Shown: in pieces, positions 1 to 64,000 of the stretch
Position numbering within the stretch: the first letter of the stretch is position 1
Layout of the letters: each line of letters opens with the position of its first letter
From: Candidatus Kapaibacterium sp.
Lineage (GTDB): Bacteria > Patescibacteriota > Patescibacteriia > UBA9934
Assembly: GCA_044350705.1 (NCBI GenBank)
Contig: JBILHA010000002.1
Coordinates: 178,295-242,294 of the forward strand
Direction of reading: 5' to 3'
Length of the DNA: 64,000 nucleotides
The notes under the pieces: model-generated
Seen by the model: only the letters and a program-made list of their open reading frames with translations
The model's database searches: none
Told to the model about the DNA's origin: nothing
Program-made: the position numbers and the translations under genes

Positions 1-221
1 CCTAAAAAATTCTGTTGAATCTCTGCACGCAGCTCCTCTTCATCTTGCGAAACGACCGCAAGCATAGCATCCGTATCTCCCGCATTTATCCCGTCTACGA
101 GCGCTCTGAGCTGGCTAAAAACGCTCTGCTGTTCACTGAGAGGAAGGCTTGTTTCTGCAAATACCGGCGTACCTCCCAAGAATAGGAGGGTGAAGAGACT
201 TATCATGAGTATTTTTTTCAT
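1..221 (-). CDS. Partial gene (N-terminal end only; rest lies beyond window start) for a secreted protein with a signal peptide
   Basis: Minus-strand ATG at 221-219 followed by MKKILMISLFTLLFLGGTPVFAETS... (n-region, hydrophobic core, AxA-like site). The ORF runs off the window edge. Confidence 0.4.
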   Translation of the reverse strand, partial: MKKILMISLFTLLFLGGTPVFAETSLPLSEQQSVFSQLRALVDGINAGDTDAMLAVVSQDEEELRAEIQQNFL

Positions 222-276
222 ATGCTTAAAAACAAAAAGATGCATTCAGTATATACCGAATACATCTTCTCGTGGG

Positions 277-2349
277 TTATTCTAGGTGGACTGCATCCAC
301 GTACTCTTTCAGTTTATCGCGTACCGTTGGGAAGTTTGCAAGGTCCGAACCTGTATCAAGCAATTGTTTCGCAAAATCTTTTGCGTAGGACATGAGATCA
401 ATATCTTCCATGGTTCCCATCTTGAATTGCTGAAATCCTGATTGCTCAGTACCAAAGACATTTCCTGATCCACGAAGTTGGAGATCTCTTTCTGCCAGGT
501 CAAAGCCATCTTGATTGTCTTCAATTGCCAACAGGCGCTCACGAGCTACTTCTCCCAAGACTCCCGAAGGATGCAGGAAGCAGTAACTCTGATACTCGCC
601 ACGTCCTACACGGCCGCGGAGCTGGTGCAACTGCGCGAGTCCAAAGCGTTCTGCGCCTTCGATATACATTACCGTCGCGTTCGGGACGTCAACTCCCACT
701 TCGACCACCGTCGTAGAAATAAGCATATCCGCCTCCCCGGCCGCAAACGCGCGCATGACGTCATCTTTTTCTTTCGTCTTCATGCGACCATGGAGCATGA
801 GGATGCGATATCCCTTAAAAGGACCGACCGAGAATTCCTTCAGTACTTCATGGACCGAATTTGCTCCCAGTGCATCGGACTCTTCAATAAGCGGACATAC
901 CACAAATACCTGACGACCTGCATCCATTTCTGTACGCATTTGCATGTATGCTTCTTCTTCTCGACCGAGATCGGTGAGGCGAGTAATGATCGGCTTTCTT
1001 CCAACGGGATATTCATCCAGGATTGAACGATCGAGATCGCCATAGAGCACGAGGGCGAGCGAACGTGGGATCGGTGTTGCCGTCATGGAAAGCAAGTGCG
1101 GAATACCATCTGCGTCTCCTTGTTTGTCTTTCAGCGCTTGACGTTGGCGCACGCCAAAGCGGTGCTGCTCATCTACAACCACAAGCCCCAGACGGTTAAA
1201 GAGCACCTCTTGTGTAAGCAGTGCGTGTGTTCCTACCACCACATCCACCACGCCATTTTTGAGCGCAGAAAGAAGTTGCGCCTTTGTCACCTCCTTCTCT
1301 CCTACGCGACGTTTTGTTCTCGTATAGAGTGCGATGGTGAGCGATTTTCCAAAGAGCTTTTGTAGTGTTTGTGCATGCTGTTCTGCAAGAATTTCGGTAG
1401 GTGCAAGCATTGCGGTTTGCCAGCTTGCTTGCGCAGCATTTAATGCAACCAATGCTGCAACGATCGTTTTTCCGCTTCCCACATCACCTTCTAAGAGCCG
1501 GTTCATGGGCTCTGGGCGGTTCATATCTTGAATAATCGCCCAGATCGCCTTCTTTTGTGCGCCAGTTAATTGAAAAGGCAATTCCGCTACGGTCTTTTTA
1601 ATGAGATCTTCTGCAAACGGCACCCGTGGCGCTTTATGCTCACGGAGTTCACGACGACTCTTTGCATGGAGAAGTTGATACAGGAAAAACTCATCAAATT
1701 TCATGCGACGGAGCGCCCGATCTTTTTCTTCAGGAGAAGGAGGGAAATGCAATAGTGGAATTGCTTCCTGCAGTGACAGGAGCGTCGCCTCTTCTCGCAG
1801 CCGCTCGGGGAGCCACTCTTCAATTTCTTTTACCGCTGAGAGCGCAGCTTCTACAACCTTCCGGCGCATTTTTTGCGTAAGGGCTCCGGTGAGCTTGTAC
1901 ACCGGCATGATCCGTCCGGTTTCTTTCGTCACCTTTCCATTCCCAATGATTTCGTATACCGGATTTACTAGCGAGAGTCCGTAGCGATCATCTACCTTTC
2001 CCGCAAGAGAAACGATCTGTCCAGGCTTTAAAAGCTTCGTAATAAAACCCTGATGAAACCACACTCCTTTGAGTGCGCCGGTACCGTCGTCAACCAGCGC
2101 TTCGGTTACGATCATTCTCCCTTGTTTTGCCTTCCGGTTTTCAATGGCCGTAATCGTACCTTGTACGGTTACCTTTTGCCCCGCTTGTACGTCTGCAATC
2201 GCAAGGGCATGGGATAGATCATCGTACCGGAATGGAAAATCAAATAACGCATCACGCAAGGTTGCAAGACCAAGGCGAGCGAAGTCTTTTGCTTTCGCTC
2301 CCCCCACTCCCAGTACCGCAGAAATAGATGTGGTTAATCGAAAGGCCAT
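277..2349 (-). CDS. recG: ATP-dependent DNA helicase RecG
   Basis: 690-aa ORF with an N-terminal wedge/OB region, Walker A GDVGSGKT, a DEQHRFG DEAH-type box and a helicase C-terminal domain. The overall architecture is that of RecG. Confidence 0.9.
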   Translation of the reverse strand: MAFRLTTSISAVLGVGGAKAKDFARLGLATLRDALFDFPFRYDDLSHALAIADVQAGQKVTVQGTITAIENRKAKQGRMIVTEALVDDGTGALKGVWFHQGFITKLLKPGQIVSLAGKVDDRYGLSLVNPVYEIIGNGKVTKETGRIMPVYKLTGALTQKMRRKVVEAALSAVKEIEEWLPERLREEATLLSLQEAIPLLHFPPSPEEKDRALRRMKFDEFFLYQLLHAKSRRELREHKAPRVPFAEDLIKKTVAELPFQLTGAQKKAIWAIIQDMNRPEPMNRLLEGDVGSGKTIVAALVALNAAQASWQTAMLAPTEILAEQHAQTLQKLFGKSLTIALYTRTKRRVGEKEVTKAQLLSALKNGVVDVVVGTHALLTQEVLFNRLGLVVVDEQHRFGVRQRQALKDKQGDADGIPHLLSMTATPIPRSLALVLYGDLDRSILDEYPVGRKPIITRLTDLGREEEAYMQMRTEMDAGRQVFVVCPLIEESDALGANSVHEVLKEFSVGPFKGYRILMLHGRMKTKEKDDVMRAFAAGEADMLISTTVVEVGVDVPNATVMYIEGAERFGLAQLHQLRGRVGRGEYQSYCFLHPSGVLGEVARERLLAIEDNQDGFDLAERDLQLRGSGNVFGTEQSGFQQFKMGTMEDIDLMSYAKDFAKQLLDTGSDLANFPTVRDKLKEYVDAVHLE

Positions 2350-2406
2350 AAAACATGCATCATCTGAGCGATTATATGATGCGAAGATGAAAAATGCAAG
2401 CTTTCT

Positions 2407-3039
2407 TTAGTCCTGCTTTTCGCCGTCCTCTTTCTTTTGGGCGGCCAAAATTCTCAGTGGGGGAATATTCATCCAAACCCAGCTTTCTTCCACTGCCCCA
2501 AAAGAGGCATGCAGATACTTCCGCATGTCTGAGGTGAAATTAAAAATAAGAAATCTTCCTCCTGGTTTTATCATTTCAGCAGTATCCCGAGTAATTTCAT
2601 CTCGCTCCTTTTCTTCAAGAAAAGAAAACGGAATCCTTGCAATAACCGCATCTACTTCTCCCCCCTTCCTCTTTCTTACGATCTCCTTCCCTTCTTGCGC
2701 CTTTCCCGCTATGACTTCTACTCGCTCGTCTTGTGCAAATTTTTTTTGGAGGTACTCCACAAAATGAGCATTCGTCTCTATTAAAAATAAACGGGATGTG
2801 GGACTCATCCGTCTTACTATTTCCTCTGATACATTCCCTCTTCCCGGTCCGTATTCCACGATGACTACCGGGCGAGTGAAATCTATTTGATCACCAATGT
2901 ACTTCGCTGCACGCTGCGAAGTAGGAATAACGGATGCAATCTGACGATAATTTTTTAAAAATGCAGAAAAAAATTCCCACTTCTCTTTAAGCATATTCCC
3001 CTTTTCATCAAGAACATGAGTGTTTTCTGATAGTAGCAT
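2407..3039 (-). CDS. Class I SAM-dependent methyltransferase
   Basis: 210 aa with a VVIVEYGPGRGNVSEEI glycine-rich SAM-binding motif. Confidence 0.6.
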   Translation of the reverse strand: MLLSENTHVLDEKGNMLKEKWEFFSAFLKNYRQIASVIPTSQRAAKYIGDQIDFTRPVVIVEYGPGRGNVSEEIVRRMSPTSRLFLIETNAHFVEYLQKKFAQDERVEVIAGKAQEGKEIVRKRKGGEVDAVIARIPFSFLEEKERDEITRDTAEMIKPGGRFLIFNFTSDMRKYLHASFGAVEESWVWMNIPPLRILAAQKKEDGEKQD

Positions 3040-3073
3040 TTTCTCTTTTTTTGTGGAATTTTCTTCAAAACCA

Positions 3074-3799
3074 TCAGGCGTGAGAAGCGCCTTCCCCCTC
3101 CAAGGCGATCACGAGCGCTAAAGTAAAACCGTCATGCCCTTTGCTTCCTACGGTTTGGATGGTTGTTGCGCTGACGCGAGGTTCACCGGCAAGCATGTCG
3201 TTTAAACTCCGGATTCCTTGGACGCTTGGGCTCTTACTTTCCTCCTCCAGTACTTCCCCATTTCGAATGACGTTGTCGATTATAATGATGGTTCCAACAC
3301 GCGAGAGTTTGAGCGCCCAAGAAAAATAGTCTGGATTATGCATCTTATCCGCATCGATAAAGATAAGATCAAAAGGCGCTTGCTCCGCGAGGGTTGGAAG
3401 CGTTTCAAGGGCTTTTCCAGGAATAATTCGTACCTTGTCTTCCAGGCCAGCGCGTACAATGTTTTCACGAGACGTCTTTAGGCACAACGGGCTTGCTTCA
3501 AGCGTCACAAGCCGACCATCCGGTGGAAGTGCGCGTGTAAGCCAGATGGTGCTGTAGGCAAAGAGCGTGCCAATTTCGAGTATATTTTTTGCTCCTTGCA
3601 TGCGTGCCAAGAGATGAAGAAACTTTCCCTGGGCGGGTGAAACATTGTGCGGTGGCAGCCCCGCCTTTGCACCTGCCGCAAGCGCCGCATCGAGCACTTC
3701 ATCGGAAGGCACGAGGAGACTATTGATGTAGGCATCTACGGCGGTACATTTTTCTTGAAGAGACACTTCTTGCATATCGCACTCCACTTTAGCACTCAT
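3074..3799 (-). CDS. Class I SAM-dependent O-methyltransferase (caffeoyl-CoA OMT / YrrM-like family)
   Basis: 241 aa with ILEIGTLFAYSTIW motif I and DLIFIDADK..NY motifs typical of the cation-dependent OMT family. Confidence 0.7.
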   Translation of the reverse strand: MSAKVECDMQEVSLQEKCTAVDAYINSLLVPSDEVLDAALAAGAKAGLPPHNVSPAQGKFLHLLARMQGAKNILEIGTLFAYSTIWLTRALPPDGRLVTLEASPLCLKTSRENIVRAGLEDKVRIIPGKALETLPTLAEQAPFDLIFIDADKMHNPDYFSWALKLSRVGTIIIIDNVIRNGEVLEEESKSPSVQGIRSLNDMLAGEPRVSATTIQTVGSKGHDGFTLALVIALEGEGASHA

Positions 3800-3811
3800 T
3801 TTATAAAAACA

Positions 3812-3838
3812 AAAAACCGACCCGTGCGTCGATTTTTT
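3812..3838 (-). terminator. Rho-independent terminator downstream of tRNA-Ser(TGA)
   Basis: On the minus strand, a CGAC-GCACGG-GTCG hairpin is followed by a T-run. Confidence 0.45.
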
Positions 3839-3839
3839 G

Positions 3840-3927
3840 TGGCGGAGAGGGCGAGATTCGAACTCGCGGTACCTTTCAGCACGACAGTTTTCAAGACTGT
3901 TGCCTTAAACCACTCGGCCACCTCTCC
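3840..3927 (-). tRNA. tRNA-Ser (anticodon TGA), 88 nt, long variable arm, CCA encoded
   Basis: The reverse complement folds as a cloverleaf: acceptor GGAGAGG/CCTCTCC, D-arm GGCC..GGC, anticodon loop CTTGAAA, 18-nt variable arm, T-arm GAGTTCGAATCTC, and a 3' GCCA. Confidence 0.9.
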
Positions 3928-4142
3928 TTATACATTTTTACCGCCCAAGTTTGCCATCTACGGTGTCAGATGCCTGCGCCCCTCCTCACCGTACATTTGA
4001 GTACGCCTCGTCGGTGCTCGGCACCTTCCTTGTATATGGCAAACTGAGCAGTAAAAATTTACTTGTCCTTCCTTATTCTTGCGAAACATCGGGAAGCGGA
4101 GATAGAGTAAGAGAAAAAGAAACTTTTGTCCACCGAGACTAT

Positions 4143-4649
4143 ATGGAAGAAAAAACGCTTTTTGAGGCAACGGTCGTATTTCCCATCCGCGAAGACGGGC
4201 AGGTGCTTCTCGCGAAAAAGACCATGAAAATTGGTGCGGGATGCTGGAATGGGTATGGCGGCGGCCGTGAGGGGAATGAGCCGCTCACAAAGACGGCGAT
4301 TCGAGAGTTAGAAGAGGAGTGCGGATTGCGTGTACGAGAAGAAGACCTCGAGAAGATCGGCTTGCTCCGCTCATATAATCACAAGTCTACGGGTGAGGTG
4401 GCTTTCGGCGAAGTACATTTTTATACCGCAAAGAACTGTCAGGGAGAGCCTCGTGCAACCGAGGAAATGGCAACTCCTACCTGGTTTTCTCCCGCCGCAC
4501 TCCCCCTGGATGAGCTCATGCCTGCAGATAAGCTGTGGATTCCCGACGCCCTCGCCGGAAAAAAGCTCATTGTCACCGTCCACTACAGTCCCTTTCAAAA
4601 AGAGCTTCTCCAGCCCATAGACGTGCAAGAAGTCCAGGGATTTGAGTAA
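4143..4649 (+). CDS. NUDIX hydrolase (MutT / 8-oxo-dGTP diphosphatase-like)
   Basis: The Nudix box GGGREGNEPLTKTAIRELEEECGL fits GX5EX7REUXEEXGU. The internal ATG at 4143 is the preferred start. The longer ORF from 3951 carries an N-terminal extension with no homology signal. Confidence 0.8.
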   Translation: MEEKTLFEATVVFPIREDGQVLLAKKTMKIGAGCWNGYGGGREGNEPLTKTAIRELEEECGLRVREEDLEKIGLLRSYNHKSTGEVAFGEVHFYTAKNCQGEPRATEEMATPTWFSPAALPLDELMPADKLWIPDALAGKKLIVTVHYSPFQKELLQPIDVQEVQGFE

Positions 4650-4900
4650 AAATTGAAAAGTTTTTTTCTCTCGTGTACTATCTTTTTCGAATTTGATTGT
4701 TTTCGCCGTGAGAAGAATTAAGGATTAAGAGTAAGAATTGAGAATTAGGGGGGAGGAATGAGAAAGAGCAGATTTGGTACTAAGTTCGTTCAGTTGCCAG
4801 GAGATTTCGAGGCTTGGCCGAGGCGTACCATATCGGTACGGTGAGGCCAAACGCAGAAATCGACGCCGCAAATGGACGAACTTGGGTACCAAATCCCCAA

Positions 4901-4990
4901 GGAGAGGTGGCCGAGTGGTCGAAGGCACCACATTGCTAACGTGGCGAAGGGTAAAACTTTCCGGAGGTTCGAATCCTCTCCTCTCCGCCA
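4901..4990 (+). tRNA. tRNA-Ser (anticodon GCT), 90 nt, CCA encoded
   Basis: Acceptor GGAGAGG/CCTCTCC, anticodon loop TTGCTAA, long variable arm, T-loop GGTTCGAATCC, and a 3' GCCA. Confidence 0.9.
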
Positions 4991-4993
4991 CAT

Positions 4994-5019
4994 AAAAACG
5001 ACTCATCAGAGTCGTTTTT
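4994..5019. terminator. Bidirectional rho-independent terminator
   Basis: A perfect 11-bp hairpin AAAAACGACTC-ATCA-GAGTCGTTTTT with A/T runs on both sides. It lies between the convergent tRNA-Ser(GCT) and the 5024..5398 gene. Confidence 0.65.
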
Positions 5020-5023
5020 ATGT

Positions 5024-5398
5024 TTATTTTTTCTTTGCAAGCATCGTGAAAACTCCCGGAGATGCAAGAAACATGGCCCAAAATACAACCGATGGCATGT
5101 CATAGCTATAGAGCACTATTCCTAGTACCGACATAAGTATCGCGGCGATTATTGCCGGCATTGCAGACATCTTCACCGTTTCTTTTTGCGCTTTTTGCAG
5201 AAGCGCTCCTCCGAGCATTCCCCCAAACGGTATGCCGATTAGCGCGAAAAAAACTCCCCCTGCTTCGTATCCCGCGGCAACTCCGCCAAATGCTGGAAAT
5301 CCACTATTTCCACCTATCACTACTCCAAGTGCAAGTCCTATGCCGCCAAGCACTCCCCCGCCAATGAGTCCCGCGAGGTAGTGTGCGAGTATTTTCAT
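5024..5398 (-). CDS. Small glycine-rich integral membrane protein (glycine-zipper-like), hypothetical
   Basis: 124 aa, very Gly/Ala-rich (GGGVLGGIGLALGVVIGG...), with three hydrophobic segments. Confidence 0.45.
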   Translation of the reverse strand: MKILAHYLAGLIGGGVLGGIGLALGVVIGGNSGFPAFGGVAAGYEAGGVFFALIGIPFGGMLGGALLQKAQKETVKMSAMPAIIAAILMSVLGIVLYSYDMPSVVFWAMFLASPGVFTMLAKKK

Positions 5399-5402
5399 AT
5401 GC

Positions 5403-6443
5403 TTAGAGTAATTCCTTGTTGAGATAAATCATCGCCTTACGGACATCAACTTCGCCAAGCATATTGTAATGCATGCGTTCTTTCATTTTTTCATAGGGCG
5501 TGTTTTGTCCGAGGAGCCACATAAGCTTTGTACTCATGCATTCCATGCTCATATCGAATGCTTGGATCACTCCTCGCTTTACTGCTTCGAGGCCTACTGA
5601 ATCAACACCAAGTAAGGTCGCGCCTCCCGGACACTGCGTTGTAACCACGATAGGGATTTTCTTTTCTTGCGCATATTCAAGCGCAGGAAAAAGCTCTTCC
5701 GGCAAATCTCCCGATCCGTATCCTCGCAAAATAAGCCCTTTTACGTTGACATCTATGAGTGCCGTCATTGCGGTTGCGGTAATACCCGGGATGCAGGTGA
5801 GACACACAATGCTTCGTTCGAAATTGTTTATTAAATTGAGCGACCCTGGATGACGTGGCTTTATTTCTTTCTTAATTTCAATACCTAAACTTATTCGTCC
5901 GAAATCTTTATCATTAAATGTTGCGAATGCATCAAGATCGCTTTCGCTCACTTTTTTTGCACGAGCACCCATGATGATTTTACTTCCAAATACCACGTAT
6001 ACCCCACTTAAATCTAACGTGCACACGCGCAATGCATTTACCAAATTGTTTCGACCATCGGTAGAAATGATCTCTGCGGGAATTTGTGCTCCTGTAAGGA
6101 CCACTGGCTTTCCAAGATTTTGCAAACTAAATGAAAGCGCACTTGCGGTATACGCCATGGTATTGGTTCCGTGTGTTATCAAAAAACCATCGTAGTTATC
6201 ATATTCTTCCGCAATTGCTTCGCCGATGATTCTCCAGTTTTCTGGAGTTGCGTTACTGCTATCGATATTGGATAGCTCTCGTACGTTGATCTGCGCGATT
6301 TCTACGATTCTTGGTTCGAGACGGAAGAACTGATCGGCGCCATGCGCAACATCGAGCGCTCCCGTTTCTGCGTTTTTGGTCATGGAGATTGTTCCTCCGC
6401 AGAAAAGAATGAGAATTCGTTTTTTTGCTTCTTGTGTTTCCAT
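5403..6443 (-). CDS. L-asparaginase (type I / AnsA-like; GatD-related family)
   Basis: ILILFCGGTISM (the threonine catalytic motif), HGTNTMAYTASAL and GAQIP motifs. The start is taken at METQEAKK to avoid overlap with the upstream EamA gene. Confidence 0.8.
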   Translation of the reverse strand: METQEAKKRILILFCGGTISMTKNAETGALDVAHGADQFFRLEPRIVEIAQINVRELSNIDSSNATPENWRIIGEAIAEEYDNYDGFLITHGTNTMAYTASALSFSLQNLGKPVVLTGAQIPAEIISTDGRNNLVNALRVCTLDLSGVYVVFGSKIIMGARAKKVSESDLDAFATFNDKDFGRISLGIEIKKEIKPRHPGSLNLINNFERSIVCLTCIPGITATAMTALIDVNVKGLILRGYGSGDLPEELFPALEYAQEKKIPIVVTTQCPGGATLLGVDSVGLEAVKRGVIQAFDMSMECMSTKLMWLLGQNTPYEKMKERMHYNMLGEVDVRKAMIYLNKELL

Positions 6444-6447
6444 ATTT

Positions 6448-7299
6448 TTATACGATGGTAAGAGAAAGAATAAGAATTGCAAGTGCGGCGAGAATTTTCT
6501 TACTATTCACCCTCTCTTTCAGCACGATCGCGCTTATAAGCAATACGAAGATTGGCGTGATGTTTCCGAGTGTTATTGCAACACCCGTACTTCCCAGGGT
6601 GAGTGCATAATAAAGAAGAATCCATTGTGCAATAACGAACAGTCCGCGTAAAAATATAAAGCGATATGTTTTTGTATCTAGCTCTTTTGGTGAATTTTTA
6701 AAGAAACATGCTGCGAATAATCCGATTAATGCCGCACGAAGCATGTATAACGTAGGCGCGTTTGTTGCCTCCATTCCACTTAAGAGATACTTACTTGGAA
6801 TTGCCGACGCGCCAAATAATACTGCGGAGATTACCGCCGGGTAGAGCGTTGCACTTTTAAACTGCTCGAGATTTTTCCAGTCTATCGATATAGCTATCAT
6901 CGATGCGATGATTACGATTGCTGTAAGCGTGCTCTGCATTGATGGATACTCTCCAAGCACAATAGCGGCAAATCCCAGTGTCGCCATAGGTGCTAGGGAA
7001 AGGATCGGAACCGCGACACTCGCTTCGGTTTTTTCAAAAGTTTTGAAGTAAAAATAATTTGCAACGCTATCGATGAGTGCAATGAGTCCGACGAGCGCAA
7101 TGCTCTTCCATGAAAAGATAAATTTATAAAAAAATGGCGAGATTGCTAACAACGTTGCGGCCATGATAAGAAAATTTGTTGCAAGAATTTTCTTTGCAGG
7201 GATGTCTTTCAACAGCACGCGCGCCAGAATACTCGCGACTGCGGCGAGCAATGCGGACAATATGGGAATTGCGGTAGAAATAGCGATCATATTCCTCAA
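6448..7299 (-). CDS. DMT superfamily transporter (EamA/RhaT-like), 10 TM
   Basis: 283 aa with a duplicated 5-TM EamA-like arrangement and hydrophobic throughout. Confidence 0.75.
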   Translation of the reverse strand: MRNMIAISTAIPILSALLAAVASILARVLLKDIPAKKILATNFLIMAATLLAISPFFYKFIFSWKSIALVGLIALIDSVANYFYFKTFEKTEASVAVPILSLAPMATLGFAAIVLGEYPSMQSTLTAIVIIASMIAISIDWKNLEQFKSATLYPAVISAVLFGASAIPSKYLLSGMEATNAPTLYMLRAALIGLFAACFFKNSPKELDTKTYRFIFLRGLFVIAQWILLYYALTLGSTGVAITLGNITPIFVLLISAIVLKERVNSKKILAALAILILSLTIV

Positions 7300-7380
7300 A
7301 AGGATACTTTATGTGTTCTTTTTTTACTATTTTTCTTACTTATTTCTTCCCCAGTTCTTTATTGTTTTCTCTTCATTTTC

Positions 7381-7929
7381 GTGAAATACTTTCTTTCGTT
7401 TTCTTATCTTTTCTATGCAAAAAATAAACTCCCTTCCGCATGGTACGCCGTTTTCTCAATGGCACTGATCACCTTCATAGGCGCTGGATGCACCACTTCT
7501 GGCAATGTTGAGGTCTCCACCGAAACCAACAACGAAGGAGCCGCTGATGTCGCTTCCAACGCTAACGCATCAGAAAATACCGGAACCCCTGCAACGAACA
7601 GCGATTCTACCCCTACCTCCAAAGATGAGAACGGCTATGCAGATGGAACCTATTCTGCAACCGGTACGTATACCTCCCCTGGAGGCAAGGAGGAACTTCC
7701 TGTTACCCTCACCCTTGAAAACGGCGTCATCGTTGAAGTCTCCATTGAAACGCCTGCCACCAATCCCGCTTCAAAGCGTTGGCAAATGGTTTTTTCAGAA
7801 AATTTCAAACCTCTCGTCGTGGGAAAATCCCTTGCTGATGTGCAACTTGATGCCGTTTCCGGATCATCGCTCACGCCCAAAGGATTCAACGATGCCATCT
7901 CCCAAATAAAAGCACAAGCAAGTTCTTAG
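7381..7929 (+). CDS. Secreted/lipid-anchored FMN-binding domain protein (PplA/RnfG/NqrC-like FMN_bind domain)
   Basis: It has an N-terminal signal/anchor ending ...ITFIGAGC with a GTG start. The C-terminal domain carries ...VDAVSGSSLT..., the flavinylation-site motif (DxxSG[A/S][T/S]) of FMN_bind domains. Confidence 0.7.
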   Translation: MKYFLSFSYLFYAKNKLPSAWYAVFSMALITFIGAGCTTSGNVEVSTETNNEGAADVASNANASENTGTPATNSDSTPTSKDENGYADGTYSATGTYTSPGGKEELPVTLTLENGVIVEVSIETPATNPASKRWQMVFSENFKPLVVGKSLADVQLDAVSGSSLTPKGFNDAISQIKAQASS

Positions 7930-7935
7930 TTCCGT

Positions 7936-8811
7936 ATGGCTTCCCAGCCGTGGATTTTTGATGCGATCGGGACGCGCTGGCAGATCGACATTCCTGACAT
8001 GTACCCGAAGAGCCTCCAAGAAGAGGCTCTTCGTGTTATCCATGAACGCATCGAGATCTACGACAAAGATTATTCTCGTTTTCGCGAGGACTCCTTCGTG
8101 ACGCGTATGTCACGAGAAGGCGGCACTTATACCCTTCCTTCGGACGCCAAACCTCTTTTTGATTTGTATCACGATCTCTATCGCATGACCGGAGGAGCAT
8201 TTACTCCTCTTATCGGAAGGACACTTGTTGAAGCAGGGTACGATGCAAACTATTCTCTTCAACCGGGAGCTCTCACTGCTCCGCCCTCGTGGGAAGAGGC
8301 GCTTTCTTACGCCTTCCCTCGTCTCACTCTTCACACACCTACTCTGCTCGATGTAGGCGCTGGAGGAAAGGGCTATCTTGTCGATATTATTGGCGATCTT
8401 TTAACGAAAAAAGGGATTGCTTCATTTTGCATAAATGCGGGAGGCGATATTCTCTACCGCCATCCTTCACAGAGCTTACGCGTTGGACTGGAGAATCCTC
8501 TCAATGTCCAAGAAGTTTTAGGAATCGTCGAGCTAGAACGAGGAAGTATTTGCGGATCTGCAGGCAATCGTCGCTTGTGGGCGAATTTCCATCACACCAT
8601 TGATCCACGCACCCTTTCATCGCCTTCCCATATTCTGGCTACGTGGGTCGTTGCGGACAACGCCCTTCTCGCTGACGCGCTTTCCACCTGTCTCTTTCTT
8701 ACACCGGCCAGCAGCCTTCATGAAGCCTACGAATTCTCGCATTGTATGCTTTATCCTGATATGACCATCGATACCTCACCCGACTTTCCTGCCGAATTTT
8801 TTACTTCTTAG
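7936..8811 (+). CDS. apbE: FAD:protein FMN transferase (ApbE/Ftp family)
   Basis: 291 aa with TGGAFTP, GAGGKGYLVD and CGSAGNRR motifs characteristic of ApbE. Confidence 0.85.
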   Translation: MASQPWIFDAIGTRWQIDIPDMYPKSLQEEALRVIHERIEIYDKDYSRFREDSFVTRMSREGGTYTLPSDAKPLFDLYHDLYRMTGGAFTPLIGRTLVEAGYDANYSLQPGALTAPPSWEEALSYAFPRLTLHTPTLLDVGAGGKGYLVDIIGDLLTKKGIASFCINAGGDILYRHPSQSLRVGLENPLNVQEVLGIVELERGSICGSAGNRRLWANFHHTIDPRTLSSPSHILATWVVADNALLADALSTCLFLTPASSLHEAYEFSHCMLYPDMTIDTSPDFPAEFFTS

Positions 8812-8814
8812 CCT

Positions 8815-10338
8815 ATGCTCTCTTTTATTGATCGCTTCATCAACGGCATTACCATGTACCGCCTCACGCTTTGGGGACTTTCTCTGCTTGCAGCTCTTTC
8901 AATTCTCTTTGGATTTTTTGGACTTATTTCTTACGATGGATTCCATCTCCTTCTCTCCCTCTTTCTTCTTCTCATTACCTGCTGGATTTCAAATACACTC
9001 TTTGTTCGTCTTTTTAATGCCGCGCCTAGCGTCGAATCCTCCCCCATTACTGCGCTCATTCTTTTCTTTCTCATCATGCCTGTTGCATCGGTGAAAGAAG
9101 CGCTCATTTTAGTGCTCACTGGCATTGTTGCGATGGCATCAAAATATCTTCTTGCTATTCGCGGACGGCACCTGTTTAATCCTGCCGCAATTGGGGCATT
9201 TTTTTCAGGATTTATTTTAGGAAACGGGGCTATTTGGTGGGTAGGAAGCAGCATCTTCCTTCCCTTTGTTGCCGTAGTCGGTCTTCTCATGGTGAGAAAA
9301 ATTCATCGAGGGACGCTCTTTCTTTCGGGAGTTTTCGCTGCCGTTGTTACCCTCCTTGTCGTCAATCTTCTTCAAGAAACGATCGCCTTTACTCTCGTCG
9401 ATCTCAGCTCCTTCATCACGCTCGTTTTCACCTCCTGGCCTCTTGTTTTCTTTGCGTCGGTCATGCTCACGGAACCTACCACCACTCCTTCTACCCGCAA
9501 GAGACAGATCATCTATGGAATCCTTACCGGCATTCTCTTTGGTCTTCCTTTCTCTTTCGGACGTCTCTCCATGTCTCCTGAGCTTGCGCTTCTTTTGGGA
9601 AATATTTATTCCTCCTTCGCAGAAGCAAAGTCTCGCGTAAAAGCGAAACTTCTCCAGAGAACACTTGTCGCAAAGGATACCTACCATCTTACCTTTTCTC
9701 TTCCCCGCCCTCTTACTTTTATCCCAGGCCAATATCTCGAATGGACACTTTTTCATAATAAATCGGACAACCGGGGAACCCGTCGTTACTTTACTATCGC
9801 TTCTTCGCCTACCGAACCCTCTCTAGGACTCGGGGTAAAAATGGGAGGAAAGATGAGTACTTTTAAACAGAAGCTCTTTACTCTTCAGGAAGGGGAAGAA
9901 ATTACCGTCTCTCAGCTTTCTGGAGATTTTGTCCTTCCTCGGGATTCTTCGGAGAAACTCGTTTTTATCGCAGGAGGAATTGGCATTACTCCCTTTAGGA
10001 GCATGGTGCAATGGCTCATTGATACACAGTCTTCTCGAGACATCGTTCTTATCTATGCCTGCAACACCCCGGAAGACTTCGCCTACCTTGATGTATTTAT
10101 GCGCGCTCAATCATGCGGAGTACGGCTTGTCCTTCTTGCGAAAGAAGCACCCGTAGGATGGCAAGGACAACGGGGATATCTCACGATCGAAATGCTGCAA
10201 AAAGAAGTTCCCGACTCTACCGTCCGTCATTTCTATATCTCTGGACCCGGCGGCATGGTCACTGCGTATAAAAAGCTTCTCAGAAAACATGGTATTTCTC
10301 TTTCACGTATTACTACCGATTATTTCCCGGGTCTTTAA
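8815..10338 (+). CDS. Membrane flavoprotein oxidoreductase fusion
   Basis: The N-terminal polytopic domain has an RGRHLFNPAA signature, inferred to be RnfD/NqrB-like. The C-terminal domain is ferredoxin-NADP+ reductase-type FAD/NAD(P)H-binding, with the FAD motif RRYFTIASSP and the NAD motif GGIGITPFRSM. Confidence 0.65.
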   Translation: MLSFIDRFINGITMYRLTLWGLSLLAALSILFGFFGLISYDGFHLLLSLFLLLITCWISNTLFVRLFNAAPSVESSPITALILFFLIMPVASVKEALILVLTGIVAMASKYLLAIRGRHLFNPAAIGAFFSGFILGNGAIWWVGSSIFLPFVAVVGLLMVRKIHRGTLFLSGVFAAVVTLLVVNLLQETIAFTLVDLSSFITLVFTSWPLVFFASVMLTEPTTTPSTRKRQIIYGILTGILFGLPFSFGRLSMSPELALLLGNIYSSFAEAKSRVKAKLLQRTLVAKDTYHLTFSLPRPLTFIPGQYLEWTLFHNKSDNRGTRRYFTIASSPTEPSLGLGVKMGGKMSTFKQKLFTLQEGEEITVSQLSGDFVLPRDSSEKLVFIAGGIGITPFRSMVQWLIDTQSSRDIVLIYACNTPEDFAYLDVFMRAQSCGVRLVLLAKEAPVGWQGQRGYLTIEMLQKEVPDSTVRHFYISGPGGMVTAYKKLLRKHGISLSRITTDYFPGL

Positions 10339-10344
10339 TGCTCT

Positions 10345-10908
10345 TTGTTCAGGAATGCTATACTGTGTATATCTATGGAGGATACTGAGCTGCAACAATC
10401 ACCCACTGCCGCCGATCAATCTTCTGAAGCAATCGATGCAGGAGATATTTTGCTTGCATGGGAGAGTTGGGAGTATCCCCCTATTGAACGTTCAGGAAAG
10501 TGGTACGCCGTCGCAACAAGCCTTGGACTCTTCTGTCTCATTTATGCCATGTTTACCGCGAATTACATTTTTGCGGTTATTGTGGTCATGTTCGCCATCA
10601 TTATCATGATGCGAGACATAAAAAAACCGGCCCGTTTCCAAACGTACATCACCACAGAAGGCGTAGTTTTTGGTGATCGCCTCTATTCCTTTAAAGAGAT
10701 TCGGGATTTTTCTATTACATACGATCCTCCTGAGGTAAAAAATCTTTACCTCACATTCAACTCTTCCTTGCAGCCCATGCTTTCCATTCCCCTTGAGGAT
10801 GCGAATCCCAACCTGGTTCGCGCCGCTCTTTTGCCGTTTGTCTATGAAAACCTGGCACGGGATGGAGAAACCTTGACGGATACCCTTCGTCGCGTGTATA
10901 AATTGTAG
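10345..10908 (+). CDS. Hypothetical membrane protein (2 TM)
   Basis: 187-aa ORF with a central hydrophobic hairpin (FCLIYAMFTANYIFAVIVVMFAIIIMM). The alternative start MEDTEL is at 10375. Confidence 0.45.
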   Translation: MFRNAILCISMEDTELQQSPTAADQSSEAIDAGDILLAWESWEYPPIERSGKWYAVATSLGLFCLIYAMFTANYIFAVIVVMFAIIIMMRDIKKPARFQTYITTEGVVFGDRLYSFKEIRDFSITYDPPEVKNLYLTFNSSLQPMLSIPLEDANPNLVRAALLPFVYENLARDGETLTDTLRRVYKL

Positions 10909-11067
10909 CGTTGTTTTGACGAGTTTACCTCAGAACGCGACAAACAAAATTGCTTTATTTGCGGCGATTTTGGCTCGCGACGATGAAATTTTCGTCAAGG
11001 CGTACCTCCTGGTACGCCGTCGAAAATTTCGAGGAGCATGCCAAAATAAGCCCAAATAAACAATTTT

Positions 11068-11144
11068 GCGCTCGTAGCTCAGTTGGATAGAGCATCAGCT
11101 TGCGGAGCTGAGGGTCGCACGTTCGAGTCGTGCCGAGCGCACCA
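11068..11144 (+). tRNA. tRNA-Arg (anticodon read as GCG), 77 nt, CCA encoded
   Basis: Acceptor GCGCTCG/CGAGCGC, D-arm GCTCAGTTGGATAGAGC (Arg-like), anticodon stem TCAGC/GCTGA with loop TTGCGGA, T-arm GCACGTTCGAGTCGTGC, and a 3' ACCA. Confidence 0.85.
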
Positions 11145-11145
11145 T

Positions 11146-11176
11146 CAAAAAATCTGCCTTACCGGCAGATTTTTTG
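11146..11176. terminator. Bidirectional rho-independent terminator (tRNA-Arg / znuB)
   Basis: AAAAAATCTGCC-TTACC-GGCAGATTTTTT: a perfect 7-bp GC-containing stem with A- and T-runs. Confidence 0.7.
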
Positions 11177-11177
11177 T

Positions 11178-11996
11178 TTATCTTTTTCTTATGAGCGCCG
11201 TCACTCCAAACAGGAGAAGAGATACGAGCACGATGGTCGCTCCCGTGGGAGTATCCACAAGCGCCGATGCAAAGAGCCCTCCGATCACCGCGGTCACTCC
11301 ATACCCTACCCCTATCCCCATGGTGTGCCAGAACCCCTTTCTCCACATATTTGCCGCGAGTACCGGTATTACCAGCAACGCGCTCACCAAGAGCGCTCCT
11401 ACGACTCGCATGCCCACTGCAACAACCAGCGCAGAGAGCATGATAAACAGCGCCTCGTATCGCTCAATAGGGAGCCCTTGCACTTTCGCTAAACGTGCGT
11501 CAGCGGTTGCAAGAAAGAATATCCCTCTCCCGACATACAGTACGCTTCCCACCACTCCAAGCACTGCCCCGATTGAGCACACATCGCCCCACGTTACGGT
11601 CGTGATGCTTCCAAACAAATAGGAGAGTACCTGGGCATTCCAGGAACCGGTTACGCTTAATAGCACCACGGCAAATGCTAAGCTTCCTGAAAGGACCAAT
11701 GCAAGCGCAGCATCTCCTGAGAGTTTCGCATGTCTTCTGAGCCATTCCATTCCTATCGCGGCTCCTAGTGTTGCCGCCATCGCCGCCCAAACGCTTTGGA
11801 TGCCCAGCACCACTCCGAGCGCCACCCCCGCAAGCGAGGCGTGCGCTAACGTATCTGAGAAAAATGCTTGGCGACGTGCGACAAAAAATATCCCAATGAG
11901 AGGTGCGAGTATTCCCATCATAATTCCCGCAAGCAATGCTCGCTGAAAAAAGGCGTATCCAAAGAGTTCAATAAGCATACTAGTGATGATGGGCAT
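11178..11996 (-). CDS. znuB: Metal (Zn/Mn) ABC transporter permease (ABC-3 / ZnuB family)
   Basis: 272 aa, 8-9 TM, with the ABC-3 signature region and clustering with znuC/znuA. Confidence 0.85.
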   Translation of the reverse strand: MPIITSMLIELFGYAFFQRALLAGIMMGILAPLIGIFFVARRQAFFSDTLAHASLAGVALGVVLGIQSVWAAMAATLGAAIGMEWLRRHAKLSGDAALALVLSGSLAFAVVLLSVTGSWNAQVLSYLFGSITTVTWGDVCSIGAVLGVVGSVLYVGRGIFFLATADARLAKVQGLPIERYEALFIMLSALVVAVGMRVVGALLVSALLVIPVLAANMWRKGFWHTMGIGVGYGVTAVIGGLFASALVDTPTGATIVLVSLLLFGVTALIRKR

Positions 11997-13254
11997 GTCC
12001 TTCTTCTTCTACCCGGATAATTCCTTTGCCGTATGCCCATGCGGCAAGTGCGGTCGCCACTGGCACTGCGAGCATAAGCGCAGATCCACCAATGAGTGCA
12101 CGGAGCATTTCTTCGGTCAGCGACTCCCCGTTGAGTAAAACCCACAGTGGCGGGTTATCCGGGAGCGAGAAGAGCAGGAAAAGAGGAAATGACGCTCCTA
12201 CATATGCGAGTGCGAGCGTGTTTACGAGAGCTGCAATATGCTCTCGTCCAACTACCAGCCCTCGTACATACAACTCCTTTACGTCGAGTGAGTGATTTGC
12301 GCGATAGATCTGTTCTACTGCTGCAACTTGTGCGGTCGTAACGTCGTCCAAAACACCCAGCGCACCAATCACCAAGCCTCCGAGGAGGAGTCCGCGTAGA
12401 TCAAGCGATTGTAAATACCCCATCTGCAAGAAGAGCGCCTCTTCCGTACTTGCTCCCGAAAGCATCGCCCAAAAAACCGTTGCATATGCCAATCCAAACG
12501 CGAGGAGCAGCACAAACATGGTGGCAGAAAATGCGAGGAGTGTTCTCTTTTTTAATCCGTGTGCCAAAAACAATGATGTCGTCGCGATTGCAATAGCCCC
12601 CAGCGCGCTAATCACGATGGGATTGTCCCCTGCCATGATACGGGGCGCGATAAATGCTACAAGTACAATAAGCGATACTCCAAGGCCCACCAGTGACATT
12701 ACTCCTCTCCACTTGCCAAGTACTACGGCGAGTCCTCCAAAGACCAATGCCAACGCAATGACCACAGGAAGCCGGAATTGATCGAGAATATAGTACGCCG
12801 TCCCACGAGCATCGGTGGTTTGCACGAGCACGACCGGATCTCCTTTTTCGAGACGCACCTGTGCAAATCCGATCGTTGAGGAACGATACTCGATCGTCTC
12901 TACCTCTCCCGCTTCTTCTCCTGAGGCAATCTTTACTAAGACGAGCTGATAGCTTTCCTCGAGACCGCCGAGGTTATTTTTTCCTTCCTCAACAATACTT
13001 ATCACCTCTCCGAGCACATACTTGTTTGGAATATATTCTCCTACCGGATGGCTCACCATCATCTCGCCGTCTTCTGCAGGCACAAGTTCCGCCTCTTGCG
13101 CAAAAACGACTTGTATCCCTGAAAAAGATAAGACGCAAAGTATCAGCGAAACAAGCAGTGGGCGGAGAAGCAACCGGACCGATGAGAACAGAAAAACACC
13201 GAAATACCAATGTGCCTTCTTAATGCATGTGAGGATGATCCGCATAGGAGCCAT
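11980..13254 (-). CDS. YibE/F-family integral membrane protein with a C-terminal His tail, embedded in the znu operon
   Basis: YibE/F-like TM core (…GALGVLDDVTTAQ…); N-terminal signal plus an extracytoplasmic domain. The C-terminus is ...EEEGHAHHH. Confidence 0.65.
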   Translation of the reverse strand: MAPMRIILTCIKKAHWYFGVFLFSSVRLLLRPLLVSLILCVLSFSGIQVVFAQEAELVPAEDGEMMVSHPVGEYIPNKYVLGEVISIVEEGKNNLGGLEESYQLVLVKIASGEEAGEVETIEYRSSTIGFAQVRLEKGDPVVLVQTTDARGTAYYILDQFRLPVVIALALVFGGLAVVLGKWRGVMSLVGLGVSLIVLVAFIAPRIMAGDNPIVISALGAIAIATTSLFLAHGLKKRTLLAFSATMFVLLLAFGLAYATVFWAMLSGASTEEALFLQMGYLQSLDLRGLLLGGLVIGALGVLDDVTTAQVAAVEQIYRANHSLDVKELYVRGLVVGREHIAALVNTLALAYVGASFPLFLLFSLPDNPPLWVLLNGESLTEEMLRALIGGSALMLAVPVATALAAWAYGKGIIRVEEEGHAHHH

Positions 13255-13921
13255 GACTTACGATTCTCTTATTAAGACAGAGCACACGCGTTGCTTCGCG
13301 CTCAACTGCGTGAAGGTCATGAGAGACCATAAGAATAGTCATATGCGTACGCCGGTGCAATTCACGCAGTACATCGTAGAGCGTCTGCTGTTGGTACTCA
13401 TCTACTGCGGACATCGGTTCATCAAGAACGAGTATACGTGGCTCTCCCGCTAATGCTCGTGCGAGAAAAGCTCGCTGGCGTTCTCCTCCGGAAATCTCTC
13501 CGATTCTTCTTTTCGCAAGGTGGGATATACCGCACGTTTCCATCGCCTTTTCAATACGCACCACATCATGCGCTCGTGGGCCTTGATACCACTTTCTCAA
13601 TGCCACCCGTCCACTTGCAACCATTTCCTCCACGGTTGCGGGAAAAAGTGGATCAAAAGACGCCGCATGCTGAGGGACATATCCCACTTGATGGCGCAAT
13701 TCTCTCCCTTCCCACTCAATCTTTCCCGCCGTTTGGCGCTCAAGACCGAGGAGGATATTCAAGAGCGTCGTCTTTCCTCCCCCATTTGGACCAATAATTC
13801 CTACATACTCTCCTTCTTTGATCGAAAAAGAAACATCTTCAAGAACGACGAAATCACCCCGCGTAAATTGCACGTGGGAAACCGTGAGTAATTCGTGTGA
13901 CCGCTTCGCTACGGTTGACAT
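13220..13921 (-). CDS. znuC: Metal ABC transporter ATP-binding protein (ZnuC-like)
   Basis: Walker A GPNGGGKTT, ABC signature LSGGERQR and Walker B ILVLDEP. Confidence 0.85.
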   Translation of the reverse strand: MSTVAKRSHELLTVSHVQFTRGDFVVLEDVSFSIKEGEYVGIIGPNGGGKTTLLNILLGLERQTAGKIEWEGRELRHQVGYVPQHAASFDPLFPATVEEMVASGRVALRKWYQGPRAHDVVRIEKAMETCGISHLAKRRIGEISGGERQRAFLARALAGEPRILVLDEPMSAVDEYQQQTLYDVLRELHRRTHMTILMVSHDLHAVEREATRVLCLNKRIVSHGSYADHPHMH

Positions 13922-14886
13922 GAGAGTGCTTGCGCAAGTGCGTGAAGATTCTTTCGCATAATGGAAGTATACCCTTCTCCTGCGGCAATTTGCTCTTCCG
14001 TACGGCCTTCAAGGGTGTACAACACATCTACCGATGCGCCAATTTCCTGGGCGATTGTTTCTGCCAGCGCCGTACTTGCGGGAGACTCGAAGAATACCGT
14101 CGTCACTCCTAATTCCTTTGCTTCTTCAATGAGTTTTGCCATATTTTTGACCGATGGTTCCGCCTCGGGAGAAATTCCTGCCACGGCATGTATCGCGATG
14201 TTGTACCGAAGTTCCCAATACCGGAATGCGTCATGCGCCACCAAAACATTGCTTTGTTCGCACGTACGCAATGTTTCAGAAAAATCCGCATCTAATGCCG
14301 CGAGCTCCTCTCGCAGCTTTTGCATTTCATGCGCATACCGCTCGGCATGTGCAGGATCTTTCTCGATGAGCGCTTCGGCGATCGCGCGCACCATTTCTTG
14401 TGCTCGCGCACTATCAAGCCAGGCGTGGGGATCTTGCGCGCCTTCATGCCCGTGCCCGTGCTCTTCTTCCTCCTCTTCATGCCCCTCTTCTTCATGTCCC
14501 TCCTCTTCTCCTGCCAGAAAGGGTACAACGTCGCTCATGCGCACCACTTTTATTCCCGCAGCTTCTGCATCGGGAAGGAGATTTTCTGCCCACGCGTCTA
14601 AACCTCCGCCATTGAGGAGCACCACGTCAGCACTTAAAAAATGTGCGATATCCTGGGGAGATGGCTCATATTCATGCACCTCAACTCCATCAGGCGTTAT
14701 TTGTCGTACCGATACATATTCTTCGCCTATTTCTTGAGCAAAGTCCGCCAAAGGGAAAAACGTTGCCACTACTTCGATCTGGTTCTTTGGGGTATTCCCT
14801 CTTTCACCCCTTCCCAAATACCATCCTCCTGCAAGCAGTGCGCTCACAAGTAGCAGGCCCCCTATTCCATACATCCATTTTTGCAT
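13909..14886 (-). CDS. znuA: Metal ABC transporter substrate-binding protein (ZnuA-like) with a His/Glu-rich loop
   Basis: Cluster-9 SBP fold motifs and the acidic His-rich insert EEEGHEEEGHEEEEEEHGHGHEG typical of zinc-specific ZnuA. The start is taken at MQKWMYGIGGLLLVSA (signal/anchor). Confidence 0.8.
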   Translation of the reverse strand: MQKWMYGIGGLLLVSALLAGGWYLGRGERGNTPKNQIEVVATFFPLADFAQEIGEEYVSVRQITPDGVEVHEYEPSPQDIAHFLSADVVLLNGGGLDAWAENLLPDAEAAGIKVVRMSDVVPFLAGEEEGHEEEGHEEEEEEHGHGHEGAQDPHAWLDSARAQEMVRAIAEALIEKDPAHAERYAHEMQKLREELAALDADFSETLRTCEQSNVLVAHDAFRYWELRYNIAIHAVAGISPEAEPSVKNMAKLIEEAKELGVTTVFFESPASTALAETIAQEIGASVDVLYTLEGRTEEQIAAGEGYTSIMRKNLHALAQALSCQP

Positions 14887-14902
14887 ATTTTTTGCAAAAA
14901 TA

Positions 14903-15556
14903 TCATGCATCGTTTCCATATGCAAGGGTGCATGCGTATACCCGGGAAACCCCCGCTTGTCTGAGAACGTCCGCACACGCTACGAGCGTACTTCCGGTCG
15001 TTGCAACATCATCTACGAGACAGACGCTCTTTGGCACCTTGTCTTGCGGCCTTAACACACTCATGTAGGGATTCTTCTCACGCACCTCTCCCCGATCCTC
15101 TTTTTTTGTTTTTGCCTGCGCCTTTTTTGGTACTCGTTTTAATCCCTCCACGACACTCCATCCTCCTTTTGTCGCGATGCTTTGGGCGAGCATCTCTGCC
15201 TGATTAAATCCACGCTCTGCATACGCTTCTCTTGCCAGGGGAACGGGGATCAGGACTGTTTCTTTATCAAGAAAAAACATCTCTCCCTCTTGCATCCACT
15301 TTTGCCACCATTTTCCCGCCTCTTCATCGCCGCGATATTTCCACGCATGGAGCATTTTTTGTACCGCCGGCTCTTGATAAGAAACTCGTGAGAATATTTC
15401 TACCCCTTCGCATACCTTCTCACGATGCCAAGGAGGGAGCGTCACATTCTTTGCGCACCTTTGACAGAGAATCTCTCCTTCTTTCTTACAAACCACACAC
15501 GCCCTTGGAAAAAGGGCGTCCATGAGGAGGTGATAGATGGCTTTTAGTCTTGCCAT
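14903..15556 (-). CDS. comFC: ComF-family protein (ComFC; phosphoribosyltransferase-like competence protein)
   Basis: N-terminal 4-Cys zinc finger CVVCKK...CQRCAK and a C-terminal PRTase motif LVDDVATTGSTL. Confidence 0.75.
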   Translation of the reverse strand: MARLKAIYHLLMDALFPRACVVCKKEGEILCQRCAKNVTLPPWHREKVCEGVEIFSRVSYQEPAVQKMLHAWKYRGDEEAGKWWQKWMQEGEMFFLDKETVLIPVPLAREAYAERGFNQAEMLAQSIATKGGWSVVEGLKRVPKKAQAKTKKEDRGEVREKNPYMSVLRPQDKVPKSVCLVDDVATTGSTLVACADVLRQAGVSRVYACTLAYGNDA

Positions 15557-16116
15557 GTATAGGCATCTACCTTCCAAACCCCACCTTCTTGTACGAGCAC
15601 AACTTCAATCGCCTGATAACGAATTTCTTCATTTCCTGGGGATCCAAATGCCTCCTCACGCTGCGTTTGAACCATCAATGTCATGGATGTTTCTGTTTCT
15701 TGCGTGGCTTTCGCCCCGAGGCATGAGGTCGACACTCCATAATACCCGCCTTCTCCTCCCGGCTCTTGCGTGCGGGCTTGCTTTGCCTCTCGCTCCAGTT
15801 GGGCACTGAGTCGCGTGGTCACAAGGCCGAGTACATCATCAATATTTTGGAAGTCAGATTCAGAAGAATAACTTCCCACGCGCTCAACAAAGGTTCTTGC
15901 GACCGTTCCGGCAGAGACTTCTTGCGCTTTTGGCACATCCTCTGGATCATATGTTGGTTTTGGAGCAGGCGTGGTATTTGCCGCAGGAAGCGTCGTATTC
16001 TTCTCTTCTTCAATCTGTTGCGCGGTATTTTCCCGGGTCATCCAGAAAATAACTCCAAGCAACGCGAGGAGAATGACGACCGCTACACCGATTTCGATCA
16101 TGCGTTTTCTTTCCAT
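15544..16116 (-). CDS. Hypothetical bitopic membrane protein; candidate VirB8/PrgL-like T4SS component
   Basis: One N-terminal TM, a Pro/Thr-rich linker and a ~120-aa globular domain. Its position immediately downstream of VirB4 is the basis for the VirB8-like guess, which is positional only. Confidence 0.4.
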   Translation of the reverse strand: MERKRMIEIGVAVVILLALLGVIFWMTRENTAQQIEEEKNTTLPAANTTPAPKPTYDPEDVPKAQEVSAGTVARTFVERVGSYSSESDFQNIDDVLGLVTTRLSAQLEREAKQARTQEPGGEGGYYGVSTSCLGAKATQETETSMTLMVQTQREEAFGSPGNEEIRYQAIEVVLVQEGGVWKVDAYTWQD

Positions 16117-16125
16117 AAGAAATGA

Positions 16126-18048
16126 TTATGCTTGTTTTTGCTGCTCCGCGAGTGCGCGCTGATATTCTTCTCGCGCACGTTCCTGCTGCAGGATTTGCTC
16201 TGGATTTGTCGTCACAATTTGATCTTCCGTATATGACGCTACCACTTTAATCGCCGCATGCTTCTGTCCGGCGAAAAAGATCCCCTCCCCTACTGCTGCT
16301 TCGAGCAGAAGATACTTCTCACTTTGCGTGAGGTTAAACGTTCGCGCAACCAGATCCACGGCCGCAGGAGATTGTTTCAACAACATCTGGAGAGAAGAGT
16401 TGGTCACAATTGCTTGGCCGTATTGCGAAGTAAGGAAGTCGTTTACATCTTGCGTGATCGTCGTCACACCCAGGTAGTATTTTCGCGCGCGTTTTACGAG
16501 GGCAAAAATGAACTTTGCCGAATCTTCGTTTTGCATGAGCCACCACGCTTCATCAATCACCAACAAACGCTTTTTACGCTCCGAACGTACGACGTTCCAG
16601 ATGTAGTTTACGATGGTATAAATCGCCATGGGACGCAATTCATCTTCGAGGTCGCGTACGGAGAATACGACGAGCTGATTGCGCATTTGTACGGTTGTGG
16701 GAGAGTTCAGCAATCCCGAGAATGTTCCTGACACGTATTTCTGAATACGCGCAACAAGATTCTCCGCCCCCTGCATTCCCTCAAGGATTTGCATGAGGTC
16801 ATCAAGAATAGGATACGCTGCCACTCCTGCAAGCGAAGGAAGGTCAGGAGTAATATCTTTCTTTGCATACGCCTCCAAAAGTGCGCGATCGAGTACGCTA
16901 TCTTCTTCAGGGGTAAAGCCAAGCGTTCCCTTTTCTCCCATGGGCTTCCCGATCATGATGCGAAGCAGTCCCTTGAGCGTAATCACCGCGCTACGCAAGA
17001 TATCGTCTACCGAACTCTCTTCCCCCTTAGGGCGAGGAAGATCAAAAGGATTGATTTTTGCTTCAGACGCCAAGGAAACGTTTACGAATGTTCCGCCTAC
17101 GGCATCGGATAGCTGGCGATATTCCATTTCGGGGTCAATAACAATAACGTCCGTTCCCATCATGAGCGAACGGAGAATTTCGAGCTTTACCGTATAGCTT
17201 TTTCCCGCACCTGATGTTGCAAAGACGACCGAGTTTGCATTCTGCAGAGAAAAACGATCGAATAAAATGAGCGAGTTGTTGTGCCGATTAATTCCGTACA
17301 GGATGCCGTTATCGCTCGATACATCTGAGGAAATAAAGGGAAATGAAGATGCAATCGGTGACGTGTTCATGTTAAACGTAATCATGAGCTCGTCATTGCA
17401 TTCGGGAAGCGTGGAATTAAACCCTTGTTCTGATTGGTAGAATCCTCGCTTCGTGTAAATGAGTTTCGTGCCGAAAATTGCTTCGATTTCTTCAGTGCGT
17501 TTATCTAAATCCTCCTGATTTTTTCCGTATACGGTAACGTAGAAAGCAAACTGGAAAAAGTGCTCGATTCCTTGTGTCAGATCATCACGAAGTTGCTCAA
17601 TATCGCGCAGTGCGGTTTCCTGGATAGGATCACGAGGCTTTCCACTTTCATGATCCGCAACAATTTGCGCTTCGGTAATACCCACTTTGTCACGCAACTG
17701 TTTTAAAATGATTTCTGGTCGGATCGGATAAAAATACATGCCAATATCGATCGTCCCTTTGTAATTGATAATCGGCGCTCCCCATCCTATTCCTACGTAG
17801 CGAGGATAGGTGGTCACAAAAAGCGTACGCAAATACTGATCTCCAAGACGGAGGAAGTTTGGCTGCACTTCAAACGCTGCCGGCGCAATCAGGTCACGGA
17901 TGGATACGGTTCCCCGGCGATAGACACGCTCTTCTTCAAGCGTTGCGCGCTCTTCAGCTAACTTCTGCTCTTGAGGGGACAGTTTCTTTGGAGCAACTGC
18001 AATCTTCTGTGCCTGCTGCCTTTTGAGGTCTTCAATATTAAATGCCAT
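16126..18048 (-). CDS. VirB4/TraC/PrgJ-family T4SS ATPase, C-terminal ATPase portion (split gene)
   Basis: Walker A ATSGAGKSYT, VirB4-type Walker B LLVIDEAWWLM, and RKYYLGVTTITQ (the motif following Walker B). Confidence 0.85.
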   Translation of the reverse strand: MAFNIEDLKRQQAQKIAVAPKKLSPQEQKLAEERATLEEERVYRRGTVSIRDLIAPAAFEVQPNFLRLGDQYLRTLFVTTYPRYVGIGWGAPIINYKGTIDIGMYFYPIRPEIILKQLRDKVGITEAQIVADHESGKPRDPIQETALRDIEQLRDDLTQGIEHFFQFAFYVTVYGKNQEDLDKRTEEIEAIFGTKLIYTKRGFYQSEQGFNSTLPECNDELMITFNMNTSPIASSFPFISSDVSSDNGILYGINRHNNSLILFDRFSLQNANSVVFATSGAGKSYTVKLEILRSLMMGTDVIVIDPEMEYRQLSDAVGGTFVNVSLASEAKINPFDLPRPKGEESSVDDILRSAVITLKGLLRIMIGKPMGEKGTLGFTPEEDSVLDRALLEAYAKKDITPDLPSLAGVAAYPILDDLMQILEGMQGAENLVARIQKYVSGTFSGLLNSPTTVQMRNQLVVFSVRDLEDELRPMAIYTIVNYIWNVVRSERKKRLLVIDEAWWLMQNEDSAKFIFALVKRARKYYLGVTTITQDVNDFLTSQYGQAIVTNSSLQMLLKQSPAAVDLVARTFNLTQSEKYLLLEAAVGEGIFFAGQKHAAIKVVASYTEDQIVTTNPEQILQQERAREEYQRALAEQQKQA

Positions 18049-18052
18049 ATCT

Positions 18053-18754
18053 TTACGTCAGCTTGGTTTCTACGTGGAGCTTTCCAATTGCCTCAAGCGG
18101 CTGCGTTTCTCCCACCTCAGGATTATACGAGTTGTAGTAGAGCTCAATGAGTCCCTGCGTATCCAATTGCGCCACAGATAACCCCATGCTCTCTAATCCT
18201 CCTGCAATGAGCTGCGTTCGTTGCGTGATGGCATACCTCCTATCCTCGAATTGCTTCGCGTTGAGTTTCACGATAGATGCGGGATAAATAGCATTTTGCA
18301 GCTTTACAAAGAAGCCTTTTCCCTTTTCGTTGCCTTCACTGGCATCATACGGTACGACCACAAAAAAACGCTTCTGCATGATTTCTCCTAAATCTACAAG
18401 CTCTTTGATAAAGGAGGTATAGTCTCGAATTTGCGTTTTGAGGAGTTCGTTACTTATCCCTTCCTCTTGTGCCTTTAGACGCGCGAGATATCCATCGATA
18501 TTCATTTTCCTCGATTGGATGCATACCTGCAGAGGATGGTCGAGGCTGTTTAAAAATTGCATGTAGCCCTGGATGACTGCTTGCTGCTCGTCTTCGCTTT
18601 TGAGCGCAAAGTTAATGCTCGATACCATGAGCACCATGCGCATGGTTCCATCTTTCATCACTACCACGTTTTCTCGGATTTCAGCGATGTCCAAATAACG
18701 CTGGGTAGGAGGTCCAGCCTTTGGCCTTGCGAGTGCATTTCTTTGGTCTGCCAT
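18053..18754 (-). CDS. VirB4/PrgJ N-terminal domain encoded as a separate ORF
   Basis: 233 aa ending 4 nt before the ATPase ORF (TAA-AGAT-ATG, different frame). The segment YLDIAEIRENVVVMKDGTMRMVLMVSSINFALKSEDEQQAVIQGYMQFLNSL matches the conserved N-terminal region of Gram-positive VirB4 (PrgJ/TcpF-like) from memory. The summed length of 873 aa equals a full-length VirB4. Confidence 0.6.
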   Translation of the reverse strand: MADQRNALARPKAGPPTQRYLDIAEIRENVVVMKDGTMRMVLMVSSINFALKSEDEQQAVIQGYMQFLNSLDHPLQVCIQSRKMNIDGYLARLKAQEEGISNELLKTQIRDYTSFIKELVDLGEIMQKRFFVVVPYDASEGNEKGKGFFVKLQNAIYPASIVKLNAKQFEDRRYAITQRTQLIAGGLESMGLSVAQLDTQGLIELYYNSYNPEVGETQPLEAIGKLHVETKLT

Positions 18755-18757
18755 ACT

Positions 18758-19213
18758 TTATACCTGAGGGGGAAGTTCATCGTCGCCCTTGTAGACACCG
18801 CCGGTATTTACGATGAGCGTGAGCTCCGAAAGACGGGAGGATTCAAGGGGTGCTTTTCTTAGTTTTTCAGGCGGCTTTTCTTCCTCCACCTTTTTTAAAT
18901 ACACGCGAAGATCCGTATCAGAGAGCGTTTTATCCCACACTCTTTTTGCGGGCTTTTTAATATACTGCAGGAGGTTGAGCACGATATAGTGCAGTGGCTG
19001 GCCATTTACTTTTCCAAAAGCAAACGCTCCTCCGAGTGCGGCGATCGGGATACCAACCGCGAGCATGGGAAGCAGGCTCAAGAAAATGCGGTAGACTAAA
19101 AACTCTGCCACGATTACCCCTACCATGATGAGAAATTGGCGAAGCGTAATCGGGCCAATGATTTTTGGCTCTACATCAAGAAATTGCGGAACGACAAACT
19201 GGGATCGCGACAT
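18758..19213 (-). CDS. PrgI-like (VirB3-like) small membrane protein
   Basis: 151 aa with the N-terminal motif ...VPQFLDVEPKIIGPITLRQF... followed by two TM helices. It lies immediately upstream of VirB4, as in Gram-positive T4SS loci. Confidence 0.5.
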   Translation of the reverse strand: MSRSQFVVPQFLDVEPKIIGPITLRQFLIMVGVIVAEFLVYRIFLSLLPMLAVGIPIAALGGAFAFGKVNGQPLHYIVLNLLQYIKKPAKRVWDKTLSDTDLRVYLKKVEEEKPPEKLRKAPLESSRLSELTLIVNTGGVYKGDDELPPQV

Positions 19214-19230
19214 GCAGGAAGTATAGCAGA

Positions 19231-20982
19231 TTAGAACCGCGTTTTTTCATTCCAACGTGCTAATGCTTGCATCTCTGCAGGGCCCAGACTTTCCTGTCCC
19301 TGCGATCTTCGCCGTGCGGCAATTTCTGCAACCGCGACACCCGTATTCAGCGACTCTCCCATGAGTGTTACGTACAGGGTTGCAAGTGGACTCTTGCGCC
19401 ATGCGAGCACACCCCGTACCCGATCTTCGTAACTCGTTTTTTGTAATGACAAGAGCAGTGCTTCCATTTTTCTCACGGCTTCATCTGGATTTGTAGAAAG
19501 TCGTCGGAAGTCCGCGAGCGTCATGGTTCCTAACTGTTCAACAGGACCCATGAGCTTGTTTCCTGAGACGATATCCGTCACCTTTTTGGGTACGCCATTC
19601 TCCTGTACAGGAGCGACGCTTCCTACCGTTAACTCGACGACTGCTGGTGCAGGCTTTTGAGATTGCTTCGTGAGGGATGCAAATTTTTCCTCGGTTTTCT
19701 TTGCCTCCTGCTCTTCCCAGGCCTGCGCGTCTTCGTCAGTAATCTCAACGCGCACATCCTCTACACGCTTCAGCGCATCTCCCGCCACACGGTACGCATC
19801 TTGTGCCTGCAAGAGCGCCTGCATGAGGAGAGAAAGCTGCTCGCCTTTCACTTTATAGTCGCGTTCAAGAATATCGCGTGTTTGATACTGATCGCGAATA
19901 CCGCGGAGCATTTTTCCAACGATATCTGCGAATGCTGCGGTAGGAATCTTTCCCTCATCCAGAATAGCCTTACTTTTTTCGAGCGCAATATCAATCGCCT
20001 CTGAGAAGGCGACTTTTATGGCTTCATCTTGATTTTTCTTCGCTTTTTCAGCTCTTTTTTTTGCAATCGCTTCAGGCTTCTCTTCAAGAAGTGCCGGCTC
20101 TGACACCCTGTCCTTTTGCAGCGGCAGCGCGATCGATGCACGCTCTGCTTTTTGTCCTTGCTGTCGTTGCTCCTCCTGAATAGGCGAGGAAATCACCGGC
20201 ACTTCTGCCGCCATTTCATGAGAAGGAGGGATTTCGAGTGCGGTCGTGAAGACTTTCTCCTCATTTTTTGAAGATTCCTCAAGAGGCAATTGCTCCTTGA
20301 CCAGCGCCCCACTCTCTTTTTCTTGAGCATCCGCGACAACTTGCTCTTTCATTTTTTGCTTTGCACGGAATTCCTCTTCAGATACAAGCCGAACGCTCCC
20401 AAGCCCCTCTTCTATTACCTGCAAAAGTGTGTCAATTTGCTCTTTTGCAAGCCCTAATCCTCCAATGGTCAGCGGCCTTCCAAAAAAAATCTTTAAACTT
20501 TCTCCTGTTTTTTGTCCGCTCATTCGCTGCTCGAGGAGAAACGCGAGACGCTTCAACAAGAGATCTGAAAATGTAAGTCCGGCTTGGGATACCACTCTTC
20601 TTGCAAAGCTCTCTGCATCAATCATCTCCTTTTCAATGCGCATCCCCTTTTCGTAAAGCGACACATCAGCCCCCCAAATACGAAGCTGTTCCTCTATTCC
20701 TGGGAAAAAATCTTCCAGAGGGAGAAGTCTCAGGGCTGATACTTCCACGGCAAGTTCCTGAGATCTTGCATCGGAAAGATCAAATGCCTCCTTGAGGAGC
20801 CCGGGCACCTCTGCAAGAGGAATCTGCTCATCAAGGACAGCGTCCGTTAGATCAAGCAATTCTCCCACCCTTTCCTCTGGAATTTGATACTTCTGTCCAA
20901 CATCAATAAGCGCATCATAAATGTCGCCATCTTGAAGAAAGTTCCTTGTCGCATCGATATTAAGTAGCGTCGCGAGCGACAT
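19231..20982 (-). CDS. Hypothetical soluble coiled-coil protein (583 aa) in the T4SS cluster
   Basis: Long ORF with no TM segments and Lys/Glu-rich predicted coiled coils. No recognisable catalytic motif. Confidence 0.5.
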   Translation of the reverse strand: MSLATLLNIDATRNFLQDGDIYDALIDVGQKYQIPEERVGELLDLTDAVLDEQIPLAEVPGLLKEAFDLSDARSQELAVEVSALRLLPLEDFFPGIEEQLRIWGADVSLYEKGMRIEKEMIDAESFARRVVSQAGLTFSDLLLKRLAFLLEQRMSGQKTGESLKIFFGRPLTIGGLGLAKEQIDTLLQVIEEGLGSVRLVSEEEFRAKQKMKEQVVADAQEKESGALVKEQLPLEESSKNEEKVFTTALEIPPSHEMAAEVPVISSPIQEEQRQQGQKAERASIALPLQKDRVSEPALLEEKPEAIAKKRAEKAKKNQDEAIKVAFSEAIDIALEKSKAILDEGKIPTAAFADIVGKMLRGIRDQYQTRDILERDYKVKGEQLSLLMQALLQAQDAYRVAGDALKRVEDVRVEITDEDAQAWEEQEAKKTEEKFASLTKQSQKPAPAVVELTVGSVAPVQENGVPKKVTDIVSGNKLMGPVEQLGTMTLADFRRLSTNPDEAVRKMEALLLSLQKTSYEDRVRGVLAWRKSPLATLYVTLMGESLNTGVAVAEIAARRRSQGQESLGPAEMQALARWNEKTRF

Positions 20983-20990
20983 ACGTTTGT

Positions 20991-23867
20991 CTAAGTCATG
21001 TATCTTTCAGCGGCATTGTACGAACTACGGAGTCCACGAAGGCGCTTTATCTCGTCCGCAGAACTTGCCGTCGTTTCATGCACGCGAAGTGCAGCGCCGA
21101 TGGTACTCATCGCATCTTTTATCGCTGCTTTTTTTCCTGCATCCGTTTCTTTTCTCATCATCTCCGCCAGCTTGTTGAAATCTTCCTTTGAAAGACCGTC
21201 CACAATCGTCTTTGAGAAGTCGTTTCTCGCACCTTTCACTACCGCATCGCGAATCGCATCCTGCATGTGCGCCACAGAAGAAGGGTCCGCTTTCATAAGT
21301 TGCTGCACCTTCATGCGCTCATCTCGTCCAATATTCATGGATGGGTTTGTTGCAGGATTTGTGTCAACGCCTGGAATAATATCGGGAATGGTTTTCCCTG
21401 CCCCCAGAAGCTTCTGACGAATTGCATTTGCATCATCAATACTAATTCTTCCTCCTGCAGCCTCCATTGCCGCGAGCTGTGCTTGGATTTGGCTTTGCGT
21501 TGCCGCATTCATTTTTGAGAAGTCTGCCTTCGATTGTGCGAGCGCCTGAATTGCTTTATCAGCGTTTGCATTTCTTGATGAATCGAACATGGCGTCATTC
21601 AGCTGTCCTTCGCTGACTTGGCCATTCTCAAACGCTCTGCCGATATTCTCTACACTCTGCGTCTGCATGACATTCGTCACAAACTGCTGCTGCACCGAAG
21701 CAGCAGTAACCCCCGGAGGTCGTCCTGCCTTTGCCGCAGCCTTTGCTTCAGCATCGATTTGTTCTTTTGCAAGATTACTTACATCTGTTTTTCCTTCAAT
21801 AATTGCCTGAATAACGCTTGCCTTGCCTACATCAGTCGTCGTTAAATGCGCAGACGCCTCTGTGGTCTTTGATCGACCATATGTTCCTCGATTCAATTCA
21901 TCGAGTTTACTGACCTTCTTTCCACTTTCATACTTTGATGTCGCTCGACCCATTGCGTTTAGAACAGTTTCATCAGCAGCAGCCTGTGAACGCAAAAGGC
22001 GTCCGTTGAAATCTTCTGAATCGATGAATTTTTCTGCCTTACTCTTATCTACCTTTGCATAGAGATCCGCATATTGTGATCGTGCCTTATTCCATGCTTC
22101 TTTATCTATTGGTCGGTCATGCTCATGTTTATCAAAGTCACTCAAGGTGCTCTGTACGATTTCATCAAACTTCTCTTTGCCCACCTCCTTTTCTAAGGCT
22201 TTTGCAAAATCCTTATTCGTAAATAATTCTCCCCGAAGCACCTTCGCATCGGCTAAAATGTCATTTGAAATAGCGCCCGTTCCTGTCGCGGACTTCATCA
22301 ATCGAGATACCCTTTGCGCATCGGTCATGTGTGAAACGCGATCCTTTGCTGCTTTTTTCTCCTTTTCATCAAAACCATGCAAACGTGCATCAATCGAAGA
22401 GCCCGCCGACAAGAGAAGATCTGAACCCGTCGCAGCTCCTGCGGCACTCACAATATTTCCTGCGCGTTTCGCAATTTTCTTACCTCCAATGAGCGAAGAT
22501 TCGAGAGGGCTTTCTGCCACCTGCAGTCCACGCGTAGCGACCCCAGCTGCTTTCTGCGTTAAGTTGCCCGTGCGTTGTAAGAAAGCGTTCAGCCGAGGGC
22601 TGCTCCCTGCGAACATATTGGACCTTCCCAACATTCCTCCCGCTTTTCCCGCCAATTGACTGCCAACTCTTGCCCCCGTAACAGGTAAAGCAAGGGCTCC
22701 TCCAGATATTTTCCTTCCCAGAGAAAGCGCGCGGCGACCGGTCTTTTCATTGAGCGCCATTGCGGCGAGGCCTCCCATTTTTGACGCGATTTTCGCCGAC
22801 TCACGGATACCCATGAGTAAGAAGACGATCGCAATAAGGAGACCGGTGAAGTTGGTGGATTCGAAAATTTCGAGCGTGATTTGTCCGTAGGTTGTACGTT
22901 CTTCTGGCTCTGGGAATGCCTCTGCCTTTGCGAGGTGACCGTTTGAAGATGCGGCAAGCGCCAAATACAAGAAAAATGCGAGCATCGGGCCAAGGATGAG
23001 CGGGGGGACAAATCCCTGCACCCATTCATTCCACACGCGACCCAACCACTTGATGATATCCATGGACCCCCAGGAGAATCCTGCGAAAGGCGCCATGATA
23101 AATGCAATCCAGAGCATGATGATGCGCCAGATGAACGCTACGGCAAGCAGCAAGATGACGATCATCACCGCTACCTGCACCATGAGTTTTACGTAGGCGT
23201 TTGCAATGTTCGATGCCAATGTCACCAGCGTAATTCCCGCCTCAGACGCTCCTTGAAAAGTCGCCGAAGAGTACGTGGTTGCTTGCGGCATGACCATGAG
23301 CTGCGCAAAGTTTCCGGCCGCAATACTCATGAGCGCGTTTACGAACGTCATCATGACGATTTGACTTGCGTCTACAGCAAGACCGCAGATGGTTCTACTA
23401 AAGTTTGCAAAAACGATACCTAAGAAGAATCGAGGAAGGTGTTGCTGCCAGGCGCTACTTCCCTGCCCAACCATCGTTTTTACCGCCAAAATCAAGAGCA
23501 CAATGACCGCAAACATGTTTACCATGTCGCGCGTGAGCGTCCATCCGAGTGTGACGATGCTTGAGCTTGAGAAATTGTTGTAACTGAGGACATTGACGAC
23601 GATCACCTCAATGATCACGAGCGTGAGCGAACCAATCGCATCACCGATGAAGTTGATAATCTGCGCGAGGACGTTTCCAATCCACATGACCAAGCTGTTC
23701 GCCCAGGTGGATTCCTCGGGAGTTTCATATGCGGCATGCGCGATATCTGGTACCACCGCATGCATAAGCATGCCCATGCCAACAAAAAGACCAAGCACAA
23801 GTGCCGTGGTCCCTACTTTACGGAACAACCGACGCATCCCTCCAAACATATGGGAATAGTGTAGCAC
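20991..23867 (-). CDS. Polytopic membrane protein with a long hydrophilic C-terminal extension; candidate VirB6/TcpH/PrgH-like T4SS channel component
   Basis: 958 aa with about 8 TM helices in the first ~400 aa, then a ~550-aa Ala/Lys-rich coiled-coil tail (TcpH-like architecture). The start is GTG at 23867 or ATG at 23849. Confidence 0.5.
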   Translation of the reverse strand: MLHYSHMFGGMRRLFRKVGTTALVLGLFVGMGMLMHAVVPDIAHAAYETPEESTWANSLVMWIGNVLAQIINFIGDAIGSLTLVIIEVIVVNVLSYNNFSSSSIVTLGWTLTRDMVNMFAVIVLLILAVKTMVGQGSSAWQQHLPRFFLGIVFANFSRTICGLAVDASQIVMMTFVNALMSIAAGNFAQLMVMPQATTYSSATFQGASEAGITLVTLASNIANAYVKLMVQVAVMIVILLLAVAFIWRIIMLWIAFIMAPFAGFSWGSMDIIKWLGRVWNEWVQGFVPPLILGPMLAFFLYLALAASSNGHLAKAEAFPEPEERTTYGQITLEIFESTNFTGLLIAIVFLLMGIRESAKIASKMGGLAAMALNEKTGRRALSLGRKISGGALALPVTGARVGSQLAGKAGGMLGRSNMFAGSSPRLNAFLQRTGNLTQKAAGVATRGLQVAESPLESSLIGGKKIAKRAGNIVSAAGAATGSDLLLSAGSSIDARLHGFDEKEKKAAKDRVSHMTDAQRVSRLMKSATGTGAISNDILADAKVLRGELFTNKDFAKALEKEVGKEKFDEIVQSTLSDFDKHEHDRPIDKEAWNKARSQYADLYAKVDKSKAEKFIDSEDFNGRLLRSQAAADETVLNAMGRATSKYESGKKVSKLDELNRGTYGRSKTTEASAHLTTTDVGKASVIQAIIEGKTDVSNLAKEQIDAEAKAAAKAGRPPGVTAASVQQQFVTNVMQTQSVENIGRAFENGQVSEGQLNDAMFDSSRNANADKAIQALAQSKADFSKMNAATQSQIQAQLAAMEAAGGRISIDDANAIRQKLLGAGKTIPDIIPGVDTNPATNPSMNIGRDERMKVQQLMKADPSSVAHMQDAIRDAVVKGARNDFSKTIVDGLSKEDFNKLAEMMRKETDAGKKAAIKDAMSTIGAALRVHETTASSADEIKRLRGLRSSYNAAERYMT

Positions 23868-24096
23868 AAATCCTTTGTGTCATTCCGACGACAGGAGGAA
23901 TCTCTTCCCTTTCATTCATTTACACTTCCCATGTTTGAAAGTAAGGGTTCTTCAACGCAATAAGCGCATATTTCTTTTGTCTTCTCCATTTCTTTAATTC
24001 TTTTTCTCGAGCAATGGCAGCGTGTACATTTGCGGTTGATTCAAAGTAGGGAATTTTTTATGAATGGATCTGAAGGAGATCGCTCCTACCGTCGGG

Positions 24097-24182
24097 ATGA
24101 CACCGGATCTCTTTCGGACTTTTGTATAAGATCCAACAATGACACCGGTTCTCTCTTCCACTTTTTTTGTACAAGACCCAAC
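24097..24182. repeat. Tandem imperfect direct repeat (2 x ~42-44 bp)
   Basis: ATGACACCGGATCTCTTTCGGACTTTTGTATAAGATCCAACA / ATGACACCGGTTCTCTCTTCCACTTTTTTTGTACAAGACCCAAC at about 80% identity. It sits in the 400-bp intergenic region upstream of the T4SS operon. Confidence 0.55.
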
Positions 24183-24215
24183 GTCGTCACTTCTCCCTGT
24201 GAGATACGCAAGACG

Positions 24216-24242
24216 CCTGGGAGAGCAGAACGCTCTCCCAGG
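24216..24242. terminator. Strong hairpin (11-bp perfect stem) downstream of the M23 peptidase gene
   Basis: CCTGGGAGAGC-AGAAC-GCTCTCCCAGG; weak flanking U-tract. Confidence 0.45.
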
Positions 24243-24273
24243 CGCACGATTCTTCTCTTTCGGACAAGAAGAA

Positions 24274-26022
24274 TTATTCCTCGATCACGACCCGCAGTCC
24301 GCAGCCACTTGACGTGGGATCATCGGCGGCGACCACCGACTGCGCATGTCCGTTCCAGGTTGCAGCTACCGTTCCCTGGATGGTTCCGGGCGGAAACGGC
24401 CCCAGGCAGGACCAGCTTGTCGTACCAGAGATGACGTACTCCACCGAAAAGCGGAGTGCGTCGCCCGGTTCCATGACGCGACGGTAGGTGAGGTGGGAGG
24501 TATCTGACCCCTCCGCAAGCACCCCCACCCAGCTCCGCGGATCACCACCCGCGGGGGTGAACTCCCCCGAGAGGGTGATGCGGCTTGCCGTCGCCGCATC
24601 TGGCGTTGTCCAGGTGAGCACGAGCTCCCTCTCTTCCTCGATGTCGGTCTCCGCCGGTGCTTCTTCTTCCTCTTCCCGCGTTTCTTCTTCCTCAGGCGGA
24701 TCACCCGCGCTCTCGTAGGCTCCTCCCCCAACCGCAGCACCGCCGCAGGTGGTGATCAGAGACTCGGTGAGGCAGGAGATGCCCGTCGCACAGCTCCCGC
24801 GCACGGTCACGATGCTCTCGAACTCGCTCCGCTCCACTTCGAGCACCGTTCTTTCCCAGAACCCCATGAGCAGATAGACGCTCCACGTCTCGATGGGCAT
24901 CGCAACACCATCGCTCATGAGGTACACGTCGCTTGCATCGGCCGGAGAGATGAGGCTTCCATCGCGGTAGCGCGCGTTGCCGCTGTGCACCGGATAGTCG
25001 CCAAGATCGTCGGAGAGATCGGACGCCTGGAGCAGGTCATCGTACGTCGCGGCGCTCATGCCCCACGACTTCACAACCCCCTGCCAGCCGAGCGTACCGA
25101 TCTTCTGTCTCGCACGATACTCATCGCCGCGCGTTCCCATGAGAAGCCACACGCCGGTTCCGCCTTCGTCGTCGTACACCGCGCGCACTGCGGACGCATC
25201 TCTCAGGCTCTCGCCTTCTTCGAAGCAGGAAAGCTCCTCGGGGGAGACGAGCGCAACATGCGCGAAGTCGTAATTGCGGGAGGTGAAGGCGCTCTCGGTC
25301 ACGAACACGCGCCTCTTCCCTTCTTCGATGAGGTACACCGCGCTCTCGAAGGGCGTCTTCACGAGCGTGCCGTTCGGGTGCCAGCGCGGCACAGGAAGGG
25401 ACGACTCGTACCGATGACCGGACGTGAGATCGCAGATCATGCTCGTTACCGGCGTTGCCTGTGCCGGCGTTCCCCGCGTGGCATTGCGCGCGAAGAACTC
25501 GAGCCCCTCCTGCGAGATTCCCTGGACGCCGTCGTCCGCTGCATCTCCCCAGTGACGGCCGATATGCAGATGGTCTCCCGTGGAGTTCCCCGTCGTCCCT
25601 TCGATTGCGATGATCTGGCCCGCCACCACTTCGCTCCCATCCTCCACAAAGATGTCGGACAGGTGCGCGAGGATGATATAGGTACCGTCACCGAGATCGA
25701 TGTTGATGTGCAGACCGAAGTTCGTCGTCGAATTGCGGTCGTGCACGTACGCCACGCCCGCGACCGGCGCGTACACCAGATCGTCGGCGTCGTTGGGGGT
25801 GTCGAAGTCCACGTCGTAGCGCGTTGCGGTTCCCCGGTGGGAGTAGCTCCCTCCGGTCCCCTGGCTGCAGCGGTAGCTCTCCCCTTCGGCGAAGGGCAGA
25901 TGAACCGTCACCGCGTCACGCCCTCCCCCGCCGATTCCGGTGTCTTCAGGAATGCTCAGCGGCGGCAGCGGCGAACAGCTACAGAAAAAAAGTACGAGGA
26001 GCGCACAAATAATGAAGGTCAT
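24274..26022 (-). CDS. Secreted/lipoprotein M23-family metallopeptidase with a large C-terminal domain; high-GC gene
   Basis: Signal MTFIICALLVLFFCSCS. The M23 motifs are HRGTATRYDVDF and GNSTGDHLHIG (G-x-STG-x-HLH). An acidic linker PPEEEETREEEEEAP is present. GC is about 65% versus about 45% in flanking genes. Confidence 0.75.
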   Translation of the reverse strand: MTFIICALLVLFFCSCSPLPPLSIPEDTGIGGGGRDAVTVHLPFAEGESYRCSQGTGGSYSHRGTATRYDVDFDTPNDADDLVYAPVAGVAYVHDRNSTTNFGLHINIDLGDGTYIILAHLSDIFVEDGSEVVAGQIIAIEGTTGNSTGDHLHIGRHWGDAADDGVQGISQEGLEFFARNATRGTPAQATPVTSMICDLTSGHRYESSLPVPRWHPNGTLVKTPFESAVYLIEEGKRRVFVTESAFTSRNYDFAHVALVSPEELSCFEEGESLRDASAVRAVYDDEGGTGVWLLMGTRGDEYRARQKIGTLGWQGVVKSWGMSAATYDDLLQASDLSDDLGDYPVHSGNARYRDGSLISPADASDVYLMSDGVAMPIETWSVYLLMGFWERTVLEVERSEFESIVTVRGSCATGISCLTESLITTCGGAAVGGGAYESAGDPPEEEETREEEEEAPAETDIEEERELVLTWTTPDAATASRITLSGEFTPAGGDPRSWVGVLAEGSDTSHLTYRRVMEPGDALRFSVEYVISGTTSWSCLGPFPPGTIQGTVAATWNGHAQSVVAADDPTSSGCGLRVVIEE

Positions 26023-26651
26023 GGGCCGACGTCTCCGGAGATGAAACGATGATTCGTTTCTTTTCCCCTTGCAGAGGGAGTCCCAAAGGAACTGCAAGGG
26101 AAACCGGAGCGCAGCATATGCCCTGGGGTAAGGACTCCCCTCCTTACCCCTTTATTTATTAAGTATGGAATGCTGTTTGCCCGGCTGTCGTTTTGAAAGC
26201 GCGTTTTTTGGTACCCGCTTTCAGGGCGATCAGGCGCGCGTTTGTCATTCCTGCAGACACTCACGAACGTTCCTTCAAGGTCGTGCCCGAACTCGTCGGT
26301 CGTTCTGCTTCCATATCACCATAAAAAAAGAAGTCTTCAAGTAAAAACCTTTAAAAACTCTTCTCTTTTTTGCGCGTTTTCGTTTCTGGTATCTTTTTTT
26401 CTTTTCATTGTCAGAAAACAATGAACAGCTTTTTCGCAAAACATCTCTTTGAAGCGATGCGTTGTCCCCTCTCCAAAAACACCGTGGGAAAAGCTGTCAG
26501 GAGTGCAAAAACTGTGGATAACCTACAAAAAACACGCCCCTTGCAATGGGCGTGTTTCCTCTCTCTTGAAGCTCGCGTATACGCCCCTCCTGGCCTCCCC
26601 GATGGGGAGGATCTCGGTGGAAACTCCCCTGACTCACCCGAGACGCTTTCA

Positions 26652-27020
26652 TTACTTTCCCTGCAAACGCTTTACTTCTTCGTGAATACGCCCCACTACA
26701 CTTTCCACATCTTGAAATACTTCCTCATTCTTTATTCTCATCACGTGAAATCCCGCTCCTATGAGATAGGCCTCACGCTGCATGTCATAAATTCGATGTC
26801 CAAGTTTTTCATGAATTTTTCCATCGATTTCTATTACCAAACGGAGCGGCCAGAAACAAAAATCAACAATAAAAGGACCTATGCCGTGCTGCCTACGGCA
26901 CCTTACTCCGAGCGCATCGTGCGAAAGATGACACCAAATCACCCTTTCCGCCTGAGTCATCCGCTTTCTCAATTCTCTCCGTCGCTCTTTACTCCTCGCG
27001 GGATTGATGAGTCTTTTCAT
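26652..27020 (-). CDS. DUF559 endonuclease-domain protein (Vsr-like / PD-(D/E)XK fold)
   Basis: 122 aa with ...QAERVIWCHLS...GVRCRRQHGIGPFIVDFCFWPLRLVIEIDGKIHE..., matching the DUF559 pattern. Confidence 0.7.
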   Translation of the reverse strand: MKRLINPARSKERRRELRKRMTQAERVIWCHLSHDALGVRCRRQHGIGPFIVDFCFWPLRLVIEIDGKIHEKLGHRIYDMQREAYLIGAGFHVMRIKNEEVFQDVESVVGRIHEEVKRLQGK

Positions 27021-27291
27021 AGGCTTCCATCCTATCGCAACGCGCTTCTAAGAGTTTCCAAAGGAGCTTCCATACAAGTTTCCAAGCGCACTTCCAAGAA
27101 CCCCCCTCCGGGGGAGGGCTTGGGAGGGGGCCCGGACTCTCATATAAGCCTCTGCGTTTCCCTTTATTCCCACCAGAAATCCCCGCGTTTCCATGAGAAA
27201 TCCCTGCGTATCCTCGCAAAATTCCCTTCACTTGCCTCTTTTCCCCACCCCACCTTGACCCCCCTCATTTATCCACTCTTTTTCCCAAAAC

Positions 27292-27320
27292 TTGCTTTTT
27301 TTCAAAATTTTCTGTTATAT
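27292..27320 (+). promoter_or_regulatory. Candidate sigma70-type promoter for the high-GC lipoprotein gene
   Basis: TTGCTT - 17 nt - TTATAT, about 135 nt upstream of the ATG at 27456. Confidence 0.35.
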
Positions 27321-27455
27321 TAGCGCTGTCTAGGCATCTCCTGCGGCGCAAGCCGAGGTGAGAAGCCAAAACACGTACCTTAAACAACACCACCCCACCC
27401 ACCCGGTAAGTGCCGGGAAAGGTGTCGTGGGCAGTCCATGAGTAAGGAGAGCGCC

Positions 27456-28205
27456 ATGCGCATCTTGATTCTGGCCGCCCTGCTGGGCGGCTGCGGGGGA
27501 TCCTCCCCCGACCTCGCCAACGGCGAGGTCGGCAACGACGGCAACGACACCAACCCGGATGACAAGACCGGCAAGGCCACCCTGTCCTACACCGTCTCGG
27601 TGATGGGCAAGGTCGAGCCCTGCAAGATCAACATCGAGTGCGAAGACATCGACCTGCTGACGGTCTCCTCCGGAGAAATCGTCGAAGTCGATGTCCCCGC
27701 CTCGTGCGTGATCTCTGCGGGTCTCCTGGACTACACCGACATCTTCGGGTACCCCGTCCACCTGGGCGAAGATGGCGAGTACTGGGCGGCAACCCCGCTC
27801 ACGCTCGACCTCGAGCCCCAGGACGAAATCCTGGATCAGTTCATCACCTTCAACGTCTTCGAGCCCGGCTACTACGACTGCGAGTACGACAAGTACGAGC
27901 TGGATGAGTCCGCCGGAGATCTCAAGGGCGAGCAGTGGATGGAGGACCATCCGGTGGACGAGCAGTTCATCGAGGTCGGCCAGGACGGCATCGTCGAGAT
28001 CGAGGGCAACAACGAAACCCTCGATGTCGTCGGTGGACCCCAAAGCCACCTGCAGACGGTCGACGACGGTCTCGTCCTCGTGGTGGCTGGTGAGGAAATC
28101 CCCTACTACATCGCCGAGTCCGACATCGGCGTTGACAACTTCTCCCTCACGGTGGTCAACACCGAGTTGGGACATGTGTCCGACGTCCGGTGCGAGCTGG
28201 ACTAG
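27456..28205 (+). CDS. Acidic lipoprotein of unknown function; high-GC gene
   Basis: Lipoprotein signal MRILILAALLGGC (lipobox LGGC) and a strong SD AAGGAG 7 nt upstream. GC is about 65%. The antisense 355-aa ORF is an artefact of the high GC. Confidence 0.7.
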   Translation: MRILILAALLGGCGGSSPDLANGEVGNDGNDTNPDDKTGKATLSYTVSVMGKVEPCKINIECEDIDLLTVSSGEIVEVDVPASCVISAGLLDYTDIFGYPVHLGEDGEYWAATPLTLDLEPQDEILDQFITFNVFEPGYYDCEYDKYELDESAGDLKGEQWMEDHPVDEQFIEVGQDGIVEIEGNNETLDVVGGPQSHLQTVDDGLVLVVAGEEIPYYIAESDIGVDNFSLTVVNTELGHVSDVRCELD

Positions 28206-28410
28206 GCGTGGGTGGGGGTCGCGTACCCCCGGTTCCGCAGCAGCGGGGCCGGGGGTCGCATCTTTTTTTGGGGAAGTAAGGAGTGAAAGGAAGGGTGAAC
28301 TTTTTATACTATTTCGTGTGGGAACGTTGGATTCCGGGTCCCCTCGGAGACCTCGGGGCAATGCAAGTCCGGAATGACAGAGCTCCAATCGGAACACCTA
28401 TCTCTAAATC

Positions 28411-28436
28411 AAAAACAGCTCATCTGAGCTGTTTTT
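28411..28436. terminator. Bidirectional terminator at the 3' end of the giant gene
   Basis: AAAAACAGCTCA-TC-TGAGCTGTTTTT: a perfect 12-bp stem flanked by A/T runs. Confidence 0.65.
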
Positions 28437-28439
28437 GAT

Positions 28440-31400
28440 TTACGGAGTTACCGTGATGACTCCATCGTACTCCACCCAAGGATTTATCGAGGAGTTTTGT
28501 TCTGGGTAAATTCCGTATGAACACTCGCTGTAATCCATTGTACTGGACGCATTGGCATCGTTGTACATTCCCACAAAGCATCCGCCTGGACTTGTCGTTC
28601 CATAGCTTGAAGTGCTTGATTCGATTGCGTTTCCATCCGTACATGTTCCCGTACACCAGCCCCAGTTGTCGCGGACGTGGACGCGGGGACGGAAGACGCA
28701 GGAATCTGCGGCATCGTCACCGGTTTCGTCGATCGCACAAGGGAACTCGTCGTATTCGCCGTCGCCATCGGTATCATCACAGCGGTCGCCACGAAGTACT
28801 TCTGATGTACAGGTATAGACGTGGTTGTAGTTGAAGTAGTACGGATCGCAGCTTTCATCGGTAAGACCCCATTCAGAATCAAGGTCACATTTTGATTCTT
28901 GCTGGCCGTCCTGCAAACCACGAGCGTTCTTGAAGTAGTTCTCGTCGTCATCTGATCCGGTTTGCATTCCGTCTCCCCAGTCAATCATGACCTGACGGAT
29001 AGGAAGCTGGTTCTTGTCTGCGGCCGCGTAGAACTTAATCGTCGCATTGAAGAACTGAATTCCGGATTGATCACCTGTTTCTTGACCGTTGAGGGTAATC
29101 GCACTCTGCGTTCCTTCTTCACACATAAGGCCGTCACTTGAACACGAACCGACATCGACCGCCCATACCGTTGGCGGAACTCCTTCTGCCGGACGGACGT
29201 CGTACGCTTCATCATCTGCATCATAGTCTGCCCATAGACTCGTCTCCGTAGGAAGAACGGAGAAATAATCTCCTACATCTTCCCAATCACCATCTATATA
29301 TTCTCGTTCACCTGTAAAGTCACCCTTCCAGATCCATAGGGCAGCATCTGCTACCGAAGCGAATACTTGCGTAATTGATTCAAGCGAGTACTGCAGTGGC
29401 TCTGAAGTCGCCGTATAGAAGTAGTATGAGGATGTATCTGATACGTATGCGTACGGATGTCCATCCCATCCATATCCCACACCGTCCCAGCTTCCTGTAA
29501 AGGTGAATGGAATATATGAGCGTGCTTGTAACAGCTCAGATGCAGGATCACCTAAGGTTCCTACGTCAGGATATCCGCTTGGGCACGAATCAAATGTAAC
29601 TCCCGTCGCAATCGTAATGTCGTCTCCTCCGTGATAGTTATCTGAGCACTGCGCTACATAGAATGGCGCTTCGTATTCCTGAACCGGCTTATCGAGATTG
29701 ATAGCGCCAAATATGCCTGGGGTTGTTTCTTGATTGTATTCAACATTGGAAGACAGGTCTGACTGCAGCGTATGTCCATTGTAAACACGATCCGTCCATG
29801 CATACGATCCTTCGTCATCAGATGAAACCTGCACTACTACAGAACATGCAATATTTTCATCCATAGCATCATGGAATCTGTCTGCATAGATTTCAGGAGC
29901 GTTCATCCAAAGATTTCGGTATCCGGTTCCTCCCGATGAGGACTCCGTATCGTCTGCACCGTCGCTTTGTGGATAGTCCGTAATATCTAGCACGTCATAG
30001 AAAATATCCGCCTCTGCGTATTCTCCTCCACGCATGTAAATACCGCGTACTTTACAGTCCTGATAATCATCTGCAACCGTGTCGAAATGACCGTAGGTTC
30101 TCTCCTCTGAATCGCTACTTCCGCTGCTCGTATCTCCTCCTCCTTCTTTTGGATTGAGCGATGCATACCAGACACGCGTTCCGTCATTACTCGTACCTTC
30201 ATTGGATATTCGACTATCTTCGCTTGGGTCACAAGACTCATAGTCGTACTCCACTTCCCCATCGCTTTCTACATATTTCGCAGAGTTCTCAGGAACGCAT
30301 ATATACGGACAGTCATTATCTCCCACGCCATCCCTACACGTATCAGCTGAGTAGTTATTACTCACTCCCGCACCACGGGCACGTGCTCCCATGATCGCAA
30401 AGAATCCCTCCGGGCAATGCACCGCCTGATCACAGGCCGCATCACTCGTGCTCCACGCATCCTCATCGTTACCCACACTACTATCATCACTCTCCGCACA
30501 TGCAACACCCTCCGTATATCCATCTTGAATTACGCTGCTTGGCGAAGGGGTGATCGTTGAGAATGCCTGTACGTCTGCACACATGTAAATATCTTCGAAG
30601 AATCCCGCGCTTGCGTACTTTGCCTGCAAGTCTGTATCTCCCTGTAGGCGGTCAACCGGCAACCAAGAGATACACGCCTGCTTTGTACGGTCGCCAAGGA
30701 TATTGAGCGACGTATCTTTCTCGAGACAGAAGCCATTCAAGCCGTAGATTACGTCTTCTCGGGTGGACTTTGCACAGGTCGATCCATCTCCACACTGCTC
30801 GTCTTCCGTGCAGTATCCTCCTGAACGCTCTCCACCCTGACATACACCCAATTGATCAGCTACCGCAATACAGGATCCGGATTCGCATGTGCTTCCATCA
30901 GTACATATTTCCCCTGCATCCGTATCCGCCTCTTCCTCACCATCTCCATCAAGATCACCTCCACAAATCGAGAATTCTGGATCCCAATCTTGGTTGTAGT
31001 ATCTCGTTTCCATCCCTTCTCCGAAGCTCACCTTGGTGTACGAACAGTCACATACTTCCCCATATGCACACGCTTCAACGTTCTCAAATCCCGAGAGAAG
31101 ATCGTAGGGCAATGCATCATACGTAGGATCGGTGTCAATCGTTCCTTGATCCGAAGGGTCATACCACGCTTCAACAACTTCATTTGGGAATGGACTCGTT
31201 CCCTCTGGGTATGCGCGACAAATCTTTCCTTCAGTAACGCCGTTTGCGTACGTTTCACCATCAGGCGTCAGCAAACACTTGCTATTGATACATGATCCGA
31301 GTTTGAGTTCGGCAGCGGGAATGAAGGTTTCTGCAGAGCTACAGGTGCTCGCTTCTGCGGTTTCACTATCGTAGTCTTCGATCGCCACGTCATTACCTAC

Positions 31401-34400
31401 TTCTGCACACGTACCGCTGTAACACGTTTGACCTTCTGAACAATCAGCTGCGGTCTGACAGAGTACCGGATTTCCACTGGCATCTTCGTCGAGGTCGTAA
31501 CATGCGCCAACAATACAGTCACCATCGCCGCATTGGTCGCTTGAAGCACATGCGGCACCGTTTGACGAGCAGTACCCCACTGCACACGCATTGCCATAAT
31601 CTTCCGAACAGCTTCCGGCATCAAGAACGAGCGCGTAGTCAACCTCATCAATGAGTCCTGCGGCTTCCGTCGCCTCTGGAGACATACAAATACCCGAACC
31701 CGCCATACATGCCTCTCCCACGGCTTCACACGAGGAGTCGCTGGCAAGCGAGGGGGAAGCTGTACTCGCACCATATACACAATATGCAATCGGGCTTACA
31801 TCAGCTTGACTCAGCGACTGCACGGGGAATAAATCAGGAATCGCCATGCCCGAGTATTCATTTCCATACCAAGAGGTATCGCGTGAGGCATACCACTCCT
31901 TATCAAAGAGCACATCTGGCTCTTCCATGTCCCACTCTGCGCAGGAGGAAGTTCCGGTTGTTGCATCGTAGTCGGTACAGAGCTCGATATCGGTACACGT
32001 GTTGATGAAGCTTGCGGTATCTTCGTCCCAACGTGGGTTATCGCTTGCACAGGCAAGCCATTCTGAACATGCACGGTCGCGATTTACTTTCAATACCGTG
32101 TTTACATCATTTTCTTGGCGAGGCACCCAATCGAAGTTTGCATTGAGTTCATCTTCCATCCATGCGCTAAATCCAAGCGATCCAAAAAGTCCTGGATCAA
32201 CACGTACCTGGGTTCCACACGTTACCGCTTCAACACTTCGTCCAGATTCACTTTCAACCAATGCACAGTCCGTAGAATCTACACAGGAGCCACCGAATAC
32301 GAAGAGGTCATCTCGATCGTAATCCCCCCCAAACGAGAGTTCGCTTGCGAGCTTTGCTCGATAGGTATCTCCATCGGTTAAATCGTATACCTCCCCGTAG
32401 TCATAAATACAGCGCGTAGCACAGAGGTCAATTTCAAGACCATCCGACGTGGTAATCGTTGTATCTCCCCCATTCTCACAATCGATAGGATCGACCAACC
32501 CGTATGGCTCGGTACCAAACAATTCATCAGCATGACGACTCGATACTTCCGTTGCAGAAGCATTTGCCGTAAGTGAGGTGCTGGACGTGTCATAGAACAT
32601 GGCACACCCGTTCTTGAGCGACACTTGTCCATCACACTTTTGACTATCCGAAAGGCCGTATTCACTTAGGGTGTCGTTGTTGAGATAGAAATAAGATGTT
32701 CCGTCGCTCATGCCGTAAATCTCCCCATCATCTTGCGCGAGGGTGTCCTGGAATTCGCTACAGGTGTCATAGGTTGCGTCACATGTTCCTGCCCAGCCGC
32801 CAAATCCAGCATCTCCGTTCTTCCAAATACCAGACTCATCCCCTCCAATGACATACGAAGGATTCTGCGCATTACAAGTCTCCCCCGATCCACAATCCGC
32901 GCTACTTCCACATGCATCTCCTTCATTTCCCCCGGAATCTTCACACGTTCCGTAACAGAAGTCCTGCGTTCCTTCGCGGAACCATCCGGTGTATCCCACC
33001 CCGTCTATCGTGACATCCGTGCGGTATTCACACTTTTGATCAAGCGGGTGCTTAAAGTAATACGTTGCCGCCTGGTTGGTTGTGAACGCATCACAGAAAA
33101 GCTCTTCATGGGCGCAGAGCGTGCTGTCGTATTCATCTGGAAGATTTAAGAAGTACACACTTTCTGCACCGTCCGTACTATTACGATCTTGATTCCAGTC
33201 TGGATCACCGAATTCTGTACATCCTGCAGCGGAAGCAGAGCACGTTACCTCGTCGGTCACCACCAAGAACATTGCCTGGTCTGCAGGCACGATGGTTGTT
33301 TCCGGTCCATACGAAACGGCAGTTTCGCCAAGTCCCCAAGCAGGCGTGAAGCCATCCATTGAGAAGAGACAGGAAGATTCACCTACCGCAATCGTACAAA
33401 GGTATGGCGAAGCCTCGTCGAAATCTGCCGAGGATTCATAGAAGTAATAACACGCGGTTGCCGATGTTGCAGTATCCGGCTCACTGTCTCCATCGTCGTC
33501 GATATTGTTACAGGTTGCGTTCACAGTTTTTGCCGTGTGACTTGCGCTTTCCTGGGTCTTGAAGAAGGCGTCGCATCCTACTTTGTCTTCATCACAGAGT
33601 GAGCTAAAGCTCTTGAGATACTCAGTCTCATCGTCTTGCGTCGTGTATTCCTGACAACCCAAGTAATACTGCGGGCTTGCATCTCCCGTGACCGATTGAT
33701 CGCACGACGCAGGGGTTACCCAAGAATCTCGGATCACCGTGATATTCTCCTCACCCTCTCGGAGAACGATATTGTCGACATATGCCGAACCCGTAGGCAC
33801 GAGCACAAGCGACGTACCCTCACCAAAACGTGGGTAATCCTCCGCATCCATGACGAGCGGTCCGAGAGTAATTTGCTGCCATCCGTCTTCAAGCTCTACT
33901 GCGCTATCAAATGCGAGATCAATAGAAGGAGATGAAGGATCTGCCTCAAAGTCAAAGCCTACCTCAAGCGTACCCGTTCCCTTTGCGACCACACTTACCG
34001 TGTAGGTTTTTCCGGCAAAGAGTTCGTTATGCAGCGTTCCGCAATAGCCATCATTCTCCGCTATCGTACATTCTCCACCAAAACTGAGCGCCGTACCCGC
34101 ACATCCTCCTTCGGTCGTACAGGTTCCCCCGTTATCTGCGATAAAGGAAGTGACCGGTCCGGTCATGAGCATGGAGTGCCCATCAGAAGCAAGTGATTCG
34201 TTACTGTAGGTCGCATATGAAGCTGATGCCGCATCCCATTGATTGAGCGTTCCGCTTTCAAAGATTTCTTCGAGCACTAAACGACTATTTCTGCTTCGAC
34301 CTCCTGCGTATGCACGACAACCGTTTGCCGAGGCATCACACGAGGTACTTTCTTCTGGGTAGCCGTAATAGCGACACTCTCCCGAGTCTCCCACGTAGTA

Positions 34401-37400
34401 TCCTCCTGAATCTTCACAAGTGATCTGTTGCGCTGCCGCTGTCTCCCCTGCGACTTCCGTCTTTCGGTATGCCTGACAGGAATTATGAATCGTCACGGTT
34501 TTTGTCCATTCTCGGTAATGAATGTTTCCGCTTTCGTCGTAGAATTCTCGACAATCTGCGTTCGTAAAGATATCTGCACGGGAGTTACAGTCTTCCGTAT
34601 CCCAATCGTAATAGCCGTCTCCATCATCATCAGCGGAGTCATTACAAGTAATGCCGTCATCGGTCGCGGTCCAGTTACTACAAGGCGCCAAGTTAGGAGC
34701 GGTATCGGTTACCCCATCGGTTCCTGTGTGCGTATAGCTTGAAGAACCGAGATCTGACTCCAAGAGCGTCCAGGTTTGCAGCTGATATCCGTCTTCATCT
34801 GATCCCTCCCAGGTGTAATATGTCGCTTCTGTTCCTGCAGCTTGTGTTTCAGTGACACATGCACGCAAGAAGCTGTAGTACTCCTGCTCTTCTGTTGCGA
34901 GGTTGGTAAATTCGTCACATCCCACTTCTTCAGCGGAACACTCAGTTGCGGTATCAGGAATGAAGTACACCGCATCTATTCCATCAGGTTCATAGAGCGT
35001 TGCCTCTTGGCGATAGGTGTCGTATCCCGCACACTCCGAAGGACAGCTATCTAACTCCGTTGCAATACCTGAAAGCGCAGGATCGCCGTTTGTTGGGGTG
35101 TACATCGTACATCCCATGTCTTGCTCGGAGCACACCTGTGCGTAGTTTGCACATTCCGCAGGATCATCTTCGCTTCCAGTACATCCAAGATATGCAGGCG
35201 CAACCTTTGCGACTACGGTCGTGTAGTCGGTGTCGCTATATCCATTTACTGGAGTAGACGTATCTTCCCCTTGTTCGAGCTGCATGCTATCAACATAGCC
35301 ATCGAATGCGAGAACGTATAAATCACCGAATACGCGCAATGACGGCTCTGGCAGAGGCGGAACGGTAAAGGTACAGCTAAAACGCTCATACGACGTTCCT
35401 TCCGGCTGCATGTTTTCAATTCCTACCCCGTCGGTTCTTGTTGCGCCAAAAATATCTACGTAGCTATCGTCACAATCTCCAATAATTGCCAGTCCTTCAA
35501 TATCAATGCCCGCTCCTTCTTCATCTTTCAATGCTAATCCTACGCTTACCGTATCGGTACCTGCATCGGTTGCTTGGCGCGCATAAAATGAAAGCGTGTA
35601 GGTACTTGCTTGCGTTAATTCAATACCAGGCTGATAGAGCGCTCCACGCCCACCGGATCCTGGAGAAATCGCCACCTCTCCCTCTCTTGCAACACTGCCA
35701 TCCAAAGAAACGGTTGAAGGCCATGAGGTTCCTGCAAGGTGATAATCAAACCAGCCGTCTGGACGGTCATCGCTGTCGTCATCCTCTTCAAAACTTGGGT
35801 TCAATACGACATTGAGGCGAAGATCGGTGTCGCGTTCGATCAGCGTGGAACATCCTCCTTCTTCTTCATCGCAATCTTCGATCTGACTATTGAAGTAGAT
35901 ACGAGATGCGTATGTTTCGCTGTCTGCATCCGCGCCTGCAATATCATCAATTGCCGCAAAAGCAAATGTTCCGTCATCTTGTTGCTCTTTTACCGTGTTA
36001 TACCAGCGACATCCTACGGTGTCCGAAGTACAAGGTCCGGGATCAACGGTATTCTTTAACAGCGCGATATCATCCCCCGCTGAATCTTCAAACACCAAAC
36101 AAGAAGCCGCGTATTCTGGACAGCTCTCTCCGCGGAATTGCCACGTATTTTCTTCTGCCACACAGTAGCCGTATCCTCCAATACAGTTTCCATTTTCATC
36201 CTCTGCGATACAGCTTGGCATATCCACACACACCTGTGCGCGTTCATCTGCCTCCTTGGTCAGCAAAAGTTCTCCATACGCCTGCATGCGGCACTGGGTA
36301 TCCGGGTACTTCAGCACCCAATCCGGATCGATCATTTTGCACCAGGGATGGTTATCATCCGGAAGGCCATCTGGACCGCAGGAGTTAAATCCGTTGATTA
36401 CCTCCTGAAGGGTAACCGGGCTTTCTGCAGAATTTGCTGAGGAATTTGCCGCAAGTTCCCATCCGATAGAAATTACGCGTGCTTTTCGAAGCTTTACCAA
36501 GTTTCCATAACAGAATCCATACGTGTAACAGAAAGCATCCTGGTTGCGAGCCGCGTCAGAGGAAGGAATGAGCGGCCAATCCCCATTCATAAGACCGTCA
36601 TCGATCGCTTCTTCAATGGTTAGGGGCGCCCCAGACTCTGCTCGTGCAATTGCTGATACAAAATTTGAATCCGCTACACAGTTATATAGTCCGCGCGTTG
36701 ATGAACCTGGGCAGGTAATAAACTCCGACAGAATACTGTAGTTCGTAATCTGCAACGGCGCTGCAGTGAGCAATGAGCGATACCGATCTGCCGCTGCCTG
36801 CTGCGTTCCGAGCGCAAAACTCTCAGGATCAAACGGATCAACCTGCGTCACGTCAAAATCAAAGAGCCCCATCCAAATGCGCTCCTGGAGCTTTGAAAGC
36901 AGGGTATTCGTAAATACACTTGCTGCATGTATTCCCACCTGTCTAATCAGGTCTTTATTTCCCAGCATGGCGAATGTTGCCTGCTGACGTACATCTCCAC
37001 TGTTTTTCTGCGCATCTTTTACCTGCGTTGAAAGGATATCAGCCGGAGTTTCTACATTTCCCGTAATAAAATCTACAATATCCTTAAATCCTCCATCATT
37101 GAGCTTTTTCTGTACACCGATCAGGGGAAGAAAAGTCGTTTCTCCAAAGACATCGGTATACACCCCAAGTCCCGCGCCAAACTCTGCCTTTTGGGGATCG
37201 TACATGTTGGCAAGTTCCGCAAGGACGAGCTGGTTTTTAAAAGGCGCTTTGTATCCCTCTAAATCTGCAATAAATGCCTGCCAAGTTCCTTCTGGACCAA
37301 ACATTTTGTTAAAGTCACATTTTGGCTCTGGACGATCGAAGACCCCCTTAATACCCAACTTGAACTGCAGCAAAATGTACGGGGTTGAAGGCGCACAAAG

Positions 37401-37808
37401 ATCAAAATTCGAGAGAAGCCCCCCTGCGCCTTCTATCGTTTCAGATAGAGATCCGATCGCTTCACCAGCAGCGCCCATTGCAAGCTCCTTCAGATACTCG
37501 CCATCAGGGGTGCCGTCAAAGAGCGGCTCTTCTGCCGAGCCTCCGGTTACAATGCGAACCGCCGCATCGTAGGCCAAGCGGTCAGCTGCAAATGAAACGG
37601 CATTCACCAATGCGGTCACAATTGCGGCCTGCATGGTGTTCGTTATGAAATCCGTCACTGCATTTTTAATCCACTCTAAGACACGAGGGGCGTCCGCTAC
37701 CGTGGAGTTTTGTGCGTACGCGATACGAGCCCCTGCTATCGGCGTTGCAATAAAAAATATCACCATCCATGCCGCAAAAAGCTTTTTCGCAAAACCGTTG
37801 AAATTCAT
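28440..37808 (-). CDS. Giant secreted protein (3122 aa), Cys- and Asp/Gly-rich, with thrombospondin type-3-like Ca-binding motifs; probable surface adhesin
   Basis: Uninterrupted 9.4-kb ORF with signal peptide MNFNGFAKKLFAAWMVIFFIATPIAGARIAYAQ. It contains several hundred Cys residues and DxDxDGxxD motifs (DDDGDGYYDWD, NIDDDGDSEPD, DTDGDGEYDE, DLDGDGEEEAD). No TM segment follows the signal. Confidence 0.85.
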   Translation of the reverse strand: MNFNGFAKKLFAAWMVIFFIATPIAGARIAYAQNSTVADAPRVLEWIKNAVTDFITNTMQAAIVTALVNAVSFAADRLAYDAAVRIVTGGSAEEPLFDGTPDGEYLKELAMGAAGEAIGSLSETIEGAGGLLSNFDLCAPSTPYILLQFKLGIKGVFDRPEPKCDFNKMFGPEGTWQAFIADLEGYKAPFKNQLVLAELANMYDPQKAEFGAGLGVYTDVFGETTFLPLIGVQKKLNDGGFKDIVDFITGNVETPADILSTQVKDAQKNSGDVRQQATFAMLGNKDLIRQVGIHAASVFTNTLLSKLQERIWMGLFDFDVTQVDPFDPESFALGTQQAAADRYRSLLTAAPLQITNYSILSEFITCPGSSTRGLYNCVADSNFVSAIARAESGAPLTIEEAIDDGLMNGDWPLIPSSDAARNQDAFCYTYGFCYGNLVKLRKARVISIGWELAANSSANSAESPVTLQEVINGFNSCGPDGLPDDNHPWCKMIDPDWVLKYPDTQCRMQAYGELLLTKEADERAQVCVDMPSCIAEDENGNCIGGYGYCVAEENTWQFRGESCPEYAASCLVFEDSAGDDIALLKNTVDPGPCTSDTVGCRWYNTVKEQQDDGTFAFAAIDDIAGADADSETYASRIYFNSQIEDCDEEEGGCSTLIERDTDLRLNVVLNPSFEEDDDSDDRPDGWFDYHLAGTSWPSTVSLDGSVAREGEVAISPGSGGRGALYQPGIELTQASTYTLSFYARQATDAGTDTVSVGLALKDEEGAGIDIEGLAIIGDCDDSYVDIFGATRTDGVGIENMQPEGTSYERFSCTFTVPPLPEPSLRVFGDLYVLAFDGYVDSMQLEQGEDTSTPVNGYSDTDYTTVVAKVAPAYLGCTGSEDDPAECANYAQVCSEQDMGCTMYTPTNGDPALSGIATELDSCPSECAGYDTYRQEATLYEPDGIDAVYFIPDTATECSAEEVGCDEFTNLATEEQEYYSFLRACVTETQAAGTEATYYTWEGSDEDGYQLQTWTLLESDLGSSSYTHTGTDGVTDTAPNLAPCSNWTATDDGITCNDSADDDGDGYYDWDTEDCNSRADIFTNADCREFYDESGNIHYREWTKTVTIHNSCQAYRKTEVAGETAAAQQITCEDSGGYYVGDSGECRYYGYPEESTSCDASANGCRAYAGGRSRNSRLVLEEIFESGTLNQWDAASASYATYSNESLASDGHSMLMTGPVTSFIADNGGTCTTEGGCAGTALSFGGECTIAENDGYCGTLHNELFAGKTYTVSVVAKGTGTLEVGFDFEADPSSPSIDLAFDSAVELEDGWQQITLGPLVMDAEDYPRFGEGTSLVLVPTGSAYVDNIVLREGEENITVIRDSWVTPASCDQSVTGDASPQYYLGCQEYTTQDDETEYLKSFSSLCDEDKVGCDAFFKTQESASHTAKTVNATCNNIDDDGDSEPDTATSATACYYFYESSADFDEASPYLCTIAVGESSCLFSMDGFTPAWGLGETAVSYGPETTIVPADQAMFLVVTDEVTCSASAAGCTEFGDPDWNQDRNSTDGAESVYFLNLPDEYDSTLCAHEELFCDAFTTNQAATYYFKHPLDQKCEYRTDVTIDGVGYTGWFREGTQDFCYGTCEDSGGNEGDACGSSADCGSGETCNAQNPSYVIGGDESGIWKNGDAGFGGWAGTCDATYDTCSEFQDTLAQDDGEIYGMSDGTSYFYLNNDTLSEYGLSDSQKCDGQVSLKNGCAMFYDTSSTSLTANASATEVSSRHADELFGTEPYGLVDPIDCENGGDTTITTSDGLEIDLCATRCIYDYGEVYDLTDGDTYRAKLASELSFGGDYDRDDLFVFGGSCVDSTDCALVESESGRSVEAVTCGTQVRVDPGLFGSLGFSAWMEDELNANFDWVPRQENDVNTVLKVNRDRACSEWLACASDNPRWDEDTASFINTCTDIELCTDYDATTGTSSCAEWDMEEPDVLFDKEWYASRDTSWYGNEYSGMAIPDLFPVQSLSQADVSPIAYCVYGASTASPSLASDSSCEAVGEACMAGSGICMSPEATEAAGLIDEVDYALVLDAGSCSEDYGNACAVGYCSSNGAACASSDQCGDGDCIVGACYDLDEDASGNPVLCQTAADCSEGQTCYSGTCAEVGNDVAIEDYDSETAEASTCSSAETFIPAAELKLGSCINSKCLLTPDGETYANGVTEGKICRAYPEGTSPFPNEVVEAWYDPSDQGTIDTDPTYDALPYDLLSGFENVEACAYGEVCDCSYTKVSFGEGMETRYYNQDWDPEFSICGGDLDGDGEEEADTDAGEICTDGSTCESGSCIAVADQLGVCQGGERSGGYCTEDEQCGDGSTCAKSTREDVIYGLNGFCLEKDTSLNILGDRTKQACISWLPVDRLQGDTDLQAKYASAGFFEDIYMCADVQAFSTITPSPSSVIQDGYTEGVACAESDDSSVGNDEDAWSTSDAACDQAVHCPEGFFAIMGARARGAGVSNNYSADTCRDGVGDNDCPYICVPENSAKYVESDGEVEYDYESCDPSEDSRISNEGTSNDGTRVWYASLNPKEGGGDTSSGSSDSEERTYGHFDTVADDYQDCKVRGIYMRGGEYAEADIFYDVLDITDYPQSDGADDTESSSGGTGYRNLWMNAPEIYADRFHDAMDENIACSVVVQVSSDDEGSYAWTDRVYNGHTLQSDLSSNVEYNQETTPGIFGAINLDKPVQEYEAPFYVAQCSDNYHGGDDITIATGVTFDSCPSGYPDVGTLGDPASELLQARSYIPFTFTGSWDGVGYGWDGHPYAYVSDTSSYYFYTATSEPLQYSLESITQVFASVADAALWIWKGDFTGEREYIDGDWEDVGDYFSVLPTETSLWADYDADDEAYDVRPAEGVPPTVWAVDVGSCSSDGLMCEEGTQSAITLNGQETGDQSGIQFFNATIKFYAAADKNQLPIRQVMIDWGDGMQTGSDDDENYFKNARGLQDGQQESKCDLDSEWGLTDESCDPYYFNYNHVYTCTSEVLRGDRCDDTDGDGEYDEFPCAIDETGDDAADSCVFRPRVHVRDNWGWCTGTCTDGNAIESSTSSYGTTSPGGCFVGMYNDANASSTMDYSECSYGIYPEQNSSINPWVEYDGVITVTP

Positions 37809-37823
37809 ACCTATACAGGATCA

Positions 37824-38570
37824 TTAGGGTGTGGTCACCGTTGTATTTTCTTCTCCTCCTGCTTCCACCTCCTCTCCTTCTTCTTGGTCAAGCTCTGTTA
37901 CCGCCTGTCCTAATGCCTCTTGATACAGCTGCATGACCTGCTCATCTGAGAGACTTGCCAGTACGTCCTGTTCAAGGCCTGAGTCTGCCAGGAGTGCGCG
38001 CACCTCCTCTACGGAAAGCTGCTGTAGTACTCCTACCGCATCTTCTACGGTGGGCACTTCAGCGCTTGGCGCTTCGGGAGCCTGCGCCTCTAAGAAGGCG
38101 GCGGTTGCTCCTGCCTGAATGGTTTCCGAGGTCACACAGGTTTTTCCCATTGCACAGTTCGGATCTCCTCCTGCTGCAATTTCCGCACCATCCGTTCTCC
38201 CATCGGAATCGCTGTCCGCGATATAGGGACTCGTTGCAAAGATGCGCAATTCATCGTAGTCAGAAATCCCATCGTTATCCGTGTCTGAAAGACGCTGCAT
38301 GGCTACTTGTTCACTTTCTTTCTCTGCGGATGTTACGTACCGAGGACCGGTATATGAAATGAGGAAAGGCTTTTTTACATTACTGAAGAAATGTAAGCCT
38401 CCAAAAATTACTGCCCCTACTCCACACGCAGCAATAAAACCAAAAGCCACGCGTTCTTCGCGTGATAATGATTTTTTTGACCGCTCAAGCAGTAAGCGTG
38501 CTCCGTTTTCTTCGGGCACTTCCCTCATATGCACGTCAAAGTATAACAAATGACGCACCCAAGTATTCAC
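37824..38570 (-). CDS. Membrane-anchored protein with two thrombospondin type-3-like (DxDxDG) motifs, encoded directly upstream of and co-oriented with the giant gene
   Basis: One TM (VAFGFIAACGVGAVIFGGLHFF), then DTDNDGISDYDE and DSDSDGRTDGAE, then an acidic tail. The alternative start MREVPEENG is at 38528. Confidence 0.55.
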   Translation of the reverse strand: MNTWVRHLLYFDVHMREVPEENGARLLLERSKKSLSREERVAFGFIAACGVGAVIFGGLHFFSNVKKPFLISYTGPRYVTSAEKESEQVAMQRLSDTDNDGISDYDELRIFATSPYIADSDSDGRTDGAEIAAGGDPNCAMGKTCVTSETIQAGATAAFLEAQAPEAPSAEVPTVEDAVGVLQQLSVEEVRALLADSGLEQDVLASLSDEQVMQLYQEALGQAVTELDQEEGEEVEAGGEENTTVTTP

Positions 38571-38597
38571 TTGTAATGCGCCATGTGTGCATAGCTT

Positions 38598-39401
38598 CTA
38601 TTTTCGGTGTTCATCGATCGTCGCCCAAGCGGCCAAAGGAAGTTCTTCAGGTCGAGCAAGTGCGCTCAAGCCATACGATTCAAGCACCTCACCCAGACGT
38701 TCCTTCTCCCCTACCCCTTCTTGCGCGAGCGTTTGTCTCAGTTGCTTTCGTGCATGCGCGAATCCTTTTTTTGCGAGAGCAACTACGCGTTTTGCTTTCT
38801 CGCTTGCATACATCTCGCGGTGCGTCAGCAGGATTACGATCGAATCCACCTTTGGCGGAGGAACAAATGCGCCCGGCTTTACGGTGCACACCCGCCTTCC
38901 CTCTGTCTTTACTTGTATTGCTACCGATAATAAGCTCATATCTGGCGGCGTTGCGAGCATACGTTCTCCCACCTCTTTCTGCAGCATGATCACCGCCGCA
39001 AGCGGAGGATGTTCTCCCCAAAATGCTTCGTTTACGATTGCGGTTCCTGCGTTATACGGCAAATTTCCTACCAATACCCATGGTTTTCCTTGGGTATGTT
39101 TCTTCCAGTCCGCATGCGTTGCGTCGGCGTTTACGATATGCGCATCAGGAAAGCGCTCTTCAAGCTCTGGAAGCAAGTCGCGATCAAGCTCAACAAGCAT
39201 GAGATCTGTTGTTTTTCCCATTTGTTGGAGCTTTTCATAGAGAGGACCGGTGAGCGCGCCATGTCCTGGCCCTACCTCTACAATCTTCTCTGCTTTTTCC
39301 CATGGCACTGCGGCAAGTATTTTTTTTATTACCGATGCATCACGCAAAAAATGCTGTCCAAAACGTTTTTTAGCGCCCAAAGGTTGTTTTATACCATGCA
39401 T
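38598..39401 (-). CDS. rsmA: 16S rRNA (adenine1518-N6/adenine1519-N6)-dimethyltransferase RsmA/KsgA
   Basis: FGQHFL, VVEVGPGHGALT and NLPYN motifs. Confidence 0.85.
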   Translation of the reverse strand: MHGIKQPLGAKKRFGQHFLRDASVIKKILAAVPWEKAEKIVEVGPGHGALTGPLYEKLQQMGKTTDLMLVELDRDLLPELEERFPDAHIVNADATHADWKKHTQGKPWVLVGNLPYNAGTAIVNEAFWGEHPPLAAVIMLQKEVGERMLATPPDMSLLSVAIQVKTEGRRVCTVKPGAFVPPPKVDSIVILLTHREMYASEKAKRVVALAKKGFAHARKQLRQTLAQEGVGEKERLGEVLESYGLSALARPEELPLAAWATIDEHRK

Positions 39402-40311
39402 AGGTTTCTTTGAGGCCATCTTCAAAGGTTACGCGTGCTTCCCAAGCGAGTACGGCCTTGGCAGATGCGGGATCAATACTACTTCTGCGCACCTCCCCTC
39501 TTCTTTCTGGAGCAAAAAGGAAGGGATGATCCGTGCCATGAATTTTCAGGAGCGCATCGATCAACTCTTGTATGGTTATTTCACTTCCTGTACCTGCATT
39601 TACGATGCCTGAAAATGGCGATGCTGCCGCTTTTACGAGGATTGCCACTGCGTCGCTGACGTGCAGATAGTCACGACTTGCTGATCCATCACCAAATACC
39701 GTGAATGGTTCCCCGGTTACTAAAAGCTTTTCTAAGAAGAGCGAGATGACATTTCCTTCCCCGATCGGCTTTGCTACCTGCTGACGCGAACCGTATAAAT
39801 TTGCAAAACGCACCGATACCCAAGGAAGATCATGGGTTCTCTTTGCACTTGCAAGGTAGTATTCAAATGCCTGTTTTCCAATGCCGTAGGGCGAGAGCGG
39901 CTGCGCATCTTCTATGAGCGGCGTGGGGAGCATGGGATTGTCGCCGTAAATTGCCCCTCCCGATGAGGCGAATACAAATTTCCCTATTCCTGCATCTTTG
40001 CACCACTCCAGCAATCGAATTGATGCAAGGACATTCCGCTTTGCATCTTCAATAGGAAAAATGACTGATTTCGTCACACTGATTTGCGCCGCAAGGTGGA
40101 AAACGACATCTGGCCTTACTTCCATAATCACTTCCCGCACATGCGGGTCCGTAAAATCAAGCGCATGTACCTCTGCGCTCTTTGGAAGAAAGCGGACTTT
40201 TTCTCGCCGATGATGATCGACGATGATCACTCGATCGCCTTTTTCTGCATAATAGTCTGCAAGGTGTGAGCCGAGAAATCCCGCACCTCCGGTAATGAGT
40301 ATAGTTGCCAT
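39370..40311 (-). CDS. NAD-dependent epimerase/dehydratase (extended SDR; GalE/UXS-like), paralog 1
   Basis: TGGAGFLGSH Rossmann motif and a catalytic YGIGK (YxxxK). Confidence 0.8.
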   Translation of the reverse strand: MATILITGGAGFLGSHLADYYAEKGDRVIIVDHHRREKVRFLPKSAEVHALDFTDPHVREVIMEVRPDVVFHLAAQISVTKSVIFPIEDAKRNVLASIRLLEWCKDAGIGKFVFASSGGAIYGDNPMLPTPLIEDAQPLSPYGIGKQAFEYYLASAKRTHDLPWVSVRFANLYGSRQQVAKPIGEGNVISLFLEKLLVTGEPFTVFGDGSASRDYLHVSDAVAILVKAAASPFSGIVNAGTGSEITIQELIDALLKIHGTDHPFLFAPERRGEVRRSSIDPASAKAVLAWEARVTFEDGLKETYAWYKTTFGR

Positions 40312-40313
40312 AG

Positions 40314-41237
40314 TTATGCTCTGCCTTGCGCCTTATACCACTGCACGGTTTCTTCTATCCCCTGCTCGATGCCTCTTTCCGGCCTCCAACCTAACACCTG
40401 CTCCGCTTTTTTGGCAGAGAGCGCAATTCGCGCAACCGCATCCGTCACTTCAGGACGCGAAAGAGCGGAAGCATTTCCTCCTACGGCCTGCGCCACGCGA
40501 TCGAATATTTCCTTGGTTGTTGTTTCTTTTCCTGTACCCACATTCATGACCGTTTCTTCCGTATTTTCCAGCGCAAGCAGGAAGGCACGAGTCACATCGG
40601 CAACATGCACATAATCTCTCGTCGTTTCTCCCGTGCCATTGATAAATGGTTGCTCGCCTTGGAGAAGTTTTTTTGTAAAAATCGCGATCGCCCCACACTC
40701 CTTGCTGCCGTCTTGGCGAGGTCCATACACATTCGCGAGACGTAACGCGCAACCGGATAAACCTAACTGAAGAGAAAAATACCGAAGGTACCGCTCGCCC
40801 GTGAGCTTGCTTACCGCATAGGGAGTTAGCGGACGACAGATTGCGTCTTCGGAAATCGGGAGATTTTCTTGTTCTCCGTAGGTTACTCCCGTGGAGGCGA
40901 AGACTACGCGCCTTGCCCCTGCAACACGTGCGGCATCGAGTACATTAATTGTTCCGATAATATTATGATCCGCATTTTCGACTGGCTCAATCACCGATGC
41001 ACGATCATCTACGTGTGCGGCAAGGTGTATCACCGCCTCAGGGTGCACATCGATACATACATCAGCGAGATGCTCATCTCGAATATCTCTTTGTATATAT
41101 GTCGCTGCGGTATTTCCCCAAAGAGGGTGTGGCGGCGCAATATCTATCACGGTTACTTCATCGCCTCGCGCAATAAGCGCGTCAACGATGTGCGACCCGA
41201 TGAACCCCGCTCCTCCTGTGACGATGATTGATGCCAT
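40314..41237 (-). CDS. NAD-dependent epimerase/dehydratase (extended SDR), paralog 2
   Basis: TGGAGFIGSH and a catalytic YAVSK. It is in tandem with paralog 1. Confidence 0.8.
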   Translation of the reverse strand: MASIIVTGGAGFIGSHIVDALIARGDEVTVIDIAPPHPLWGNTAATYIQRDIRDEHLADVCIDVHPEAVIHLAAHVDDRASVIEPVENADHNIIGTINVLDAARVAGARRVVFASTGVTYGEQENLPISEDAICRPLTPYAVSKLTGERYLRYFSLQLGLSGCALRLANVYGPRQDGSKECGAIAIFTKKLLQGEQPFINGTGETTRDYVHVADVTRAFLLALENTEETVMNVGTGKETTTKEIFDRVAQAVGGNASALSRPEVTDAVARIALSAKKAEQVLGWRPERGIEQGIEETVQWYKAQGRA

Positions 41238-41239
41238 AT

Positions 41240-42364
41240 TTATAGACGTTCTTGAGCGCTTTCTTGCCTCTTTTCTTCTCGGAGGTATGCTTCGATAAAA
41301 GGAAGAATCTCTCCTCCTAACACCGCCTCGGTGTCGGTCGTTTCCTCATCTGTTCGATGATCTTTCACCATTTTATACGGATGCAGAACATAGCTGCGAA
41401 TCTGGTTTCCCCATGCCGCAGTCTTGTGTTCACCCTTTACGTCTGCAATCTTCTCCGCTCGAGCTTCCACCATAATACGGTATAGTTTCGCCTTCAAGAG
41501 ACGCATCGCGATATCTTTGTTCTGTGACTGTGAACGCTCATTTTGGCAGGCTACCGCGATTCCCGTCGGGATATGCGTAATACGCACCGCGGAATACGTG
41601 GTGTTTACTGACTGTCCACCCTTTCCCGAGGACATAAACGTATCAATGCGCAGGTCATCAGGATCAAGCTCAATAGAAGCTGCATCAACTTCCGCAAATT
41701 CAGGGACTACTTCACAGAGCGCAAAGGTTGTATGGCGCATTTGCTCTGCATCGAATGGAGAGATGCGTACGAGCCGGTGTACCCCATGCTCACTCTTGAG
41801 ATACCCGTATGCATGGCGGCCACGCACGACGAGTGTAATACTCTTGTATCCCGCAACTTCTGCGGGAGATTCTTCCAATATCTCCACCGACCATCCCTGC
41901 TTTTCTGCAAAGCGCGTATACATGCGCAGCAGCATGGCTACCCAGTCGTTCGCATCCGTTCCTCCTGCTCCAGCGTGCAGAGATAACATGGCATTGCGCG
42001 CATCGAACTCTCCTGAAAACAGCATCTGAAATTCCATGCCTGCGAAACGCGTTTCCAGGTCTTCTATCCCTTTTTCTACCTGCTCTTTCATCCCTTGTTC
42101 TTCCCCTTCCTCAATAAGATCCAAGAGATCCCTTTGATCTTCGACTTCTTTTTTTAGCGCCTTCCATGATTCCGCTTCTTTCTTAAGATCTGCCGCTTCT
42201 TGAGAAATTACTCTCGCTTTTTCAGGATTATTCCAAAATGCAGGATCATTCATCTCGTTTTCCAATTCTTGAACACGCGCTAAAACGGCATCAAGCCGCA
42301 AGGTTTCCCAAGCGGCCTGAATACGTTTTTCTAACTCCTGAATTCGATCTGCAAGATGCGACAT
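41240..42364 (-). CDS. prfB: Peptide chain release factor 2
   Basis: SPF tripeptide (RISPFD) and the GGQ motif (SGKGGQSVNTT). The ORF is a single continuous frame with no +1 frameshift site. Confidence 0.85.
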   Translation of the reverse strand: MSHLADRIQELEKRIQAAWETLRLDAVLARVQELENEMNDPAFWNNPEKARVISQEAADLKKEAESWKALKKEVEDQRDLLDLIEEGEEQGMKEQVEKGIEDLETRFAGMEFQMLFSGEFDARNAMLSLHAGAGGTDANDWVAMLLRMYTRFAEKQGWSVEILEESPAEVAGYKSITLVVRGRHAYGYLKSEHGVHRLVRISPFDAEQMRHTTFALCEVVPEFAEVDAASIELDPDDLRIDTFMSSGKGGQSVNTTYSAVRITHIPTGIAVACQNERSQSQNKDIAMRLLKAKLYRIMVEARAEKIADVKGEHKTAAWGNQIRSYVLHPYKMVKDHRTDEETTDTEAVLGGEILPFIEAYLREEKRQESAQERL

Positions 42365-42366
42365 GC

Positions 42367-42723
42367 TTACAGCTTAATCTCTTTTGCAAATTTTCCTACT
42401 AAAGGAAGCTCCCACTTTTCTCCCTTATACGCATGCCATGCTCCTCCCACAATAAGCACAAATACAAACAGGTTATACGCCATGACTACCAGTCCTCCAA
42501 TAATCGGAATGAGCATTGCAACGATGGGACTGAGAATTCCTCCAATTACGGAAAGGATGGTCACGATAAGTCCCTGTTTGCCATGCCATACGGAATATTC
42601 ATCTTTCTTTCCTAAGTACAGGGGTACAAAAAACAACGGCGGAAGATAGCCAACGGCTGCAAAAAGGCGTGACTGTTCATCAGGCGCACCAGGGATGACC
42701 GTGTTTTCTGGAGTGGTGTTCAT
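42367..42723 (-). CDS. Small membrane protein, DUF4870-like
   Basis: 118 aa, 3 TM, with conserved ...YLPPLFFVPLY...WHGKQGL... features resembling the DUF4870 family. Confidence 0.5.
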   Translation of the reverse strand: MNTTPENTVIPGAPDEQSRLFAAVGYLPPLFFVPLYLGKKDEYSVWHGKQGLIVTILSVIGGILSPIVAMLIPIIGGLVVMAYNLFVFVLIVGGAWHAYKGEKWELPLVGKFAKEIKL

Positions 42724-42830
42724 ATGGATAAAGGGTACCAGATCAGCTTTTGCGCGCCAACATTTTCTTGATTTTTTTGCTATTTTCTGCTAAATTCTTG
42801 CCGCACAGTTCCGTGCATTCGGAGGTCCTC

Positions 42831-43382
42831 ATGGACGAAATCTCGGGGCCTCACGGCCCCCACCAGCTCCCCGCGGTCCCGGTGGAGCGCCCGACCGGCC
42901 TTGTGGCCAGTACGGTCCACGACGCTGCTGAGCGTCTGCGCCCGCACTGGCCCGGCGTGGCCGATTGGGCGCAACGGCATGTGTGGGCCGCGGTCTTCAG
43001 CAGCATCGGCTCCGCGGTCGGCACCCTGCTCATCGTCGATCTTCTCGTCGTCCGCGGGCTCTCGAGCCTTGCGGAATACAAGGAGACCGAACCGATCTCG
43101 CCACTGCCGGTCGAGGTCAGCATTGCCCCCGCCGCCGACCCTTCCCTGATCGCCCCCGGCGAGCAGAAGTACACGGTGAAGCGCAACGACACCCTGAGCG
43201 ACATCGCGGAGAAGCACGAGGTCGCGCTCAGCGCCCTGCGCGAGCGCAACGCGGTCACGCTCGAGGCCTGGCGCGCTCAGTGCCTCGAGAACGCCAAGCT
43301 TCAGCCCGGAGCCTGCCCGGACGTCGTGTTCAAGGGCGGGAAGCTCATCATCCCCGCCCCGCAGGCCGTCAGCCCGGAGTAA
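42831..43382 (+). CDS. Membrane-anchored LysM-domain protein; high-GC gene
   Basis: SD GGAGG 5 nt upstream of the ATG; one TM (VWAAVFSSIGSAVGTLLIVDLLVV). The LysM motif is YTVKRNDTLSDIAEKHEVALSALRERN. GC is about 68%. A local AT-rich promoter TTGATT-17-TAAATT lies at about 42765-42795. Confidence 0.7.
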   Translation: MDEISGPHGPHQLPAVPVERPTGLVASTVHDAAERLRPHWPGVADWAQRHVWAAVFSSIGSAVGTLLIVDLLVVRGLSSLAEYKETEPISPLPVEVSIAPAADPSLIAPGEQKYTVKRNDTLSDIAEKHEVALSALRERNAVTLEAWRAQCLENAKLQPGACPDVVFKGGKLIIPAPQAVSPE

Positions 43383-43485
43383 GCATGACTCCGGGCATCA
43401 GAGTCCGCATCGCTCGATTCTTCGGGTGGTGCCGGAACTCTCGTCACGCCGTATCCCATCCGTGGGGTGCGGCGTTTATGCTTTT

Positions 43486-43522
43486 AAAAGAAAGGAACGC
43501 CCGTGTACGGACGTTCTTTTCT

Positions 43523-43524
<2 letters not shown>
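43486..43524. terminator. Bidirectional terminator between the LysM gene and groEL
   Basis: AAAGAAAGGAACG-loop-CGTTCTTTTCTTT: a 13-bp stem with one mismatch. Confidence 0.55.
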
Positions 43525-45441
<1,917 letters not shown>

Positions 45442-45490
45442 AGGGATGAAATTAACTTTTTTTGTACAACGATTTTTGCAAAACTAGCAA

Positions 45491-46747
45491 TCACCTGTCA
45501 AGACTGCTAATAAACAGGCCTGCGGCTGTCGCAGTGTACGCCATTCCACTCCACGACGTCCACAATGCGTGATCAAACCATACGAGCGACCAAAGCACGA
45601 TCAGCAAGGGCGCTCCTCTGAGTCCGATTTTTTTTCCTTCCTCCCACGAGTACTTTCTTGCAAGAACCACGCAGAGCACCACCCCTCCCCCGATCATGAG
45701 TAATCCCCCTTCGGCAATGATGAGCAGGAGCGTGTGGTGGATGGGCTGATATGTCCAAGCGGGCATCGAAGCACCATGCATCTCCGCCAAAGCATCTGCG
45801 TATCGATATATCCCCGTTCCCAATAAGCCATGTTCTTGCATCACCCTTCCCCACTCCTGCACTTGCAGTACCCGCTCCGTCAGCGATCTTTGCTCTAGCG
45901 CTGACCGTCCGCGGACTGCCAACATTCCGGGAGATAGAAACTGTAGAAGCCATACTATCACCGGTACGAGCACTATTCCTTTTATGAGATTTCTTTTGTG
46001 CTCCCTTATGGCATACACCATCAGCATCGCACATCCCAGTGCCAGGGCCGCACTCCGAGAAATCAAAAACGCCCCTCCAAGCATCGCCCCTATTCCTACA
46101 GCTGCATGCACTTTTTTCATTTGCTCAGCAAACAACGTCATCATCATTCCCCCAACCAACGCGAGAGCTGTGCCAAAGATGTTTGGATGCGGAAACGCCC
46201 CGTACATCCGTAACACTCGTTCACCTTTTATGAGGATGACTGCATCCCCCACCTGCTCAGCGCTTCGCGCTGCTAAGCCGAGAACGCTCCTTGCAGGCAT
46301 CATTCCTTGCACGACCTGCCAAATTCCCAGCATGAGCGAAGGCACAAGACCCGCAACGAATGCCAAACAGAGTGAGGATATATTTTTTTTCGCGCTCCGG
46401 TATACCGCGTATCCGAGCCCCAATGCACTGACGAAATTGAGTATCCAGGCATGTGTTTCCGTGGGATACGTCAGTATAAAAAGTCCCCCAAGGAAAATCA
46501 CCGTGGCAATGCTTACCGGAAGCATCAAAGTTTTTTTCTTTTCTTCTTCCAGCTGTGCAAGCCCCAGGAGTACCGCAGCGAGGACGCTCAGCACCATGGT
46601 CGCGTAAAGGCTTATTACTCCAAATTCACCCTCGGTGGTCCCTACCCATGGACGCCAAAAAATATATCTCGTTTGCCAGGGCAGAACTGCAAGCGTCATG
46701 ATCGTCAGATACCTTCCTCCATGCTCGAAAAGTTCTTTCCCCTTCAT
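45491..46747 (-). CDS. O-antigen ligase/polymerase-family membrane protein (Wzy_C domain)
   Basis: 418 aa, about 10 TM, with a large loop containing RMYGAFPHPNIFGTALAL typical of WaaL/Wzy_C. Confidence 0.65.
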   Translation of the reverse strand: MKGKELFEHGGRYLTIMTLAVLPWQTRYIFWRPWVGTTEGEFGVISLYATMVLSVLAAVLLGLAQLEEEKKKTLMLPVSIATVIFLGGLFILTYPTETHAWILNFVSALGLGYAVYRSAKKNISSLCLAFVAGLVPSLMLGIWQVVQGMMPARSVLGLAARSAEQVGDAVILIKGERVLRMYGAFPHPNIFGTALALVGGMMMTLFAEQMKKVHAAVGIGAMLGGAFLISRSAALALGCAMLMVYAIREHKRNLIKGIVLVPVIVWLLQFLSPGMLAVRGRSALEQRSLTERVLQVQEWGRVMQEHGLLGTGIYRYADALAEMHGASMPAWTYQPIHHTLLLIIAEGGLLMIGGGVVLCVVLARKYSWEEGKKIGLRGAPLLIVLWSLVWFDHALWTSWSGMAYTATAAGLFISSLDR

Positions 46748-47649
46748 ACAATTCCTGCCTTCTGCAGGTGTAATCGTACAAAGGCGGATATCGATGCCCG
46801 TCGATCCTCTTCATGGAATTTCAGCATATGATCATTAATGATCACATGCGTCCCTTCATTCTGCTTCTTCTTAATACGTTCCGAGAACAGCCTTTGCTGA
46901 ATCCGTTTTGCAAAAGATTCCGGAACCACAAGCGGTACCTTTCGTGTACGCTTTACTTTTACGGTAGATACCATTCGTGTTGGTTGAGCATGTGGGAGCA
47001 CTTGTTGTATCCAGGGGTTTTGTGCAAAAAACTGCTCGACAAGCGCCTGAGATCCGGCAATCCACCGCAAAGAAGCGGCCCAATACGCAAGATACCAGTC
47101 TTCTTCCCCTTCACGCAGCCTTGCAAATGCCAGCACCTCTTTATCCGCAAAAAAACTCAGGCACACCGGATCACGGATCGTTTCTCCCGGACGCATGCCA
47201 AAAAGACGCAAAGGAATTGTGGCAAAGAGACGGGTATTCCAAATTCTTCCCGGCTTTGTCACGATAAAAAAGTCGATATCTCCTTCTTTATGCGTTGCAT
47301 GCCAAGCGAGCGAATTACACACTGCTATCCCCTCCACTCCCGGTAAACGCATGAGCAGCGCTGCAACGCGCGTTGCTTTTCGATGTTTACGCTGTGCATC
47401 AATATACTTTTTTTCTCGCTCTCTTACCCATTCTTCGCATTCCTGCAGGCTTATATAGCCTTGGTAACGATCTGTATGTTTTTGCATCCACAGCGATTCA
47501 TTAATGCACTTTTCTACTTCTTCTGCTGCGTATGTACGATCCGGTGCAAGCAGCCATGCATGCGCCTCTCTGCGTGTCAGCGGAAACCGAAAATATGCGA
47601 AATACGCAAGCGTTCGATACAGAGCCTTTTCTAAAGGATTGGGTGCCAT
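46744..47649 (-). CDS. Hypothetical protein, possible pol-beta-type nucleotidyltransferase fold
   Basis: 301 aa with a motif NSLAWHATHKEGDIDFFIV resembling the [GS]-x(9-13)-DxD NTase signature. It overlaps the O-antigen ligase gene by 4 nt. Confidence 0.4.
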   Translation of the reverse strand: MAPNPLEKALYRTLAYFAYFRFPLTRREAHAWLLAPDRTYAAEEVEKCINESLWMQKHTDRYQGYISLQECEEWVREREKKYIDAQRKHRKATRVAALLMRLPGVEGIAVCNSLAWHATHKEGDIDFFIVTKPGRIWNTRLFATIPLRLFGMRPGETIRDPVCLSFFADKEVLAFARLREGEEDWYLAYWAASLRWIAGSQALVEQFFAQNPWIQQVLPHAQPTRMVSTVKVKRTRKVPLVVPESFAKRIQQRLFSERIKKKQNEGTHVIINDHMLKFHEEDRRASISAFVRLHLQKAGIV

Positions 47650-47668
47650 ATCCCTATCCTATCAAGCC

Positions 47669-48673
47669 TTAGGTTTTTCTTCGACCAATCCATCCCGCTC
47701 CTTCTCGGATACCGTGCAATGCGCCTACGGTAATAAAAAGAAAATCTCGCAGACGAATAATCATCGTAAATGCAATTGCCGGTGTTCTCAGACCAAGCGT
47801 TGCAAGCATTGCTGCAGTACTTGCTTCGAGTAACCCCAACCCGCCAGGTACGGGCGCCAGGAGCGCCAATCCCGGAATCGTACTTAATAAAATTGACCCA
47901 GCAAGCGTTAGTGATTCTCCAAACGCTCCCGCAATAAACCATACTTCCACTGCTCTGAACCCTGTCATTACCAATGAGAGGAGAATGACCACGGCGAGCA
48001 CCTTTACCCGCCCTGCAAAGAAATGCGTCATTATCTTTTCAACTCCTAACATCCACTCCGCAAAACGCTGAATGCGCTTATGGCTTTTAAAGAATGGTCG
48101 TTTAAAAAATATATGGAATATATTCCACCCTTTTCCCACTGATACGAAAAAAAGCGTCATGAGCAGCACCAGCATTGCAAGGGCAACGTAGGCCACTATG
48201 CCGAAGGTACCGAGTCCTACTCCGGTCGTCAGGGCGAGCACCATGCCGAATACGACATATAAGAGGAAGGCGGATATCTCAAATGCAAGATCAAGCACCA
48301 CCGAACTCGTCGCGGTTTGTGCAGAGATTCCTTCTGTTGCCAACAATGCTACCCGCACGGGTTCTCCTGCTACTTGTGCACCTGGCGTCAGGTAGCCCGT
48401 AGCAAATCCACTCATGCGGTGAAAGAAGAGTCTCACAAAAGATACCCCTTTCTTCTTTTCCATTTCCTCAAGAATAATCTTCCATCGGAGCGTATACAGT
48501 CCAAAATTCAGGATAGAAATTCCCAAAAAAAGCGCAAACGATCCGAGGCCAAATGATACGAGACTCTCCCAGATAAGTGCGGGTCCTGCTTTTTGCACGA
48601 GGAATACAAAAAGCGCACCACCAATCCCTGTCGCAACAATTCCTATCGCGATATGGCGTGTGCGCTCTTGCAT
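47669..48673 (-). CDS. Flippase-like (UPF0104 / lysyl-PG synthase TM-region-like) membrane protein
   Basis: 334 aa, about 8 TM, with N-terminal conservation typical of the UPF0104 family. Confidence 0.55.
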   Translation of the reverse strand: MQERTRHIAIGIVATGIGGALFVFLVQKAGPALIWESLVSFGLGSFALFLGISILNFGLYTLRWKIILEEMEKKKGVSFVRLFFHRMSGFATGYLTPGAQVAGEPVRVALLATEGISAQTATSSVVLDLAFEISAFLLYVVFGMVLALTTGVGLGTFGIVAYVALAMLVLLMTLFFVSVGKGWNIFHIFFKRPFFKSHKRIQRFAEWMLGVEKIMTHFFAGRVKVLAVVILLSLVMTGFRAVEVWFIAGAFGESLTLAGSILLSTIPGLALLAPVPGGLGLLEASTAAMLATLGLRTPAIAFTMIIRLRDFLFITVGALHGIREGAGWIGRRKT

Positions 48674-48676
48674 AGT

Positions 48677-49429
48677 TTACGTGGTTGCTGGTGAAGAAGA
48701 GGATGAAGCAGTCTTTTTTCCGAGGAATACCTTGTACATCACGTATGTCAAGAACGTACTTACAATGATGTACATCGTTAATCCCGCAGGAATAATGAAT
48801 GATCCCATGATTAACATGAGCAGCGGAAGCATGTACAGCATGCTCCGATTCATCGCTGCGGTCATATCTTCATCAAGAGAGGCTGCACTCTCTCGAGCGG
48901 CCTTTGGAGGACGCGTAGTTACCATTTGTTTTGCCTGTACGTACTGCACCAACCCTGCAATGATACCAAGCAGAGGAGAAACTTCTCGCAGATCCATTCC
49001 TAAGAAGTCTGCGGTCATGGTACCCGGGTTTGATACAAAGCTATACAGCACCTCTGGCCGAATATCGCCGAACCCTGCTGAAAGCACTTGATACAGCGCA
49101 ATAAATACGAACATCTGTACGATTGCGGGAAGACAGGATGCAAAAGGATTGACGTTGTGCGTCTTGTATACCTGCATGAGCTCCTTTGCCATCGCCTCTT
49201 TATCATCTTTCAATCGCTCACGGATCTCCGCAATTTTTGGCTGGATCTCCTGCATCTCTTTTTGCGCCTTGAGTGACTTATAGGTTGCAGGGAGAACGAT
49301 CAATTTCACCAAAATCGTCACAATGATGATCGCAAGTCCTAATCCACCCCACGCGGGGAGGAGATCGTATACCGCGACAAGCAGGTTATACAGCGGCTGA
49401 TAGAGCACCGCGAAAAAAAGGTCTCCCAT
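48677..49429 (-). CDS. yidC: Membrane protein insertase YidC (short Gram-positive/CPR type)
   Basis: 250 aa with KSLKAQKEMQEIQPKIAEIRE and the NPFASCLPAIVQM YidC/Oxa1 core. Confidence 0.85.
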   Translation of the reverse strand: MGDLFFAVLYQPLYNLLVAVYDLLPAWGGLGLAIIIVTILVKLIVLPATYKSLKAQKEMQEIQPKIAEIRERLKDDKEAMAKELMQVYKTHNVNPFASCLPAIVQMFVFIALYQVLSAGFGDIRPEVLYSFVSNPGTMTADFLGMDLREVSPLLGIIAGLVQYVQAKQMVTTRPPKAARESAASLDEDMTAAMNRSMLYMLPLLMLIMGSFIIPAGLTMYIIVSTFLTYVMYKVFLGKKTASSSSSPATT

Positions 49430-49432
49430 ATC

Positions 49433-50701
49433 TTATTCTGCACCTTCCGAGGACTCTTCCTTCTCCTGCACGCTCGGCCTCTCTTCTTGCGGCTCACTTT
49501 CTCCCTGCTCCTCTTCTGCAACTCTTTCTTCATTTCCCCCTCCAAGCGGCGCACCTTCTTCGAGGATATTGATTTTCCAGCCGGTGAGGCGCGCGGCAAG
49601 ACGGACATTCTGCCCTCCTCGTCCAATAGCCAAAGAAAGCTGATCTCCCATGACTCTTACCGTTGCCACATGCTCCTCTTCATCAAGTCCAAGAGAGACG
49701 ATTTTCGCAGGGGCAAGCGCCTGGGTAATAAACTGCTCGGCACTATCGTTCCATTCAATGATGTCGATTTTTTCTCCGGAAAGTTCCGCAATGACCGTCT
49801 GAATACGCGTCCCACGCTGACCAATGCAGGCTCCAATAGGATCAATGCGTGGATCTCGAGAAGATACTGCGATCTTGGTACGAGATCCGGCTTCGCGCGC
49901 TAATGCGCGAATTTCCACCGCTCCTTCTCCAATTTCTGGGATTTCCGTTTCAAATAACTTTTGTACCAACATTTCGTGCGTACGCGAAAGGAGGATTTGC
50001 GCCCCCCGCTGACCAAGAGATACTTCGCGTACATATACCTGTACACGATCTCCTGAACGATACCGATCCGTAGGCATCTGATCTTCAGGACGCAAAATTC
50101 CTGCGGTACGACCAATGTCTACCAAAATGACTCGACCCTCGCGACGCTGCACCGTACCGGTAATCACGGTTCCTTCAATGCCCTTGTATTCATTGAAGAT
50201 GATTTCCCGCTCCGCTTCGCGCAACTTCTGCATAATCACCTGCTTTGCCGTCATTGCCGCCATGCGTCCGAATTCTCCCGGAAGAGGAAGTTCTCGGCGG
50301 AGTGTTTCTCCCACCTGCGCACTCATTTTTAATACGCGAGCATCAGAAATCATGATGTCGGTCTTCGGGTTAAACACGGGGCCGCTTTCTGCGGGAAGAT
50401 CTTCGGCGATCACCTCGCCCGCAACACGACGCGCTTCACGAAGCGCGGTTGCTTCTGCCTCTTTTTGACGAATCTCTTCCAATTCTTCTGGAGAAATATC
50501 TTCTACGATCGTCTTTACATCAAAAATGCGGACATTTCCCGTTTCTGGATCGAATTCCGCTTCAAGATTGTGATATTTATCACCAAAGTCTTTGCGATAC
50601 GCCGCGGCAAGTGCTGACTCAATAGTGGCAAGCACTGACTCATAAGCCAAACCTTTTTCTTCACAAATTTGGCGCATGGCCTGCTCAATAGGAGATGACA
50701 T
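49433..50701 (-). CDS. nusA: Transcription termination/antitermination factor NusA
   Basis: N-terminal domain, S1 and two KH domains (GACIGQRGTRIQ, GRGGQNVRLA). The start is taken at MSSPIEQ. Confidence 0.85.
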   Translation of the reverse strand: MSSPIEQAMRQICEEKGLAYESVLATIESALAAAYRKDFGDKYHNLEAEFDPETGNVRIFDVKTIVEDISPEELEEIRQKEAEATALREARRVAGEVIAEDLPAESGPVFNPKTDIMISDARVLKMSAQVGETLRRELPLPGEFGRMAAMTAKQVIMQKLREAEREIIFNEYKGIEGTVITGTVQRREGRVILVDIGRTAGILRPEDQMPTDRYRSGDRVQVYVREVSLGQRGAQILLSRTHEMLVQKLFETEIPEIGEGAVEIRALAREAGSRTKIAVSSRDPRIDPIGACIGQRGTRIQTVIAELSGEKIDIIEWNDSAEQFITQALAPAKIVSLGLDEEEHVATVRVMGDQLSLAIGRGGQNVRLAARLTGWKINILEEGAPLGGGNEERVAEEEQGESEPQEERPSVQEKEESSEGAE

Positions 50702-50789
50702 AAAACGATAGATTCCATTCAATAGAACGACCCGGCGGTCAGCCAGGTCGGATACTATGAGCATACTGCATCTCCCTTAAACAGGCAAG

Positions 50790-51152
50790 CTATCCTACCG
50801 CAGGAAAGTGTCGAAGAAAAATGGGCTTTTGCGGGAACATATCCAGCGCAACTACATCAATGCGGTAGCGCACTTTTGCCAACCTGAGCCCTCCAATGTA
50901 CACCTGGAGCGCGCGGGTTATTTTCTTTATTTTATGAGCCGTTACCGCCTCTTCCGGCAAACCATATTTGTGCGATCTCCGCGCCTTTACTTCTACAAAT
51001 ATCCACGTCCCTTCCGGGTCTCTCGCGATCACATCAATCTCCCCCATACGCGTTCTAAATTGTCGTGCCAGAATTTCCCATCCCAGTCGCTGGAGATACT
51101 GCACGACATATTCTTCCGCCCAGGTTCCTTGTAGTTGCTTTGTACTTGGCAT
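50790..51152 (-). CDS. yraN: YraN-family endonuclease (UPF0102)
   Basis: 120 aa with GEIDVIARD...FVEVKAR. Confidence 0.75.
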   Translation of the reverse strand: MPSTKQLQGTWAEEYVVQYLQRLGWEILARQFRTRMGEIDVIARDPEGTWIFVEVKARRSHKYGLPEEAVTAHKIKKITRALQVYIGGLRLAKVRYRIDVVALDMFPQKPIFLRHFPAVG

Positions 51153-51155
51153 AAA

Positions 51156-51185
51156 AGAAAAAACTCACCTGTTGGGGAGTTTTTT
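51156..51185 (-). terminator. Weak hairpin + T-run terminator after the 51211..51630 gene
   Basis: ACTCACC-TGTT-GGGGAGT followed by TTTTT; one mismatch in the stem. Confidence 0.35.
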
Positions 51186-51210
51186 CAGGACATGTTTTCA
51201 GTCTAGCACA

Positions 51211-51630
51211 CTATCGCGCACGGCGTGGGAGATACTTATTTTGCACTGTGGAAAGCGTGCGACGGAGACGCTCTTCAGGCATTTCCTTCTTCCAGTGGAT
51301 AAAGAGTTTTCGAGCAGAGATCGCCATTCCGATGGCAATGACGATAAACCAAAAACGAGAACCAAAGAAAGAAATTTCCTCAAATGAGAAAAAGAGCCAG
51401 AAAAATCCGATCACGCCCCACGTCGTTGCCTTTCCTGCGAAATTCTGCAGAAAATGCTTCATAGGCTTGTCTACCTCTGCGTTGCGCTTTGCAATTCTCG
51501 CCGCCGATGCAGCGATCACGAGGGATGCGAAGAGTACAAAAAAGGCGATGGTGAAACCGCTTCCCATGCGTACCGGCGTCATGTCAAACCAAAACGAGAG
51601 GTCGAAAATATTCAGCATAGATTGCTGCAT
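51211..51630 (-). CDS. Hypothetical membrane protein (4 TM)
   Basis: 139-aa hydrophobic ORF; no family recognised. Confidence 0.45.
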   Translation of the reverse strand: MQQSMLNIFDLSFWFDMTPVRMGSGFTIAFFVLFASLVIAASAARIAKRNAEVDKPMKHFLQNFAGKATTWGVIGFFWLFFSFEEISFFGSRFWFIVIAIGMAISARKLFIHWKKEMPEERLRRTLSTVQNKYLPRRAR

Positions 51631-51654
51631 GGTAGCTGAATAGGGGTCGAATCG

Positions 51655-52197
51655 TCAAAACTGCTGATAGACACGGACCCAATGCCAAGGCGTTACCTCT
51701 ACCCGCTCTATTGCGCGCAGTCCAATATGCGCGAGTACTACATCTAACCGCTTTGGGTCTATCCGAAAATCCCACCGGGGAGCAAGCGCATGCCTTCCTT
51801 CAGGCATCCAGTCCACGACAATAATCTTCCCCTTTTTTCCTAAACTCTTTGCCAGCCGGGAAAACACCCCTGCATGACGCTTAAACATCCAGGTGGTATT
51901 TACGACAAACACTGCATCAATATCAGAGACTGGCAGGTCATGCTCTCCCTCCACATCCATCCACAAAAAATCTACTTGATGCACGAGATATTGACGACGT
52001 AATCCTTCAAGCATTTCCAGCGTGTCACGAGAAACATCTATCCCTATCACCCTCCCCTTTCCTCCCACGCGCTGCGCGGCAGGGAAAAGAATGTGTCCCG
52101 TTCTTCCCGGTCCCACATCAAGCACGGCATGCCCTTCTTCAAGCTGCGCGATATCAAGCAATGTTTCCGCTGAGAGAAGCGCTGAGCCAGCACGCAT
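51655..52197 (-). CDS. Class I SAM-dependent methyltransferase
   Basis: VLDVGPGRTGHILF motif I and VIGIDVS motif II. Confidence 0.6.
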   Translation of the reverse strand: MRAGSALLSAETLLDIAQLEEGHAVLDVGPGRTGHILFPAAQRVGGKGRVIGIDVSRDTLEMLEGLRRQYLVHQVDFLWMDVEGEHDLPVSDIDAVFVVNTTWMFKRHAGVFSRLAKSLGKKGKIIVVDWMPEGRHALAPRWDFRIDPKRLDVVLAHIGLRAIERVEVTPWHWVRVYQQF

Positions 52198-52200
52198 AGC

Positions 52201-52446
52201 TTAAAACGCAAAAAGTGAACGAATAAAACCTCCCACGATAATCTCAAATGAGTTTGTCATGACCATGACGCCCACGATGATAATTGCCGTTCCGAGCAGT
52301 TTATAAAACAACCGCGTTCCTCCCCCTCCCAAGGTACGGTCCGCCCAAGGCACTGATCCGAGGAGCCCATAGAAAAAATCCGTTTTCCACACCATGAAAA
52401 ACCCTGCCACTCCAATTGCGAGTCCGATAAGAATACGTGCGAGCAT
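52201..52446 (-). CDS. Small membrane protein (81 aa), hypothetical
   Basis: MLARILIGLAIGVAGFFMVW... The longer ORF reaching 52602 has a junk-like N-terminus, so the internal start is preferred. Confidence 0.4.
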   Translation of the reverse strand: MLARILIGLAIGVAGFFMVWKTDFFYGLLGSVPWADRTLGGGGTRLFYKLLGTAIIIVGVMVMTNSFEIIVGGFIRSLFAF

Positions 52447-52504
52447 AGATACTTGCAGTATATAACAAAACCCCTCTTCATATGAAAAAGAAGAGGGGTG
52501 CTGT

Positions 52505-52580
52505 TGGTGGACCTTAGCGGGCTCGAACCGCTGACCTCTTCCATGCCATGGAAGCGCTCTACCAGCTGAGCTAAAGGCCC
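52505..52580 (-). tRNA. tRNA-Ala (anticodon GGC), 76 nt, CCA encoded
   Basis: Reverse complement GGGCCTTTAGCTCAGCTGGTAGAGCGCTTCCATGGCATGGAAG...GGTTCGAGCCCGCTAAGGTCCACCA. It has the G3:U70 Ala identity pair and anticodon loop ATGGCAT. Confidence 0.9.
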
Positions 52581-52685
52581 TGAAGTGAGCACAAGTAAAC
52601 ACGCCTCAAATGAAATCGTCAACGATTTTGTATACAAAAAACCCCACTTCGCTCTTCCTATCGTCGGAGCTATGGTGGGGATTTT

Positions 52686-52762
52686 TGGTGGACGCTGGGG
52701 GATTCGAACCCGCGACCCTCTCGGTGTAAACGAGATGCTCTAACCAGCTGAGCTAAGCGTCC
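52686..52762 (-). tRNA. tRNA-Val (anticodon TAC), 77 nt, CCA encoded
   Basis: Reverse complement GGACGCTTAGCTCAGCTGGTTAGAGCATCTCGTTTACACCGAGAGGGTCGCGGGTTCGAATCCCCCAGCGTCCACCA, with acceptor GGACGCT/AGCGTCC. Confidence 0.85.
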
Positions 52763-52856
52763 GCACATGTGGGTATCTCAGGAACGAGAAATAGGATACA
52801 TCACCTTTTTGGTCTTGCCAAGTGTTTTGTCCTTTAGTATCCTACTACCGCCTTAA

Positions 52857-52943
52857 GCGGACGTGGCGGAATTGGTATACGCGCTAGCTTGAGGGGCTAG
52901 TGCCAGCAATGGCTTGAGAGTTCGAGTCTCTCCGTCCGCACCA
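52857..52943 (+). tRNA. tRNA-Leu (anticodon GAG), 87 nt, long variable arm, CCA encoded
   Basis: Acceptor GCGGACG/CGTCCGC, anticodon stem-loop CTAGC-TTGAGGG-GCTAG, variable arm TGCCAGCAATGGC, and T-arm GAGAGTTCGAGTCTCTC. Confidence 0.9.
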
Positions 52944-52957
52944 AGAACATCCTTCCT

Positions 52958-53692
52958 ATGTGGAGGGATGTTGTTGTTTTTGCCCTCATTTTCCAGTACC
53001 CTTTCTTTACTATGTCTTTAGGATTTTCCCGCGGTTTCCGCTTTGGTTTGTACGGCCTTGCCGTGTTTATTCTTGCGGCAAGCATGTATGCGCTTGCGAA
53101 GCCAAGCCTCAGTGGCGGCATTCCTGCGGTTTCAGAGGCCGACCATGTAAAAGGCACCTCTGAAGCGTCTGTTACGCTCGTAGAATATTCCGACTTTCAA
53201 TGTCCTGCGTGTAAGGCATTCCAACCTGTTCTTGAAGATGTGCTCGCGACGTATGGCGATCAAGTACGCCTTGTCTACCGCCACTTTCCTCTTTACACCA
53301 TCCATCCAAATGCCGAAGCTGCAGCCATTGCATCCGAGGCTGCTGCAAACCAAGGAAAGTTTTGGGAAATGCATGACCTGCTCTTTGACCGCCAGGCAGA
53401 CTGGGAAACCCTTCCCAATCCCCAAGATCTTTTCGTTGCGTATGCAGAACTTCTTGGTCTCAACACCGAGCAGTTTCGAGCAGATCTTACCAACGGCGCC
53501 ACAAGAGATCGGGTGCGTCTTGATGTAAATTCGGGAAATGCGGCAAATATTTCCGCCACCCCTACCCTCTATCTTAACGGCACTGCCCTCACCTTCCCTC
53601 GCACCGAAAGCCCGCTGACGTATCTTAAGACGCAAATCGACGCTCTTCTCGCAAACCAACCCCAAGCTTCCTCAGAAGCTCCTACCGAATAA
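52958..53692 (+). CDS. DsbA-family thiol:disulfide oxidoreductase (thioredoxin fold, CPAC active site), membrane-anchored
   Basis: N-terminal TM/signal, VTLVEYSDFQCPACKAF, and TPTLYLNG (cis-Pro loop region). Confidence 0.75.
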   Translation: MWRDVVVFALIFQYPFFTMSLGFSRGFRFGLYGLAVFILAASMYALAKPSLSGGIPAVSEADHVKGTSEASVTLVEYSDFQCPACKAFQPVLEDVLATYGDQVRLVYRHFPLYTIHPNAEAAAIASEAAANQGKFWEMHDLLFDRQADWETLPNPQDLFVAYAELLGLNTEQFRADLTNGATRDRVRLDVNSGNAANISATPTLYLNGTALTFPRTESPLTYLKTQIDALLANQPQASSEAPTE

Positions 53693-53701
53693 TTACGACG
53701 T

Positions 53702-54172
53702 ATGTCTTTGCCAAAATGGGCGCCGCTCATTCCCATCGTCGCGTTCATCGGCCTCGCCGATGCGCTTTACCTTACCCTCAATCACTACTTCGGCGTCCCT
53801 TTGGCATGCGGTCCTCTTTCGGGATGCGATACGGTCACCTCGAGCGTCTATTCAATCGTTCTCGGCATTCCCGTCGCACTCTTTGGCGTCCTTTACTATC
53901 TCGCCATGTTCTTCGGCATGCTCTTTGCTCTTGAATATCAGTCGGCCATTTATTTTAGACTCTTCTGCCTGTTCTCTCTTGCTGGACTCATTGCGTCTGG
54001 ATGGTTTGTCTTTGTCATGGCCGTTCTTCTCCAAGCCTGGTGCACCTACTGTCTCGTTTCCGCGTTTACTTCTACGCTCCTTTTCCTCTTGAGTATGTTT
54101 GCACTTTCCACCCTGAAACGTACCCCGCCCCCCTCTGTTTCTTCCGAGGAACCGAAAGGCTCTCAGGTATAA
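53702..54172 (+). CDS. Vitamin K epoxide reductase (VKOR)-family protein, the DsbB-type partner of DsbA
   Basis: 156 aa, 4-5 TM, with loop cysteines ACGPLSGCD and the active-site CTYC in the last TM. Confidence 0.8.
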   Translation: MSLPKWAPLIPIVAFIGLADALYLTLNHYFGVPLACGPLSGCDTVTSSVYSIVLGIPVALFGVLYYLAMFFGMLFALEYQSAIYFRLFCLFSLAGLIASGWFVFVMAVLLQAWCTYCLVSAFTSTLLFLLSMFALSTLKRTPPPSVSSEEPKGSQV

Positions 54173-54175
54173 ATA

Positions 54176-54206
54176 AAAACAGATGGATGTTATCCATCTG
54201 TTTTTA
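54176..54206. terminator. Bidirectional rho-independent terminator
   Basis: AAAAACAGATGGA-TGTTA-TCCATCTGTTTTT: a perfect 8-bp stem plus A/T runs. Confidence 0.65.
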
Positions 54207-54207
54207 T

Positions 54208-54963
54208 TTATACGACAAATTTTCTCTCTCTTCCCGTGATTACCCGCAATCTTCCTGGAAGCGTTTTGAAGGAAAACTCTTGTGCGGTTATTTTCGTTCC
54301 GTCCGCTTGCAGCGTTACCTGTTTTGGCGCGTACACTCGCATGTTTGCCACGTGTACCTTTCCTATGTCCTGCTTCTTTCCAAATAAAGACAGTCGCGCG
54401 ATCCGGGTTACGAGCGTGATCTTTCCATCGGTAGGACTTACCACTCCAATATCCGGCTGTTCTGCGGAGAGATTCACGAAGCAGAACTGTGTCCTTCGCT
54501 TTACTGAAAGCGTATACCGATCTTCGCACGAAACGACGCACCCTGTCCCGTCCATAATCGCCTCGTGCAAAAACTTTCTTCCATTTACTTCCCCGATATC
54601 CAGATCTTCAACCAGGCGTGCGGAGAGGATATCGCACGCAGCAGCGCCTTGCGGTACACCTAAAAGCTCTGCAAAGGGATTATCAGGAGTGATCGGGATA
54701 TACCCAACTACCGTCCTTGTTTCTTCGACGGCATTTAACACTTTCTCTAGGGTCGCATCATTTCCTACCGCTACGATTGTTTTTACTCCTTTACGGATTT
54801 CCTGGTGAAGCACTTGCTGTGCATCACGAAAAAAAGCAAGCCGGATGACATTTCCGGTTATTCCCAGGTCGGTCAGACGCGTTTCTATGAGACTAATGTC
54901 CCGTTCGTACCGCCGGTCCTGCAGAAAATCGTCGTACACGTAGACGTACATAGGGAAGCGCAT
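54208..54963 (-). CDS. YegS/BmrU/DAGK-family lipid kinase-like protein
   Basis: 251 aa. The N-terminal VKTIVAVGNDATL resembles the GGDGT-type nucleotide-binding loop of DAGK_cat (degenerate). Confidence 0.55.
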   Translation of the reverse strand: MRFPMYVYVYDDFLQDRRYERDISLIETRLTDLGITGNVIRLAFFRDAQQVLHQEIRKGVKTIVAVGNDATLEKVLNAVEETRTVVGYIPITPDNPFAELLGVPQGAAACDILSARLVEDLDIGEVNGRKFLHEAIMDGTGCVVSCEDRYTLSVKRRTQFCFVNLSAEQPDIGVVSPTDGKITLVTRIARLSLFGKKQDIGKVHVANMRVYAPKQVTLQADGTKITAQEFSFKTLPGRLRVITGRERKFVV

Positions 54964-54977
54964 TCTCCTTCCCCGCT

Positions 54978-55367
54978 TTACTCTTCTGTCTCAACCGCTC
55001 TCTTGCCTTTCTTTCCTCCCGTGGCAAGTTGCGCCACTTCTTCTCCCATGCGAACGGTACCGTTTACTTGCGCACCTGCACCCACGGAGAGCACATCCAC
55101 CGCCAAATCTCCCGTGAATTTTGACGTTGGCATGAGTTCAAGCTTTCCAAGAATATGCATCGTTCCTCGCACTTCTCCAGATACAATGGCGTTCTGCGCA
55201 CGAATATCCGCCTCTACCTTTGCCGCATCTCCAATACGCAAATCTCCTGCCGTGGTAATCGTTCCCCGTACTTCACCCTCAATAACGATATCTCCTTCTG
55301 CAATGAATTCACCTTCAATGCGGACCCCTTGTGCAATAATTGTTTCGTTGTAGTTATTTTTTGCCAT
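54978..55367 (-). CDS. Bactofilin (BacA/CcmA family cytoskeletal protein)
   Basis: 129 aa of repetitive beta-helical G-rich repeats: IEGEFIAEGDIVIEGEVRGTITTAGDLRIGDAAKVEADIRA.... Confidence 0.75.
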   Translation of the reverse strand: MAKNNYNETIIAQGVRIEGEFIAEGDIVIEGEVRGTITTAGDLRIGDAAKVEADIRAQNAIVSGEVRGTMHILGKLELMPTSKFTGDLAVDVLSVGAGAQVNGTVRMGEEVAQLATGGKKGKRAVETEE

Positions 55368-55385
55368 AGGAATGAATAGAGTGTG

Positions 55386-57125
55386 TTACATTTCTTCGAT
55401 TGCCGCAATGCCAAGTAATCCTAGTGCATTGGTAAGCGTTTGACGGATCGCTCCGCAAAGCGCAAGACGTTCAGTGGTTCCTTCATGGTCATCGTCAGCC
55501 AATACCCGAACCGACTCATAGTACCGCGCGTAGGTTTGCGCCAGTTCAAAGGCATATTGCGCAATCACTGAAGGCTTCAGATGCAGCCCCGCTTGCAAAA
55601 CCACTTCAGGATATTTCGCAATTTTTCCTACCAGCTCACGTTCGAGAGGGTGCTTGAGATGAGTTATGGTCTTTGCAGGTTTTACAAATGCCTTTCGCAA
55701 AATACTTGAGATACGCGCAATGGTGTACATCACGTAGGGACCCGTGAATCCTTCTGTTGCCATTGCGTCATCCATGGAAAAGGTGATGACCTTGTCTGGA
55801 TCTTGCTTGAGCATGCCAAATTTAATCGATGCAAAAAGGAGAGCTCGTGCCGTTTTTTGCACTTGCTTTTCTTTCCAGTCCGCATGCCTGCTCCGGATTG
55901 CCTCTTCGAGCTTCTCGAGCATTGCATCCCGAATATCACTCCACCGCACAATGTTTCCCTTTCGAGAGCTCATTGCTCCCTCGGGAAGCGTGACGAACTC
56001 ATAAGGCAAGTGCACGATTTCTCGAGAGAAGTCCATGCGCTTGAGTGTTGCAATGAGTTGTTTAAATGCTAACGATTGTCGTACGTCTACAACAATAATG
56101 AGGCGGTCAGCATGGTAGTTTTCTTCTTTTTTATAAGCGAGTGCGAGATCTTTCGCGTTGTAGAGGAGGGTGCCATCGGTTTTTCTGAGAAGATTTACCC
56201 CCAATCCCTCTTTCTCCAAGTCGACAATCGCCGCTCCTTCTGACATCTTTGCGATACCACTGGTCAGCAGCTTCTTCACGATGTTGTGCGTTTCATCAAT
56301 GAGCTCGTGCTCAACATAGGTGTGTGCGAGCTCTAATCCAAACTCTGCATATACCTCTCGAAGATTATCCATGGACCACTTCTGCGTCTTCTTCCAAAGA
56401 GGCACATGGGCGCCCTCCATATTCTCCAACTGACGCTGTATTTCTGAAACTTCTGCACGCTTTGATTCGTCAGCTTCAAGTGCTGCAGTTGCCTCAGTAT
56501 ATACACGGCCTAAAAAGTTCAGATAATCTCCTTCTGGCTGCACGTCGGGATAAAGCGTCGTCATTCCCCACAAACAGCGTGCGACGTTATTTCCGAGATC
56601 ATTAATGTAGGCCACGGGAATGACTTCATATCCATTTGCCCGCATGATTTCTACGGTAGCCTGACCCAATGCCAGGTTCCGCAAGTGCCCTACGTGGACC
56701 TCCTTGTGCGTATTCAGGTTTGCGTATTCCACCATGACCTTTCTTCCCTTCCCCGTTCCTCCTTTTCCGTACCGACTCTTCTGGGAGAGCACGTCGCGCA
56801 CCGTTGCCGCCCCAAAAGCATCTGCATTGAATACAAAGTTTACATAGGGTCCCACGGCATGAATGCGTGCAATAAGTTCTGAAGGGCCCATTTTCGCCGC
56901 CAGTTCTGTCGCGATTTCTACCGGGTTTCTTCCCATGCCCTTTGCAAGCTGAAAGCACGGAAAACTCAAGTCTCCATACTCAGGCTTTGGAGGCTCTGCG
57001 AGCATGTCGGCGGTTACGGTAAACCCTTTGCCGATGTGTTTCTTGAGACTCGTAAGAGCTTCTTTTTTTGCTTGTTGAAGTGCGTACATAGGGGGAGTGA
57101 GGGGAGTATGGGGAGTGAGGTGCAC
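55386..57125 (-). CDS. argS: Arginine--tRNA ligase
   Basis: Class I aaRS with HVGH (HIGH-type), an Arg-specific N-terminal add-1 domain, and a C-terminal DALR anticodon-binding region. Confidence 0.9.
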   Translation of the reverse strand: MHLTPHTPLTPPMYALQQAKKEALTSLKKHIGKGFTVTADMLAEPPKPEYGDLSFPCFQLAKGMGRNPVEIATELAAKMGPSELIARIHAVGPYVNFVFNADAFGAATVRDVLSQKSRYGKGGTGKGRKVMVEYANLNTHKEVHVGHLRNLALGQATVEIMRANGYEVIPVAYINDLGNNVARCLWGMTTLYPDVQPEGDYLNFLGRVYTEATAALEADESKRAEVSEIQRQLENMEGAHVPLWKKTQKWSMDNLREVYAEFGLELAHTYVEHELIDETHNIVKKLLTSGIAKMSEGAAIVDLEKEGLGVNLLRKTDGTLLYNAKDLALAYKKEENYHADRLIIVVDVRQSLAFKQLIATLKRMDFSREIVHLPYEFVTLPEGAMSSRKGNIVRWSDIRDAMLEKLEEAIRSRHADWKEKQVQKTARALLFASIKFGMLKQDPDKVITFSMDDAMATEGFTGPYVMYTIARISSILRKAFVKPAKTITHLKHPLERELVGKIAKYPEVVLQAGLHLKPSVIAQYAFELAQTYARYYESVRVLADDDHEGTTERLALCGAIRQTLTNALGLLGIAAIEEM

Positions 57126-57129
57126 TGCC

Positions 57130-58347
57130 TTACACGCTCTCTTTCACTAATCTCACAAAGCTGCGCTTTCCCTTTTGAAGAACGAGGGGGAGCGTTGATG
57201 CGTCGAGCGTTGCGGCAACGTCTGAAACGACGTTTTCACCAAGCTTTACGCCGCCTTGTTCAATAAGCTGGCGTGCGTTTGTTTTTGATGTGGCAAGTTT
57301 TGTGTTCACGAGAATGTCTACAATGGACATTCCGTCTTCAACCTTTACTTCATCCATTTCTTCTGGGAGTGCATGTTTTTGAAAAACGTTCACAAAGTGC
57401 TCGCGAGCTTTTTGCGCGGCATCTTGACCGTGATACATGCGCACCACTTCTTCTGCGAGTTCCATTTTTATATTGCGAGGATTTTCACCTTGCTCAAGGC
57501 GCGCCTTACTATTGCTCAGTATCTCTTCGCTTGCGTCGAGCACGTGTGCAAAATATGGCACGATCATGCTATCACCCATCGCCATAATCTTTCCGAACAT
57601 ATCTTCCGGAGTATCATCGATTGCGATCATTCCTCCTTCTGACTTGCTCATCTTTTTCCCTTCTTCATTCGTGAGGAGCTTTACTGCGACAACAAATTTT
57701 TCTTTTGGTTTATGACCAAGCACGCCTGCTTTCATGAGGGTACGACCGGCAAGCATGTTAAACGTTTGATCGTTTCCGCCGATTTCAATATCAACCTCCA
57801 TTGCTACAGAATCGAAGCCCTGCATGAGTGGGTACATGAATTCATGCAGGCCAATAGGCCTTTCTTCGTTCCAGCGCTTCTCGAACATGTCACGTTCCAT
57901 CATTTGCTGAACGGTGAATTGCGACGTGAGTTCGAGGACGTCTTTAAATGAAAGCTTCGCGAGCCATTCGTCGTTGAACATGAGCTTTGCAGGATTCTCG
58001 CCGTCAAAGCGGATAATCTTTGCCGCTTGTTCTTTGTAGGTTTTCGCATTTGCCATGACCTCTTCTGCAGTCAGTTGCTTTCGCGTTGCTGACTTGTCCG
58101 TAGGATCGCCGATCATGGCCGTGAAAGAGCCGATCAGCAAAATAACTTCGTGTCCGAGATCTTGAAACTCACGCAACTTTTTGAATTGCATGGCGTGTCC
58201 AATGTGCAAATGTGGTGACGTTGGATCAACCCCTACGTAGAGACGAAGCTTTTTTCCCGATTTCAACACTTCGCGAAGCGCATCTGCCGTGGGGTAAATG
58301 CGTTCGACGTTATGGGTAAGGGCTTTTTCAATTGCTTTGGGATCCAT
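57130..58347 (-). CDS. tyrS: Tyrosine--tRNA ligase
   Basis: HLHIGH, KMSKSEGG and a C-terminal S4 domain. The start is taken at MDPKAIEK. Confidence 0.9.
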   Translation of the reverse strand: MDPKAIEKALTHNVERIYPTADALREVLKSGKKLRLYVGVDPTSPHLHIGHAMQFKKLREFQDLGHEVILLIGSFTAMIGDPTDKSATRKQLTAEEVMANAKTYKEQAAKIIRFDGENPAKLMFNDEWLAKLSFKDVLELTSQFTVQQMMERDMFEKRWNEERPIGLHEFMYPLMQGFDSVAMEVDIEIGGNDQTFNMLAGRTLMKAGVLGHKPKEKFVVAVKLLTNEEGKKMSKSEGGMIAIDDTPEDMFGKIMAMGDSMIVPYFAHVLDASEEILSNSKARLEQGENPRNIKMELAEEVVRMYHGQDAAQKAREHFVNVFQKHALPEEMDEVKVEDGMSIVDILVNTKLATSKTNARQLIEQGGVKLGENVVSDVAATLDASTLPLVLQKGKRSFVRLVKESV

Positions 58348-58396
58348 ATTTTTTCTTGTTGACGCTGGATTCCGGGTCAAGCCCAGAATGACCAGT

Positions 58397-61009
58397 CTAT
58401 TGTGCCACAGTTGCAAGTTCGCGACGAAGAGCCTCGAGGCGCACTTCTGCATCAGCGAGCTTTTGTTTTTCTTGAGTTACGACCGCCTCAGGAGCGCGCG
58501 CAATAAAGTCCGCGTTCTCGAGTTTTGCGGAGAGTTGTGTAACAAATTTCTCTACAGATGCGATCTCTTTTTCAAGGCGTTCACGCTCTTTAGCAAAATC
58601 CACCATTCCTGCAAGCGGAATTGCGATGGTCATATTCCCCACTACCGCCTTGGCAACGCCTGCTGATGGAATTTCGTCTACGGATTCGATGGTGACGCGA
58701 GCCATTTTTTCGATGGCGATAATGTTTTCTGCGTGAGACGCCATAAATAGCGTCTGTACATTTGCCACAATCTGCGTTTTTTGATCTACCTTATATTGCG
58801 CTCGAATATTGCGAATTGTCGTAATGATTTCTTGTACTTCGATAAATTTCTTTTCCGCTTCTTCATTTACGAACGATTTCAGCGCAGAAACATCTGGCCA
58901 CTGTGCAACAACGATCAAACCGTTATTCCACTGCTTGTATACCTCTTCGGTTACAAACGGCATGAATGGATGCCACATGATGAGGAGGCGCTCAAGAATA
59001 AAGAGCAACATCTCTTCTTTTTCTCCTTCTGCTTTTGCAACCTCGAGATACCAGTCCGCAAACTCTCCCCATGTAAAATCACGGAGGATTTCTCCTGCCA
59101 ATGAGAGGTCATACGTCTCCTGCATACGCGTCACCTTTTCAACAACCGTTGCAAAACGAGAAAGAATCCACTGATCAGCAAGGGTTTTTGGCGTGACCGA
59201 TTCTACATGACGAATTTCCGCAACTCCTCCAAGGACAAAGCGAGAAATATTCCAGAGCTTGTTTGTAAAGTTGCGGAAGCCAGCAATTTTTTCCTCGGAA
59301 AGCTTCATGTCATTTCCTGGAGAGCTTCCAAGTACGAGGGAGAGACGCGTTGCGTCTGCACCGTACTTTTCGATCATCGTAAGCGGATCGATGATGTTTC
59401 CGAGCGACTTACTCATCTTTCTTCCCTGTTCATCGCGTACAAGTCCGTGCAGGTACACCGTCTTGAACGGAATGTCGTTCACGAGATACGTAGACATGAG
59501 GATCATGCGCGCAACCCAGAAGAACAAAATGTCGTATCCGGTTTCGAGCACGGAGGTTGGATGGTACAGCTTGAGATCTTCTGCGTTTTCGTTTGGCCAG
59601 CCGAGCGTAGAGAATGTCCAAAGACCTGAAGAGAACCAGGTATCGAGCGTGTCTTCATCTTGGGTCCATCCTTCCCCTTCGGGAGCCTCTCCTACGACTA
59701 TTTCTTCGTTGCGGTACCAAACGGGAATACGATGACCAAACCAAATCTGGCGGCTAATACACCAGTCGCGGAGATTATCAATCCAATGGAAGTAGGTGCG
59801 TTCAAAGCGATCGGGGAGAATTTCAACCTTCTTACTACGTACCGCGTCTTGCATGAGCGACTTAAGCGTCACCATCTTTCCGTCGCGCTCGAATTCTTTG
59901 TTTACGTTTACAAACCACTGAAGCTTGGGAAGAGGCTCGATCACTCCCCCTGTACGCTCTGCCGTGGAGAGATTCTGCATGGTTTTTTCTTCATTTTGAA
60001 GCAATCCTTCTTTTTTGAGCCATTCAACCCCCGCTTCACGCGCTTCTTTTGTGGTCATGCCTGCAAGCATTCCTGCGTTTGGCATCATGCGCGCGTTTTC
60101 ATCAATCACCTGCTTCATTTCCAAGCCATGACGCTGGGCAATTTCTGCGTCGATGGTGCTGTGTGCCGGCGTTACGCCAAGCGCGCCCGTTCCAAATGCA
60201 GGATCAACCGATTCATCAGCAACGACTTTTACCGAAATTTTTGCTCCGGCAAATTCCATATCGAATGTTCTTCCTACGTATTGTGCGTAACGCTCATCTG
60301 AAGGATGTACGGCAACCGCAGTATCTCCCACTTTTGTTTCGGGACGAGTGGTGGAAATGGCAATAGGAAAATCTTTGCTGTAGGTGAAGGTATACAGCAT
60401 GGCTTCGACCTCTTTATAAACAATTTCATCATCAGCGATCGTGGTTTGTCCGACAGGGTCCCAGTTAATAACACGATTTCCTCGATAAATAAGACCGTCG
60501 TCGTACATGCGCTTGAAGGCCGTGTTTACCGCGAGATTGCGCGCATCGTCGAGCGTGTACGCTTCGCGACTCCAGTCTACTGAGGAGCCCATTTTCTTTA
60601 CCTGGTTCACGATCGTGTCATGACTTTCTTGCGCAAAGGCACGCACGCGATCCAAAAATGCTTCACGTCCAAGATCATGACGAGACTTTCCCCCCTCTTC
60701 TTTGATGATTTTTTCTACCTTCGACTGCGTTGCGATTGCCGCATGGTCAGTACCCGGAAGCCAGAGCGCTTTCTTTCCTTGCAAACGCGCAAAACGCACC
60801 ATCGCATCTTCAATGGCGAGCATGGTTGCATGCCCCATATGCAATGTTCCCGTCACGTTTGGTGGAGGCAGCACAATCGTGAAAGACTCCGTCCGGTTAC
60901 CTGGAAGGTTATCAGGATTGAAATAGCCGCTTTCGAGCCAAGCTTGGTAAATGGCATCCTCGATGCCTTGTGGCTCGTACGCTTTTCCCATGGACTGCAG
61001 ATCTGACAT
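58397..61009 (-). CDS. valS: Valine--tRNA ligase
   Basis: 870 aa with PPPNVTGTLHMGHA, KMSKSLGN and a C-terminal coiled coil. Confidence 0.9.
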   Translation of the reverse strand: MSDLQSMGKAYEPQGIEDAIYQAWLESGYFNPDNLPGNRTESFTIVLPPPNVTGTLHMGHATMLAIEDAMVRFARLQGKKALWLPGTDHAAIATQSKVEKIIKEEGGKSRHDLGREAFLDRVRAFAQESHDTIVNQVKKMGSSVDWSREAYTLDDARNLAVNTAFKRMYDDGLIYRGNRVINWDPVGQTTIADDEIVYKEVEAMLYTFTYSKDFPIAISTTRPETKVGDTAVAVHPSDERYAQYVGRTFDMEFAGAKISVKVVADESVDPAFGTGALGVTPAHSTIDAEIAQRHGLEMKQVIDENARMMPNAGMLAGMTTKEAREAGVEWLKKEGLLQNEEKTMQNLSTAERTGGVIEPLPKLQWFVNVNKEFERDGKMVTLKSLMQDAVRSKKVEILPDRFERTYFHWIDNLRDWCISRQIWFGHRIPVWYRNEEIVVGEAPEGEGWTQDEDTLDTWFSSGLWTFSTLGWPNENAEDLKLYHPTSVLETGYDILFFWVARMILMSTYLVNDIPFKTVYLHGLVRDEQGRKMSKSLGNIIDPLTMIEKYGADATRLSLVLGSSPGNDMKLSEEKIAGFRNFTNKLWNISRFVLGGVAEIRHVESVTPKTLADQWILSRFATVVEKVTRMQETYDLSLAGEILRDFTWGEFADWYLEVAKAEGEKEEMLLFILERLLIMWHPFMPFVTEEVYKQWNNGLIVVAQWPDVSALKSFVNEEAEKKFIEVQEIITTIRNIRAQYKVDQKTQIVANVQTLFMASHAENIIAIEKMARVTIESVDEIPSAGVAKAVVGNMTIAIPLAGMVDFAKERERLEKEIASVEKFVTQLSAKLENADFIARAPEAVVTQEKQKLADAEVRLEALRRELATVAQ

Positions 61010-61114
61010 AGTGGATAGAGTGTAACGAATCGTGTGTTTTGTGTCACCTGAGCCGCTTTATAAAAAAGAGCTGCGGCATTTTTTCGCCAACCTTCCTTCT
61101 TCCCACAGAAATGC

Positions 61115-62284
61115 TTGACTCCGGGGGTCCGTCTTTGTACCTTTCCCCCTTATCTTCCTCCTGTGGCAAAAGATATTCTGACTCAATGGAAAGATGCCAT
61201 TTGGGGCGCTGAGCGTCCACTTTTCGTGCTCCCTCGAAGTGTTGATACGGACATGTTTGCCGCAGCTTGCGCTCTTGGGCATGCCCTGCAGCAAACCGGG
61301 CGTACGGTTACTTTGCTGTGTCCGAGAACCATGAGTACTCATGCAGAATTTCTCATTGGCTCCCTTGTCGTTAAGCGTTCTCTTGAAGAAATCCGGACAT
61401 ATACGTGCACCCTTCCTTCTGCACTTGTCGTTTCGCAGGTGACTCATGAGCTTCTCCCTACGGGCGGAGGAAATATCACCCTCCATCTGGAGCACCCCCT
61501 CCCCTCTCCGGCACTTCCCCAACTCCATTTCTCCACTACACTCCCCCCTTTTGATCGCCTCATTGTTTTTGGCGCACAAGATCTTTCTGAAGTTGCTCCT
61601 CTTTTTGGCGATGCTCATGCTCTTCTCGCTCAAACACCTCTTGCTACCCTCAGTTGGCAGCCTGCCACGGAGCCTTTTGGGCGTTGGAATATTGTTTACG
61701 AACAAGCTACGACTCTTTCAGAAGTAGTTGCCGGACTCCTTCGAGACCTTTCCCCCGAGAGCTTAAAGGATCATGTCGCGACGTGTGCGCTCGCAGGAAT
61801 TATTGCAAAAACGAAGCATTTTCGTTCTGAACTTGTCACTCCTTCCCTGCTCAATATGTGCGCAGACCTCGTTGCAGCAGGTGCAGATCGACTCAAGATC
61901 ATTGAAGAGCTCTATCGAACTCGCTCGGTAGATACTCTCCGGCTTTGGGGTGCCGCCTGCTCTCGTTTGCAAGAAATTGTTCCCGGAATTCTTTCTTCGG
62001 AAATTACCGAAGAGGATTTTCTCCGCACGCATACCACTTCCGAAGCACTTCAAGATATCGCACAGGAGGTACTTCAGAGTAGTGAAAAAACACACGAAGT
62101 CCTCTTCTTCTATCATGAGCGCGACATCCTTCACGCACGGGTTGTTGCAAAACGTCCTTTTGATGCGAGAACTTTTATCGGCGCGCTCCGTACTGAAGGA
62201 ACGCGCGAATCAGCAGTTCACATTTTTGAAAAAGAGACTTCGAGCAGTCACATTATCGAGCAGCTTCGGAAAGCAGCATCGTAA
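61115..62284 (+). CDS. DHH-superfamily (NrnA-like) phosphoesterase homolog with degenerate motifs
   Basis: TTG start. LFVLPRSVDTDMFAAACALGHAL aligns with DHH motif I (..H.NPDGDA.GS..AL) with H->R and G->T substitutions. The antisense 215-aa ORF was rejected. Confidence 0.45.
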   Translation: MTPGVRLCTFPPYLPPVAKDILTQWKDAIWGAERPLFVLPRSVDTDMFAAACALGHALQQTGRTVTLLCPRTMSTHAEFLIGSLVVKRSLEEIRTYTCTLPSALVVSQVTHELLPTGGGNITLHLEHPLPSPALPQLHFSTTLPPFDRLIVFGAQDLSEVAPLFGDAHALLAQTPLATLSWQPATEPFGRWNIVYEQATTLSEVVAGLLRDLSPESLKDHVATCALAGIIAKTKHFRSELVTPSLLNMCADLVAAGADRLKIIEELYRTRSVDTLRLWGAACSRLQEIVPGILSSEITEEDFLRTHTTSEALQDIAQEVLQSSEKTHEVLFFYHERDILHARVVAKRPFDARTFIGALRTEGTRESAVHIFEKETSSSHIIEQLRKAAS

Positions 62285-62302
62285 ACTCTGCTATACTTTC
62301 TC

Positions 62303-63590
62303 CATGCTTGCTCCGTGGATTTCTCCCCTGCCTCCCGTAGATCGAGTGGGATATCACATTGCACACACGCCTGAATTTGCGTGGGTCTTTCGTTTTTTGC
62401 GCGCATTTCCACGCACATCCGCCGCCCTTGTAGGAAGCACCGTTCGCGATGCGATCATGGGTCGTCTTCCTCATACTGGACACCTTCTTATTACTCACCT
62501 TTCTCCTGCTCGGGCACAGGCATGGCTTCATACCTCTCCTGCTCCTTCTTTTTTACAGGTCACCTTTTCTCCTCGACCCATAAGCGCCTTTCTTGCTTCG
62601 CAGGTTTTTACCCCCGATGCACTTGCTTATGATATTGGGCGAGGCATCCTTCATGATCCTTTTGATGGCATGAGCTCGTTGCAACAGGGTCTTCTTACCA
62701 CCGTTCCCGATCCCTCCGCGCATTTCAGGCAATCCCCTGAAGATGCTTTTGCTGCACTCCGCTTAAGCGCTCAGCTTGGCCTTTCCCCAAGTCCGAGAGT
62801 CTGGAAGGCGGCCATTCAGCATCTCCCCCGAGTCAATCACCTCACCACCGACGAGCAAGGCTTTGCCACGTACCGCACCCCTCGTCACCATCTTGTGCGG
62901 GAAGGGCTTCTTGCGCTCAAGCACGGACTGTATGGTTGGGAGCTCTTTTCTCGTGCTCGCGCCGTCCCCTTCTCCTTCCCTCATCTTCGTGATTCCGAAG
63001 ACCATGAGCAAGCATCTTCCCATGTCGCCGGTATCCATGACGACCAGGTACGCTCACGTTATGGTGCTACCCCGCTTTCTGACACCCTTACCGCGGCTGC
63101 GCTTTTCAATCATCATCACGACCGCGCTCGACACTATGACCTCCATGCTCATCACATGAGCCATCACCATGTTTCGCATCCCCGTCTCTCTTTCTCTCGA
63201 CCCACCGTTACTCAAACGCTCGCAAAAGCCCAAGCGCTTCTTACGGAGAATCCTTCTCTTTGGCCGCTCTCCCGTACCGAAAAAGTGCTCATGGGCCCTC
63301 AGGGAGCAGAAGCAATCGCCCTTGCACACCTTGCGACACTGCATGACCGTTCCCTCAGAGAACAATCAACGCATATTGCCCGCGCCGCCCTCACTCGCGA
63401 CCAGCTCGTTCGCGACGTTCGCCCTATTCCTCTTCTTCGTGGACGCGATCTTCTTCCTCTTGGCCTCTCGTCGGGACCCCATCTTCGCTCTTATCTTAAC
63501 CGCGTACGGGATGAACAGCTCAAAGGCGATCTTCACACTCGAGAAGATGCCCTTCATTTCGTGCGTACGCTTGTTCGCCAGCAGCTCTAG
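62303..63590 (+). CDS. tRNA nucleotidyltransferase (CCA-adding enzyme)/poly(A) polymerase-family homolog; catalytic DxD motif apparently replaced
   Basis: LVGSTVRDAIMGRLPHTGHLLIT aligns with the GGAVRDLLLGRxPKDIDLAT head motif. The C-terminal LLRGRDLLPLGLSSGPHLRSYLNRV matches the CCA-enzyme C-terminal region. There is a His-rich stretch NHHHDRARHYDLHAHHMSHHH. Confidence 0.55.
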
Positions 63591-63612
63591 CTTTCCTTTG
63601 CGTTGACGTTCG

Positions 63613-63641
63613 CTTTTCCAAACGCTATACTCTTGCCCGGT
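63613..63641 (+). promoter_or_regulatory. Candidate sigma70 promoter for tRNA-Val(GAC)
   Basis: TTGACG - 17 nt - TATACT, about 18 nt upstream of the tRNA 5' end. Confidence 0.45.
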
Positions 63642-63658
63642 TCCTGCCTTTATTTCGC

Positions 63659-63735
63659 GGGCGATTAGCTCAGTTGGTTAGAGCGTCACATTGACATTGT
63701 GAAGGTCAGAAGTTCGAGTCTTCTATCGCCCACCA
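63659..63735 (+). tRNA. tRNA-Val (anticodon GAC), 77 nt, CCA encoded
   Basis: Acceptor GGGCGAT/ATCGCCC, anticodon stem-loop TCACA-TTGACAT-TGTGA, T-arm AGAAGTTCGAGTCTTCT, and a 3' ACCA. Confidence 0.9.
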
Positions 63736-63767
63736 AAAAACCGCTTCCTTTTGAGAAGCGGTTTTTT
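63736..63767 (+). terminator. Rho-independent terminator after tRNA-Val
   Basis: AAAAAACCGCTTC-CTTTTGA-GAAGCGGTTTTTT. Confidence 0.7.
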
Positions 63768-64000
63768 GCTACTTTCGCTCTTCTGACCTTCGAAAAATGA
63801 GCATCATGCTCAATCCCACGGCCATGAGCAGGAGGAACCAAAGTATTCCTGAGGAAAATACTCCGCTTTCCCCACAAAGAAAAATAAGCTGAAAAGCATC
63901 CCCTATCGTCTCTCCTCGCTCAGTACAGCTTGAGGATTGAGCAAGTATCTGGCTTCCCATCCATGCCGCCCCATACGCTGCACTCATACTGAGTAAGGTA

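Follow-up and report, generated by a model that had tools for sequence, protein, structure and literature searches.

The closest described relative of the locus reported here is the NQR/RNF-like system, described by Méheust et al. (2021 eLife, PMC8238504) and Huang et al. (2024 mSystems, PMC11334425). As set out in the sections of PMC8238504 that treat it, the system is defined by an N-terminal PF03116 domain and a C-terminal PF00175 domain in one protein, with an ApbE and/or FMN_bind gene within five genes, forming a flavinylation-associated cluster. The published count is 127 clusters, and the same sections name Actinobacteria and the candidate phyla radiation (CPR) as the main sources of the system. 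The corresponding part of PMC11334425 reports that the NqrB-like domain lacks a flavinylated Thr. Where they discuss electron flow, the published model has electrons leaving NAD(P)H and moving one way, towards an extracytosolic flavin, and an AlphaFold-multimer model puts the tethered flavin at the vacant NqrB-like pocket. In the better-known Rnf and Na+-NQR complexes, the RnfD/NqrB subunits hold a periplasmic-side FMN about 8 Å from a cytoplasmic-side riboflavin, and the riboflavin passes electrons on to a cytoplasmic partner (review PMC12174285).

The three-gene locus described below has an architecture identical to that of the NQR/RNF-like system, and nothing essential differs. Its fusion protein carries both PF03116 and PF00175, the fusion gene directly follows those for FMN_bind and ApbE, and, by alignment with Escherichia coli RsxD, the flavinylated Thr is missing, as Huang et al. 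describe. Because this architecture was already published in 2021 and 2024, the locus is a new example and not a new invention. An earlier note on this DNA had taken the Listeria PplA/FmnB or Treponema Ftp systems as comparators, which overstated their closeness; it had also called the cassette unexpected in a minimal organism, which goes too far since most reports of the system concern Actinobacteria and CPR. The logic that it proposed, with NAD(P)H as the electron source and an extracytoplasmic flavoprotein as the recipient, agrees with the published model as those two papers present it.

A three-gene cassette and its family

The window, meaning the whole 64-kb stretch of DNA that was analysed, comes from a Patescibacteria bacterium near Uhrbacteria. 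Three co-oriented open reading frames (ORFs) occupy positions 7381–10338 of its + strand, and the ORF list bears out the coordinates and the 3–6 nt spacing given beforehand. Gene 1 (7381..7929, 182 aa, GTG start, TAG stop) encodes an FMN_bind protein, gene 2 (7936..8811, 291 aa, TAG stop) an ApbE, and gene 3 (8815..10338, 507 aa, TAA stop) a fusion of an RnfD/NqrB-like membrane domain with a ferredoxin-NADP+ reductase (FNR)-type domain; the gaps are 6 nt between genes 1 and 2 and 3 nt between genes 2 and 3. Pfam and NCBIfam matches cover all domains of the cassette. Each domain named in the earlier note was found by Pfam, and the motifs that it quoted (DAVSGSSLT, LFNPAA, RYFTIASSP and GGIGITPFRS) were all located in the translations.

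We found more than 100 full-length homologues of the fusion at 45–71% identity, and the family comprises 328 to 714 representatives at 50% identity. The order FMN_bind, ApbE, fusion was kept in about 40 of 46 full-length loci, these being GTDB loci from four or more phyla (CPR, Chloroflexota, Alphaproteobacteria, Spirochaetota), and neighbouring genes in them are a few nt apart or overlap by 4 nt. More than 100 homologues, together with a gene order repeated in some 40 independent loci, mean that the ORFs are not there by chance, and 7381–10338 is a genuine three-gene operon. The cassette probably moves electrons from intracellular NAD(P)H to a flavin protein tethered outside. It splits into two subfamilies named for the flavinylation motif: SGAT, the majority type, which includes the modelled Ktedonobacter type and has an ApbE of about 246 aa, and SGSS, the less common type to which the window belongs, with an ApbE of about 290 aa.

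A fusion of RnfD/NqrB-like and FNR-type domains

The N-terminal part of the fusion (residues 1–272; 8815..9630, + strand) has the RnfD/NqrB fold, as judged by profile comparison and structure prediction. It matches NQR2_RnfD_RnfE (PF03116) over residues 147–267 with 32.3 bits (cut-off 27.7), and hhalign relates it to E. coli RsxD with 90.6% probability in a collinear alignment, the ES..ITAL, SKY, FNPA and LTEPxTxP motifs being common to both; the LFNPAA sequence lies at residues 120–125. In a Foldseek search of the PDB with an AF2 model of residues 1–272 (pLDDT 95.9), the best 15 matches were all RnfD/NqrB chains, at probability 1.00, query-normalised TM-scores of 0.57–0.74 and E values of 1e-5 to 2e-3, and urea, Rh and Amt transporters ranked after them as weaker fold matches. 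The RnfD/NqrB likeness that the earlier note had proposed for this domain is thus borne out by Pfam, hhalign, the RsxD alignment and Foldseek alike.

The alignment also shows what this domain has shed. The fusion has nothing that aligns with a loop of about 75 residues in RsxD, the one with GISQAT, and no [ST]G[AS][ST] motif occurs anywhere in it, indicating that the membrane domain is without the RnfD loop that bears the flavinylated Thr; Rnf and NQR have both the covalent-FMN loop and the Thr. Conserved positions in the membrane domain include no Cys and a single His (H119), which argues against Fe–S clusters or a bis-His haem and in favour of flavins. We regard the domain as a predicted flavin-based wire across the membrane. 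Polytopic membrane domains joined to cytoplasmic FNR-type dehydrogenases are also found in SpNOX, in ferric-reductase-domain (FRD) proteins and in PepSY-like/FNR fusions, and the logic is the same, electrons from NAD(P)H being moved across the membrane. The wire in those proteins is a bis-haem, whereas that of the window's fusion is of the RnfD/NqrB fold, lacks conserved histidines that could ligate haem and, unlike theirs, is predicted to end in a covalently flavinylated partner.

The C-terminal part (residues ~275–507; 9637..10338, + strand) is of FNR type, as the earlier note had it. It matches FAD_binding_6 with 22 bits (cut-off 21.1) and NAD_binding_1 (PF00175) over residues 384–486 with 58.9 bits. 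RYFTIASSP is found at residues 324–332 and GGIGITPFRS at 387–396, and the features of the FNR superfamily are present as R324-Y-F-T (the RxY[ST] FAD motif), G387GIGITP (the GGxGxxP NAD(P) motif) and a C-terminal DYF504PGL with its aromatic residue; the motifs that show little or no variation across the family are RRYFT(I)AS, GGIG(I/V)TP, SGP and, at the C-terminus, DYFPG(F/L). Matches in the PDB, by profile and by fold, are the FAD domain of NqrF, flavohaemoglobin, b5 reductase and the SpNOX dehydrogenase domain, with fold matches to NqrF, b5 reductase and flavohaemoglobin at E values of 1e-17 to 1e-14. The domain is most like the FAD/NADH domain of NqrF and is predicted to be cytoplasmic. The full-length model reached a pLDDT of 95.2 and a pTM of 0.91, which makes it a confident prediction of how the two domains pack; the AlphaFold modelling that the earlier note had proposed thus gave models at pLDDT 95–96.

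How far the likeness to Rnf and Na+-NQR extends bears on whether the cassette could be coupled to ions. Both complexes share with the window's fusion the RnfD/NqrB fold and its signature motifs, and in both a tethered subunit, RnfG or NqrC, carries ApbE-type covalent FMN, as is predicted for the window's partner protein. They are built of six subunits, however, and the window system of two. E. coli RsxA, B, C, E and G gave nothing better than E = 1 in tblastn against the 64-kb window, RsxD alone matching, onto the fusion, and genes of the RnfA/E, RnfB/C or NqrA/D/E type did not recur among the neighbours in other cassette loci. RnfC and NqrF have Fe–S clusters, whereas the FNR part of the window's fusion is without a 2Fe–2S ferredoxin domain. 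A minimal ion-coupled machine, in which the RnfD/NqrB-like domain keeps a cation pathway and either pumps Na+/H+ or lets a gradient drive the flow, would make the cassette a one-protein energy-converting module for CPR cells. RnfD/NqrB are related to Amt/urea channels and are among the ion routes proposed for Rnf/Nqr (PMC12174285), the Amt/urea transporters recur among the weaker fold matches noted above, and the membrane domain has invariant polar residues (E74, S75, T79, K110, N122, E220, N263). Yet RnfA/E (NqrD/E) and the 2Fe–2S switch, which stand at the heart of every current coupling model (PMC12174285), are absent from the window, and the membrane domain is a trimmed core without the ~75-aa loop. 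The electron path of Rnf/Nqr is moreover semicircular, and that of the window system, as modelled in the relevant sections of PMC8238504 and PMC11334425, would cross the membrane one way. Ion coupling is unlikely in the window system, and this particular version of it strikes us as very improbable.

A predicted flavinylated partner and an ApbE without an export signal

The gene 1 product matches Pfam FMN_bind (PF04205) with 24.6 bits (cut-off 22), and the family profile matches crystal structures of flavinylated domains, namely 8p2a (E 2.6e-20), 8p2b and 3o6u. A motif of the class Dxx[ST]G[AS][ST] lies near its C-terminus as D157-A-V-S-G-S-S163-L-T (residues 157–165; 7849..7875, + strand), in register with DAVSGAT in the solved structure 8p2a. 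The acceptor column holds Ser or Thr in 44/44 orthologues, Thr in the SGAT and Ser in the SGSS subfamily, and the FMN_bind domain and flavinylation motif assigned by the earlier note therefore stand. The protein is a predicted substrate for covalent flavinylation, with Ser163 (codon 7867–7869) as the predicted FMN-phosphoester acceptor. It is a compact, FMN-bind1-type subunit whose sequence profile gives no link to NqrC/RnfG: neither was detected in the PDB at E<1 with the cassette's FMN_bind profile, and hhalign against RsxG aligned the motif alone, at 5% probability. Given so weak a link, an 'NqrC-like' docking rests on the published multimer model.

The N-terminus of this protein has a hydrophobic signal/anchor segment (residues 17–36) followed by G-A-G-C37, a possible lipobox (7429..7491, + strand). 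Public gene calls differ on the start, GTG 7381 in one and ATG 7459 in another, and a charged n-region (K14, K16) precedes the hydrophobic stretch and Cys37 only in the longer form. Of the signal or lipid anchor claimed earlier, the hydrophobic segment and the cysteine hold up; the lipobox, I-G-A-G-C, is by inspection non-canonical at position –3, and the start is ambiguous. We consider it plausible from these features that the protein is signal-anchored or lipid-anchored. An acidic flank free of K/R follows the anchor and leads into a low-complexity acidic, Ser/Thr-rich linker that runs to about residue 88. All FMN_bind orthologues have an N-terminal anchor, with 69 D/E after it versus 11 before, and their linkers have a median length of 54 aa and are 74% P/T/S/A/G/Q/N.

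Gene 2 encodes an ApbE-family protein (Pfam ApbE PF02424, 130 bits, E 1e-37), as had been proposed. It aligns to the solved ApbEs 5mgy, 1vrm and 4xdt and keeps the catalytic motifs GGD (169–171), HHTIDP (219–224) and DALST (247–251), suggesting that it is an FAD:protein FMN transferase for which FMN transfer can be predicted. Like 40 other cassette ApbEs, it has neither a signal peptide nor a lipobox nor any TM segment, so that no lipoprotein or Sec signal places it outside the cytoplasm: its best 19-mer hydropathy is 1.43, the maximum over the 41 proteins is 1.67, and its N-terminus (MASQPWIFDAIG...) is already inside the catalytic domain, with no upstream extension of the ORF possible. Extracytoplasmic targets normally require an exported ApbE, cytoplasmic ApbEs being a known minority (review PMC12052999). 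The cassette ApbEs thus present a puzzle, as all are without an export signal and yet their substrate looks exported. The sections of PMC8238504 and PMC11334425 that describe the system make no comment on it. The earlier note likewise missed this one feature, which fits badly with purely extracytoplasmic flavinylation.

An ApbE lacking an export signal implies that flavinylation takes place before or during export, or that the topology is not as drawn. A cytoplasmic ApbE could attach FMN to the FMN_bind protein at its C-terminal motif ahead of translocation, in which case an extracytoplasmic supply of FAD would not be needed, or the FMN_bind domain could itself be a cytoplasmic relay, a swinging bridge between the FAD of the FNR domain and the nearer-cytoplasm flavin site of the RnfD-like domain. 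Under either version the cofactor chain would not be the one drawn in the literature, if only in the way it is assembled. All 41 of the 41 cassette ApbEs start within the catalytic domain, and there is a precedent for a cytoplasmic enzyme and substrate in the fumarate reductase of K. pneumoniae (PMC12052999), although in Salmonella the periplasmic ApbE could not be replaced by a cytoplasmically expressed one (PMC12052999). The distribution of K/R around the FMN_bind anchor is nearly balanced, with more before it in 18 orthologues, more after it in 17 and equal numbers in 10, which would suit this reading, and a relay would also supply the bridge from FAD to membrane flavin for which RnfC and NqrF have Fe–S clusters (PMC12174285) and the fusion has no Fe–S domain. 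On the other hand, spirochaete orthologues have classical cleavable signal peptides (e.g. ...GGAFA|AP), the K/R-free acidic flank in the window's protein and the long P/T/S-rich linkers are typical of exported tethers, and the multimer published in PMC11334425 is described there as placing the domain on the outer face with high confidence. Together these observations make a cytoplasmic ApbE or relay unlikely in our view, and we favour a tethered flavin that faces outward.

Proposed electron path and candidate acceptors

Our preferred reading, to which we give a probability of about 0.6, is that the locus is a member of the NQR/RNF-like system, in which two subunits form an electron conduit through the membrane and a third protein is dedicated to their maturation. 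NAD(P)H would be oxidised by the FAD of the cytoplasmic FNR-type domain, from which electrons would pass into the fused membrane domain. If the analogy to RnfD/NqrB holds, the membrane domain has two flavin sites, one near its cytoplasmic face for a non-covalent flavin, which in RnfD/NqrB is riboflavin, and a further pocket towards its outer face. The loss of the covalent-FMN loop and its Thr suggests that this outer pocket is served instead by the FMN that ApbE would put on Ser163 of the tethered FMN_bind protein. The tethered flavin would then reduce an extracytoplasmic acceptor, for which metal ions, host-cell quinones or flavins, and O2 are candidates.

Extracellular electron transfer in Listeria monocytogenes follows a similar logic, in that an FmnB-type ApbE flavinylates a tethered FMN_bind protein outside the cell, the last carrier of electrons from NADH. 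There the membrane is crossed by a type-II NADH dehydrogenase (Ndh2), demethylmenaquinone and EetA/B, whereas in the window one RnfD-like/FNR fusion would do so with no quinone step, and no Ndh2-type or EetA/B-type gene was found among the Pfam annotations of the cassette-flanking genes. Listeria FmnB is furthermore an exported lipoprotein, in contrast to the cassette ApbE, and PplA has two FMN_bind domains where the window's protein has one.

The flanks of the cassette, as annotated by Pfam, comprise an asparaginase, an EamA protein, an uncharacterised 177-aa membrane protein and a ZnuA/ABC/YibE_F/ABC-3 metal-uptake operon; the downstream ORF and the metal operon are outside the cassette unit. 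That this operon adjoins the cassette in the window and its closest relatives raises the possibility that the conduit, working as described above, reduces Fe(III), Cu(II) or a comparable ion outside the cell and so feeds or protects metal transporters, a supporting role proposed earlier for some flavinylation clusters. In 5 other loci a CopA-like P-type ATPase lies near the cassette (immediately before it in Uhrbacteria locus L017), two-component systems recur in 12–14 loci, and the portion of PMC8238504 on the NQR/RNF-like system reports VIT1 iron transporters in six of its clusters. The metal ABC operon is nevertheless convergent with the cassette and not co-transcribed, shared synteny is enough to account for its place beside the cassette in close relatives, and among the 46 full-length GTDB loci it is missing near the cassette in almost all, one ABC-3 and one YibE/F match being the exceptions. 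No electron-acceptor gene was conserved beside the cassette among the loci compared, and no single neighbour family was present in more than about a third of them. A metal-reductase role is for these reasons a tentative and rather doubtful addition to the preferred reading of a one-way conduit. If that conduit is real, its net effect would be the regeneration of NAD(P)+ or the reduction of extracellular substrates without a respiratory chain.

A three-gene cassette of a published flavinylation class

The earlier note had described three co-oriented open reading frames, and all three were found where it had placed them, on the + strand: ORF1, an FMN_bind protein of 182 aa (7381-7929, stop TAG); ORF2, an ApbE flavin transferase of 291 aa (7936-8811, stop TAG); and ORF3, a 507-aa fusion of a membrane domain with an FNR-type domain (8815-10338, stop TAA), with intergenic gaps of 6 nt and 3 nt. 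The motifs it had listed were likewise all present, namely the flavinylation motif DAVSGSSLT at residues 157-165 of ORF1 (7849-7875, + strand) and, in the fusion, LFNPAA (120-125), RYFTIASSP (324-332) and GGIGITPFRS (387-396). Pfam assigned ORF1 to FMN_bind (24.6 bits, cut-off 22), ORF2 to ApbE (130 bits), and ORF3 to NQR2_RnfD_RnfE in its N-terminal part (32.3 bits against a cut-off of 27.7, over residues 147-267 only) as well as to FAD_binding_6 and NAD_binding_1; NCBIfam was concordant, with matches to models for RnfD, NqrF and further members of the FNR family. Full-length homologues of the fusion number more than 100, with identities of 45-71%, indicating that the cassette ORFs are real genes, and identical copies of the protein occur on other contigs. 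All three ORFs lie in one frame, split by single stops (TAG, TAG). TGA recoding or stop-codon read-through, which would join the three genes, was rejected given that the stops are TAG, TAG and TAA. FMN_bind and ApbE share a frame in only 9/39 cassettes, which is below chance, and we therefore regard the window's single frame as coincidence rather than read-through.

Exactly this architecture defines the "NQR/RNF-like system" in the excerpted text of Méheust et al. (eLife 2021, PMC8238504). The interpretation of the cassette as an NAD(P)H-to-extracytoplasmic-flavoprotein conduit is thus supported, while the expectation that such a system would be out of place in a minimal organism is not upheld, as the class was already published. 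The locus is a new member, in the SGSS subfamily described below, of a class that the earlier note rediscovered, and since its architecture is already in the literature it leaves existing knowledge unchanged. A literature search found no experimental study of the NQR/RNF-like system. At the 50%-identity level, an exhaustive search with the membrane domain gave 328 representatives under a limit of E<=1e-30 and 714 under the looser E<=1e-10, most of the matches being fusions of ~500 aa. The family is thus larger than the published count suggests, with hundreds of 50%-identity clusters against the 127 gene clusters given in the excerpted survey text (PMC8238504), whose lower figure may reflect that survey's inclusion requirement.

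A scan of GTDB species representatives yielded 80 loci, in which ORFs were called and then searched iteratively with the window proteins. The order FMN_bind-ApbE-fusion was kept in about 40 of the 46 GTDB loci with a full-length fusion, and across loci the genes were separated by a few nucleotides or overlapped by 4 nt. Hosts included many lineages of the candidate phyla radiation (CPR), Ktedonobacteria and Anaerolineae, Mesorhizobium, Phyllobacterium and Methylocapsa, and Spirochaetota. In the majority subfamily the motif reads D-I-[IV]-S-G-A-T and ApbE is ~246 aa long; a minority (SGSS) subfamily, with the motif xxVSGSSLTP and an ApbE of ~290 aa, is found in the window and in L001, L002, L004, L008, L017, L024 and L054, with Uhrbacteria and Saccharibacteria among the labels, all remaining loci belonging to the majority.

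The earlier note had staked its reading on conservation of the flavinylated Ser/Thr, and when the window FMN_bind protein was aligned with 44 orthologues (n=45) the acceptor position was Ser or Thr in every one of the 44, and so in 45/45 proteins. In the protein from the window, the sequence predicts Ser163 as the acceptor. Searched against the PDB, the FMN_bind family profile matched 8p2a (E 2.6e-20), in which one FMN-binding domain of a multi-flavinylated protein was crystallised, and also 8p2b and 3o6u; NqrC and RnfG were not reached at E<1. This indicates that the FMN_bind subunit is a compact FMN-bind1-type domain, and "NqrC-like" describes its role, not close kinship.

The membrane domain of the fusion and the proposed electron path

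Because the Pfam match covered only residues 147-267, we put the RnfD/NqrB likeness of the fusion's N-terminal domain to four independent tests. When 22 such domains were combined in a profile, it matched E. coli RsxD with a probability of 90.6%, and RsxD, when added to the 22-domain alignment, was collinear across the whole domain, with the motifs ES..ITAL, (A)SKY, FNPA and LTEPxTxP in common. In this alignment a ~75-residue RsxD segment carrying the flavinylated threonine (GISQAT) had no counterpart in the fusion; an NqrB/RnfD-like domain without the conserved Thr is described in the excerpted text of Huang et al. (mSystems 2024, PMC11334425). A single-sequence search of the PDB with the membrane domain returned nothing at E<10. 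The AlphaFold model of the full-length fusion was confident (pLDDT 95.2, pTM 0.91), and its PDB matches fell mostly on the FNR half (the NqrF FAD domain, flavohaemoglobins, b5 reductase and the SpNOX dehydrogenase domain). As both the full-length profile and full-length Foldseek searches were swamped by such matches, the N-terminal domain was modelled alone (residues 1-272, pLDDT 95.9). The best 15 PDB matches of this model in Foldseek were all RnfD chains (A. woodii 9eri_D, A. vinelandii 8rbq_D and 8ahx_D, C. tetanomorphum 7zc6_D) or V. cholerae NqrB chains, with a probability of 1.00 and query-normalised TM-scores of 0.57-0.74; next came transporters of the urea, Rh and Amt types, whose distant kinship with RnfD/NqrB is known (PMC12174285). 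Pfam, the RsxD alignment and the model with its PDB folds hence agree with the RnfD/NqrB-like assignment on which the earlier note had also made its reading depend, and the fusion's membrane domain is a trimmed RnfD/NqrB core.

Wiring of this domain through Fe-S clusters or haem was considered and rejected: it has no conserved Cys and a single conserved His, which makes Fe-S clusters or bis-His haem unlikely. Judging from these residues, its cofactors are probably flavins. In RnfD/NqrB, ~8 Å separate a covalent FMN near the outer face from a riboflavin that lies closer to the cytoplasmic side, and this riboflavin exchanges electrons with the cytoplasmic partner RnfC or with ubiquinone (PMC12174285). 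For a Ktedonobacter racemifer pair, the excerpted text of Huang et al. reports an AlphaFold-multimer model in which the tethered flavin lies at the membrane subunit's empty flavin pocket (PMC11334425). The folds, motifs and gene linkage of the cassette are observed; we infer its cofactor content, direction of flow, topology and acceptor. By analogy with RnfD/NqrB, the most likely path would run in four steps, from NAD(P)H to FAD on the fused FNR domain, from FAD to a non-covalent flavin held by the membrane domain, from that flavin to FMN on Ser163 of the tethered FMN_bind protein, and from the tethered FMN to an external acceptor. The fused FNR domain would stand in place of the RnfC or NqrF of Rnf/Nqr, but without an Fe-S cluster. 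No other Rnf/Nqr subunit was found in the 64-kb window, which argues against a complete ion-pumping complex. Stand-alone FNR-like proteins of ~235 aa, matching the C-terminal half of the fusion only, occur in many genomes (loci L053-L080, labelled mostly Saccharibacteria, also Nitrospira, Acidobacteriota and Actinomycetes) with no adjoining FMN_bind or ApbE gene.

Neighbouring genes and the rest of the window

Directly 3' of the cassette is ORF4 (10345/10375-10908, + strand), an uncharacterised two-TM protein of 177 aa with no Pfam domain, which is 79-82% identical in close relatives, where the fusion is ~60% identical. A fourth cassette subunit was one candidate role for ORF4. This was rejected, as its more distant homologues lie in loci without the cassette and no homologue was found near a cassette in the 80 GTDB loci; the family comprises 62 clusters, from Patescibacteria only. 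In the cassette-free locus L087 the ORF4 homologue has a ComF-like gene on one side and RecG on the other, backbone genes that also border this region of the window; ORF4 hence belongs to the backbone, and the cassette has been inserted. A role as linked flavin transporter found no support for the divergent EamA transporter gene (6448-7299), since it accompanies the cassette in close relatives only and no homologue adjoins a cassette elsewhere. The convergent metal-uptake ABC operon (ZnuA, ABC ATPase, YibE/F and ABC-3 permease; 11178-14976, - strand) likewise accompanies the cassette only in close relatives and was discarded as a conserved partner, being a weak hint at most. Its YibE/F-family membrane protein gene lies between those for the ATPase and permease, an arrangement kept in the closest relatives, L084 and L085.

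Across cassette loci there was no universal neighbour or conserved acceptor gene. Recurring neighbours (in L003, L007, L013, L017, L026-L037, L046, L050 and others) were two-component systems of the OmpR type (12-14 loci), MacAB/HlyD-like exporters (7-10 CPR loci) and CopA-like P-type ATPases (five loci, directly upstream in Uhrbacteria L017), which weakly hint at a connection with metals or envelope stress. A small secreted protein of ~150 aa also recurs (five loci).

GroEL from the window shares 76-80% identity with proteins labelled Patescibacteria and Candidatus Uhrbacteria, and CPR-typical features include a monoderm-type type IV secretion set, a 3122-aa surface-type ORF and genes without known family; given these, the view of the organism as metabolically reduced is reasonable. 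The secretion set includes a TraG/VirB4-like P-loop ATPase (16126-18048, - strand) and a PrgI-family protein (18758-19213, - strand), and these type IV secretion genes also neighbour the ORF4 homologue in L087. The 3122-aa ORF (28440-37808, - strand) has CBM_4_9 (residues 666-765) as its sole recognisable domain and is probably a surface protein. A GC spike of 0.61 at 24001-26100, against ~0.49 window-wide, coincides with a 607-aa M23-peptidase protein whose C-terminal part is acidic and Gly-rich; this region may have been acquired horizontally. A tRNA-Arg (11068-11144, + strand), in the interval that separates the cassette region from the metal ABC operon, has the anticodon GCG, where ACG is usual in bacteria, and the other window tRNAs (Ala-GGC, Val-GAC, Leu-GAG) likewise have G at position 34.

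Flavin transferases without export signals

The window ApbE can be aligned with solved flavin transferases and keeps GGD, HHxxDP and DALST. Signal peptide, lipobox and TM segment were absent from 41/41 cassette ApbEs (the window and L001-L054, four or more phyla), all of which start within the catalytic domain itself (as in MKQTRILMGMPITVE...; MASQPWIFDAIG... in the window); no hydrophobic 19-mer in the 41 exceeded 1.67 on the Kyte-Doolittle scale, and the window ORF cannot be extended upstream. Their FMN_bind substrates each have an N-terminal anchor with an acidic flank behind it (69 D/E after the anchor against 11 before), followed by a linker with a median of 54 residues and 74% P/T/S/A/G/Q/N, and spirochaete members have classical cleavable signal peptides. 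By these sequence features, the substrates look exported. ApbEs for exported proteins are normally lipoproteins, a cytoplasmic ApbE version did not complement in Salmonella, and ApbEs without signal are known for cytoplasmic substrates (PMC12052999). The excerpted texts of Méheust et al. (PMC8238504) and Huang et al. (PMC11334425) do not comment on the signal-less ApbE of the cassette.

We consider three possibilities: flavinylation takes place before or during export, the FMN_bind domain lies elsewhere than drawn, or ApbE gets out of the cell along a route that has escaped recognition. The lack of an export signal in all 41 ApbEs may point to cytoplasmic maturation of the tethered flavoprotein; we nevertheless judge it unlikely, at present, that FMN is placed on the C-terminal motif before membrane crossing or that FMN_bind works at the cytoplasmic face. 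Tat export of a pre-flavinylated FMN_bind protein fails as a general explanation, as the n-regions in CPR, Chloroflexota and Mesorhizobium are MKK-type without twin arginines. One spirochaete orthologue has an "FRRT" n-region.

The system is of modest importance as one of very few candidate redox outlets of CPR bacteria, which are without respiratory chains, and its residual interest lies in the external acceptor, the role of the conduit in CPR physiology and the puzzle of ApbE localisation. A signal-less ApbE in every cassette poses a testable question, namely at which place and stage the covalent flavin is attached. Culturable carriers such as Mesorhizobium, Dictyobacter and Ktedonospora make it practical to test a system otherwise confined to uncultured CPR. 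If true, cytoplasmic maturation or a cytoplasmic-face domain would give ApbE-type covalent flavoproteins an assembly route or a topology that is new, and ultra-small cells that lack flavin synthesis or FAD export could make an external redox outlet.

Follow-up and report, generated by a model that had tools for sequence, protein, structure and literature searches.

We find that a compact minus-strand gene array in the 64,000-nt stretch of DNA analyzed here (the window) is in all likelihood the chromosomal type IV secretion system (T4SS) of Patescibacteria (CPR) that was published in 2023-2025, and as such a real system but not a new one; the genome that carries it is of Candidatus Uhrbacteria. 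The operon is derived from the monoderm MPF_FATA mating-pair-formation machinery. The original prediction had read the array as a monoderm-type T4SS core, linked to ComFC and free of conjugation genes, in a CPR bacterium, and this main reading is upheld. The role suggested at the same time, in DNA uptake or cell contact, is plausible.

Gene content of the array

ORF calling recovered every gene of the compact minus-strand array that had been predicted, each at the same coordinates, with 8, 17, 3, 4 and 9 nt between successive T4SS genes (a range of 3-17 nt) and an overlap between the gene of the 190-aa VirB8-like protein and comF. For comparison, we used the best 80 of more than 582 genomic relatives of its VirB4, all of which come from Patescibacteria metagenome-assembled genomes (Uhrbacteria and allies) and are 68-86% identical in VirB4. 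The 958-aa protein encoded at 20991-23867, for which the public gene call begins 10 codons later to give 948 aa, had been described as VirB6/TcpH-like. Structure comparison bears out the VirB6 assignment, with a conserved transmembrane domain at approximately residues 60-365 and a large all-alpha domain at the C-terminus (approximately residues 500-958). The TcpH label is not sustained, as hhalign comparison of a 46-sequence profile with TcpH of pCW3 returned a probability of 2.3%. The T4SS resembles the CD1110 and TrsD/TrsE type more closely than the pCW3 Tcp system. Searches by tblastn with all Tcp proteins, TcpF included, gave no match at these loci, and the models for TcpF (32 bits, cut-off 1100) and TcpE (14.3 bits, cut-off 29.9) stayed below threshold.

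The next gene (19231-20982) encodes a 583-aa protein, p583, and is found between the VirB6 and VirB3 genes in 72-75 of the 80 loci. Its conservation profile delineates an N-terminal domain (residues 1-200) and a conserved C-terminal one (residues 476-583), linked by charged, variable stretches. Neither the single sequence nor a 41-sequence profile matched Pfam, NCBIfam or PDB entries, a scan for hydrophobic segments found none, and the homologues are all unnamed Patescibacteria proteins. Judged from its sequence, p583 is a conserved, predicted soluble protein that is restricted, as far as known, to Patescibacteria. The 151-aa protein that follows (18758-19213) was correctly called as PrgI/VirB3-like, scoring 36.6 bits with PF12666 against a gathering threshold of 27; it has two transmembrane helices (hydrophobic segments 18-36 and 43-61) and is 39-67% identical over the 80 loci. 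In the bitopic VirB8-like protein (15544-16116), a linker connects an N-terminal transmembrane helix to an NTF2-like domain; structure comparison confirms this assignment as well.

The last gene of the array, comF (14903-15577), encodes a ComFC-type protein of 224 aa with a likely ATG start at 15556. The ComFC call stands on a TIGR00201 match with an E-value of 6.4e-25 over 189 of 190 model positions, at a score of 88 bits that is under the curated cut-off of 233. The Pribosyltran domain exceeds its Pfam threshold, and DZR_2 reaches 26.2 against 27. The N-terminal CxxC...CxxC zinc ribbon has the sequence CVVCKKEGEILCQRC, and the PRTase-like domain has VCLVDDVATTGSTL as its PRPP loop. By tblastn, comF directly follows the VirB8-like gene in 73 of the 80 loci, mostly with an overlap.

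A VirB4 encoded by two genes

VirB4 had been described as split into two ORFs, of which the second was a C-terminal ATPase with a DEAW Walker B motif. The two ORFs are indeed present, yet they represent the normal two-gene arrangement of TrsD plus VirB4. Among NCBIfam models, the 233-aa product of the first (18053-18754) matches VirB4_plasma (E 1.3e-7) and CD1110 (E 2e-5) in their N-terminal regions, and also TrsD/TraD (E 1.1e-5). By these matches we classify it as a TrsD-like protein, homologous to the N-terminal domain of VirB4 but encoded on its own. The second (16126-18048) encodes the 640-aa ATPase, which scores 333 bits with the CD1110 family model NF045971 (cut-off 325), matches the VirB4 C-terminal domain structure 4AG5 with an E-value of 6e-47, and carries the P-loop ATSGAGKS and the predicted Walker B motif as LLVIDEAW.

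At the junction of the two genes, TAA-agat-ATG, the reading frame shifts. The genes are separate in all 80 related loci, where all three stop codons occur and the frames and gaps vary, so VirB4 is not a pseudogene. Its identity of 68-86% across candidate phyla, against approximately 30% for VirB6 and ComF, indicates a working ATPase under strong purifying selection. The nearest plasmid-borne relatives of VirB4 are from Firmicutes and Actinobacteria, with at most 37% identity.

Conservation and genomic neighborhood

The order M23, VirB6, p583, VirB3, TrsD, VirB4, VirB8, ComF is kept in approximately 80 species of Uhrbacteria, Magasanikbacteria and Falkowbacteria. Over these species-level genomes, the median distances between genes are 2.5-16 nt, and the VirB8 and ComF genes overlap. 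The first member of the conserved series had been left outside the array, but as a conserved upstream neighbor it belongs with the module. It encodes an M23 metallopeptidase at 24274-26097 on the minus strand (607 aa as the longest ORF, 582 aa in the public gene call) with a PF01551 score of 53.7 bits, detectable M23/LytM relatives in PDB and an N-terminal membrane or lipoprotein anchor. By tblastn, the M23 gene immediately precedes the VirB6-like gene in approximately 45 of the 80 loci; stricter clustering places it there in 28. Based on gene position and the literature on hydrolases of T4SSs, it is probably the system's cell-wall hydrolase and a functional analogue of VirB1. The high-GC region that had been noted on this side is mainly the M23 gene itself (62.9% GC). 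Beyond it, the predicted DUF559 gene is located at 26652-27020, and the repeats reported in this flank are limited to short ones of 12-21 nt (27050-27230). At a distance of 4.5 kb upstream is the gene for a giant surface protein of 3122 aa that contains a carbohydrate-binding module.

On the downstream side, the array runs on into a metal ABC transporter cassette (11178-14976, minus strand) as predicted, and Pfam and NCBIfam confirm ZnuA, an ABC ATPase, YibE/F and an ABC-3 permease. This continuation is not conserved beyond the six or seven closest relatives (L001-L007), and therefore the znu cassette is an incidental neighbor outside the T4SS. The tRNA-Arg gene that had been placed near the array is at 11068-11144, and a RecG helicase gene (RecG_wedge, DEAD and Helicase_C domains) is at 277-2349 on the minus strand. 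recG lies downstream of the T4SS in 18 related loci, where radA adjoins it; radA is absent from the 64-kb window. The genes around the locus are housekeeping ones, including those for GroEL, RF, KsgA, NusA, YidC and tRNA synthetases.

As originally noted, none of the scanned ORFs in the window encodes a coupling protein, a relaxase or VirB11. Neither an integrase nor element borders were found within the 64 kb, and a scan of the ORFs adjoining the array found no small ORF with two transmembrane segments that could be a VirB2-like pilin. Models of archaeal Ced DNA import stayed far below their cut-offs (CedB 45 bits against 700, CedD 22 against 600).

Relation to known systems and proposed function

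A recent survey (Quinonero-Coronel 2025, PMC12102498) places the VirB4 clade of Patescibacteria within MPF_FATA. The clade is accompanied by TrsD, VirB3 and VirB6, VirB8 is rare and mostly found in ABY1, relaxases are almost absent, and T4SS loci of class ABY1 carry comF, recG and radA. The Patescibacteria-clade T4SS (PMC12102498; Southlakia epibionticum SEML1_0006-0019, PMC10633639) has in common with the present locus a chromosomal location, an MPF_FATA-type VirB4, a separate TrsD-like gene, PrgI/VirB3, VirB6 and an M23-type hydrolase. In both, relaxase and coupling protein are missing from the neighborhood, and the present locus also shows the linkage to comF and recG that is specific to ABY1. 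Unlike the Saccharibacteria T4SS, which has an adjacent array of VirB2-like pilin genes, our locus has none; PMC12102498 gives such genes near virB4 as common in other classes but not universal. VirB8 is clear in our locus but was not detected in Southlakia, and the sections of PMC12102498 available to us do not list p583 as a T4SS component.

In comparison with the MPF_FATA conjugation machines (pGO1/pSK41 TrsD-TrsE, pIP501 TraD-TraE-TraH, pCF10 PrgI-PrgL and CD1110-type ICEs of C. difficile), the array has the same core of VirB3, VirB4 N-domain, VirB4, VirB6, VirB8 and wall hydrolase, and TrsD, CD1110, PrgI, TraH and PrgL are matched by sequence or structure. It differs from them by the absence of a relaxase, coupling protein, adhesin and mobile-element context, by a VirB4 that is at most 37% identical to any plasmid VirB4, by the all-alpha C-terminal domain of approximately 450 residues in VirB6, and by having ComF in the operon. 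The closest non-CPR VirB4 in the plasmid collection, at 37%, is that of the Pontibacillus sp. ALD_SL1 megaplasmid cluster, grouped here with the mycoplasma-ICE-like minimal T4SS (Mbov_0395/0397). That cluster has the matching order of polytopic, VirB3-like, TrsD-like and VirB4 genes with an adjacent M23 hydrolase, but includes two pilin-like genes and has no VirB8-like, p583-like or ComF gene; its polytopic protein compared with our VirB6-like protein at an hhalign probability of 17%, which is not significant.

Within such a machine, VirB3, VirB6 and VirB8 would form the cytoplasmic-membrane translocon, on which the VirB4 ATPase and the separate TrsD-like N-domain would dock and which they would power. 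The M23 peptidase would open the peptidoglycan locally, and macromolecules would be moved between epibiont and host cell. Since the machine has neither a relaxase nor a coupling protein linked to it, it is likely non-conjugative, although either could be encoded outside the 64-kb window. The tight and conserved coupling of comF in the ABY1 operon, with recG and radA nearby, favors nucleic acid as the cargo, which would most likely move inward and be passed in single-stranded form to ComFC on the cytoplasmic side. Taken as a whole, a Patescibacteria T4SS that translocates nucleic acid is the explanation to which we lean, by a slight balance of probability.

A precedent for such a mechanism, ComB of H. 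pylori with ComEC and ComFC, is likewise a T4SS that has no relaxase or coupling protein and is tied to ComFC handling incoming ssDNA. ComB is a diderm VirB2-4 and VirB6-10 system. To our knowledge, comFC lies outside the comB operon, and we know of no evidence for common descent of ComB and the present system beyond the general T4SS core. A published proposal that nucleotides are acquired through the T4SS has ComB as its precedent (PMC11665869). Southlakia requires its T4SS for epibiotic growth but not ComEC, ComF or DprA (Wang 2023, PMC10633639). This counts against import, since a comF that is dispensable and unlinked to the T4SS in Saccharibacteria means that the ABY1 linkage could be operon hitch-hiking. 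The lack of an adjacent VirB2-like pilin gene also weighs against the favored explanation. Import of nucleic acid specifically may be the function, a proposal that we hold only tentatively and consider somewhat short of an even chance.

Should the T4SS export proteins or effectors, either into the host cell or onto it, or serve as a feeding channel for cargo other than nucleic acid, ComF would be present only by co-regulation or historical accident. Such a role is the leading speculation for Saccharibacteria, whose T4SS also has no relaxase or coupling proteins and where ComEC and ComF are dispensable; protein-exporting T4SSs without a coupling protein exist, such as Ptl and Brucella VirB, and the giant surface protein upstream would suit it. 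However, comF adjacency in 73 of 80 species, usually as an overlap and with recG/radA close, exceeds what is expected of an accidental neighbor, and no effector candidate is conserved within the locus across the related loci, so we regard export as unlikely, though a serious contender. Conjugative DNA export with the relaxase and coupling protein encoded elsewhere in the genome would fit the placement of VirB4 in the CD1110 conjugal-transfer family and the frequent coupling-protein homologues that lie far from virB4 in Patescibacteria genomes (PMC12102498). Against it, the same survey counts relaxases in just 103 of 3,035 Patescibacteria genomes, the housekeeping context is fixed and syntenic over approximately 80 species, and integrase, relaxase and coupling protein were not found in the 64 kb, which leaves conjugation quite improbable. 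Least credible of all is a decaying integrated conjugative element beside tRNA-Arg with a broken VirB4. The two ORFs in different frames and the nearby tRNA gene could suggest this, but all 80 related species have the two-gene VirB4, with differing stop codons and spacings, and it also occurs in a Firmicute relative, VirB4 is 68-86% conserved, and the znu cassette, missing from most relatives, separates the tRNA from the T4SS. Locus synteny and the universal two-gene VirB4 effectively refute decay.

Returning to nucleic-acid translocation, its most specific form would make the ABY1 T4SS a monoderm import machine that, driven by VirB4, takes DNA or RNA of the attached host through VirB6/VirB8/VirB3 to co-translated ComFC and then to RadA and RecG, with p583 as a cytoplasmic adaptor replacing the coupling protein. 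This version is possible but doubtful. If true, competence or feeding would here run through a T4SS, by a pathway that does not depend on ComEC.

Components of the array

Seven densely packed open reading frames (ORFs) on the minus strand between 14903 and 23867 encode, in order of transcription, proteins of 958, 583, 151, 233, 640, 190 and 224 aa. Spacing within the array is 3–17 nt, with the 190- and 224-aa ORFs overlapping, and directly after it come four metal-transporter genes and then tRNA-Arg(gcg) at 11068–11144. A sigma-70 scan 5′ of the array, which is uninformative for CPR genomes, found no promoter. The original prediction had described this array as a type IV secretion system (T4SS) module; ORF and family scans confirm it as a whole, and its interpretation is supported with four corrections, concerning the Tcp label, the znu linkage, the M23 gene and the VirB4 split. 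The 151-aa protein, proposed to be PrgI-like, scores above the threshold of PF12666 (PrgI/VirB3; 36.6 versus 27 bits). The 640-aa protein is likewise the expected VirB4 ATPase, a member of the CD1110 family (333 bits, cut-off 325) with a P-loop (ATSGAGKS), a Walker B motif (LLVIDEAW) and a match to the solved VirB4 C-terminal domain 4AG5 (E 6e-47). The call of ComFC also holds, as the 224-aa ComF-type protein matches TIGR00201 over its full length (E 6e-25) and has a four-Cys zinc ribbon and a PRPP loop. Single-sequence Pfam and NCBIfam scans gave no significant family match for the 958-, 583- and 190-aa proteins.

Matches of the 233-aa protein are confined to the N-terminal parts of VirB4 models and to TrsD/TraD. 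This VirB4-N gene meets virB4 at the junction TAA-agat-ATG with a change of frame, and VirB4 had been described as split. Taken alone, the junction might point to a broken gene. Two ORFs are indeed present, but they are separate in all 80 related loci compared, where all three stop codons and every frame relation occur and the spacing varies, which rules out a pseudogenised VirB4. Two genes arranged in this way also occur in the closest Firmicute relative, which lies on a Pontibacillus megaplasmid. The split is the known TrsD plus VirB4 arrangement and is normal. One related metagenome-assembled genome (MAG; locus L055, 3087–4862) carries the PrgI/VirB3 and TrsD-like frames as a single 591-aa ORF, which is either a true VirB3–TrsD fusion or an assembly error.

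Structures were predicted for the 190- and 958-aa proteins, and the earlier calls of a candidate VirB8 and a VirB6 are borne out by them. VirB8-type matches in the structure comparison include DotI, VirB8 of Bartonella and Agrobacterium, TraE of pKM101, IcmL-like proteins, TrwG, TraM of R64, TraH of pIP501, CagV and PrgL of pCF10, with generic NTF2-fold proteins ranking below them. Sequence support for VirB6 is marginal, with four of 46 family members touching Pfam TrbL/VirB6 (best 25.6 versus 25.9 bits); the family itself is very large (21,414 representative clusters at E ≤ 0.001). The more specific label of a TcpH-like protein in a Tcp-type system did not survive comparison. Using hhalign, the VirB6-like profile aligned significantly neither with TcpH of pCW3 nor with the Pontibacillus polytopic protein, and tblastn of the VirB6 transmembrane domain against plasmids returned no match. 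Nor did any of the pCW3 Tcp proteins match the window or one of the 80 loci by tblastn; this last search says nothing on coupling proteins or relaxases, because even TcpF missed VirB4. As VirB6 sequence support is marginal and the TcpH comparisons are negative, the 958-aa protein is described, in the terms of the 2025 nomenclature review, as an ‘extended VirB6’. For its all-alpha C-terminal domain, the libraries searched yielded no relative of known function.

The 583-aa protein has conserved N- and C-terminal domains with variable charged linkers between them, and no transmembrane segment was found in it. Sequence and profile searches (a PDB profile search, a Pfam scan of 41 members and a large protein database) gave no relative of known function, the only relatives found being unnamed Patescibacteria proteins. 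One contribution of the present analysis is that, from predicted structures, VirB6 and VirB8 are confidently assigned in an ABY1 locus; this conserved component without a relative of known function is the second.

Conservation and genomic setting

In a scan limited to one genome per species, VirB4 had more than 582 relatives, of which the best 80 (68–86% identity) were used for locus comparison. Among these 80, all records with meaningful titles are Candidatus Uhrbacteria, Magasanikbacteria, Falkowbacteria or ‘Patescibacteria group’ MAGs, so the window comes from a CPR bacterium, which we take to belong to GTDB class ABY1. Many of the related MAG records (L002, L005, L008 and L009 among them) bear the title ‘uncultured Gammaproteobacteria bacterium’. 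Their locus is nevertheless of the same Patescibacteria type, with VirB4 at 70–85% identity, and the records appear to be mislabelled. The order M23 peptidase, 958 aa, 583 aa, PrgI, VirB4-N, VirB4, 190 aa, ComF is held almost everywhere that the contig reaches far enough among the best 80 loci, with median intergenic gaps of 2.5–16 nt and the usual overlap of the 190-aa gene with comF. Conservation is much higher for VirB4 than for the proteins encoded around it; the 958-aa protein and ComF are at about 30% identity.

The M23 peptidase gene (PF01551; 24274–26097, minus strand) lies directly upstream of VirB6 in about 45 of the 80 loci by tblastn, or in 28 by stricter clustering. It belongs to the T4SS module, in which it would most obviously serve as the wall hydrolase needed by monoderm T4SSs. 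The original prediction had treated this side of the array as a high-GC border region; the high GC is real (62.9% versus 49.9% for the window), but it is that of a module gene. In 28/28 species checked, the M23 orthologues from L001–L065 exceed their own locus in GC, by a median of 9.3 points (range +2.6 to +15.6). The composition therefore goes with the gene itself and does not signal recent transfer, and a foreign origin is ruled out. The GC-rich M23 gene is thus a conserved compositional oddity. Between it and a giant-protein gene, in a stretch without clearly coding ORFs, short tandem repeats (12 nt ×3 at 27053–27096; 21 nt ×2.7 at 27170–27227) follow a DUF559 (Vsr-like endonuclease) gene at 26652–27020 (99 bits). 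The giant gene (28440–37808, minus strand), 4.5 kb upstream of the T4SS, encodes a 3122-aa secreted, Cys- and Asp-rich protein with one CBM_4_9 carbohydrate-binding module, which may be a host-adhesion protein; partial homologues lie upstream of the T4SS in 5–7 related loci.

At the other end, the znu genes do follow ComF in the window, as had been noted, but the linkage is incidental: the cassette is found there in only the 6–7 closest relatives. In other relatives, one or two variable genes come after ComF; next are the gene for a small membrane protein, which has a bacterial PH-like domain, and RecG, with RadA on the opposite strand. The PH-like gene, whose orthologues show weak DUF6232, DUF5673 and bPH_7 matches, stands one or two genes downstream of ComF in 34/80 loci, usually ahead of RecG. 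In the window it is inverted (10345–10908, plus strand; 187 aa, two transmembrane helices) and parted from ComF by the znu cassette and tRNA-Arg; RecG was located at 277–2349 by the window domain scan. The neighbourhood is one of housekeeping genes (GroEL, release factor, KsgA, NusA, YidC and tRNA synthetases), and an ICE at tRNA-Arg is ruled out by comparison of related loci.

Relation to known systems and possible function

This locus is a straightforward instance of the already known Patescibacteria T4SS in its ABY1 form. The survey of 3,035 Patescibacteria genomes by Quinonero-Coronel et al. (2025; PMC12102498) reports VirB4 in 2,417 genomes, with 2,425 of 2,474 homologues in a monophyletic Patescibacteria clade nested in the monoderm type MPF_FATA. 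The authors also describe PrgI/VirB3, VirB6 and TrsD-like genes, the last adjoining virB4, M23 domains on some VirB1 homologues, few VirB8 homologues (‘nearly all’ in ABY1), an almost complete absence of relaxases, and ABY1 loci that ‘commonly include’ comF, recG and radA. A 2025 FEMS review lists the Patescibacteria systems as a branch that is new to the T4SS superfamily. Among plasmid-borne VirB4 proteins, the nearest (37% identity) is encoded on the Pontibacillus sp. ALD_SL1 megaplasmid (NZ_CP062975.1, 351–361 kb; L083), in a minimal T4SS-like cluster of two Mbov_0395-type pilin-like genes, a 779-aa polytopic protein, VirB3/TraL-like, TrsD-like and VirB4 proteins and a 1050-aa M23/NlpC hydrolase. 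That replicon is typed non-mobilizable, and the cluster adjoins flagellar genes with no relaxase annotated nearby. No small two-transmembrane pilin-like ORF was found adjoining our array.

The identities of the parts and their conserved order are direct observations. By established T4SS biology, VirB3, VirB6 and VirB8 would form a membrane translocon energised by VirB4 with its detached N-domain, and the M23 enzyme would open the wall. As originally predicted, domain scans that covered all ORFs of at least 150 aa not nested in a longer one, together with several shorter ORFs, found no relaxase, VirD4/TcpA/FtsK-type coupling protein or VirB11 domain in the window. Conjugation seems an unlikely function, since the locus is inherited vertically and has neither a relaxase nor a coupling protein linked to it. 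We tentatively favor nucleic-acid translocation, probably import, for the ABY1 system, because comF is in the operon in 73/80 species with recG and radA nearby; a 2024 perspective (PMC11665869) suggests the T4SS as a possible route of nucleotide acquisition and cites ComB of H. pylori as precedent. The main rival, in which the system would export proteins or effectors and comF would be a passenger, is in our view only a little less probable. In Tn-seq of Southlakia epibionticum (Wang et al. [quoted passage not shown]

The Patescibacteria T4SS is among the few systems shown to be essential for the epibiotic life of these bacteria. The present locus is no new kind of system; it is a clean case from ABY1, allowing confident assignment of all four core membrane and ATPase parts (VirB3, VirB4, VirB6 and VirB8). 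With these parts assignable and comF built into the operon, ABY1 is a good lineage for testing nucleic-acid import.

Follow-up and report, generated by a model that had tools for sequence, protein, structure and literature searches.

The window analyzed here (64,000 nucleotides of a Candidatus Kapaibacterium sp. contig) very probably carries a normal chromosomal T4SS locus of an ultra-small member of the Patescibacteria (CPR), in which two cistrons, a TrsD-like ORF1 and a shortened VirB4 ORF2, together encode VirB4. ORF1 (18053..18754, minus strand) encodes a 233-aa TrsD/"TraC-like" protein (putatively PF26593), read here as the first sub-domain of the N-terminal region of VirB4, split off as a separate protein, and ORF2 (16126..18048, minus strand) encodes a 640-aa VirB4-type ATPase, giving 873 aa in all. 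The C terminus of ORF1 ends ...ETKLT-TAA, and a directly read intercistronic spacer of 4 nt, AGAT (18049..18052, minus strand), separates this stop from the ORF2 start codon. The junction thus reads TAA AGAT ATG with ORF2 in the +1 frame relative to ORF1, confirming the coordinates and the arrangement given in the original prediction (a 233-aa ORF ending KLT-TAA, with the ATG of a 640-aa ORF following 4 nt on in another frame). Only 9 nt ahead of its ATG, the reading frame of ORF2 meets a TGA (C TGA CGT AAA GAT ATG). Homologues number in the thousands for ORF1 and ORF2 alike, so both are real genes rather than chance ORFs. No Shine–Dalgarno-like motif was visible by eye just upstream of the ORF2 ATG, and translational coupling of ORF1 and ORF2 is therefore suggested by the spacing only.

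Comparison of orthologous loci showed that the split is shared. In all 79 related Patescibacteria loci, the ORF1 and ORF2 homologues are both intact, separate, and adjacent, the former ending in TAA, TAG, or TGA and the latter forming a separate ORF of ∼620–700 aa. Identity across these loci ranges from 44 to 87% for ORF1 and from 59 to 95% for ORF2, and the gene immediately preceding ORF1 is a VirB3-like prgI homologue in 80 of 80 loci. The nearest named relatives are Candidatus Uhrbacteria MAGs, and the split form was found in relatives named Uhr-, Kuenen-, Kerfeld-, and Falkowbacteria. The geometry of the junction varies: over the 79 loci the spacer ranges from −38 (an overlap) to +461 nt (median 8 nt), the relative frames 0, 1, and 2 occur in 25, 19, and 35 loci, the spacer of L001 (87% identical) is 19 nt, and a GIY-YIG gene has been inserted between the two homologues in L052.

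These loci bear directly on how the stop and frame change arose. A recent pseudogenising mutation (nonsense plus frameshift) that broke a single virB4, as the original prediction had considered, would explain a stop and then a frame change inside what is one protein elsewhere, and fused VirB4 forms do exist in other Patescibacteria. It is nevertheless extremely improbable, given that the two-gene layout is common to all 79 related loci at ORF1 identities down to 44%, and that each half is intact and plainly constrained. Moreover, in every related locus the ORF2 homologue begins at a start codon of its own, with a conserved MA.../MF... N terminus, and the junction lies outside any fold, in tails of poor conservation and low confidence. 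An assembly or sequencing indel that created an artificial stop and frame change, also raised at the outset, is suggested by the junction geometry alone and deserves hardly any credence: TAA-AGAT-ATG is identical in three independent assemblies from different samples (L084, L085, and L086), and 79 other genomes, as well as finished plasmids, have the same pair of genes. Programmed recoding, by +1 frameshift or read-through, to yield a fused 873-aa VirB4 would fit a spacer this short and the +1 offset between the two ORFs in the window, but is highly improbable. The TGA ahead of the ORF2 ATG leaves ACG-TAA as the only shift site, without a slippery sequence, and the relatives show all frame relations, overlaps, spacers above 100 nt, and the one inserted gene; with junctions this variable, a conserved recoding signal cannot exist. 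Judged on these sequence comparisons, the split is standard for this class of Patescibacteria and is neither a lesion nor a sequencing error. A genuinely two-piece VirB4, the remaining option of the original prediction, is upheld by the layout in all 79 related loci with its varying junction geometry; the qualification that this would be unusual does not hold, as the form is standard in this class, occurs on pSK41/pGO1-type and other Bacillota plasmids, and has been published (PMC12102498).

ORF2 carries Walker A (ATSGAGKS, residues 277–284; codons 17197..17220, minus strand) and a DEAW Walker B (LLVIDEAWW, with DEAW at residues 499–502; codons 16543..16554, minus strand), in line with the motifs originally assigned to the 640-aa ORF. 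On its own, it passes NCBIfam NF045971 (CD1110 family; MPF-FATA class) with 333.1 bits against a cut-off of 325, spanning profile positions 171–730 of 752, and it is matched by Pfam P-loop_TraG (E 6e-26). Its sub-structure comprises a second N-terminal sub-domain (∼46–240) and a P-loop C-terminal domain (∼241–613), and PDB 4AG5, a VirB4 C-terminal domain, matches residues 241–613 (E 5.8e-47). By HMM, Walker motifs, and context, ORF2 is a VirB4-type T4SS ATPase, for which ATPase activity and a hexamer are predicted. A complete VirB4 N-terminal region is absent from the ORF2 polypeptide; CD1110 positions 5–103 are matched by ORF1 instead (E 2e-5).

Similarity of the 233-aa protein to VirB4 N-terminal domains was found both with NCBIfam models and through fused relatives. 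NCBIfam VirB4_plasma matches ORF1 at profile positions 110–233 of 894 (E 1.3e-7), and the TrsD/TraD model (NF041427) matches with 25.4 bits (E 1.1e-5, profile positions 24–141 of 201), below its curated cut-off of 200 bits. Across every NCBIfam model touched, ORF1 scored 25–30 bits against curated cut-offs of 200–590. On these scores, ORF1 is a remote TrsD homologue outside the NCBIfam subfamily NF041427, and its likeness to VirB4 N termini is real but weak in sequence, becoming firm via the fused relatives. The proposed resemblance to VirB4 N-terminal domains therefore stands, but not to PrgJ/TcpF specifically, the best subfamily being CD1110 (MPF-FATA). PrgJ and TcpF are fused VirB4 forms. 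PF26593:TraC-like is precomputed on P0001, a protein 99% identical to ORF1, and on all 120 best homologues, and is also found at the N terminus of fused VirB4s. All of the best 120 homologues are 201–238 aa long, and some ORF1 homologues have long extra C-terminal tails that bring them to 300–440 aa. A Pfam scan using a model set without PF26593 gave no match for either ORF1 or pSK41 TrsD, and no transmembrane segment was predicted in ORF1. Sequence searches of PDB chains with ORF1 and its family profile returned nothing relevant; the sole match, thymidylate kinase (E 0.05), was judged to be chance. The structural model of ORF1 alone is moderate (pLDDT 67.7) and is matched weakly by TrwK chains (E 0.04–0.07, not significant alone). 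An internal duplication, with ORF1 a paralogue of the N-terminal portion that ORF2 retains, was also considered and rejected, the family hhalign comparison being not significant (probability 1%, 22 columns).

Single-chain relatives of ∼790 aa exist in other Patescibacteria, for example P0247 of Candidatus Colwellbacteria. Residues 2–215 of P0247 match ORF1 residues 11–218, and residues 226–789 match ORF2 residues 46–620 with 49% identity. In a second fused protein, P0212, residues 14–223 align to ORF1 residues 17–226 (40% identity), and the ORF2 part is 50% identical. The best relatives of P0247 are similar in build, 118 of 120 being 775–807 aa long with PF26593 and P-loop domains. ORF1 and then ORF2 are thus collinear and non-overlapping on the single-chain forms, and the proposed alignment to full-length VirB4 revealed no residues missing at the junction. 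The AlphaFold model of P0247 aligned with full-length R388 TrwK/VirB4 over 820–879 columns (E 5e-28).

The surrounding genes are also consistent with a T4SS operon. A 151-aa PrgI/VirB3-like protein (18758..19213, minus strand; Pfam PF12666 PrgI, 36.6 bits against a cut-off of 27), with two predicted transmembrane segments (18–36 and 43–61), ends 3 nt before the ORF1 ATG. It is preceded in the same tightly packed operon by a 583-aa acidic protein (19231..20982, minus strand) and a 958-aa polytopic membrane protein (20991..23867, minus strand) with 8 predicted transmembrane segments in its first 350 aa. Neither had an HMM match in Pfam or NCBIfam; the 958-aa protein is a candidate VirB6-like channel subunit. 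At the position equivalent to the acidic protein, L084 has a 585-aa gene. Downstream of ORF2, after 9 nt, lies a gene for a 190-aa protein with one N-terminal membrane anchor (15544..16116, minus strand), kept as 190 aa in L084 and L085 and likewise without an HMM match in Pfam or NCBIfam, which is possibly a T4SS accessory protein. A membrane-anchored M23 peptidase of 607 aa (24274..26097, minus strand; Pfam Peptidase_M23, E 2.5e-14; transmembrane segment 26–44) is a candidate cell-wall hydrolase of the system, analogous to VirB1. Housekeeping genes (ZnuA, a ComF-like phosphoribosyltransferase, and tRNAs) surround the locus, and no relaxase was seen near it in Pfam and NCBIfam scans of the neighboring ORFs. 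The locus fits the Patescibacteria-clade layout described in PMC12102498, namely a chromosomal virB4 with adjacent trsD and virB3 homologues.

With a two-cistron VirB4 as the preferred reading, ORF1 and ORF2 would share a transcript and probably be translationally coupled, as the very short spacers along the whole operon suggest. The ORF1 and ORF2 polypeptides would then associate non-covalently into a complete VirB4 protomer. By analogy with the solved R388 machine, in which the equivalent part contacts VirB3, ORF1 would form the membrane-proximal part. The hexameric ATPase would then power the T4SS, which in this phylum is thought to serve an epibiotic lifestyle and not conjugation. Alternatively, ORF1 might be an independent accessory T4SS protein of VirB4 N-terminal descent, such as an assembly factor or a regulator. 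PMC12102498 assigns no function to TrsD and reports Gracilibacteria TrsD homologues that are not linked to virB4; the long C-terminal tails of some ORF1 homologues point the same way. We regard this as unlikely, since ORF1 and ORF2 are strictly adjacent in 79 of 79 loci, ORF2 is without exactly the segment that ORF1 supplies (as seen in the fused relatives and in CD1110 positions 5–103 against 171–730), and fused proteins match TrwK over the full length.

Of the two-cistron reading, a wider version, which we hold tentatively and consider somewhat doubtful, is that the TrsD family is merely the detached first sub-domain of VirB4, with fission and fusion at one permissive linker having occurred more than once. 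The split form is also found in pGO1-type plasmids and Bacillota megaplasmids, the fused form in Colwellbacteria, and the CD1110 model and TrwK each cover both pieces. If so, a separate polypeptide could allow a different stoichiometry, or control of when the ATPase docks onto VirB3. Secondary-structure elements occur in the same order in both VirB4 N-terminal sub-domains of the predicted model, and the two may be an ancient tandem duplication, although the hhalign comparison gave no sequence signal for it. The finding bears mainly on annotation: a VirB4 locus in two genes, whether in Patescibacteria or in a pGO1-like element, is no ground for calling a pseudogene or an assembly error, and where a small gene labelled "hypothetical" or "TraC family" precedes virB4, its product should be taken for the N-terminal portion that the ATPase lacks. 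For T4SS biology, the split is a naturally occurring test of which portion of VirB4 can act when supplied in trans.

The pairing of TrsD and VirB4 in Patescibacteria is already published (Quinonero-Coronel et al. 2025, PMC12102498), and the window adds a further genome to this group. TrsD is listed there as a separate component, which the passages used here do not describe as a detached piece of VirB4. It is described as the T4SS component found most often in Patescibacteria, with 1,664 of 2,272 homologues adjoining virB4, and as having remote homology to the VirB4 N terminus; it is also cited there as essential in Southlakia epibionticum (Wang et al. 2023). TrsD is not mentioned in the main text of Guglielmini et al. 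2014 (PMC4027160), so the homology of TrsD to VirB4 is credited here to PMC12102498 alone, and the 2025 T4SS nomenclature review (PMC12857230) discusses neither TrsD nor a split VirB4.

Set against known systems, the window is closest to the published Patescibacteria TrsD and VirB4, sharing the phylum, the order virB3-like/trsD-like/virB4, chromosomal location, no relaxase seen nearby, and probably PF26593, and nothing substantive differs. The same gene layout is seen in trsC-trsD-trsE of pSK41/pGO1 from Staphylococcus aureus (MPF-FATA, pGO1 subclass), where the products are 135, 227, and 672 aa compared with 151, 233, and 640 aa in the window. TrsE residues 36–617 align to ORF2 residues 52–602 with an identity of only 25%, and the ORF1 family profile matched pSK41 TrsD by hhalign with E 8e-5 (probability 61%). 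The plasmid pSK41 is conjugative and carries a relaxase and a coupling protein, whereas the window system is chromosomal. The closest non-CPR relatives are Bacillota and Actinomycetota megaplasmids (Pontibacillus, C. botulinum pCBG, Priestia, Embleya, and Miltoncostaea), which are plasmid-borne and more distant in sequence (29–31% identity for ORF1 and 30–37% for ORF2). Among these, the annotation shows two genes in the two cases examined, Pontibacillus plasmid NZ_CP062975 (274 and 621 aa, 11-nt overlap) and pCBG (PrgI, then annotated genes of 257 and 620 aa that overlap by 11 nt). Single-chain VirB4 (P0247; R388 TrwK) is collinear over the full length, with the same domain order and the same Walker motifs, but is one polypeptide of ∼790–820 aa, whereas here translation would stop and restart after the first N-terminal sub-domain.

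The two reading frames under study, ORF1 (the TrsD/'TraC-like' gene; 18053..18754, minus strand; 233 amino acids) and ORF2 (the VirB4-type ATPase gene; 16126..18048, minus strand; 640 amino acids), were checked against the list of ORFs and the sequence at their junction. ORF1 ends ...VETKLT before a TAA stop, and the ATG of ORF2 follows 4 nt past this stop (TAA AGAT ATG) in the +1 frame, where a TGA lying 9 nt 5' of the ATG closes the frame; the coordinates, stop codon, 4-nt gap and frame change of the original prediction were thus borne out. The Walker A and DEAW Walker B motifs that it placed on the longer ORF were seen as ATSGAGKS (residues 277–284) and LLVIDEAWW (DEAW, residues 499–502). 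Both genes lie in a tightly packed minus-strand operon, which in transcription order encodes a 958-aa polytopic membrane protein (20991–23867; 8 predicted membrane helices), followed by a 583-aa protein (8 nt further on), a 151-aa PrgI/VirB3-like protein (17 nt), ORF1 (3 nt), ORF2 (4 nt), a 190-aa membrane-anchored protein (15544–16116; 9 nt) and a ComF-like phosphoribosyltransferase. Membrane segment prediction gave two segments for PrgI and none for ORF1 or ORF2. The 958- and 190-aa proteins flanking the VirB3/VirB4 genes matched no Pfam or NCBIfam model, and are candidate VirB6-like and VirB8-like parts, respectively. A few genes upstream of the operon, a giant 3122-aa ORF (28440–37808, minus strand) with a CBM_4_9 carbohydrate-binding domain may encode a surface or adhesion protein.

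Conservation of the split was assessed in relatives. The best 120 database homologues of ORF1 were all 201–238 aa long, all had a precomputed PF26593 ('TraC-like') assignment and, where a source was named, came from Patescibacteria MAGs. A genome scan yielded 80 related loci (MAGs labelled Uhrbacteria, Kuenenbacteria, Kerfeldbacteria, Falkowbacteria, Magasanikiibacteriota, Komeilibacteria, Veblenbacteria and others), and each carried a prgI-like gene 5' of the ORF1 homologue. Many related MAG records (e.g. L002, L003, L005 and L008) are titled 'uncultured Gammaproteobacteria bacterium', with T4SS loci 70–82% identical to Patescibacteria ones; the title looks like a placeholder or error. In all 79 loci that extended far enough, a stop codon ended the ORF1 homologue and a separate ORF2 homologue followed, with identities of 44–87% for ORF1 and 59–95% for ORF2. 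Spacer length varied between −38 nt (an overlap) and 461 nt (median 8 nt; 20 nt or less in 63 of 79), and the relative frame was 0, 1 or 2 in 25, 19 and 35 loci. Locus L001 (87% identical) had a 19-nt spacer with conserved coding sequence on both sides, and L052 had a 104-aa GIY-YIG nuclease gene (6757–7071; Pfam 52 bits) between the two homologues. The identical junction was found in three other assemblies (ENA ERZ28575898, GCA_009925725.1 and GCA_009921885.1). A recent pseudogenising mutation, one of three explanations first considered, is excluded by the split in 79/79 loci, the varied spacers and frames and the shared junction; the 79 split loci and the three assemblies likewise exclude an assembly or sequencing indel. 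The remaining explanation, a genuinely two-piece VirB4, was correct.

Any conserved recoding signal was also ruled out by the locus comparison (spacers of −38 to 461 nt, three frames, an inserted GIY-YIG gene). The GIY-YIG gene in the 461-nt spacer of L052 is flanked by inverted-repeat-looking sequence. Spacers of 111–245 nt with long terminal inverted repeats (ACGTCATCCTGAACAAG...CTTGTTCAGGATGACGT in L044) were present in L044, L018, L039 and L069, and resemble small insertions of a palindromic or MITE-like kind.

ORF2 scored 333.1 bits against the NCBIfam model 'VirB4-like conjugal transfer ATPase, CD1110 family' (curated cut-off 325 bits), covering only positions 171–730 of 752; it also matched Pfam P-loop_TraG, AAA_10 and DUF87 and, over residues 241–613, 4AG5, a solved structure of the VirB4 C-terminal domain (E 5.8e-47). 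ORF1 matched nothing in the local Pfam copy. Far under the curated cut-offs, it matched N-terminal stretches of two models of complete VirB4, VirB4_plasma (E 1.3e-7, positions 110–233 of 894) and CD1110 (E 2e-5, positions 5–103 of 752), as well as the TrsD/TraD model (E 1.1e-5). On the CD1110 profile, the two ORFs are therefore complementary.

When 1.8 billion representatives were searched with ORF1, most hits were proteins of 200–440 aa and two were long, the fused VirB4s P0212 (898 aa) and P0247 (797 aa). Residues 11–218 of ORF1 and 46–620 of ORF2 corresponded to P0247 residues 2–215 and 226–789 (49% identity for ORF2), and ORF1 17–226 and ORF2 22–620 to P0212 residues 14–223 (40%) and 306–890 (50%), with a proline-rich linker of ~80 residues between the matched regions of P0212. 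ORF1 and ORF2 are therefore exact, non-overlapping counterparts of single-chain VirB4, and no residues are missing at the junction. Miscalled genes do not explain the fused form: 118 of the best 120 relatives of P0247 were 775–807 aa, were spread over many contigs (several with the label Candidatus Colwellbacteria) and carried PF26593 and P-loop domains. The ORF1/ORF2 junction sits in a linker; model confidence is low over the last 25 residues of ORF1, and the first ~45 of ORF2 are charged and show little conservation. A substantial minority of the homologues of ORF1 (P0125, P0130, P0146, P0155, P0193, P0202 and others) are 300–440 aa; their conserved domain occupies one terminus and is followed by a long additional tail, reminiscent of the proline-rich P0212 linker.

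The AlphaFold model of P0247 (pLDDT 76.7) aligned over 820–879 columns with full-length TrwK/VirB4 chains from the R388 machine (E ~5e-28) and also matched 4AG5/4AG6; a model of ORF1 only (pLDDT 67.7) matched the same TrwK chains at just E 0.04–0.07. Pfam TraC_F_IV spans P0247 residues 169–394, across the split point, and the division therefore cuts through the classical VirB4 N-terminal region and does not coincide with its boundary to the ATPase domain. In the P0247 model, the two N-terminal sub-domains of VirB4 (residues 14–207 and 239–393, equivalent to ORF1 and to ORF2 residues ~46–215) share one order of secondary-structure elements: three strands, helix, strand, two helices, strand, helix, strand, helix. 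Such a shared order is a hint that the sub-domains arose by tandem duplication long ago and that the gene was divided between the repeats; hhalign of the ORF1 family against the ORF2 family gave no significant match.

The locus thus comprises two conserved cistrons, always adjacent, behind a VirB3-like gene and collinear with fused VirB4. Co-transcription and translational coupling of the genes are probable, as is non-covalent binding of ORF1 to ORF2, which would complete the VirB4 N-terminal region. It is at this region that, in the R388 structure, VirB3 wraps around the ATPase and tethers it to the membrane translocon. The hydrolysis of ATP would energise the chromosomal T4SS, a system that, according to the cited papers, is required in Patescibacteria for epibiotic growth, not conjugation. 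Split and fused VirB4 both occur within Patescibacteria and within Bacillota elements, and outside the CPR the nearest relatives of ORF1/ORF2 are of the split kind. Fission or fusion has therefore probably happened more than once, and in this clade the two-gene arrangement may be the ancestral one.

Contrary to what had been supposed, a two-piece VirB4 is not unusual; it is a known feature of which the window is one more instance. Plasmid pSK41 carries trsC (135 aa), trsD (227 aa, 'TrsD/TraD family') and trsE (672 aa) in the same gene order; TrsE residues 36–617 align with ORF2 residues 52–602, and TrsD matches the ORF1 family profile (hhalign E 8e-5, probability 61%). The nearest plasmid relatives of ORF1 and ORF2 were in the same records (Pontibacillus, Priestia, Embleya and Miltoncostaea). 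Two overlapping genes are annotated in Pontibacillus (274 aa and a 621-aa CD1110-family ATPase) and, alongside a 93-aa PrgI, in C. botulinum pCBG (257-aa TraC-family protein and 620-aa ATPase). Quinonero-Coronel et al. (PMC12102498) describe TrsD as the most abundant component of Patescibacteria T4SSs, remotely homologous to the N-terminus of VirB4; they found 2,272 TrsD homologues, 1,664 of them adjoining virB4, and the trsD–virB4 pairing is therefore already published. The same authors give TrsD no assigned function and list the TrsD homologue of S. epibionticum ML1 as essential. What is added here is the explicit demonstration that a TrsD-like protein plus a short VirB4 equals the fused VirB4 of a sister lineage.

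Follow-up and report, generated by a model that had tools for sequence, protein, structure and literature searches.

The GC-rich gene at positions 24274..26022 (minus strand) of the window, the 64,000-nucleotide stretch of contig JBILHA010000002.1 analysed here, probably encodes a membrane-tethered (lipoprotein-type) zinc M23/LytM peptidoglycan endopeptidase that is a vertically inherited, native member of a Uhrbacteria-type T4SS-like locus. The GC excess of this gene, referred to below as the M23 gene, is a maintained, gene-specific synonymous bias that is confined to the coding sequence, rather than a scar of transfer. The gene and its immediate flanks are organised as follows.

24216..24242 (-), GC-rich stem-loop CCUGGGAGAGC-GUUC-UGCUCUCCCAGG, 32 nt past the M23 stop codon, with no U-tract (read from the sequence)
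24274..26022, including the stop codon (-), M23/LytM-type peptidase coding sequence, 582 aa (ORF list, Pfam, family alignment, composition)
24277..24633 (-), C-terminal beta-sandwich, residues 464-582, with conserved Cys and Trp
24634..24738 (-), acidic disordered linker, residues 429-463 (pLDDT <50 for residues 431-462)
24739..25437 (-), middle region, residues 196-428, repeated alpha/beta modules
25438..25917 (-), M23/LytM catalytic domain, residues about 36-195
25975..26022 (-), signal peptide and putative lipobox MTFIICALLVLFFCSC (alignment A1, predicted helix in residues 2-14)
26023..26113 (-), conserved structured 5' leader RNA (alignment, covariance model, fold energy)

A Pfam search of the protein reports Peptidase_M23 alone (PF01551, residues 96-183 of the 607-aa ORF, 53.7 bits where the cut-off is 28.7), the PDB profile matches are Csd1/2, zoocin A, LytM and lysostaphin, and the protein has the LytM beta-fold. 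No resemblance to SLT or CHAP is found in the structure searches, and the protein lacks homology to VirB1-type SLT or CHAP/NlpC-P60 modules. The start methionine is set by the family alignment A1, in which Cys16 is invariant. The N-terminus is hydrophobic, with a predicted helix at residues 2-14 that is followed by a low-confidence linker in the structure prediction. The putative lipobox of the window reads F-C-S-C, most family members having x-G-C, and its residues -3 and -2 are atypical with respect to [LVI][ASTVI][GAS]C. The original prediction of a secreted or lipid-anchored M23/LytM peptidase with a large extra C-terminal part is borne out by Pfam and the alignment, the lipoprotein part being putative.

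Within the catalytic domain, the canonical motifs are matched by the invariant H120 (in A-H120-L) and H151xH153. In place of HxxxD, this family has D70xxxD74, in which both Asp residues are invariant, and H62 is invariant as well. With a non-canonical first zinc-ligand motif (DxxxD for HxxxD), the catalytic activity of the protein is not assured. Approximately 390 additional residues lie C-terminal to the peptidase part. The middle region (196-428) obtained no family assignment and is probably a wall-binding or spacer module, and the acidic linker that follows varies in length across the family and has a GC3 of 0.54-0.59.

The M23 coding sequence has a GC content of 0.633 and a GC3 of 0.762, whereas the means of the 43 other ORFs in the window are 0.49 and 0.48, respectively (z 5.5 for GC and 6.9 for GC3), and the steep changes in GC coincide with the start and stop codons. 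In composition, the gene is thus as atypical of its host as an acquired island would be. The predicted GC step and GC3-rich codon usage are therefore confirmed by measurement, and the proposal that this codon usage gives rise to the long antisense ORFs also holds, as the antisense open length scales with GC3.

The genes around the M23 gene, including two others that are GC-rich, are the following.

16126..23867 (-), T4SS-like cluster downstream of the M23 gene (Pfam, synteny in other genomes, GC3)
26652..27020 (-), DUF559 endonuclease-like gene, GC 0.45, in a variable islet between the small lipoprotein and M23 genes (PF04480, 99 bits)
27456..28205 (+), second GC-rich gene, small lipoprotein MRILILAALLGGCGG... 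(ORF, GC3, tblastn, iterative HMM)
28225..28256 (+), terminator-like hairpin of 14 pairs (11 G-C), then T-rich, directly after the small lipoprotein gene (scan)
28440..37808 (-), giant 3122-aa Cys-rich acidic secreted protein, conserved upstream neighbour, GC3 0.46 (ORF)
42831..43382 (+), third GC-rich gene, membrane-anchored LysM-domain protein, GC3 0.88 (Pfam LysM, composition)

The T4SS-like cluster encodes a 958-aa polytopic membrane protein, a 583-aa protein (p583), a PrgI/VirB3-like protein, a TraC-like 233-aa protein and a VirB4/TraG-type ATPase, and its genes have an ordinary GC3 (0.46-0.53). The M23 gene adjoins this cluster, 406 nt upstream, so that the T4SS-like genes lie directly downstream and the predicted placement, where a dedicated wall hydrolase is expected, is upheld. 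Orthologues of the giant protein are 3001-3094 aa long with CBM_4_9 hits, and the C-terminal part is present in 45 of the 80 loci described below. The islet position holds PemK, HicAB, bAvd-like, GIY-YIG, Y1 transposase or RHS genes in other genomes. The order of the Uhrbacteria-type chromosomal locus is giant surface protein, small lipoprotein, variable islet, M23 and T4SS-like genes.

The M23 gene is an old, native and vertically inherited neighbour of the secretion genes in Uhrbacteria-type bacteria. Homologues of its product comprise at least 120 proteins, and a genome scan yields 80 species-level loci. The homologues listed are all full-length Peptidase_M23 proteins of about 470-880 aa (mostly 550-640 aa); among these matches, each one with a named source is from Patescibacteria or Candidatus Uhrbacteria, and all 80 genome loci belong to Uhrbacteria/Patescibacteria MAGs. 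Some TPA records are titled 'uncultured Gammaproteobacteria', yet carry the Uhrbacteria-type locus. Neither the protein search nor the scan of the genome collection finds an actinobacterial relative, the viral-contig scan finds no homologue, and beyond the generic M23 domain no relatives of the family are detectable outside the CPR. The gene for the 958-aa membrane protein lies within 10 kb of the M23 gene in 64 of the 80 loci, that for p583 in 58 and that for VirB4 in 55. The nearest neighbour by M23 is also the nearest by VirB4 in 29 of 48 loci, which equals the score of VirB4 against the membrane protein, and M23 identity climbs monotonically with VirB4 identity, with only 6 outliers (z > 3) among 1128 pairs. 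A transfer of the M23 gene by itself among Uhrbacteria was also considered and is ruled out by this co-divergence (nearest-neighbour and residual analyses).

These comparisons bear on the original prediction, in which a host-derived or host-targeting wall hydrolase was acquired by insertion, its composition matching the high-GC Actinobacteria that host Saccharibacteria-type epibionts. The organism is Uhrbacteria-like, its VirB4 being 86-88% identical to that of Uhrbacteria MAGs; the gene is a syntenic, co-diverging member of the locus rather than an insertion; and the best homologues lie in lower-GC CPR genomes instead of Actinobacteria. The marks of an island other than composition, namely homologues in a donor lineage with patchy presence and tree incongruence with the neighbours, are lacking.

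If a high-GC actinobacterium had recently donated a wall hydrolase, host-derived or host-targeting, that would fit the atypical GC and GC3 of the gene and the mobile-type genes close by (DUF559 and a GIY-YIG remnant), but such a gain is very improbable given the distribution, synteny and VirB4-like divergence of the orthologues. Moreover, the mobile-type genes are AT-rich and vary between genomes, and a conserved native 5' leader precedes the M23 gene. Because the same GC excess is found in orthologues that are only 40-60% identical, in genomes of differing GC, recent acquisition cannot explain it. The abrupt change in GC at both ends of the gene might equally be expected of an assembly or binning chimera, in which a high-GC fragment is joined into a lower-GC contig. 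However, gene, neighbours and GC step recur together in over 60 assemblies that come independently from different projects, which makes a chimera very unlikely, and still less credible than a recent gain. Additionally, a protein that is 100% identical over 94% of the M23 query sits on a separate JGI contig, the GC steps fall at the start and stop codons, and the conserved leader ties the gene to its upstream region.

The orthologues reveal how the excess behaves over time. On average, M23 GC lies 0.104 above that of the remaining locus, and the difference is greater than 0.05 in 61 of 68 loci; the mean M23 GC3 is 0.70 against 0.44-0.50 in five conserved neighbours, with M23 higher in 91-100% of loci. 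Regression of M23 GC3 on neighbour GC3 gives a slope of 0.94 and an intercept of +0.24 (r 0.75, n=60), and values of up to 0.95 are reached in high-GC hosts. The closest relative, L086, has a GC3 of 0.81 in M23 and 0.50 in the background, and the offset is retained in sister pairs with shifted backgrounds (0.86 versus 0.56 in L016 and 0.62 versus 0.36 in L017); in 9 of 60 loci it is lost or lacking. The excess measures +0.12 over the final 100 nt of the coding sequence and -0.01 over the first 100 nt past the stop codon (n=66-70). Four-fold sites differ by 41-49% even in the closest species pairs, and the excess is kept through this near-saturating synonymous turnover and through a drift of host GC3 over 0.3-0.8. 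The excess averages approximately +0.22 GC3, or +1 in logit units, the size that a population-scaled fixation bias towards G/C of about 1 would produce.

The same turnover weighs against the view that the ancestor of Uhrbacteria once received the gene from a high-GC donor and that the excess is a slowly ameliorating relic. With a four-fold difference of 41-49% in the closest pairs and VirB4 identity dropping to 65% across the family, such a relic should have been erased many times over, and an offset that tracks host GC3, even in hosts where M23 reaches 0.95, is not what it would leave. Parsimony-polarised four-fold changes in M23 are predominantly S>W (171, versus 68 W>S), and the implied equilibrium GC of 0.58 (current 0.78, neighbours' 0.48) lies below the current value, although sites near saturation bias the method; this surplus could be a slow decay of GC. 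The neighbours are likewise rich in S>W changes (657 versus 491), a known parsimony bias, whereas M23 has fewer S>W changes per site (0.16 versus 0.24), a sign that G/C is actively retained. Several lineages without the offset could represent complete amelioration, and the family has no detectable non-CPR relatives save for the generic M23 domain, but overall we regard a relic as improbable.

The small lipoprotein and LysM genes have an M23-like GC excess in relatives too. The GC3 of the small lipoprotein gene is 0.875, as measured on the 255-aa ORF 27438..28205, and AAGGAG lies immediately upstream of its ATG at 27456. The family is a conserved occupant of this site: tblastn gives matches in 5 loci, and an iterative HMM adds relatives from the GC islands of 18 further loci, in every case on the opposite strand and upstream of M23; a Pfam search gives no hit for this protein. 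Its GC2 of 0.34 and GARP of 0.20 indicate that the amino-acid composition is not GC-shifted. The LysM orthologue in GCA_009921885.1 (75% identical) has a GC3 of 0.86, the adjacent GroEL gene having 0.51, and in the relative L084 the LysM gene is interrupted by an ISL3 element.

Within the M23 gene, G/C-ending codons are enriched in each degeneracy class, and the GC excess is even across the domains. Four-fold divergence in the two closest pairs is 0.31-0.32, compared with 0.41-0.49 in the neighbours, and in 8 of 9 pairs it is below the value for most neighbours. As would be anticipated for a resident gene, G-runs and Shine-Dalgarno-like hexamers are under-represented. With regard to strand asymmetry as a possible explanation, the M23 orthologues have on average equal G3 and C3, and the lipoprotein genes favour C. 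The mRNAs are predicted to fold far more stably, at -44 to -51 kcal/mol per 120 nt versus -27 to -35. Native mRNAs exceed synonymous shuffles in structure, but GroEL does likewise, so a structure beyond that given by composition is not specific to these genes. Classical translational selection was rejected (the codon pattern is unlike that of GroEL, and an Akashi-type test is not significant), as was a queuosine-type signature in NAY codons, where NAC is enriched no more strongly than in other codon classes. A literature search found nothing relevant on GC heterogeneity in Uhrbacteria or the CPR.

We favour weak selection on the mRNA or coding sequence over biased gene conversion as the cause of the bias. 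Such selection, acting via strongly folded GC-rich mRNA, is put forward tentatively, with somewhat less than even confidence; folding of this kind would alter the stability or translation rate of potentially self-damaging wall-active proteins. GC-biased gene conversion would raise G/C if the M23 and small lipoprotein genes served as homology arms or if surface alleles were often exchanged. This is consistent with two GC-rich genes flanking an islet of changing content (TA modules, DUF559, GIY-YIG, Y1 transposase, RHS), with the IS insertion in the LysM gene of a close relative, with the presence of competence-type genes (e.g., ComFC-like) and with a bias that is not codon-specific (both G3 and C3 are raised) and carries no Akashi signal. 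Conversion nonetheless appears unlikely, as the excess has ended by 100 nt past the stop codon, and neither the adjacent membrane-protein gene nor the 3' end of the giant gene, whose GC3 of 0.44 is the lowest of all, is raised along with it. M23 divergence follows VirB4 without an excess of anomalously similar pairs, its synonymous divergence is lower, not higher, the fast-evolving lipoprotein has no GC shift in its amino acids, and no uptake-like or Chi-like repeated motif is found, no hexamer being strongly enriched. Constraint of third codon positions by an overlapping functional antisense gene could be suggested by the 355-aa antisense ORFs over M23 and over the small lipoprotein gene, but its probability is negligible. 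The open length scales with GC3, the antisense ORFs are interrupted at differing places in the orthologues, the antisense ORF shows the shadow-frame pattern GC1 > GC3 > GC2, and the identity of the antisense 'protein' is below that of the sense protein.

In the 5' leader of the M23 gene, two hairpins, one of 12 bp whose loop contains an invariant ACUCCC and one of 6-7 bp whose loop is AAUYNN, are followed by CUCC, a GGAG Shine-Dalgarno sequence and the AUG. In 1.4 Mb searched with the covariance model, 19 of 22 hits lie just upstream of M23 genes, and no hits are found upstream of the small lipoprotein or LysM genes. Paired cells amount to 89.6%, compared with 58.7% in shuffles and 45-51% in slid controls, in an alignment that was fitted to the model; compensatory changes are present in the alignment, with double changes in 17 of 18 pairs. 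The fold energy is -49.8 kcal/mol (z -4.9). On the leader strand, Rfam 15 gives no match at E <= 5 in the window and none at E <= 1 in 11 related loci, and a scan of the LysM region returns chance matches only. The leader thus has the attributes of a structured cis-regulatory RNA (covariation, a fixed 5' UTR position and association with one family), and M23 translation is probably under the control of this two-hairpin candidate cis-regulator. An outer helix between the 5' flank of the leader and the Shine-Dalgarno sequence, present in the window, L086 and L006, was dismissed because it is at chance level across 17 leaders (median z -0.1). At the 3' end of the gene, the stem-loop at 24216..24242, which the terminator scan does not report, is possibly a terminator or 3' stabiliser.

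Synteny alone points to a likely role of the M23 protein in the function of the T4SS-like apparatus, next to whose genes it is encoded. The protein would cut peptidoglycan cross-links locally, in its own wall or in that of a partner cell, and such cutting would allow the apparatus to be assembled or used. It likely acts like the VirB1/PrgK/TcpG class, by analogy and not as a homologue of that class. If weak selection on the transcript is indeed at work, the peptidoglycan-interacting envelope genes of Uhrbacteria (M23, small lipoprotein and LysM) could be held approximately 0.2-0.4 GC3 above the genome by it, with GC content as a heritable, tunable layer of expression (mRNA stability, folding, decoding rate) that works together with a previously undescribed leader RNA gating the translation of a T4SS-serving hydrolase; this wider proposal is speculative, and we consider it doubtful as a whole.

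Atypical GC is routinely taken as evidence of horizontal transfer, which here would give a false story of a host-derived weapon. The anomaly is instead inherited, with the M23 orthologue about 10 GC points (22 GC3 points) above the genome in dozens of species, and suggests that, in these reduced and uncultured bacteria, a force acts on the synonymous sites of particular genes; it calls for caution in composition-based transfer calls in CPR genomes. The locus also defines a conserved accessory set of the Patescibacteria T4SS-like system (M23 hydrolase, small lipoprotein and giant surface protein). With the leader, a new candidate riboregulator upstream of a wall hydrolase, this set offers handles on how Patescibacteria cells breach cell walls.

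Genomic islands resemble the M23 gene in GC and codon usage far from those of the host and in the mobile-type genes nearby. The M23 gene differs in having syntenic orthologues that co-diverge throughout a phylum-level lineage, with an inherited anomaly that scales with host GC. The offset could be yielded by a scaled bias of about 1, as in known gene-specific GC3 heterogeneity arising from translational selection or GC-biased gene conversion. However, it affects two or three envelope genes, rather than highly expressed or generally recombining ones, their codon preferences differ from those of GroEL, and the effect is very large (approximately +0.2 to +0.4 GC3) and ends sharply at the boundary of the coding sequence. 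The M23 RNA motif and the lysM RNA motifs are candidate cis-regulatory RNAs in the 5' UTRs of M23 and LysM genes (Weinberg et al. 2017, PMC5737381). Like the M23 RNA motif, the leader is a structured, covarying RNA in the 5' UTR of an M23 gene; unlike it, the leader has two hairpins with an ACUCCC loop and no match in Rfam 15. We take the M23 RNA motif to be included in the Rfam copy that was searched.

Compared with active M23 peptidases (LytM, lysostaphin, Csd3, ShyA) and degenerate LytM factors (EnvC, NlpD, SpoIIQ), the protein has DxxxD and an extra invariant upstream His, and its domain partners are unique to the Uhrbacteria family. In PrgK (pCF10), TraG (pIP501), TcpG, CwlT and VirB1, the active modules are SLT or CHAP/NlpC-P60, which the M23 protein lacks; its M23 domain retains most of the catalytic residues, is joined to two unrelated C-terminal modules, and lies in a chromosomal, non-conjugative context with a predicted role. 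A closer parallel is found in Ca. Southlakia epibionticum ML1 (Saccharibacteria), for which PMC12102498 describes peptidase and lysozyme genes beside virB4 that are reported to be essential for epibiotic growth, with Tn-seq cited for S. epibionticum genes, and canonical VirB1 as rare near virB4 in Patescibacteria. That organism belongs to a different class of Patescibacteria, and no compositional anomaly is known to have been reported there. The likeness is one of locus context: both are Patescibacteria T4SS-like loci in which accessory wall-degrading enzymes replace canonical VirB1.

The GC content of the window is 0.499 overall, and in 200-nt steps it climbs to 0.60-0.665 between about 24250 and 26000 and drops again on either side. 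The coding sequence of the M23 peptidase gene in this region (24274..26022, reverse strand, 582 aa) has a GC of 0.633 and a GC at third codon positions (GC3) of 0.762, against means of 0.491 (sd 0.026) and 0.479 (sd 0.041) in the 43 other ORFs of the window (z = 5.5 and 6.9, respectively). With 600-nt windows, a GC of 0.58 or more is found in just three stretches of the 64 kb, which are the three genes flagged in the original prediction. The predicted jump in GC over M23 is confirmed, although it rises from a background of about 50% and not 45%. The ORF spans 24274..26097(-), and translation most probably starts at the ATG at 26022, the point where the alignment of the family begins, with a GGAG 10 nt upstream. 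The protein is organized as follows.

Residues 1-16: hydrophobic signal segment with a family-wide invariant Cys as its last residue
Residues 36-195: M23 domain
Residues 196-428: repeated alpha/beta modules
Residues 429-463: acidic disordered linker
Residues 464-582: beta-sandwich

In the family alignment, the putative lipobox of the window protein reads F-C-S-C, which is atypical. The motifs A-H120-L and H151xH153 of the M23 domain are canonical and invariant in the family, the usual HxxxD position is occupied by D70xxxD74, and H62 is likewise invariant. The assignment of the GC-rich gene as an M23 peptidase is supported, as is its T4SS-like functional context, which is laid out below.

Downstream of M23, same strand: 958-aa polytopic membrane protein, 583-aa protein (p583), PrgI/VirB3-like protein, TraC-like protein, VirB4/TraG-type ATPase
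Beyond the ATPase gene: 190-aa protein, ComFC-like protein, Zn ABC transporter
Upstream of M23: DUF559 gene, small lipoprotein gene (opposite strand), gene for a 3122-aa secreted protein
26023-26113, reverse: leader RNA of M23, also present in relatives at L004 9909-10003, L086 770-862, L006 9905-10000 and 15 further loci
27456-28205, forward: small lipoprotein gene, GC3 0.875, divergent partner of M23 across a variable islet
28225-28256: putative terminator of the small lipoprotein gene
42831-43382, forward: gene for a membrane-anchored LysM protein, GC3 0.88

The original prediction read the composition of M23 as matching high-GC Actinobacteria, the hosts of Saccharibacteria-type epibionts, and as pointing to an acquired gene; this reading is not supported. 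A database of 5.8 billion proteins yielded 126 relatives, of which the 120 listed are Peptidase_M23 proteins of roughly 470-880 aa (mostly 550-640 aa); all of these 120 that carry a source name come from Patescibacteria or Candidatus Uhrbacteria. A scan of one genome per species yielded 80 M23 loci, all in Uhrbacteria/Patescibacteria MAGs, and no M23 relatives were found in the viral contigs scanned. The order giant protein, small opposite-strand gene, variable small genes, M23, membrane protein, p583, PrgI, TraC-like, VirB4 is kept across genomes; counting genes no more than 10 kb from M23, 64 of the 80 loci have the membrane protein, 58 have p583, 55 have VirB4 and 45 have the end of the giant gene. 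The nearest neighbour by M23 is also the nearest neighbour by VirB4 in 29 of 48 loci, exactly the agreement obtained between VirB4 and the membrane protein, and M23 identity increases monotonically with VirB4 identity, with positive outliers in 6 of 1128 pairs. The kept gene order, the nearest-neighbour agreement and the tracking of VirB4 identity show that the M23 gene is native and inherited together with the T4SS-like cluster. The top homologues of M23 lie in CPR genomes, the outcome named beforehand as counting against transfer, and synteny and co-divergence with VirB4 likewise speak against an actinobacterial origin. Additionally, the window VirB4 is 86-88% identical to VirB4 of Uhrbacteria MAGs, and the organism is therefore Uhrbacteria-like (Candidatus Uhriibacteriota, Parcubacteria group) instead of a Saccharibacteria-type epibiont. 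Many TPA_asm MAG records (L004-L009, L014-L017 and others) are titled "uncultured Gammaproteobacteria bacterium" yet the locus they carry is Uhrbacteria-specific, and their VirB4 proteins reach 88% identity to the window VirB4; these titles look like placeholders or errors.

Several features of the surroundings were also noted. The ComFC-like gene (14903-15577, reverse), which encodes a double zinc ribbon and a phosphoribosyltransferase, follows the VirB4-like ATPase gene with only the 190-aa ORF in between, in a layout identical to that of the related locus L003, and hints at a DNA-uptake link of the T4SS-like cluster. The 3122-aa secreted protein (28440-37808, reverse) is Cys-rich, very acidic and of ordinary composition; its orthologues, kept beside the locus in many Uhrbacteria, have CBM_4_9 matches, and the protein may serve as a surface adhesin. 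Within the spacer that separates M23 from the membrane protein gene, 23920-24060 (reverse) looks like what is left of the C terminus of a GIY-YIG nuclease (..AIAREKELKKWRRQKKYALIALKNPYFQTWEV*), and an intact GIY-YIG gene occupies this position in L003. The small lipoprotein gene and M23 are separated by an islet that serves as a variable insertion site. It contains DUF559 in the window (26652-27020, reverse) and elsewhere (including L001, L003 and L086) PemK, HicAB, a four-helix protein of the 23S_rRNA_IVP/bAvd-like type, a Y1 transposase, or an RHS/SpvB toxin followed by small genes; every one of these islet genes is more AT-rich than its host. Near the M23 locus on an Uhrbacteria contig (L014 4003-4195, forward), a group I intron match falls below threshold (43 bits against a gathering score of 50, E 1e-7).

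The GC excess of M23 is inherited, lineage-wide and bounded by the coding sequence. Over 68 loci, M23 is on average 0.104 higher in GC than the remainder of its locus, and the difference is above 0.05 in 61 of them. Its mean GC3 is 0.70, compared with 0.47, 0.47, 0.48, 0.50, 0.50 and 0.44 in six conserved neighbours, which it exceeds in 91-100% of loci. Regression of M23 GC3 on neighbour GC3 gives a slope of 0.94 and an intercept of +0.24 (r 0.75, n=60), with a mean logit offset of 0.97; the offset falls below 0.25 in 9 of the 60 loci, and it is seen in 26 of the 27 members of the VirB4 cluster that contains the closest relatives of the window, with scattered absence elsewhere. In L001/L004, where M23 shares 56% identity with the window protein, the gene has a GC3 of 0.76 and the small opposite-strand gene 0.81 in a locus of 0.49 GC, and in the GC-rich relative L003/L015 (locus GC 0.61) M23 reaches 0.95 against about 0.82 in its neighbours. 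Sister species whose background is shifted by 0.2 keep the offset (0.86 vs 0.56 in L016, 0.62 vs 0.36 in L017). Four-fold sites are 41-49% different even between the closest pairs, so that an unmaintained relic should be gone. The excess is +0.12 in the final 100 nt of the coding sequence and -0.01 in the first 100 nt past the stop codon.

Both other flagged genes show GC-excess behaviour like that of M23 in relatives. An iterative HMM placed the small-lipoprotein family in GC islands at no fewer than 18 further loci, in every case upstream of M23 and on the strand opposite to it, and direct homologues have a GC3 of 0.72-0.92. In GCA_009921885.1, the orthologue of the LysM gene (75% identical) has a GC3 of 0.86, compared with 0.51 in the adjoining GroEL gene. 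Homologues of the LysM protein are very rare (3 among 5.8 billion proteins), and in a relative with DNA 93-96% identical to the window (L084 10001-11742; L085 1-428) its gene is split by an ISL3-family insertion. At four-fold sites, C is favoured over G in 24 of the 26 lipoprotein-like genes examined. Further GC-rich islands in Uhrbacteria loci (L047 4683-6758, L063 5292-6476, L042 1493-2362, L051 5541-6479, L071 5224-6210) encode unrelated products, namely a Ser/Thr kinase with an extracellular domain, aminopeptidase-like, sulfotransferase-like and roughly 300-aa secreted proteins, and GC-rich outlier genes may be a wider trait of Uhrbacteria genomes.

Overall, the results agree with a weak fixation bias to G/C that is gene-specific and amounts to about one population-scaled unit. 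A serious rival to selection as its source is gene conversion at the edges of the variable islet, whose content differs by genome (TA modules, DUF559, GIY-YIG, Y1 transposase or RHS genes). The excess, however, has a sharp edge at the coding sequence without spill-over into adjacent genes. Moreover, the amino-acid composition of the small lipoprotein, which evolves fast, has no GC shift: its GC2 of 0.34 and GARP fraction of 0.20, against a background of 0.26, indicate a force on synonymous rather than all sites. For these reasons, selection on the transcript or coding sequence is favoured over biased gene conversion. Four-fold divergence in M23 is below that of most neighbours in 8 of 9 close pairs. 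Polarization of four-fold changes by parsimony, which is unreliable at such saturation, gives 171 changes from G/C to A/T and 68 in the opposite direction in M23, a weaker excess of 657 versus 491 in the neighbours, and G/C to A/T rates per site of 0.16 and 0.24, respectively. No repeated sequence motif is enriched in the M23 orthologues, and G-runs and Shine-Dalgarno-like hexamers are avoided in their coding sequences; in 48 orthologues with GC3 > 0.6, G6, C-runs and AGGAGG/GGAGGA are strongly depleted relative to synonymous shuffles (GGGGGG observed 1, expected 45). The GC-rich mRNAs are folded much more stably, at -44 to -51 kcal/mol per 120 nt compared with -27 to -35, and are also more stable than synonymous shuffles, as is the mRNA of GroEL.

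Alignment with close relatives reveals two hairpins with compensatory changes upstream of the M23 start codon. A covariance model, first built from five sequences and then renewed with eight, was used to search 1.4 Mb and gave 22 matches, 19 of which lie directly upstream of M23 genes on the coding strand. In the 18-row alignment fitted to the model, 89.6% of cells are paired, compared with 58.7% in shuffles and 45-51% in slid controls, both sides have changed in 17 of 18 base pairs, and the covariation score of 0.745 (vs 0.233) is reached by none of 500 shuffles. The loop of the first hairpin contains an invariant ACUCCC, and the AAUYNN loop of the second hairpin and a CUCC immediately 5' of the GGAG Shine-Dalgarno are conserved. 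For the window leader, the fold energy is -49.8 kcal/mol (z -4.9), and both the Shine-Dalgarno and the AUG are paired; the outer helix that pairs them is not conserved over the family. The leader is a candidate translational regulator. A search of the window leader and 11 related loci against Rfam 15 matched no family, and the "M23 RNA motif" known upstream of M23 genes is distinct (PMC5737381).

A lineage-wide, gene-specific GC3 excess bounded by the coding sequence and common to two or three wall-associated genes, together with an undescribed leader RNA, is more unusual than a transfer. Conjugation systems of monoderms have wall hydrolases of their own, among them PrgK, TraG, TcpG and CwlT. 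In Patescibacteria, a canonical VirB1 is seldom linked to virB4, and its replacement by other hydrolases has been proposed; in Ca. Southlakia epibionticum, peptidase and lysozyme genes adjoining virB4 are essential for epibiotic growth (PMC12102498). By position and enzyme type, the M23 protein fits the functional class of T4SS-associated wall hydrolases. It is not homologous to the SLT or CHAP modules that define the VirB1/PrgK-type enzymes.
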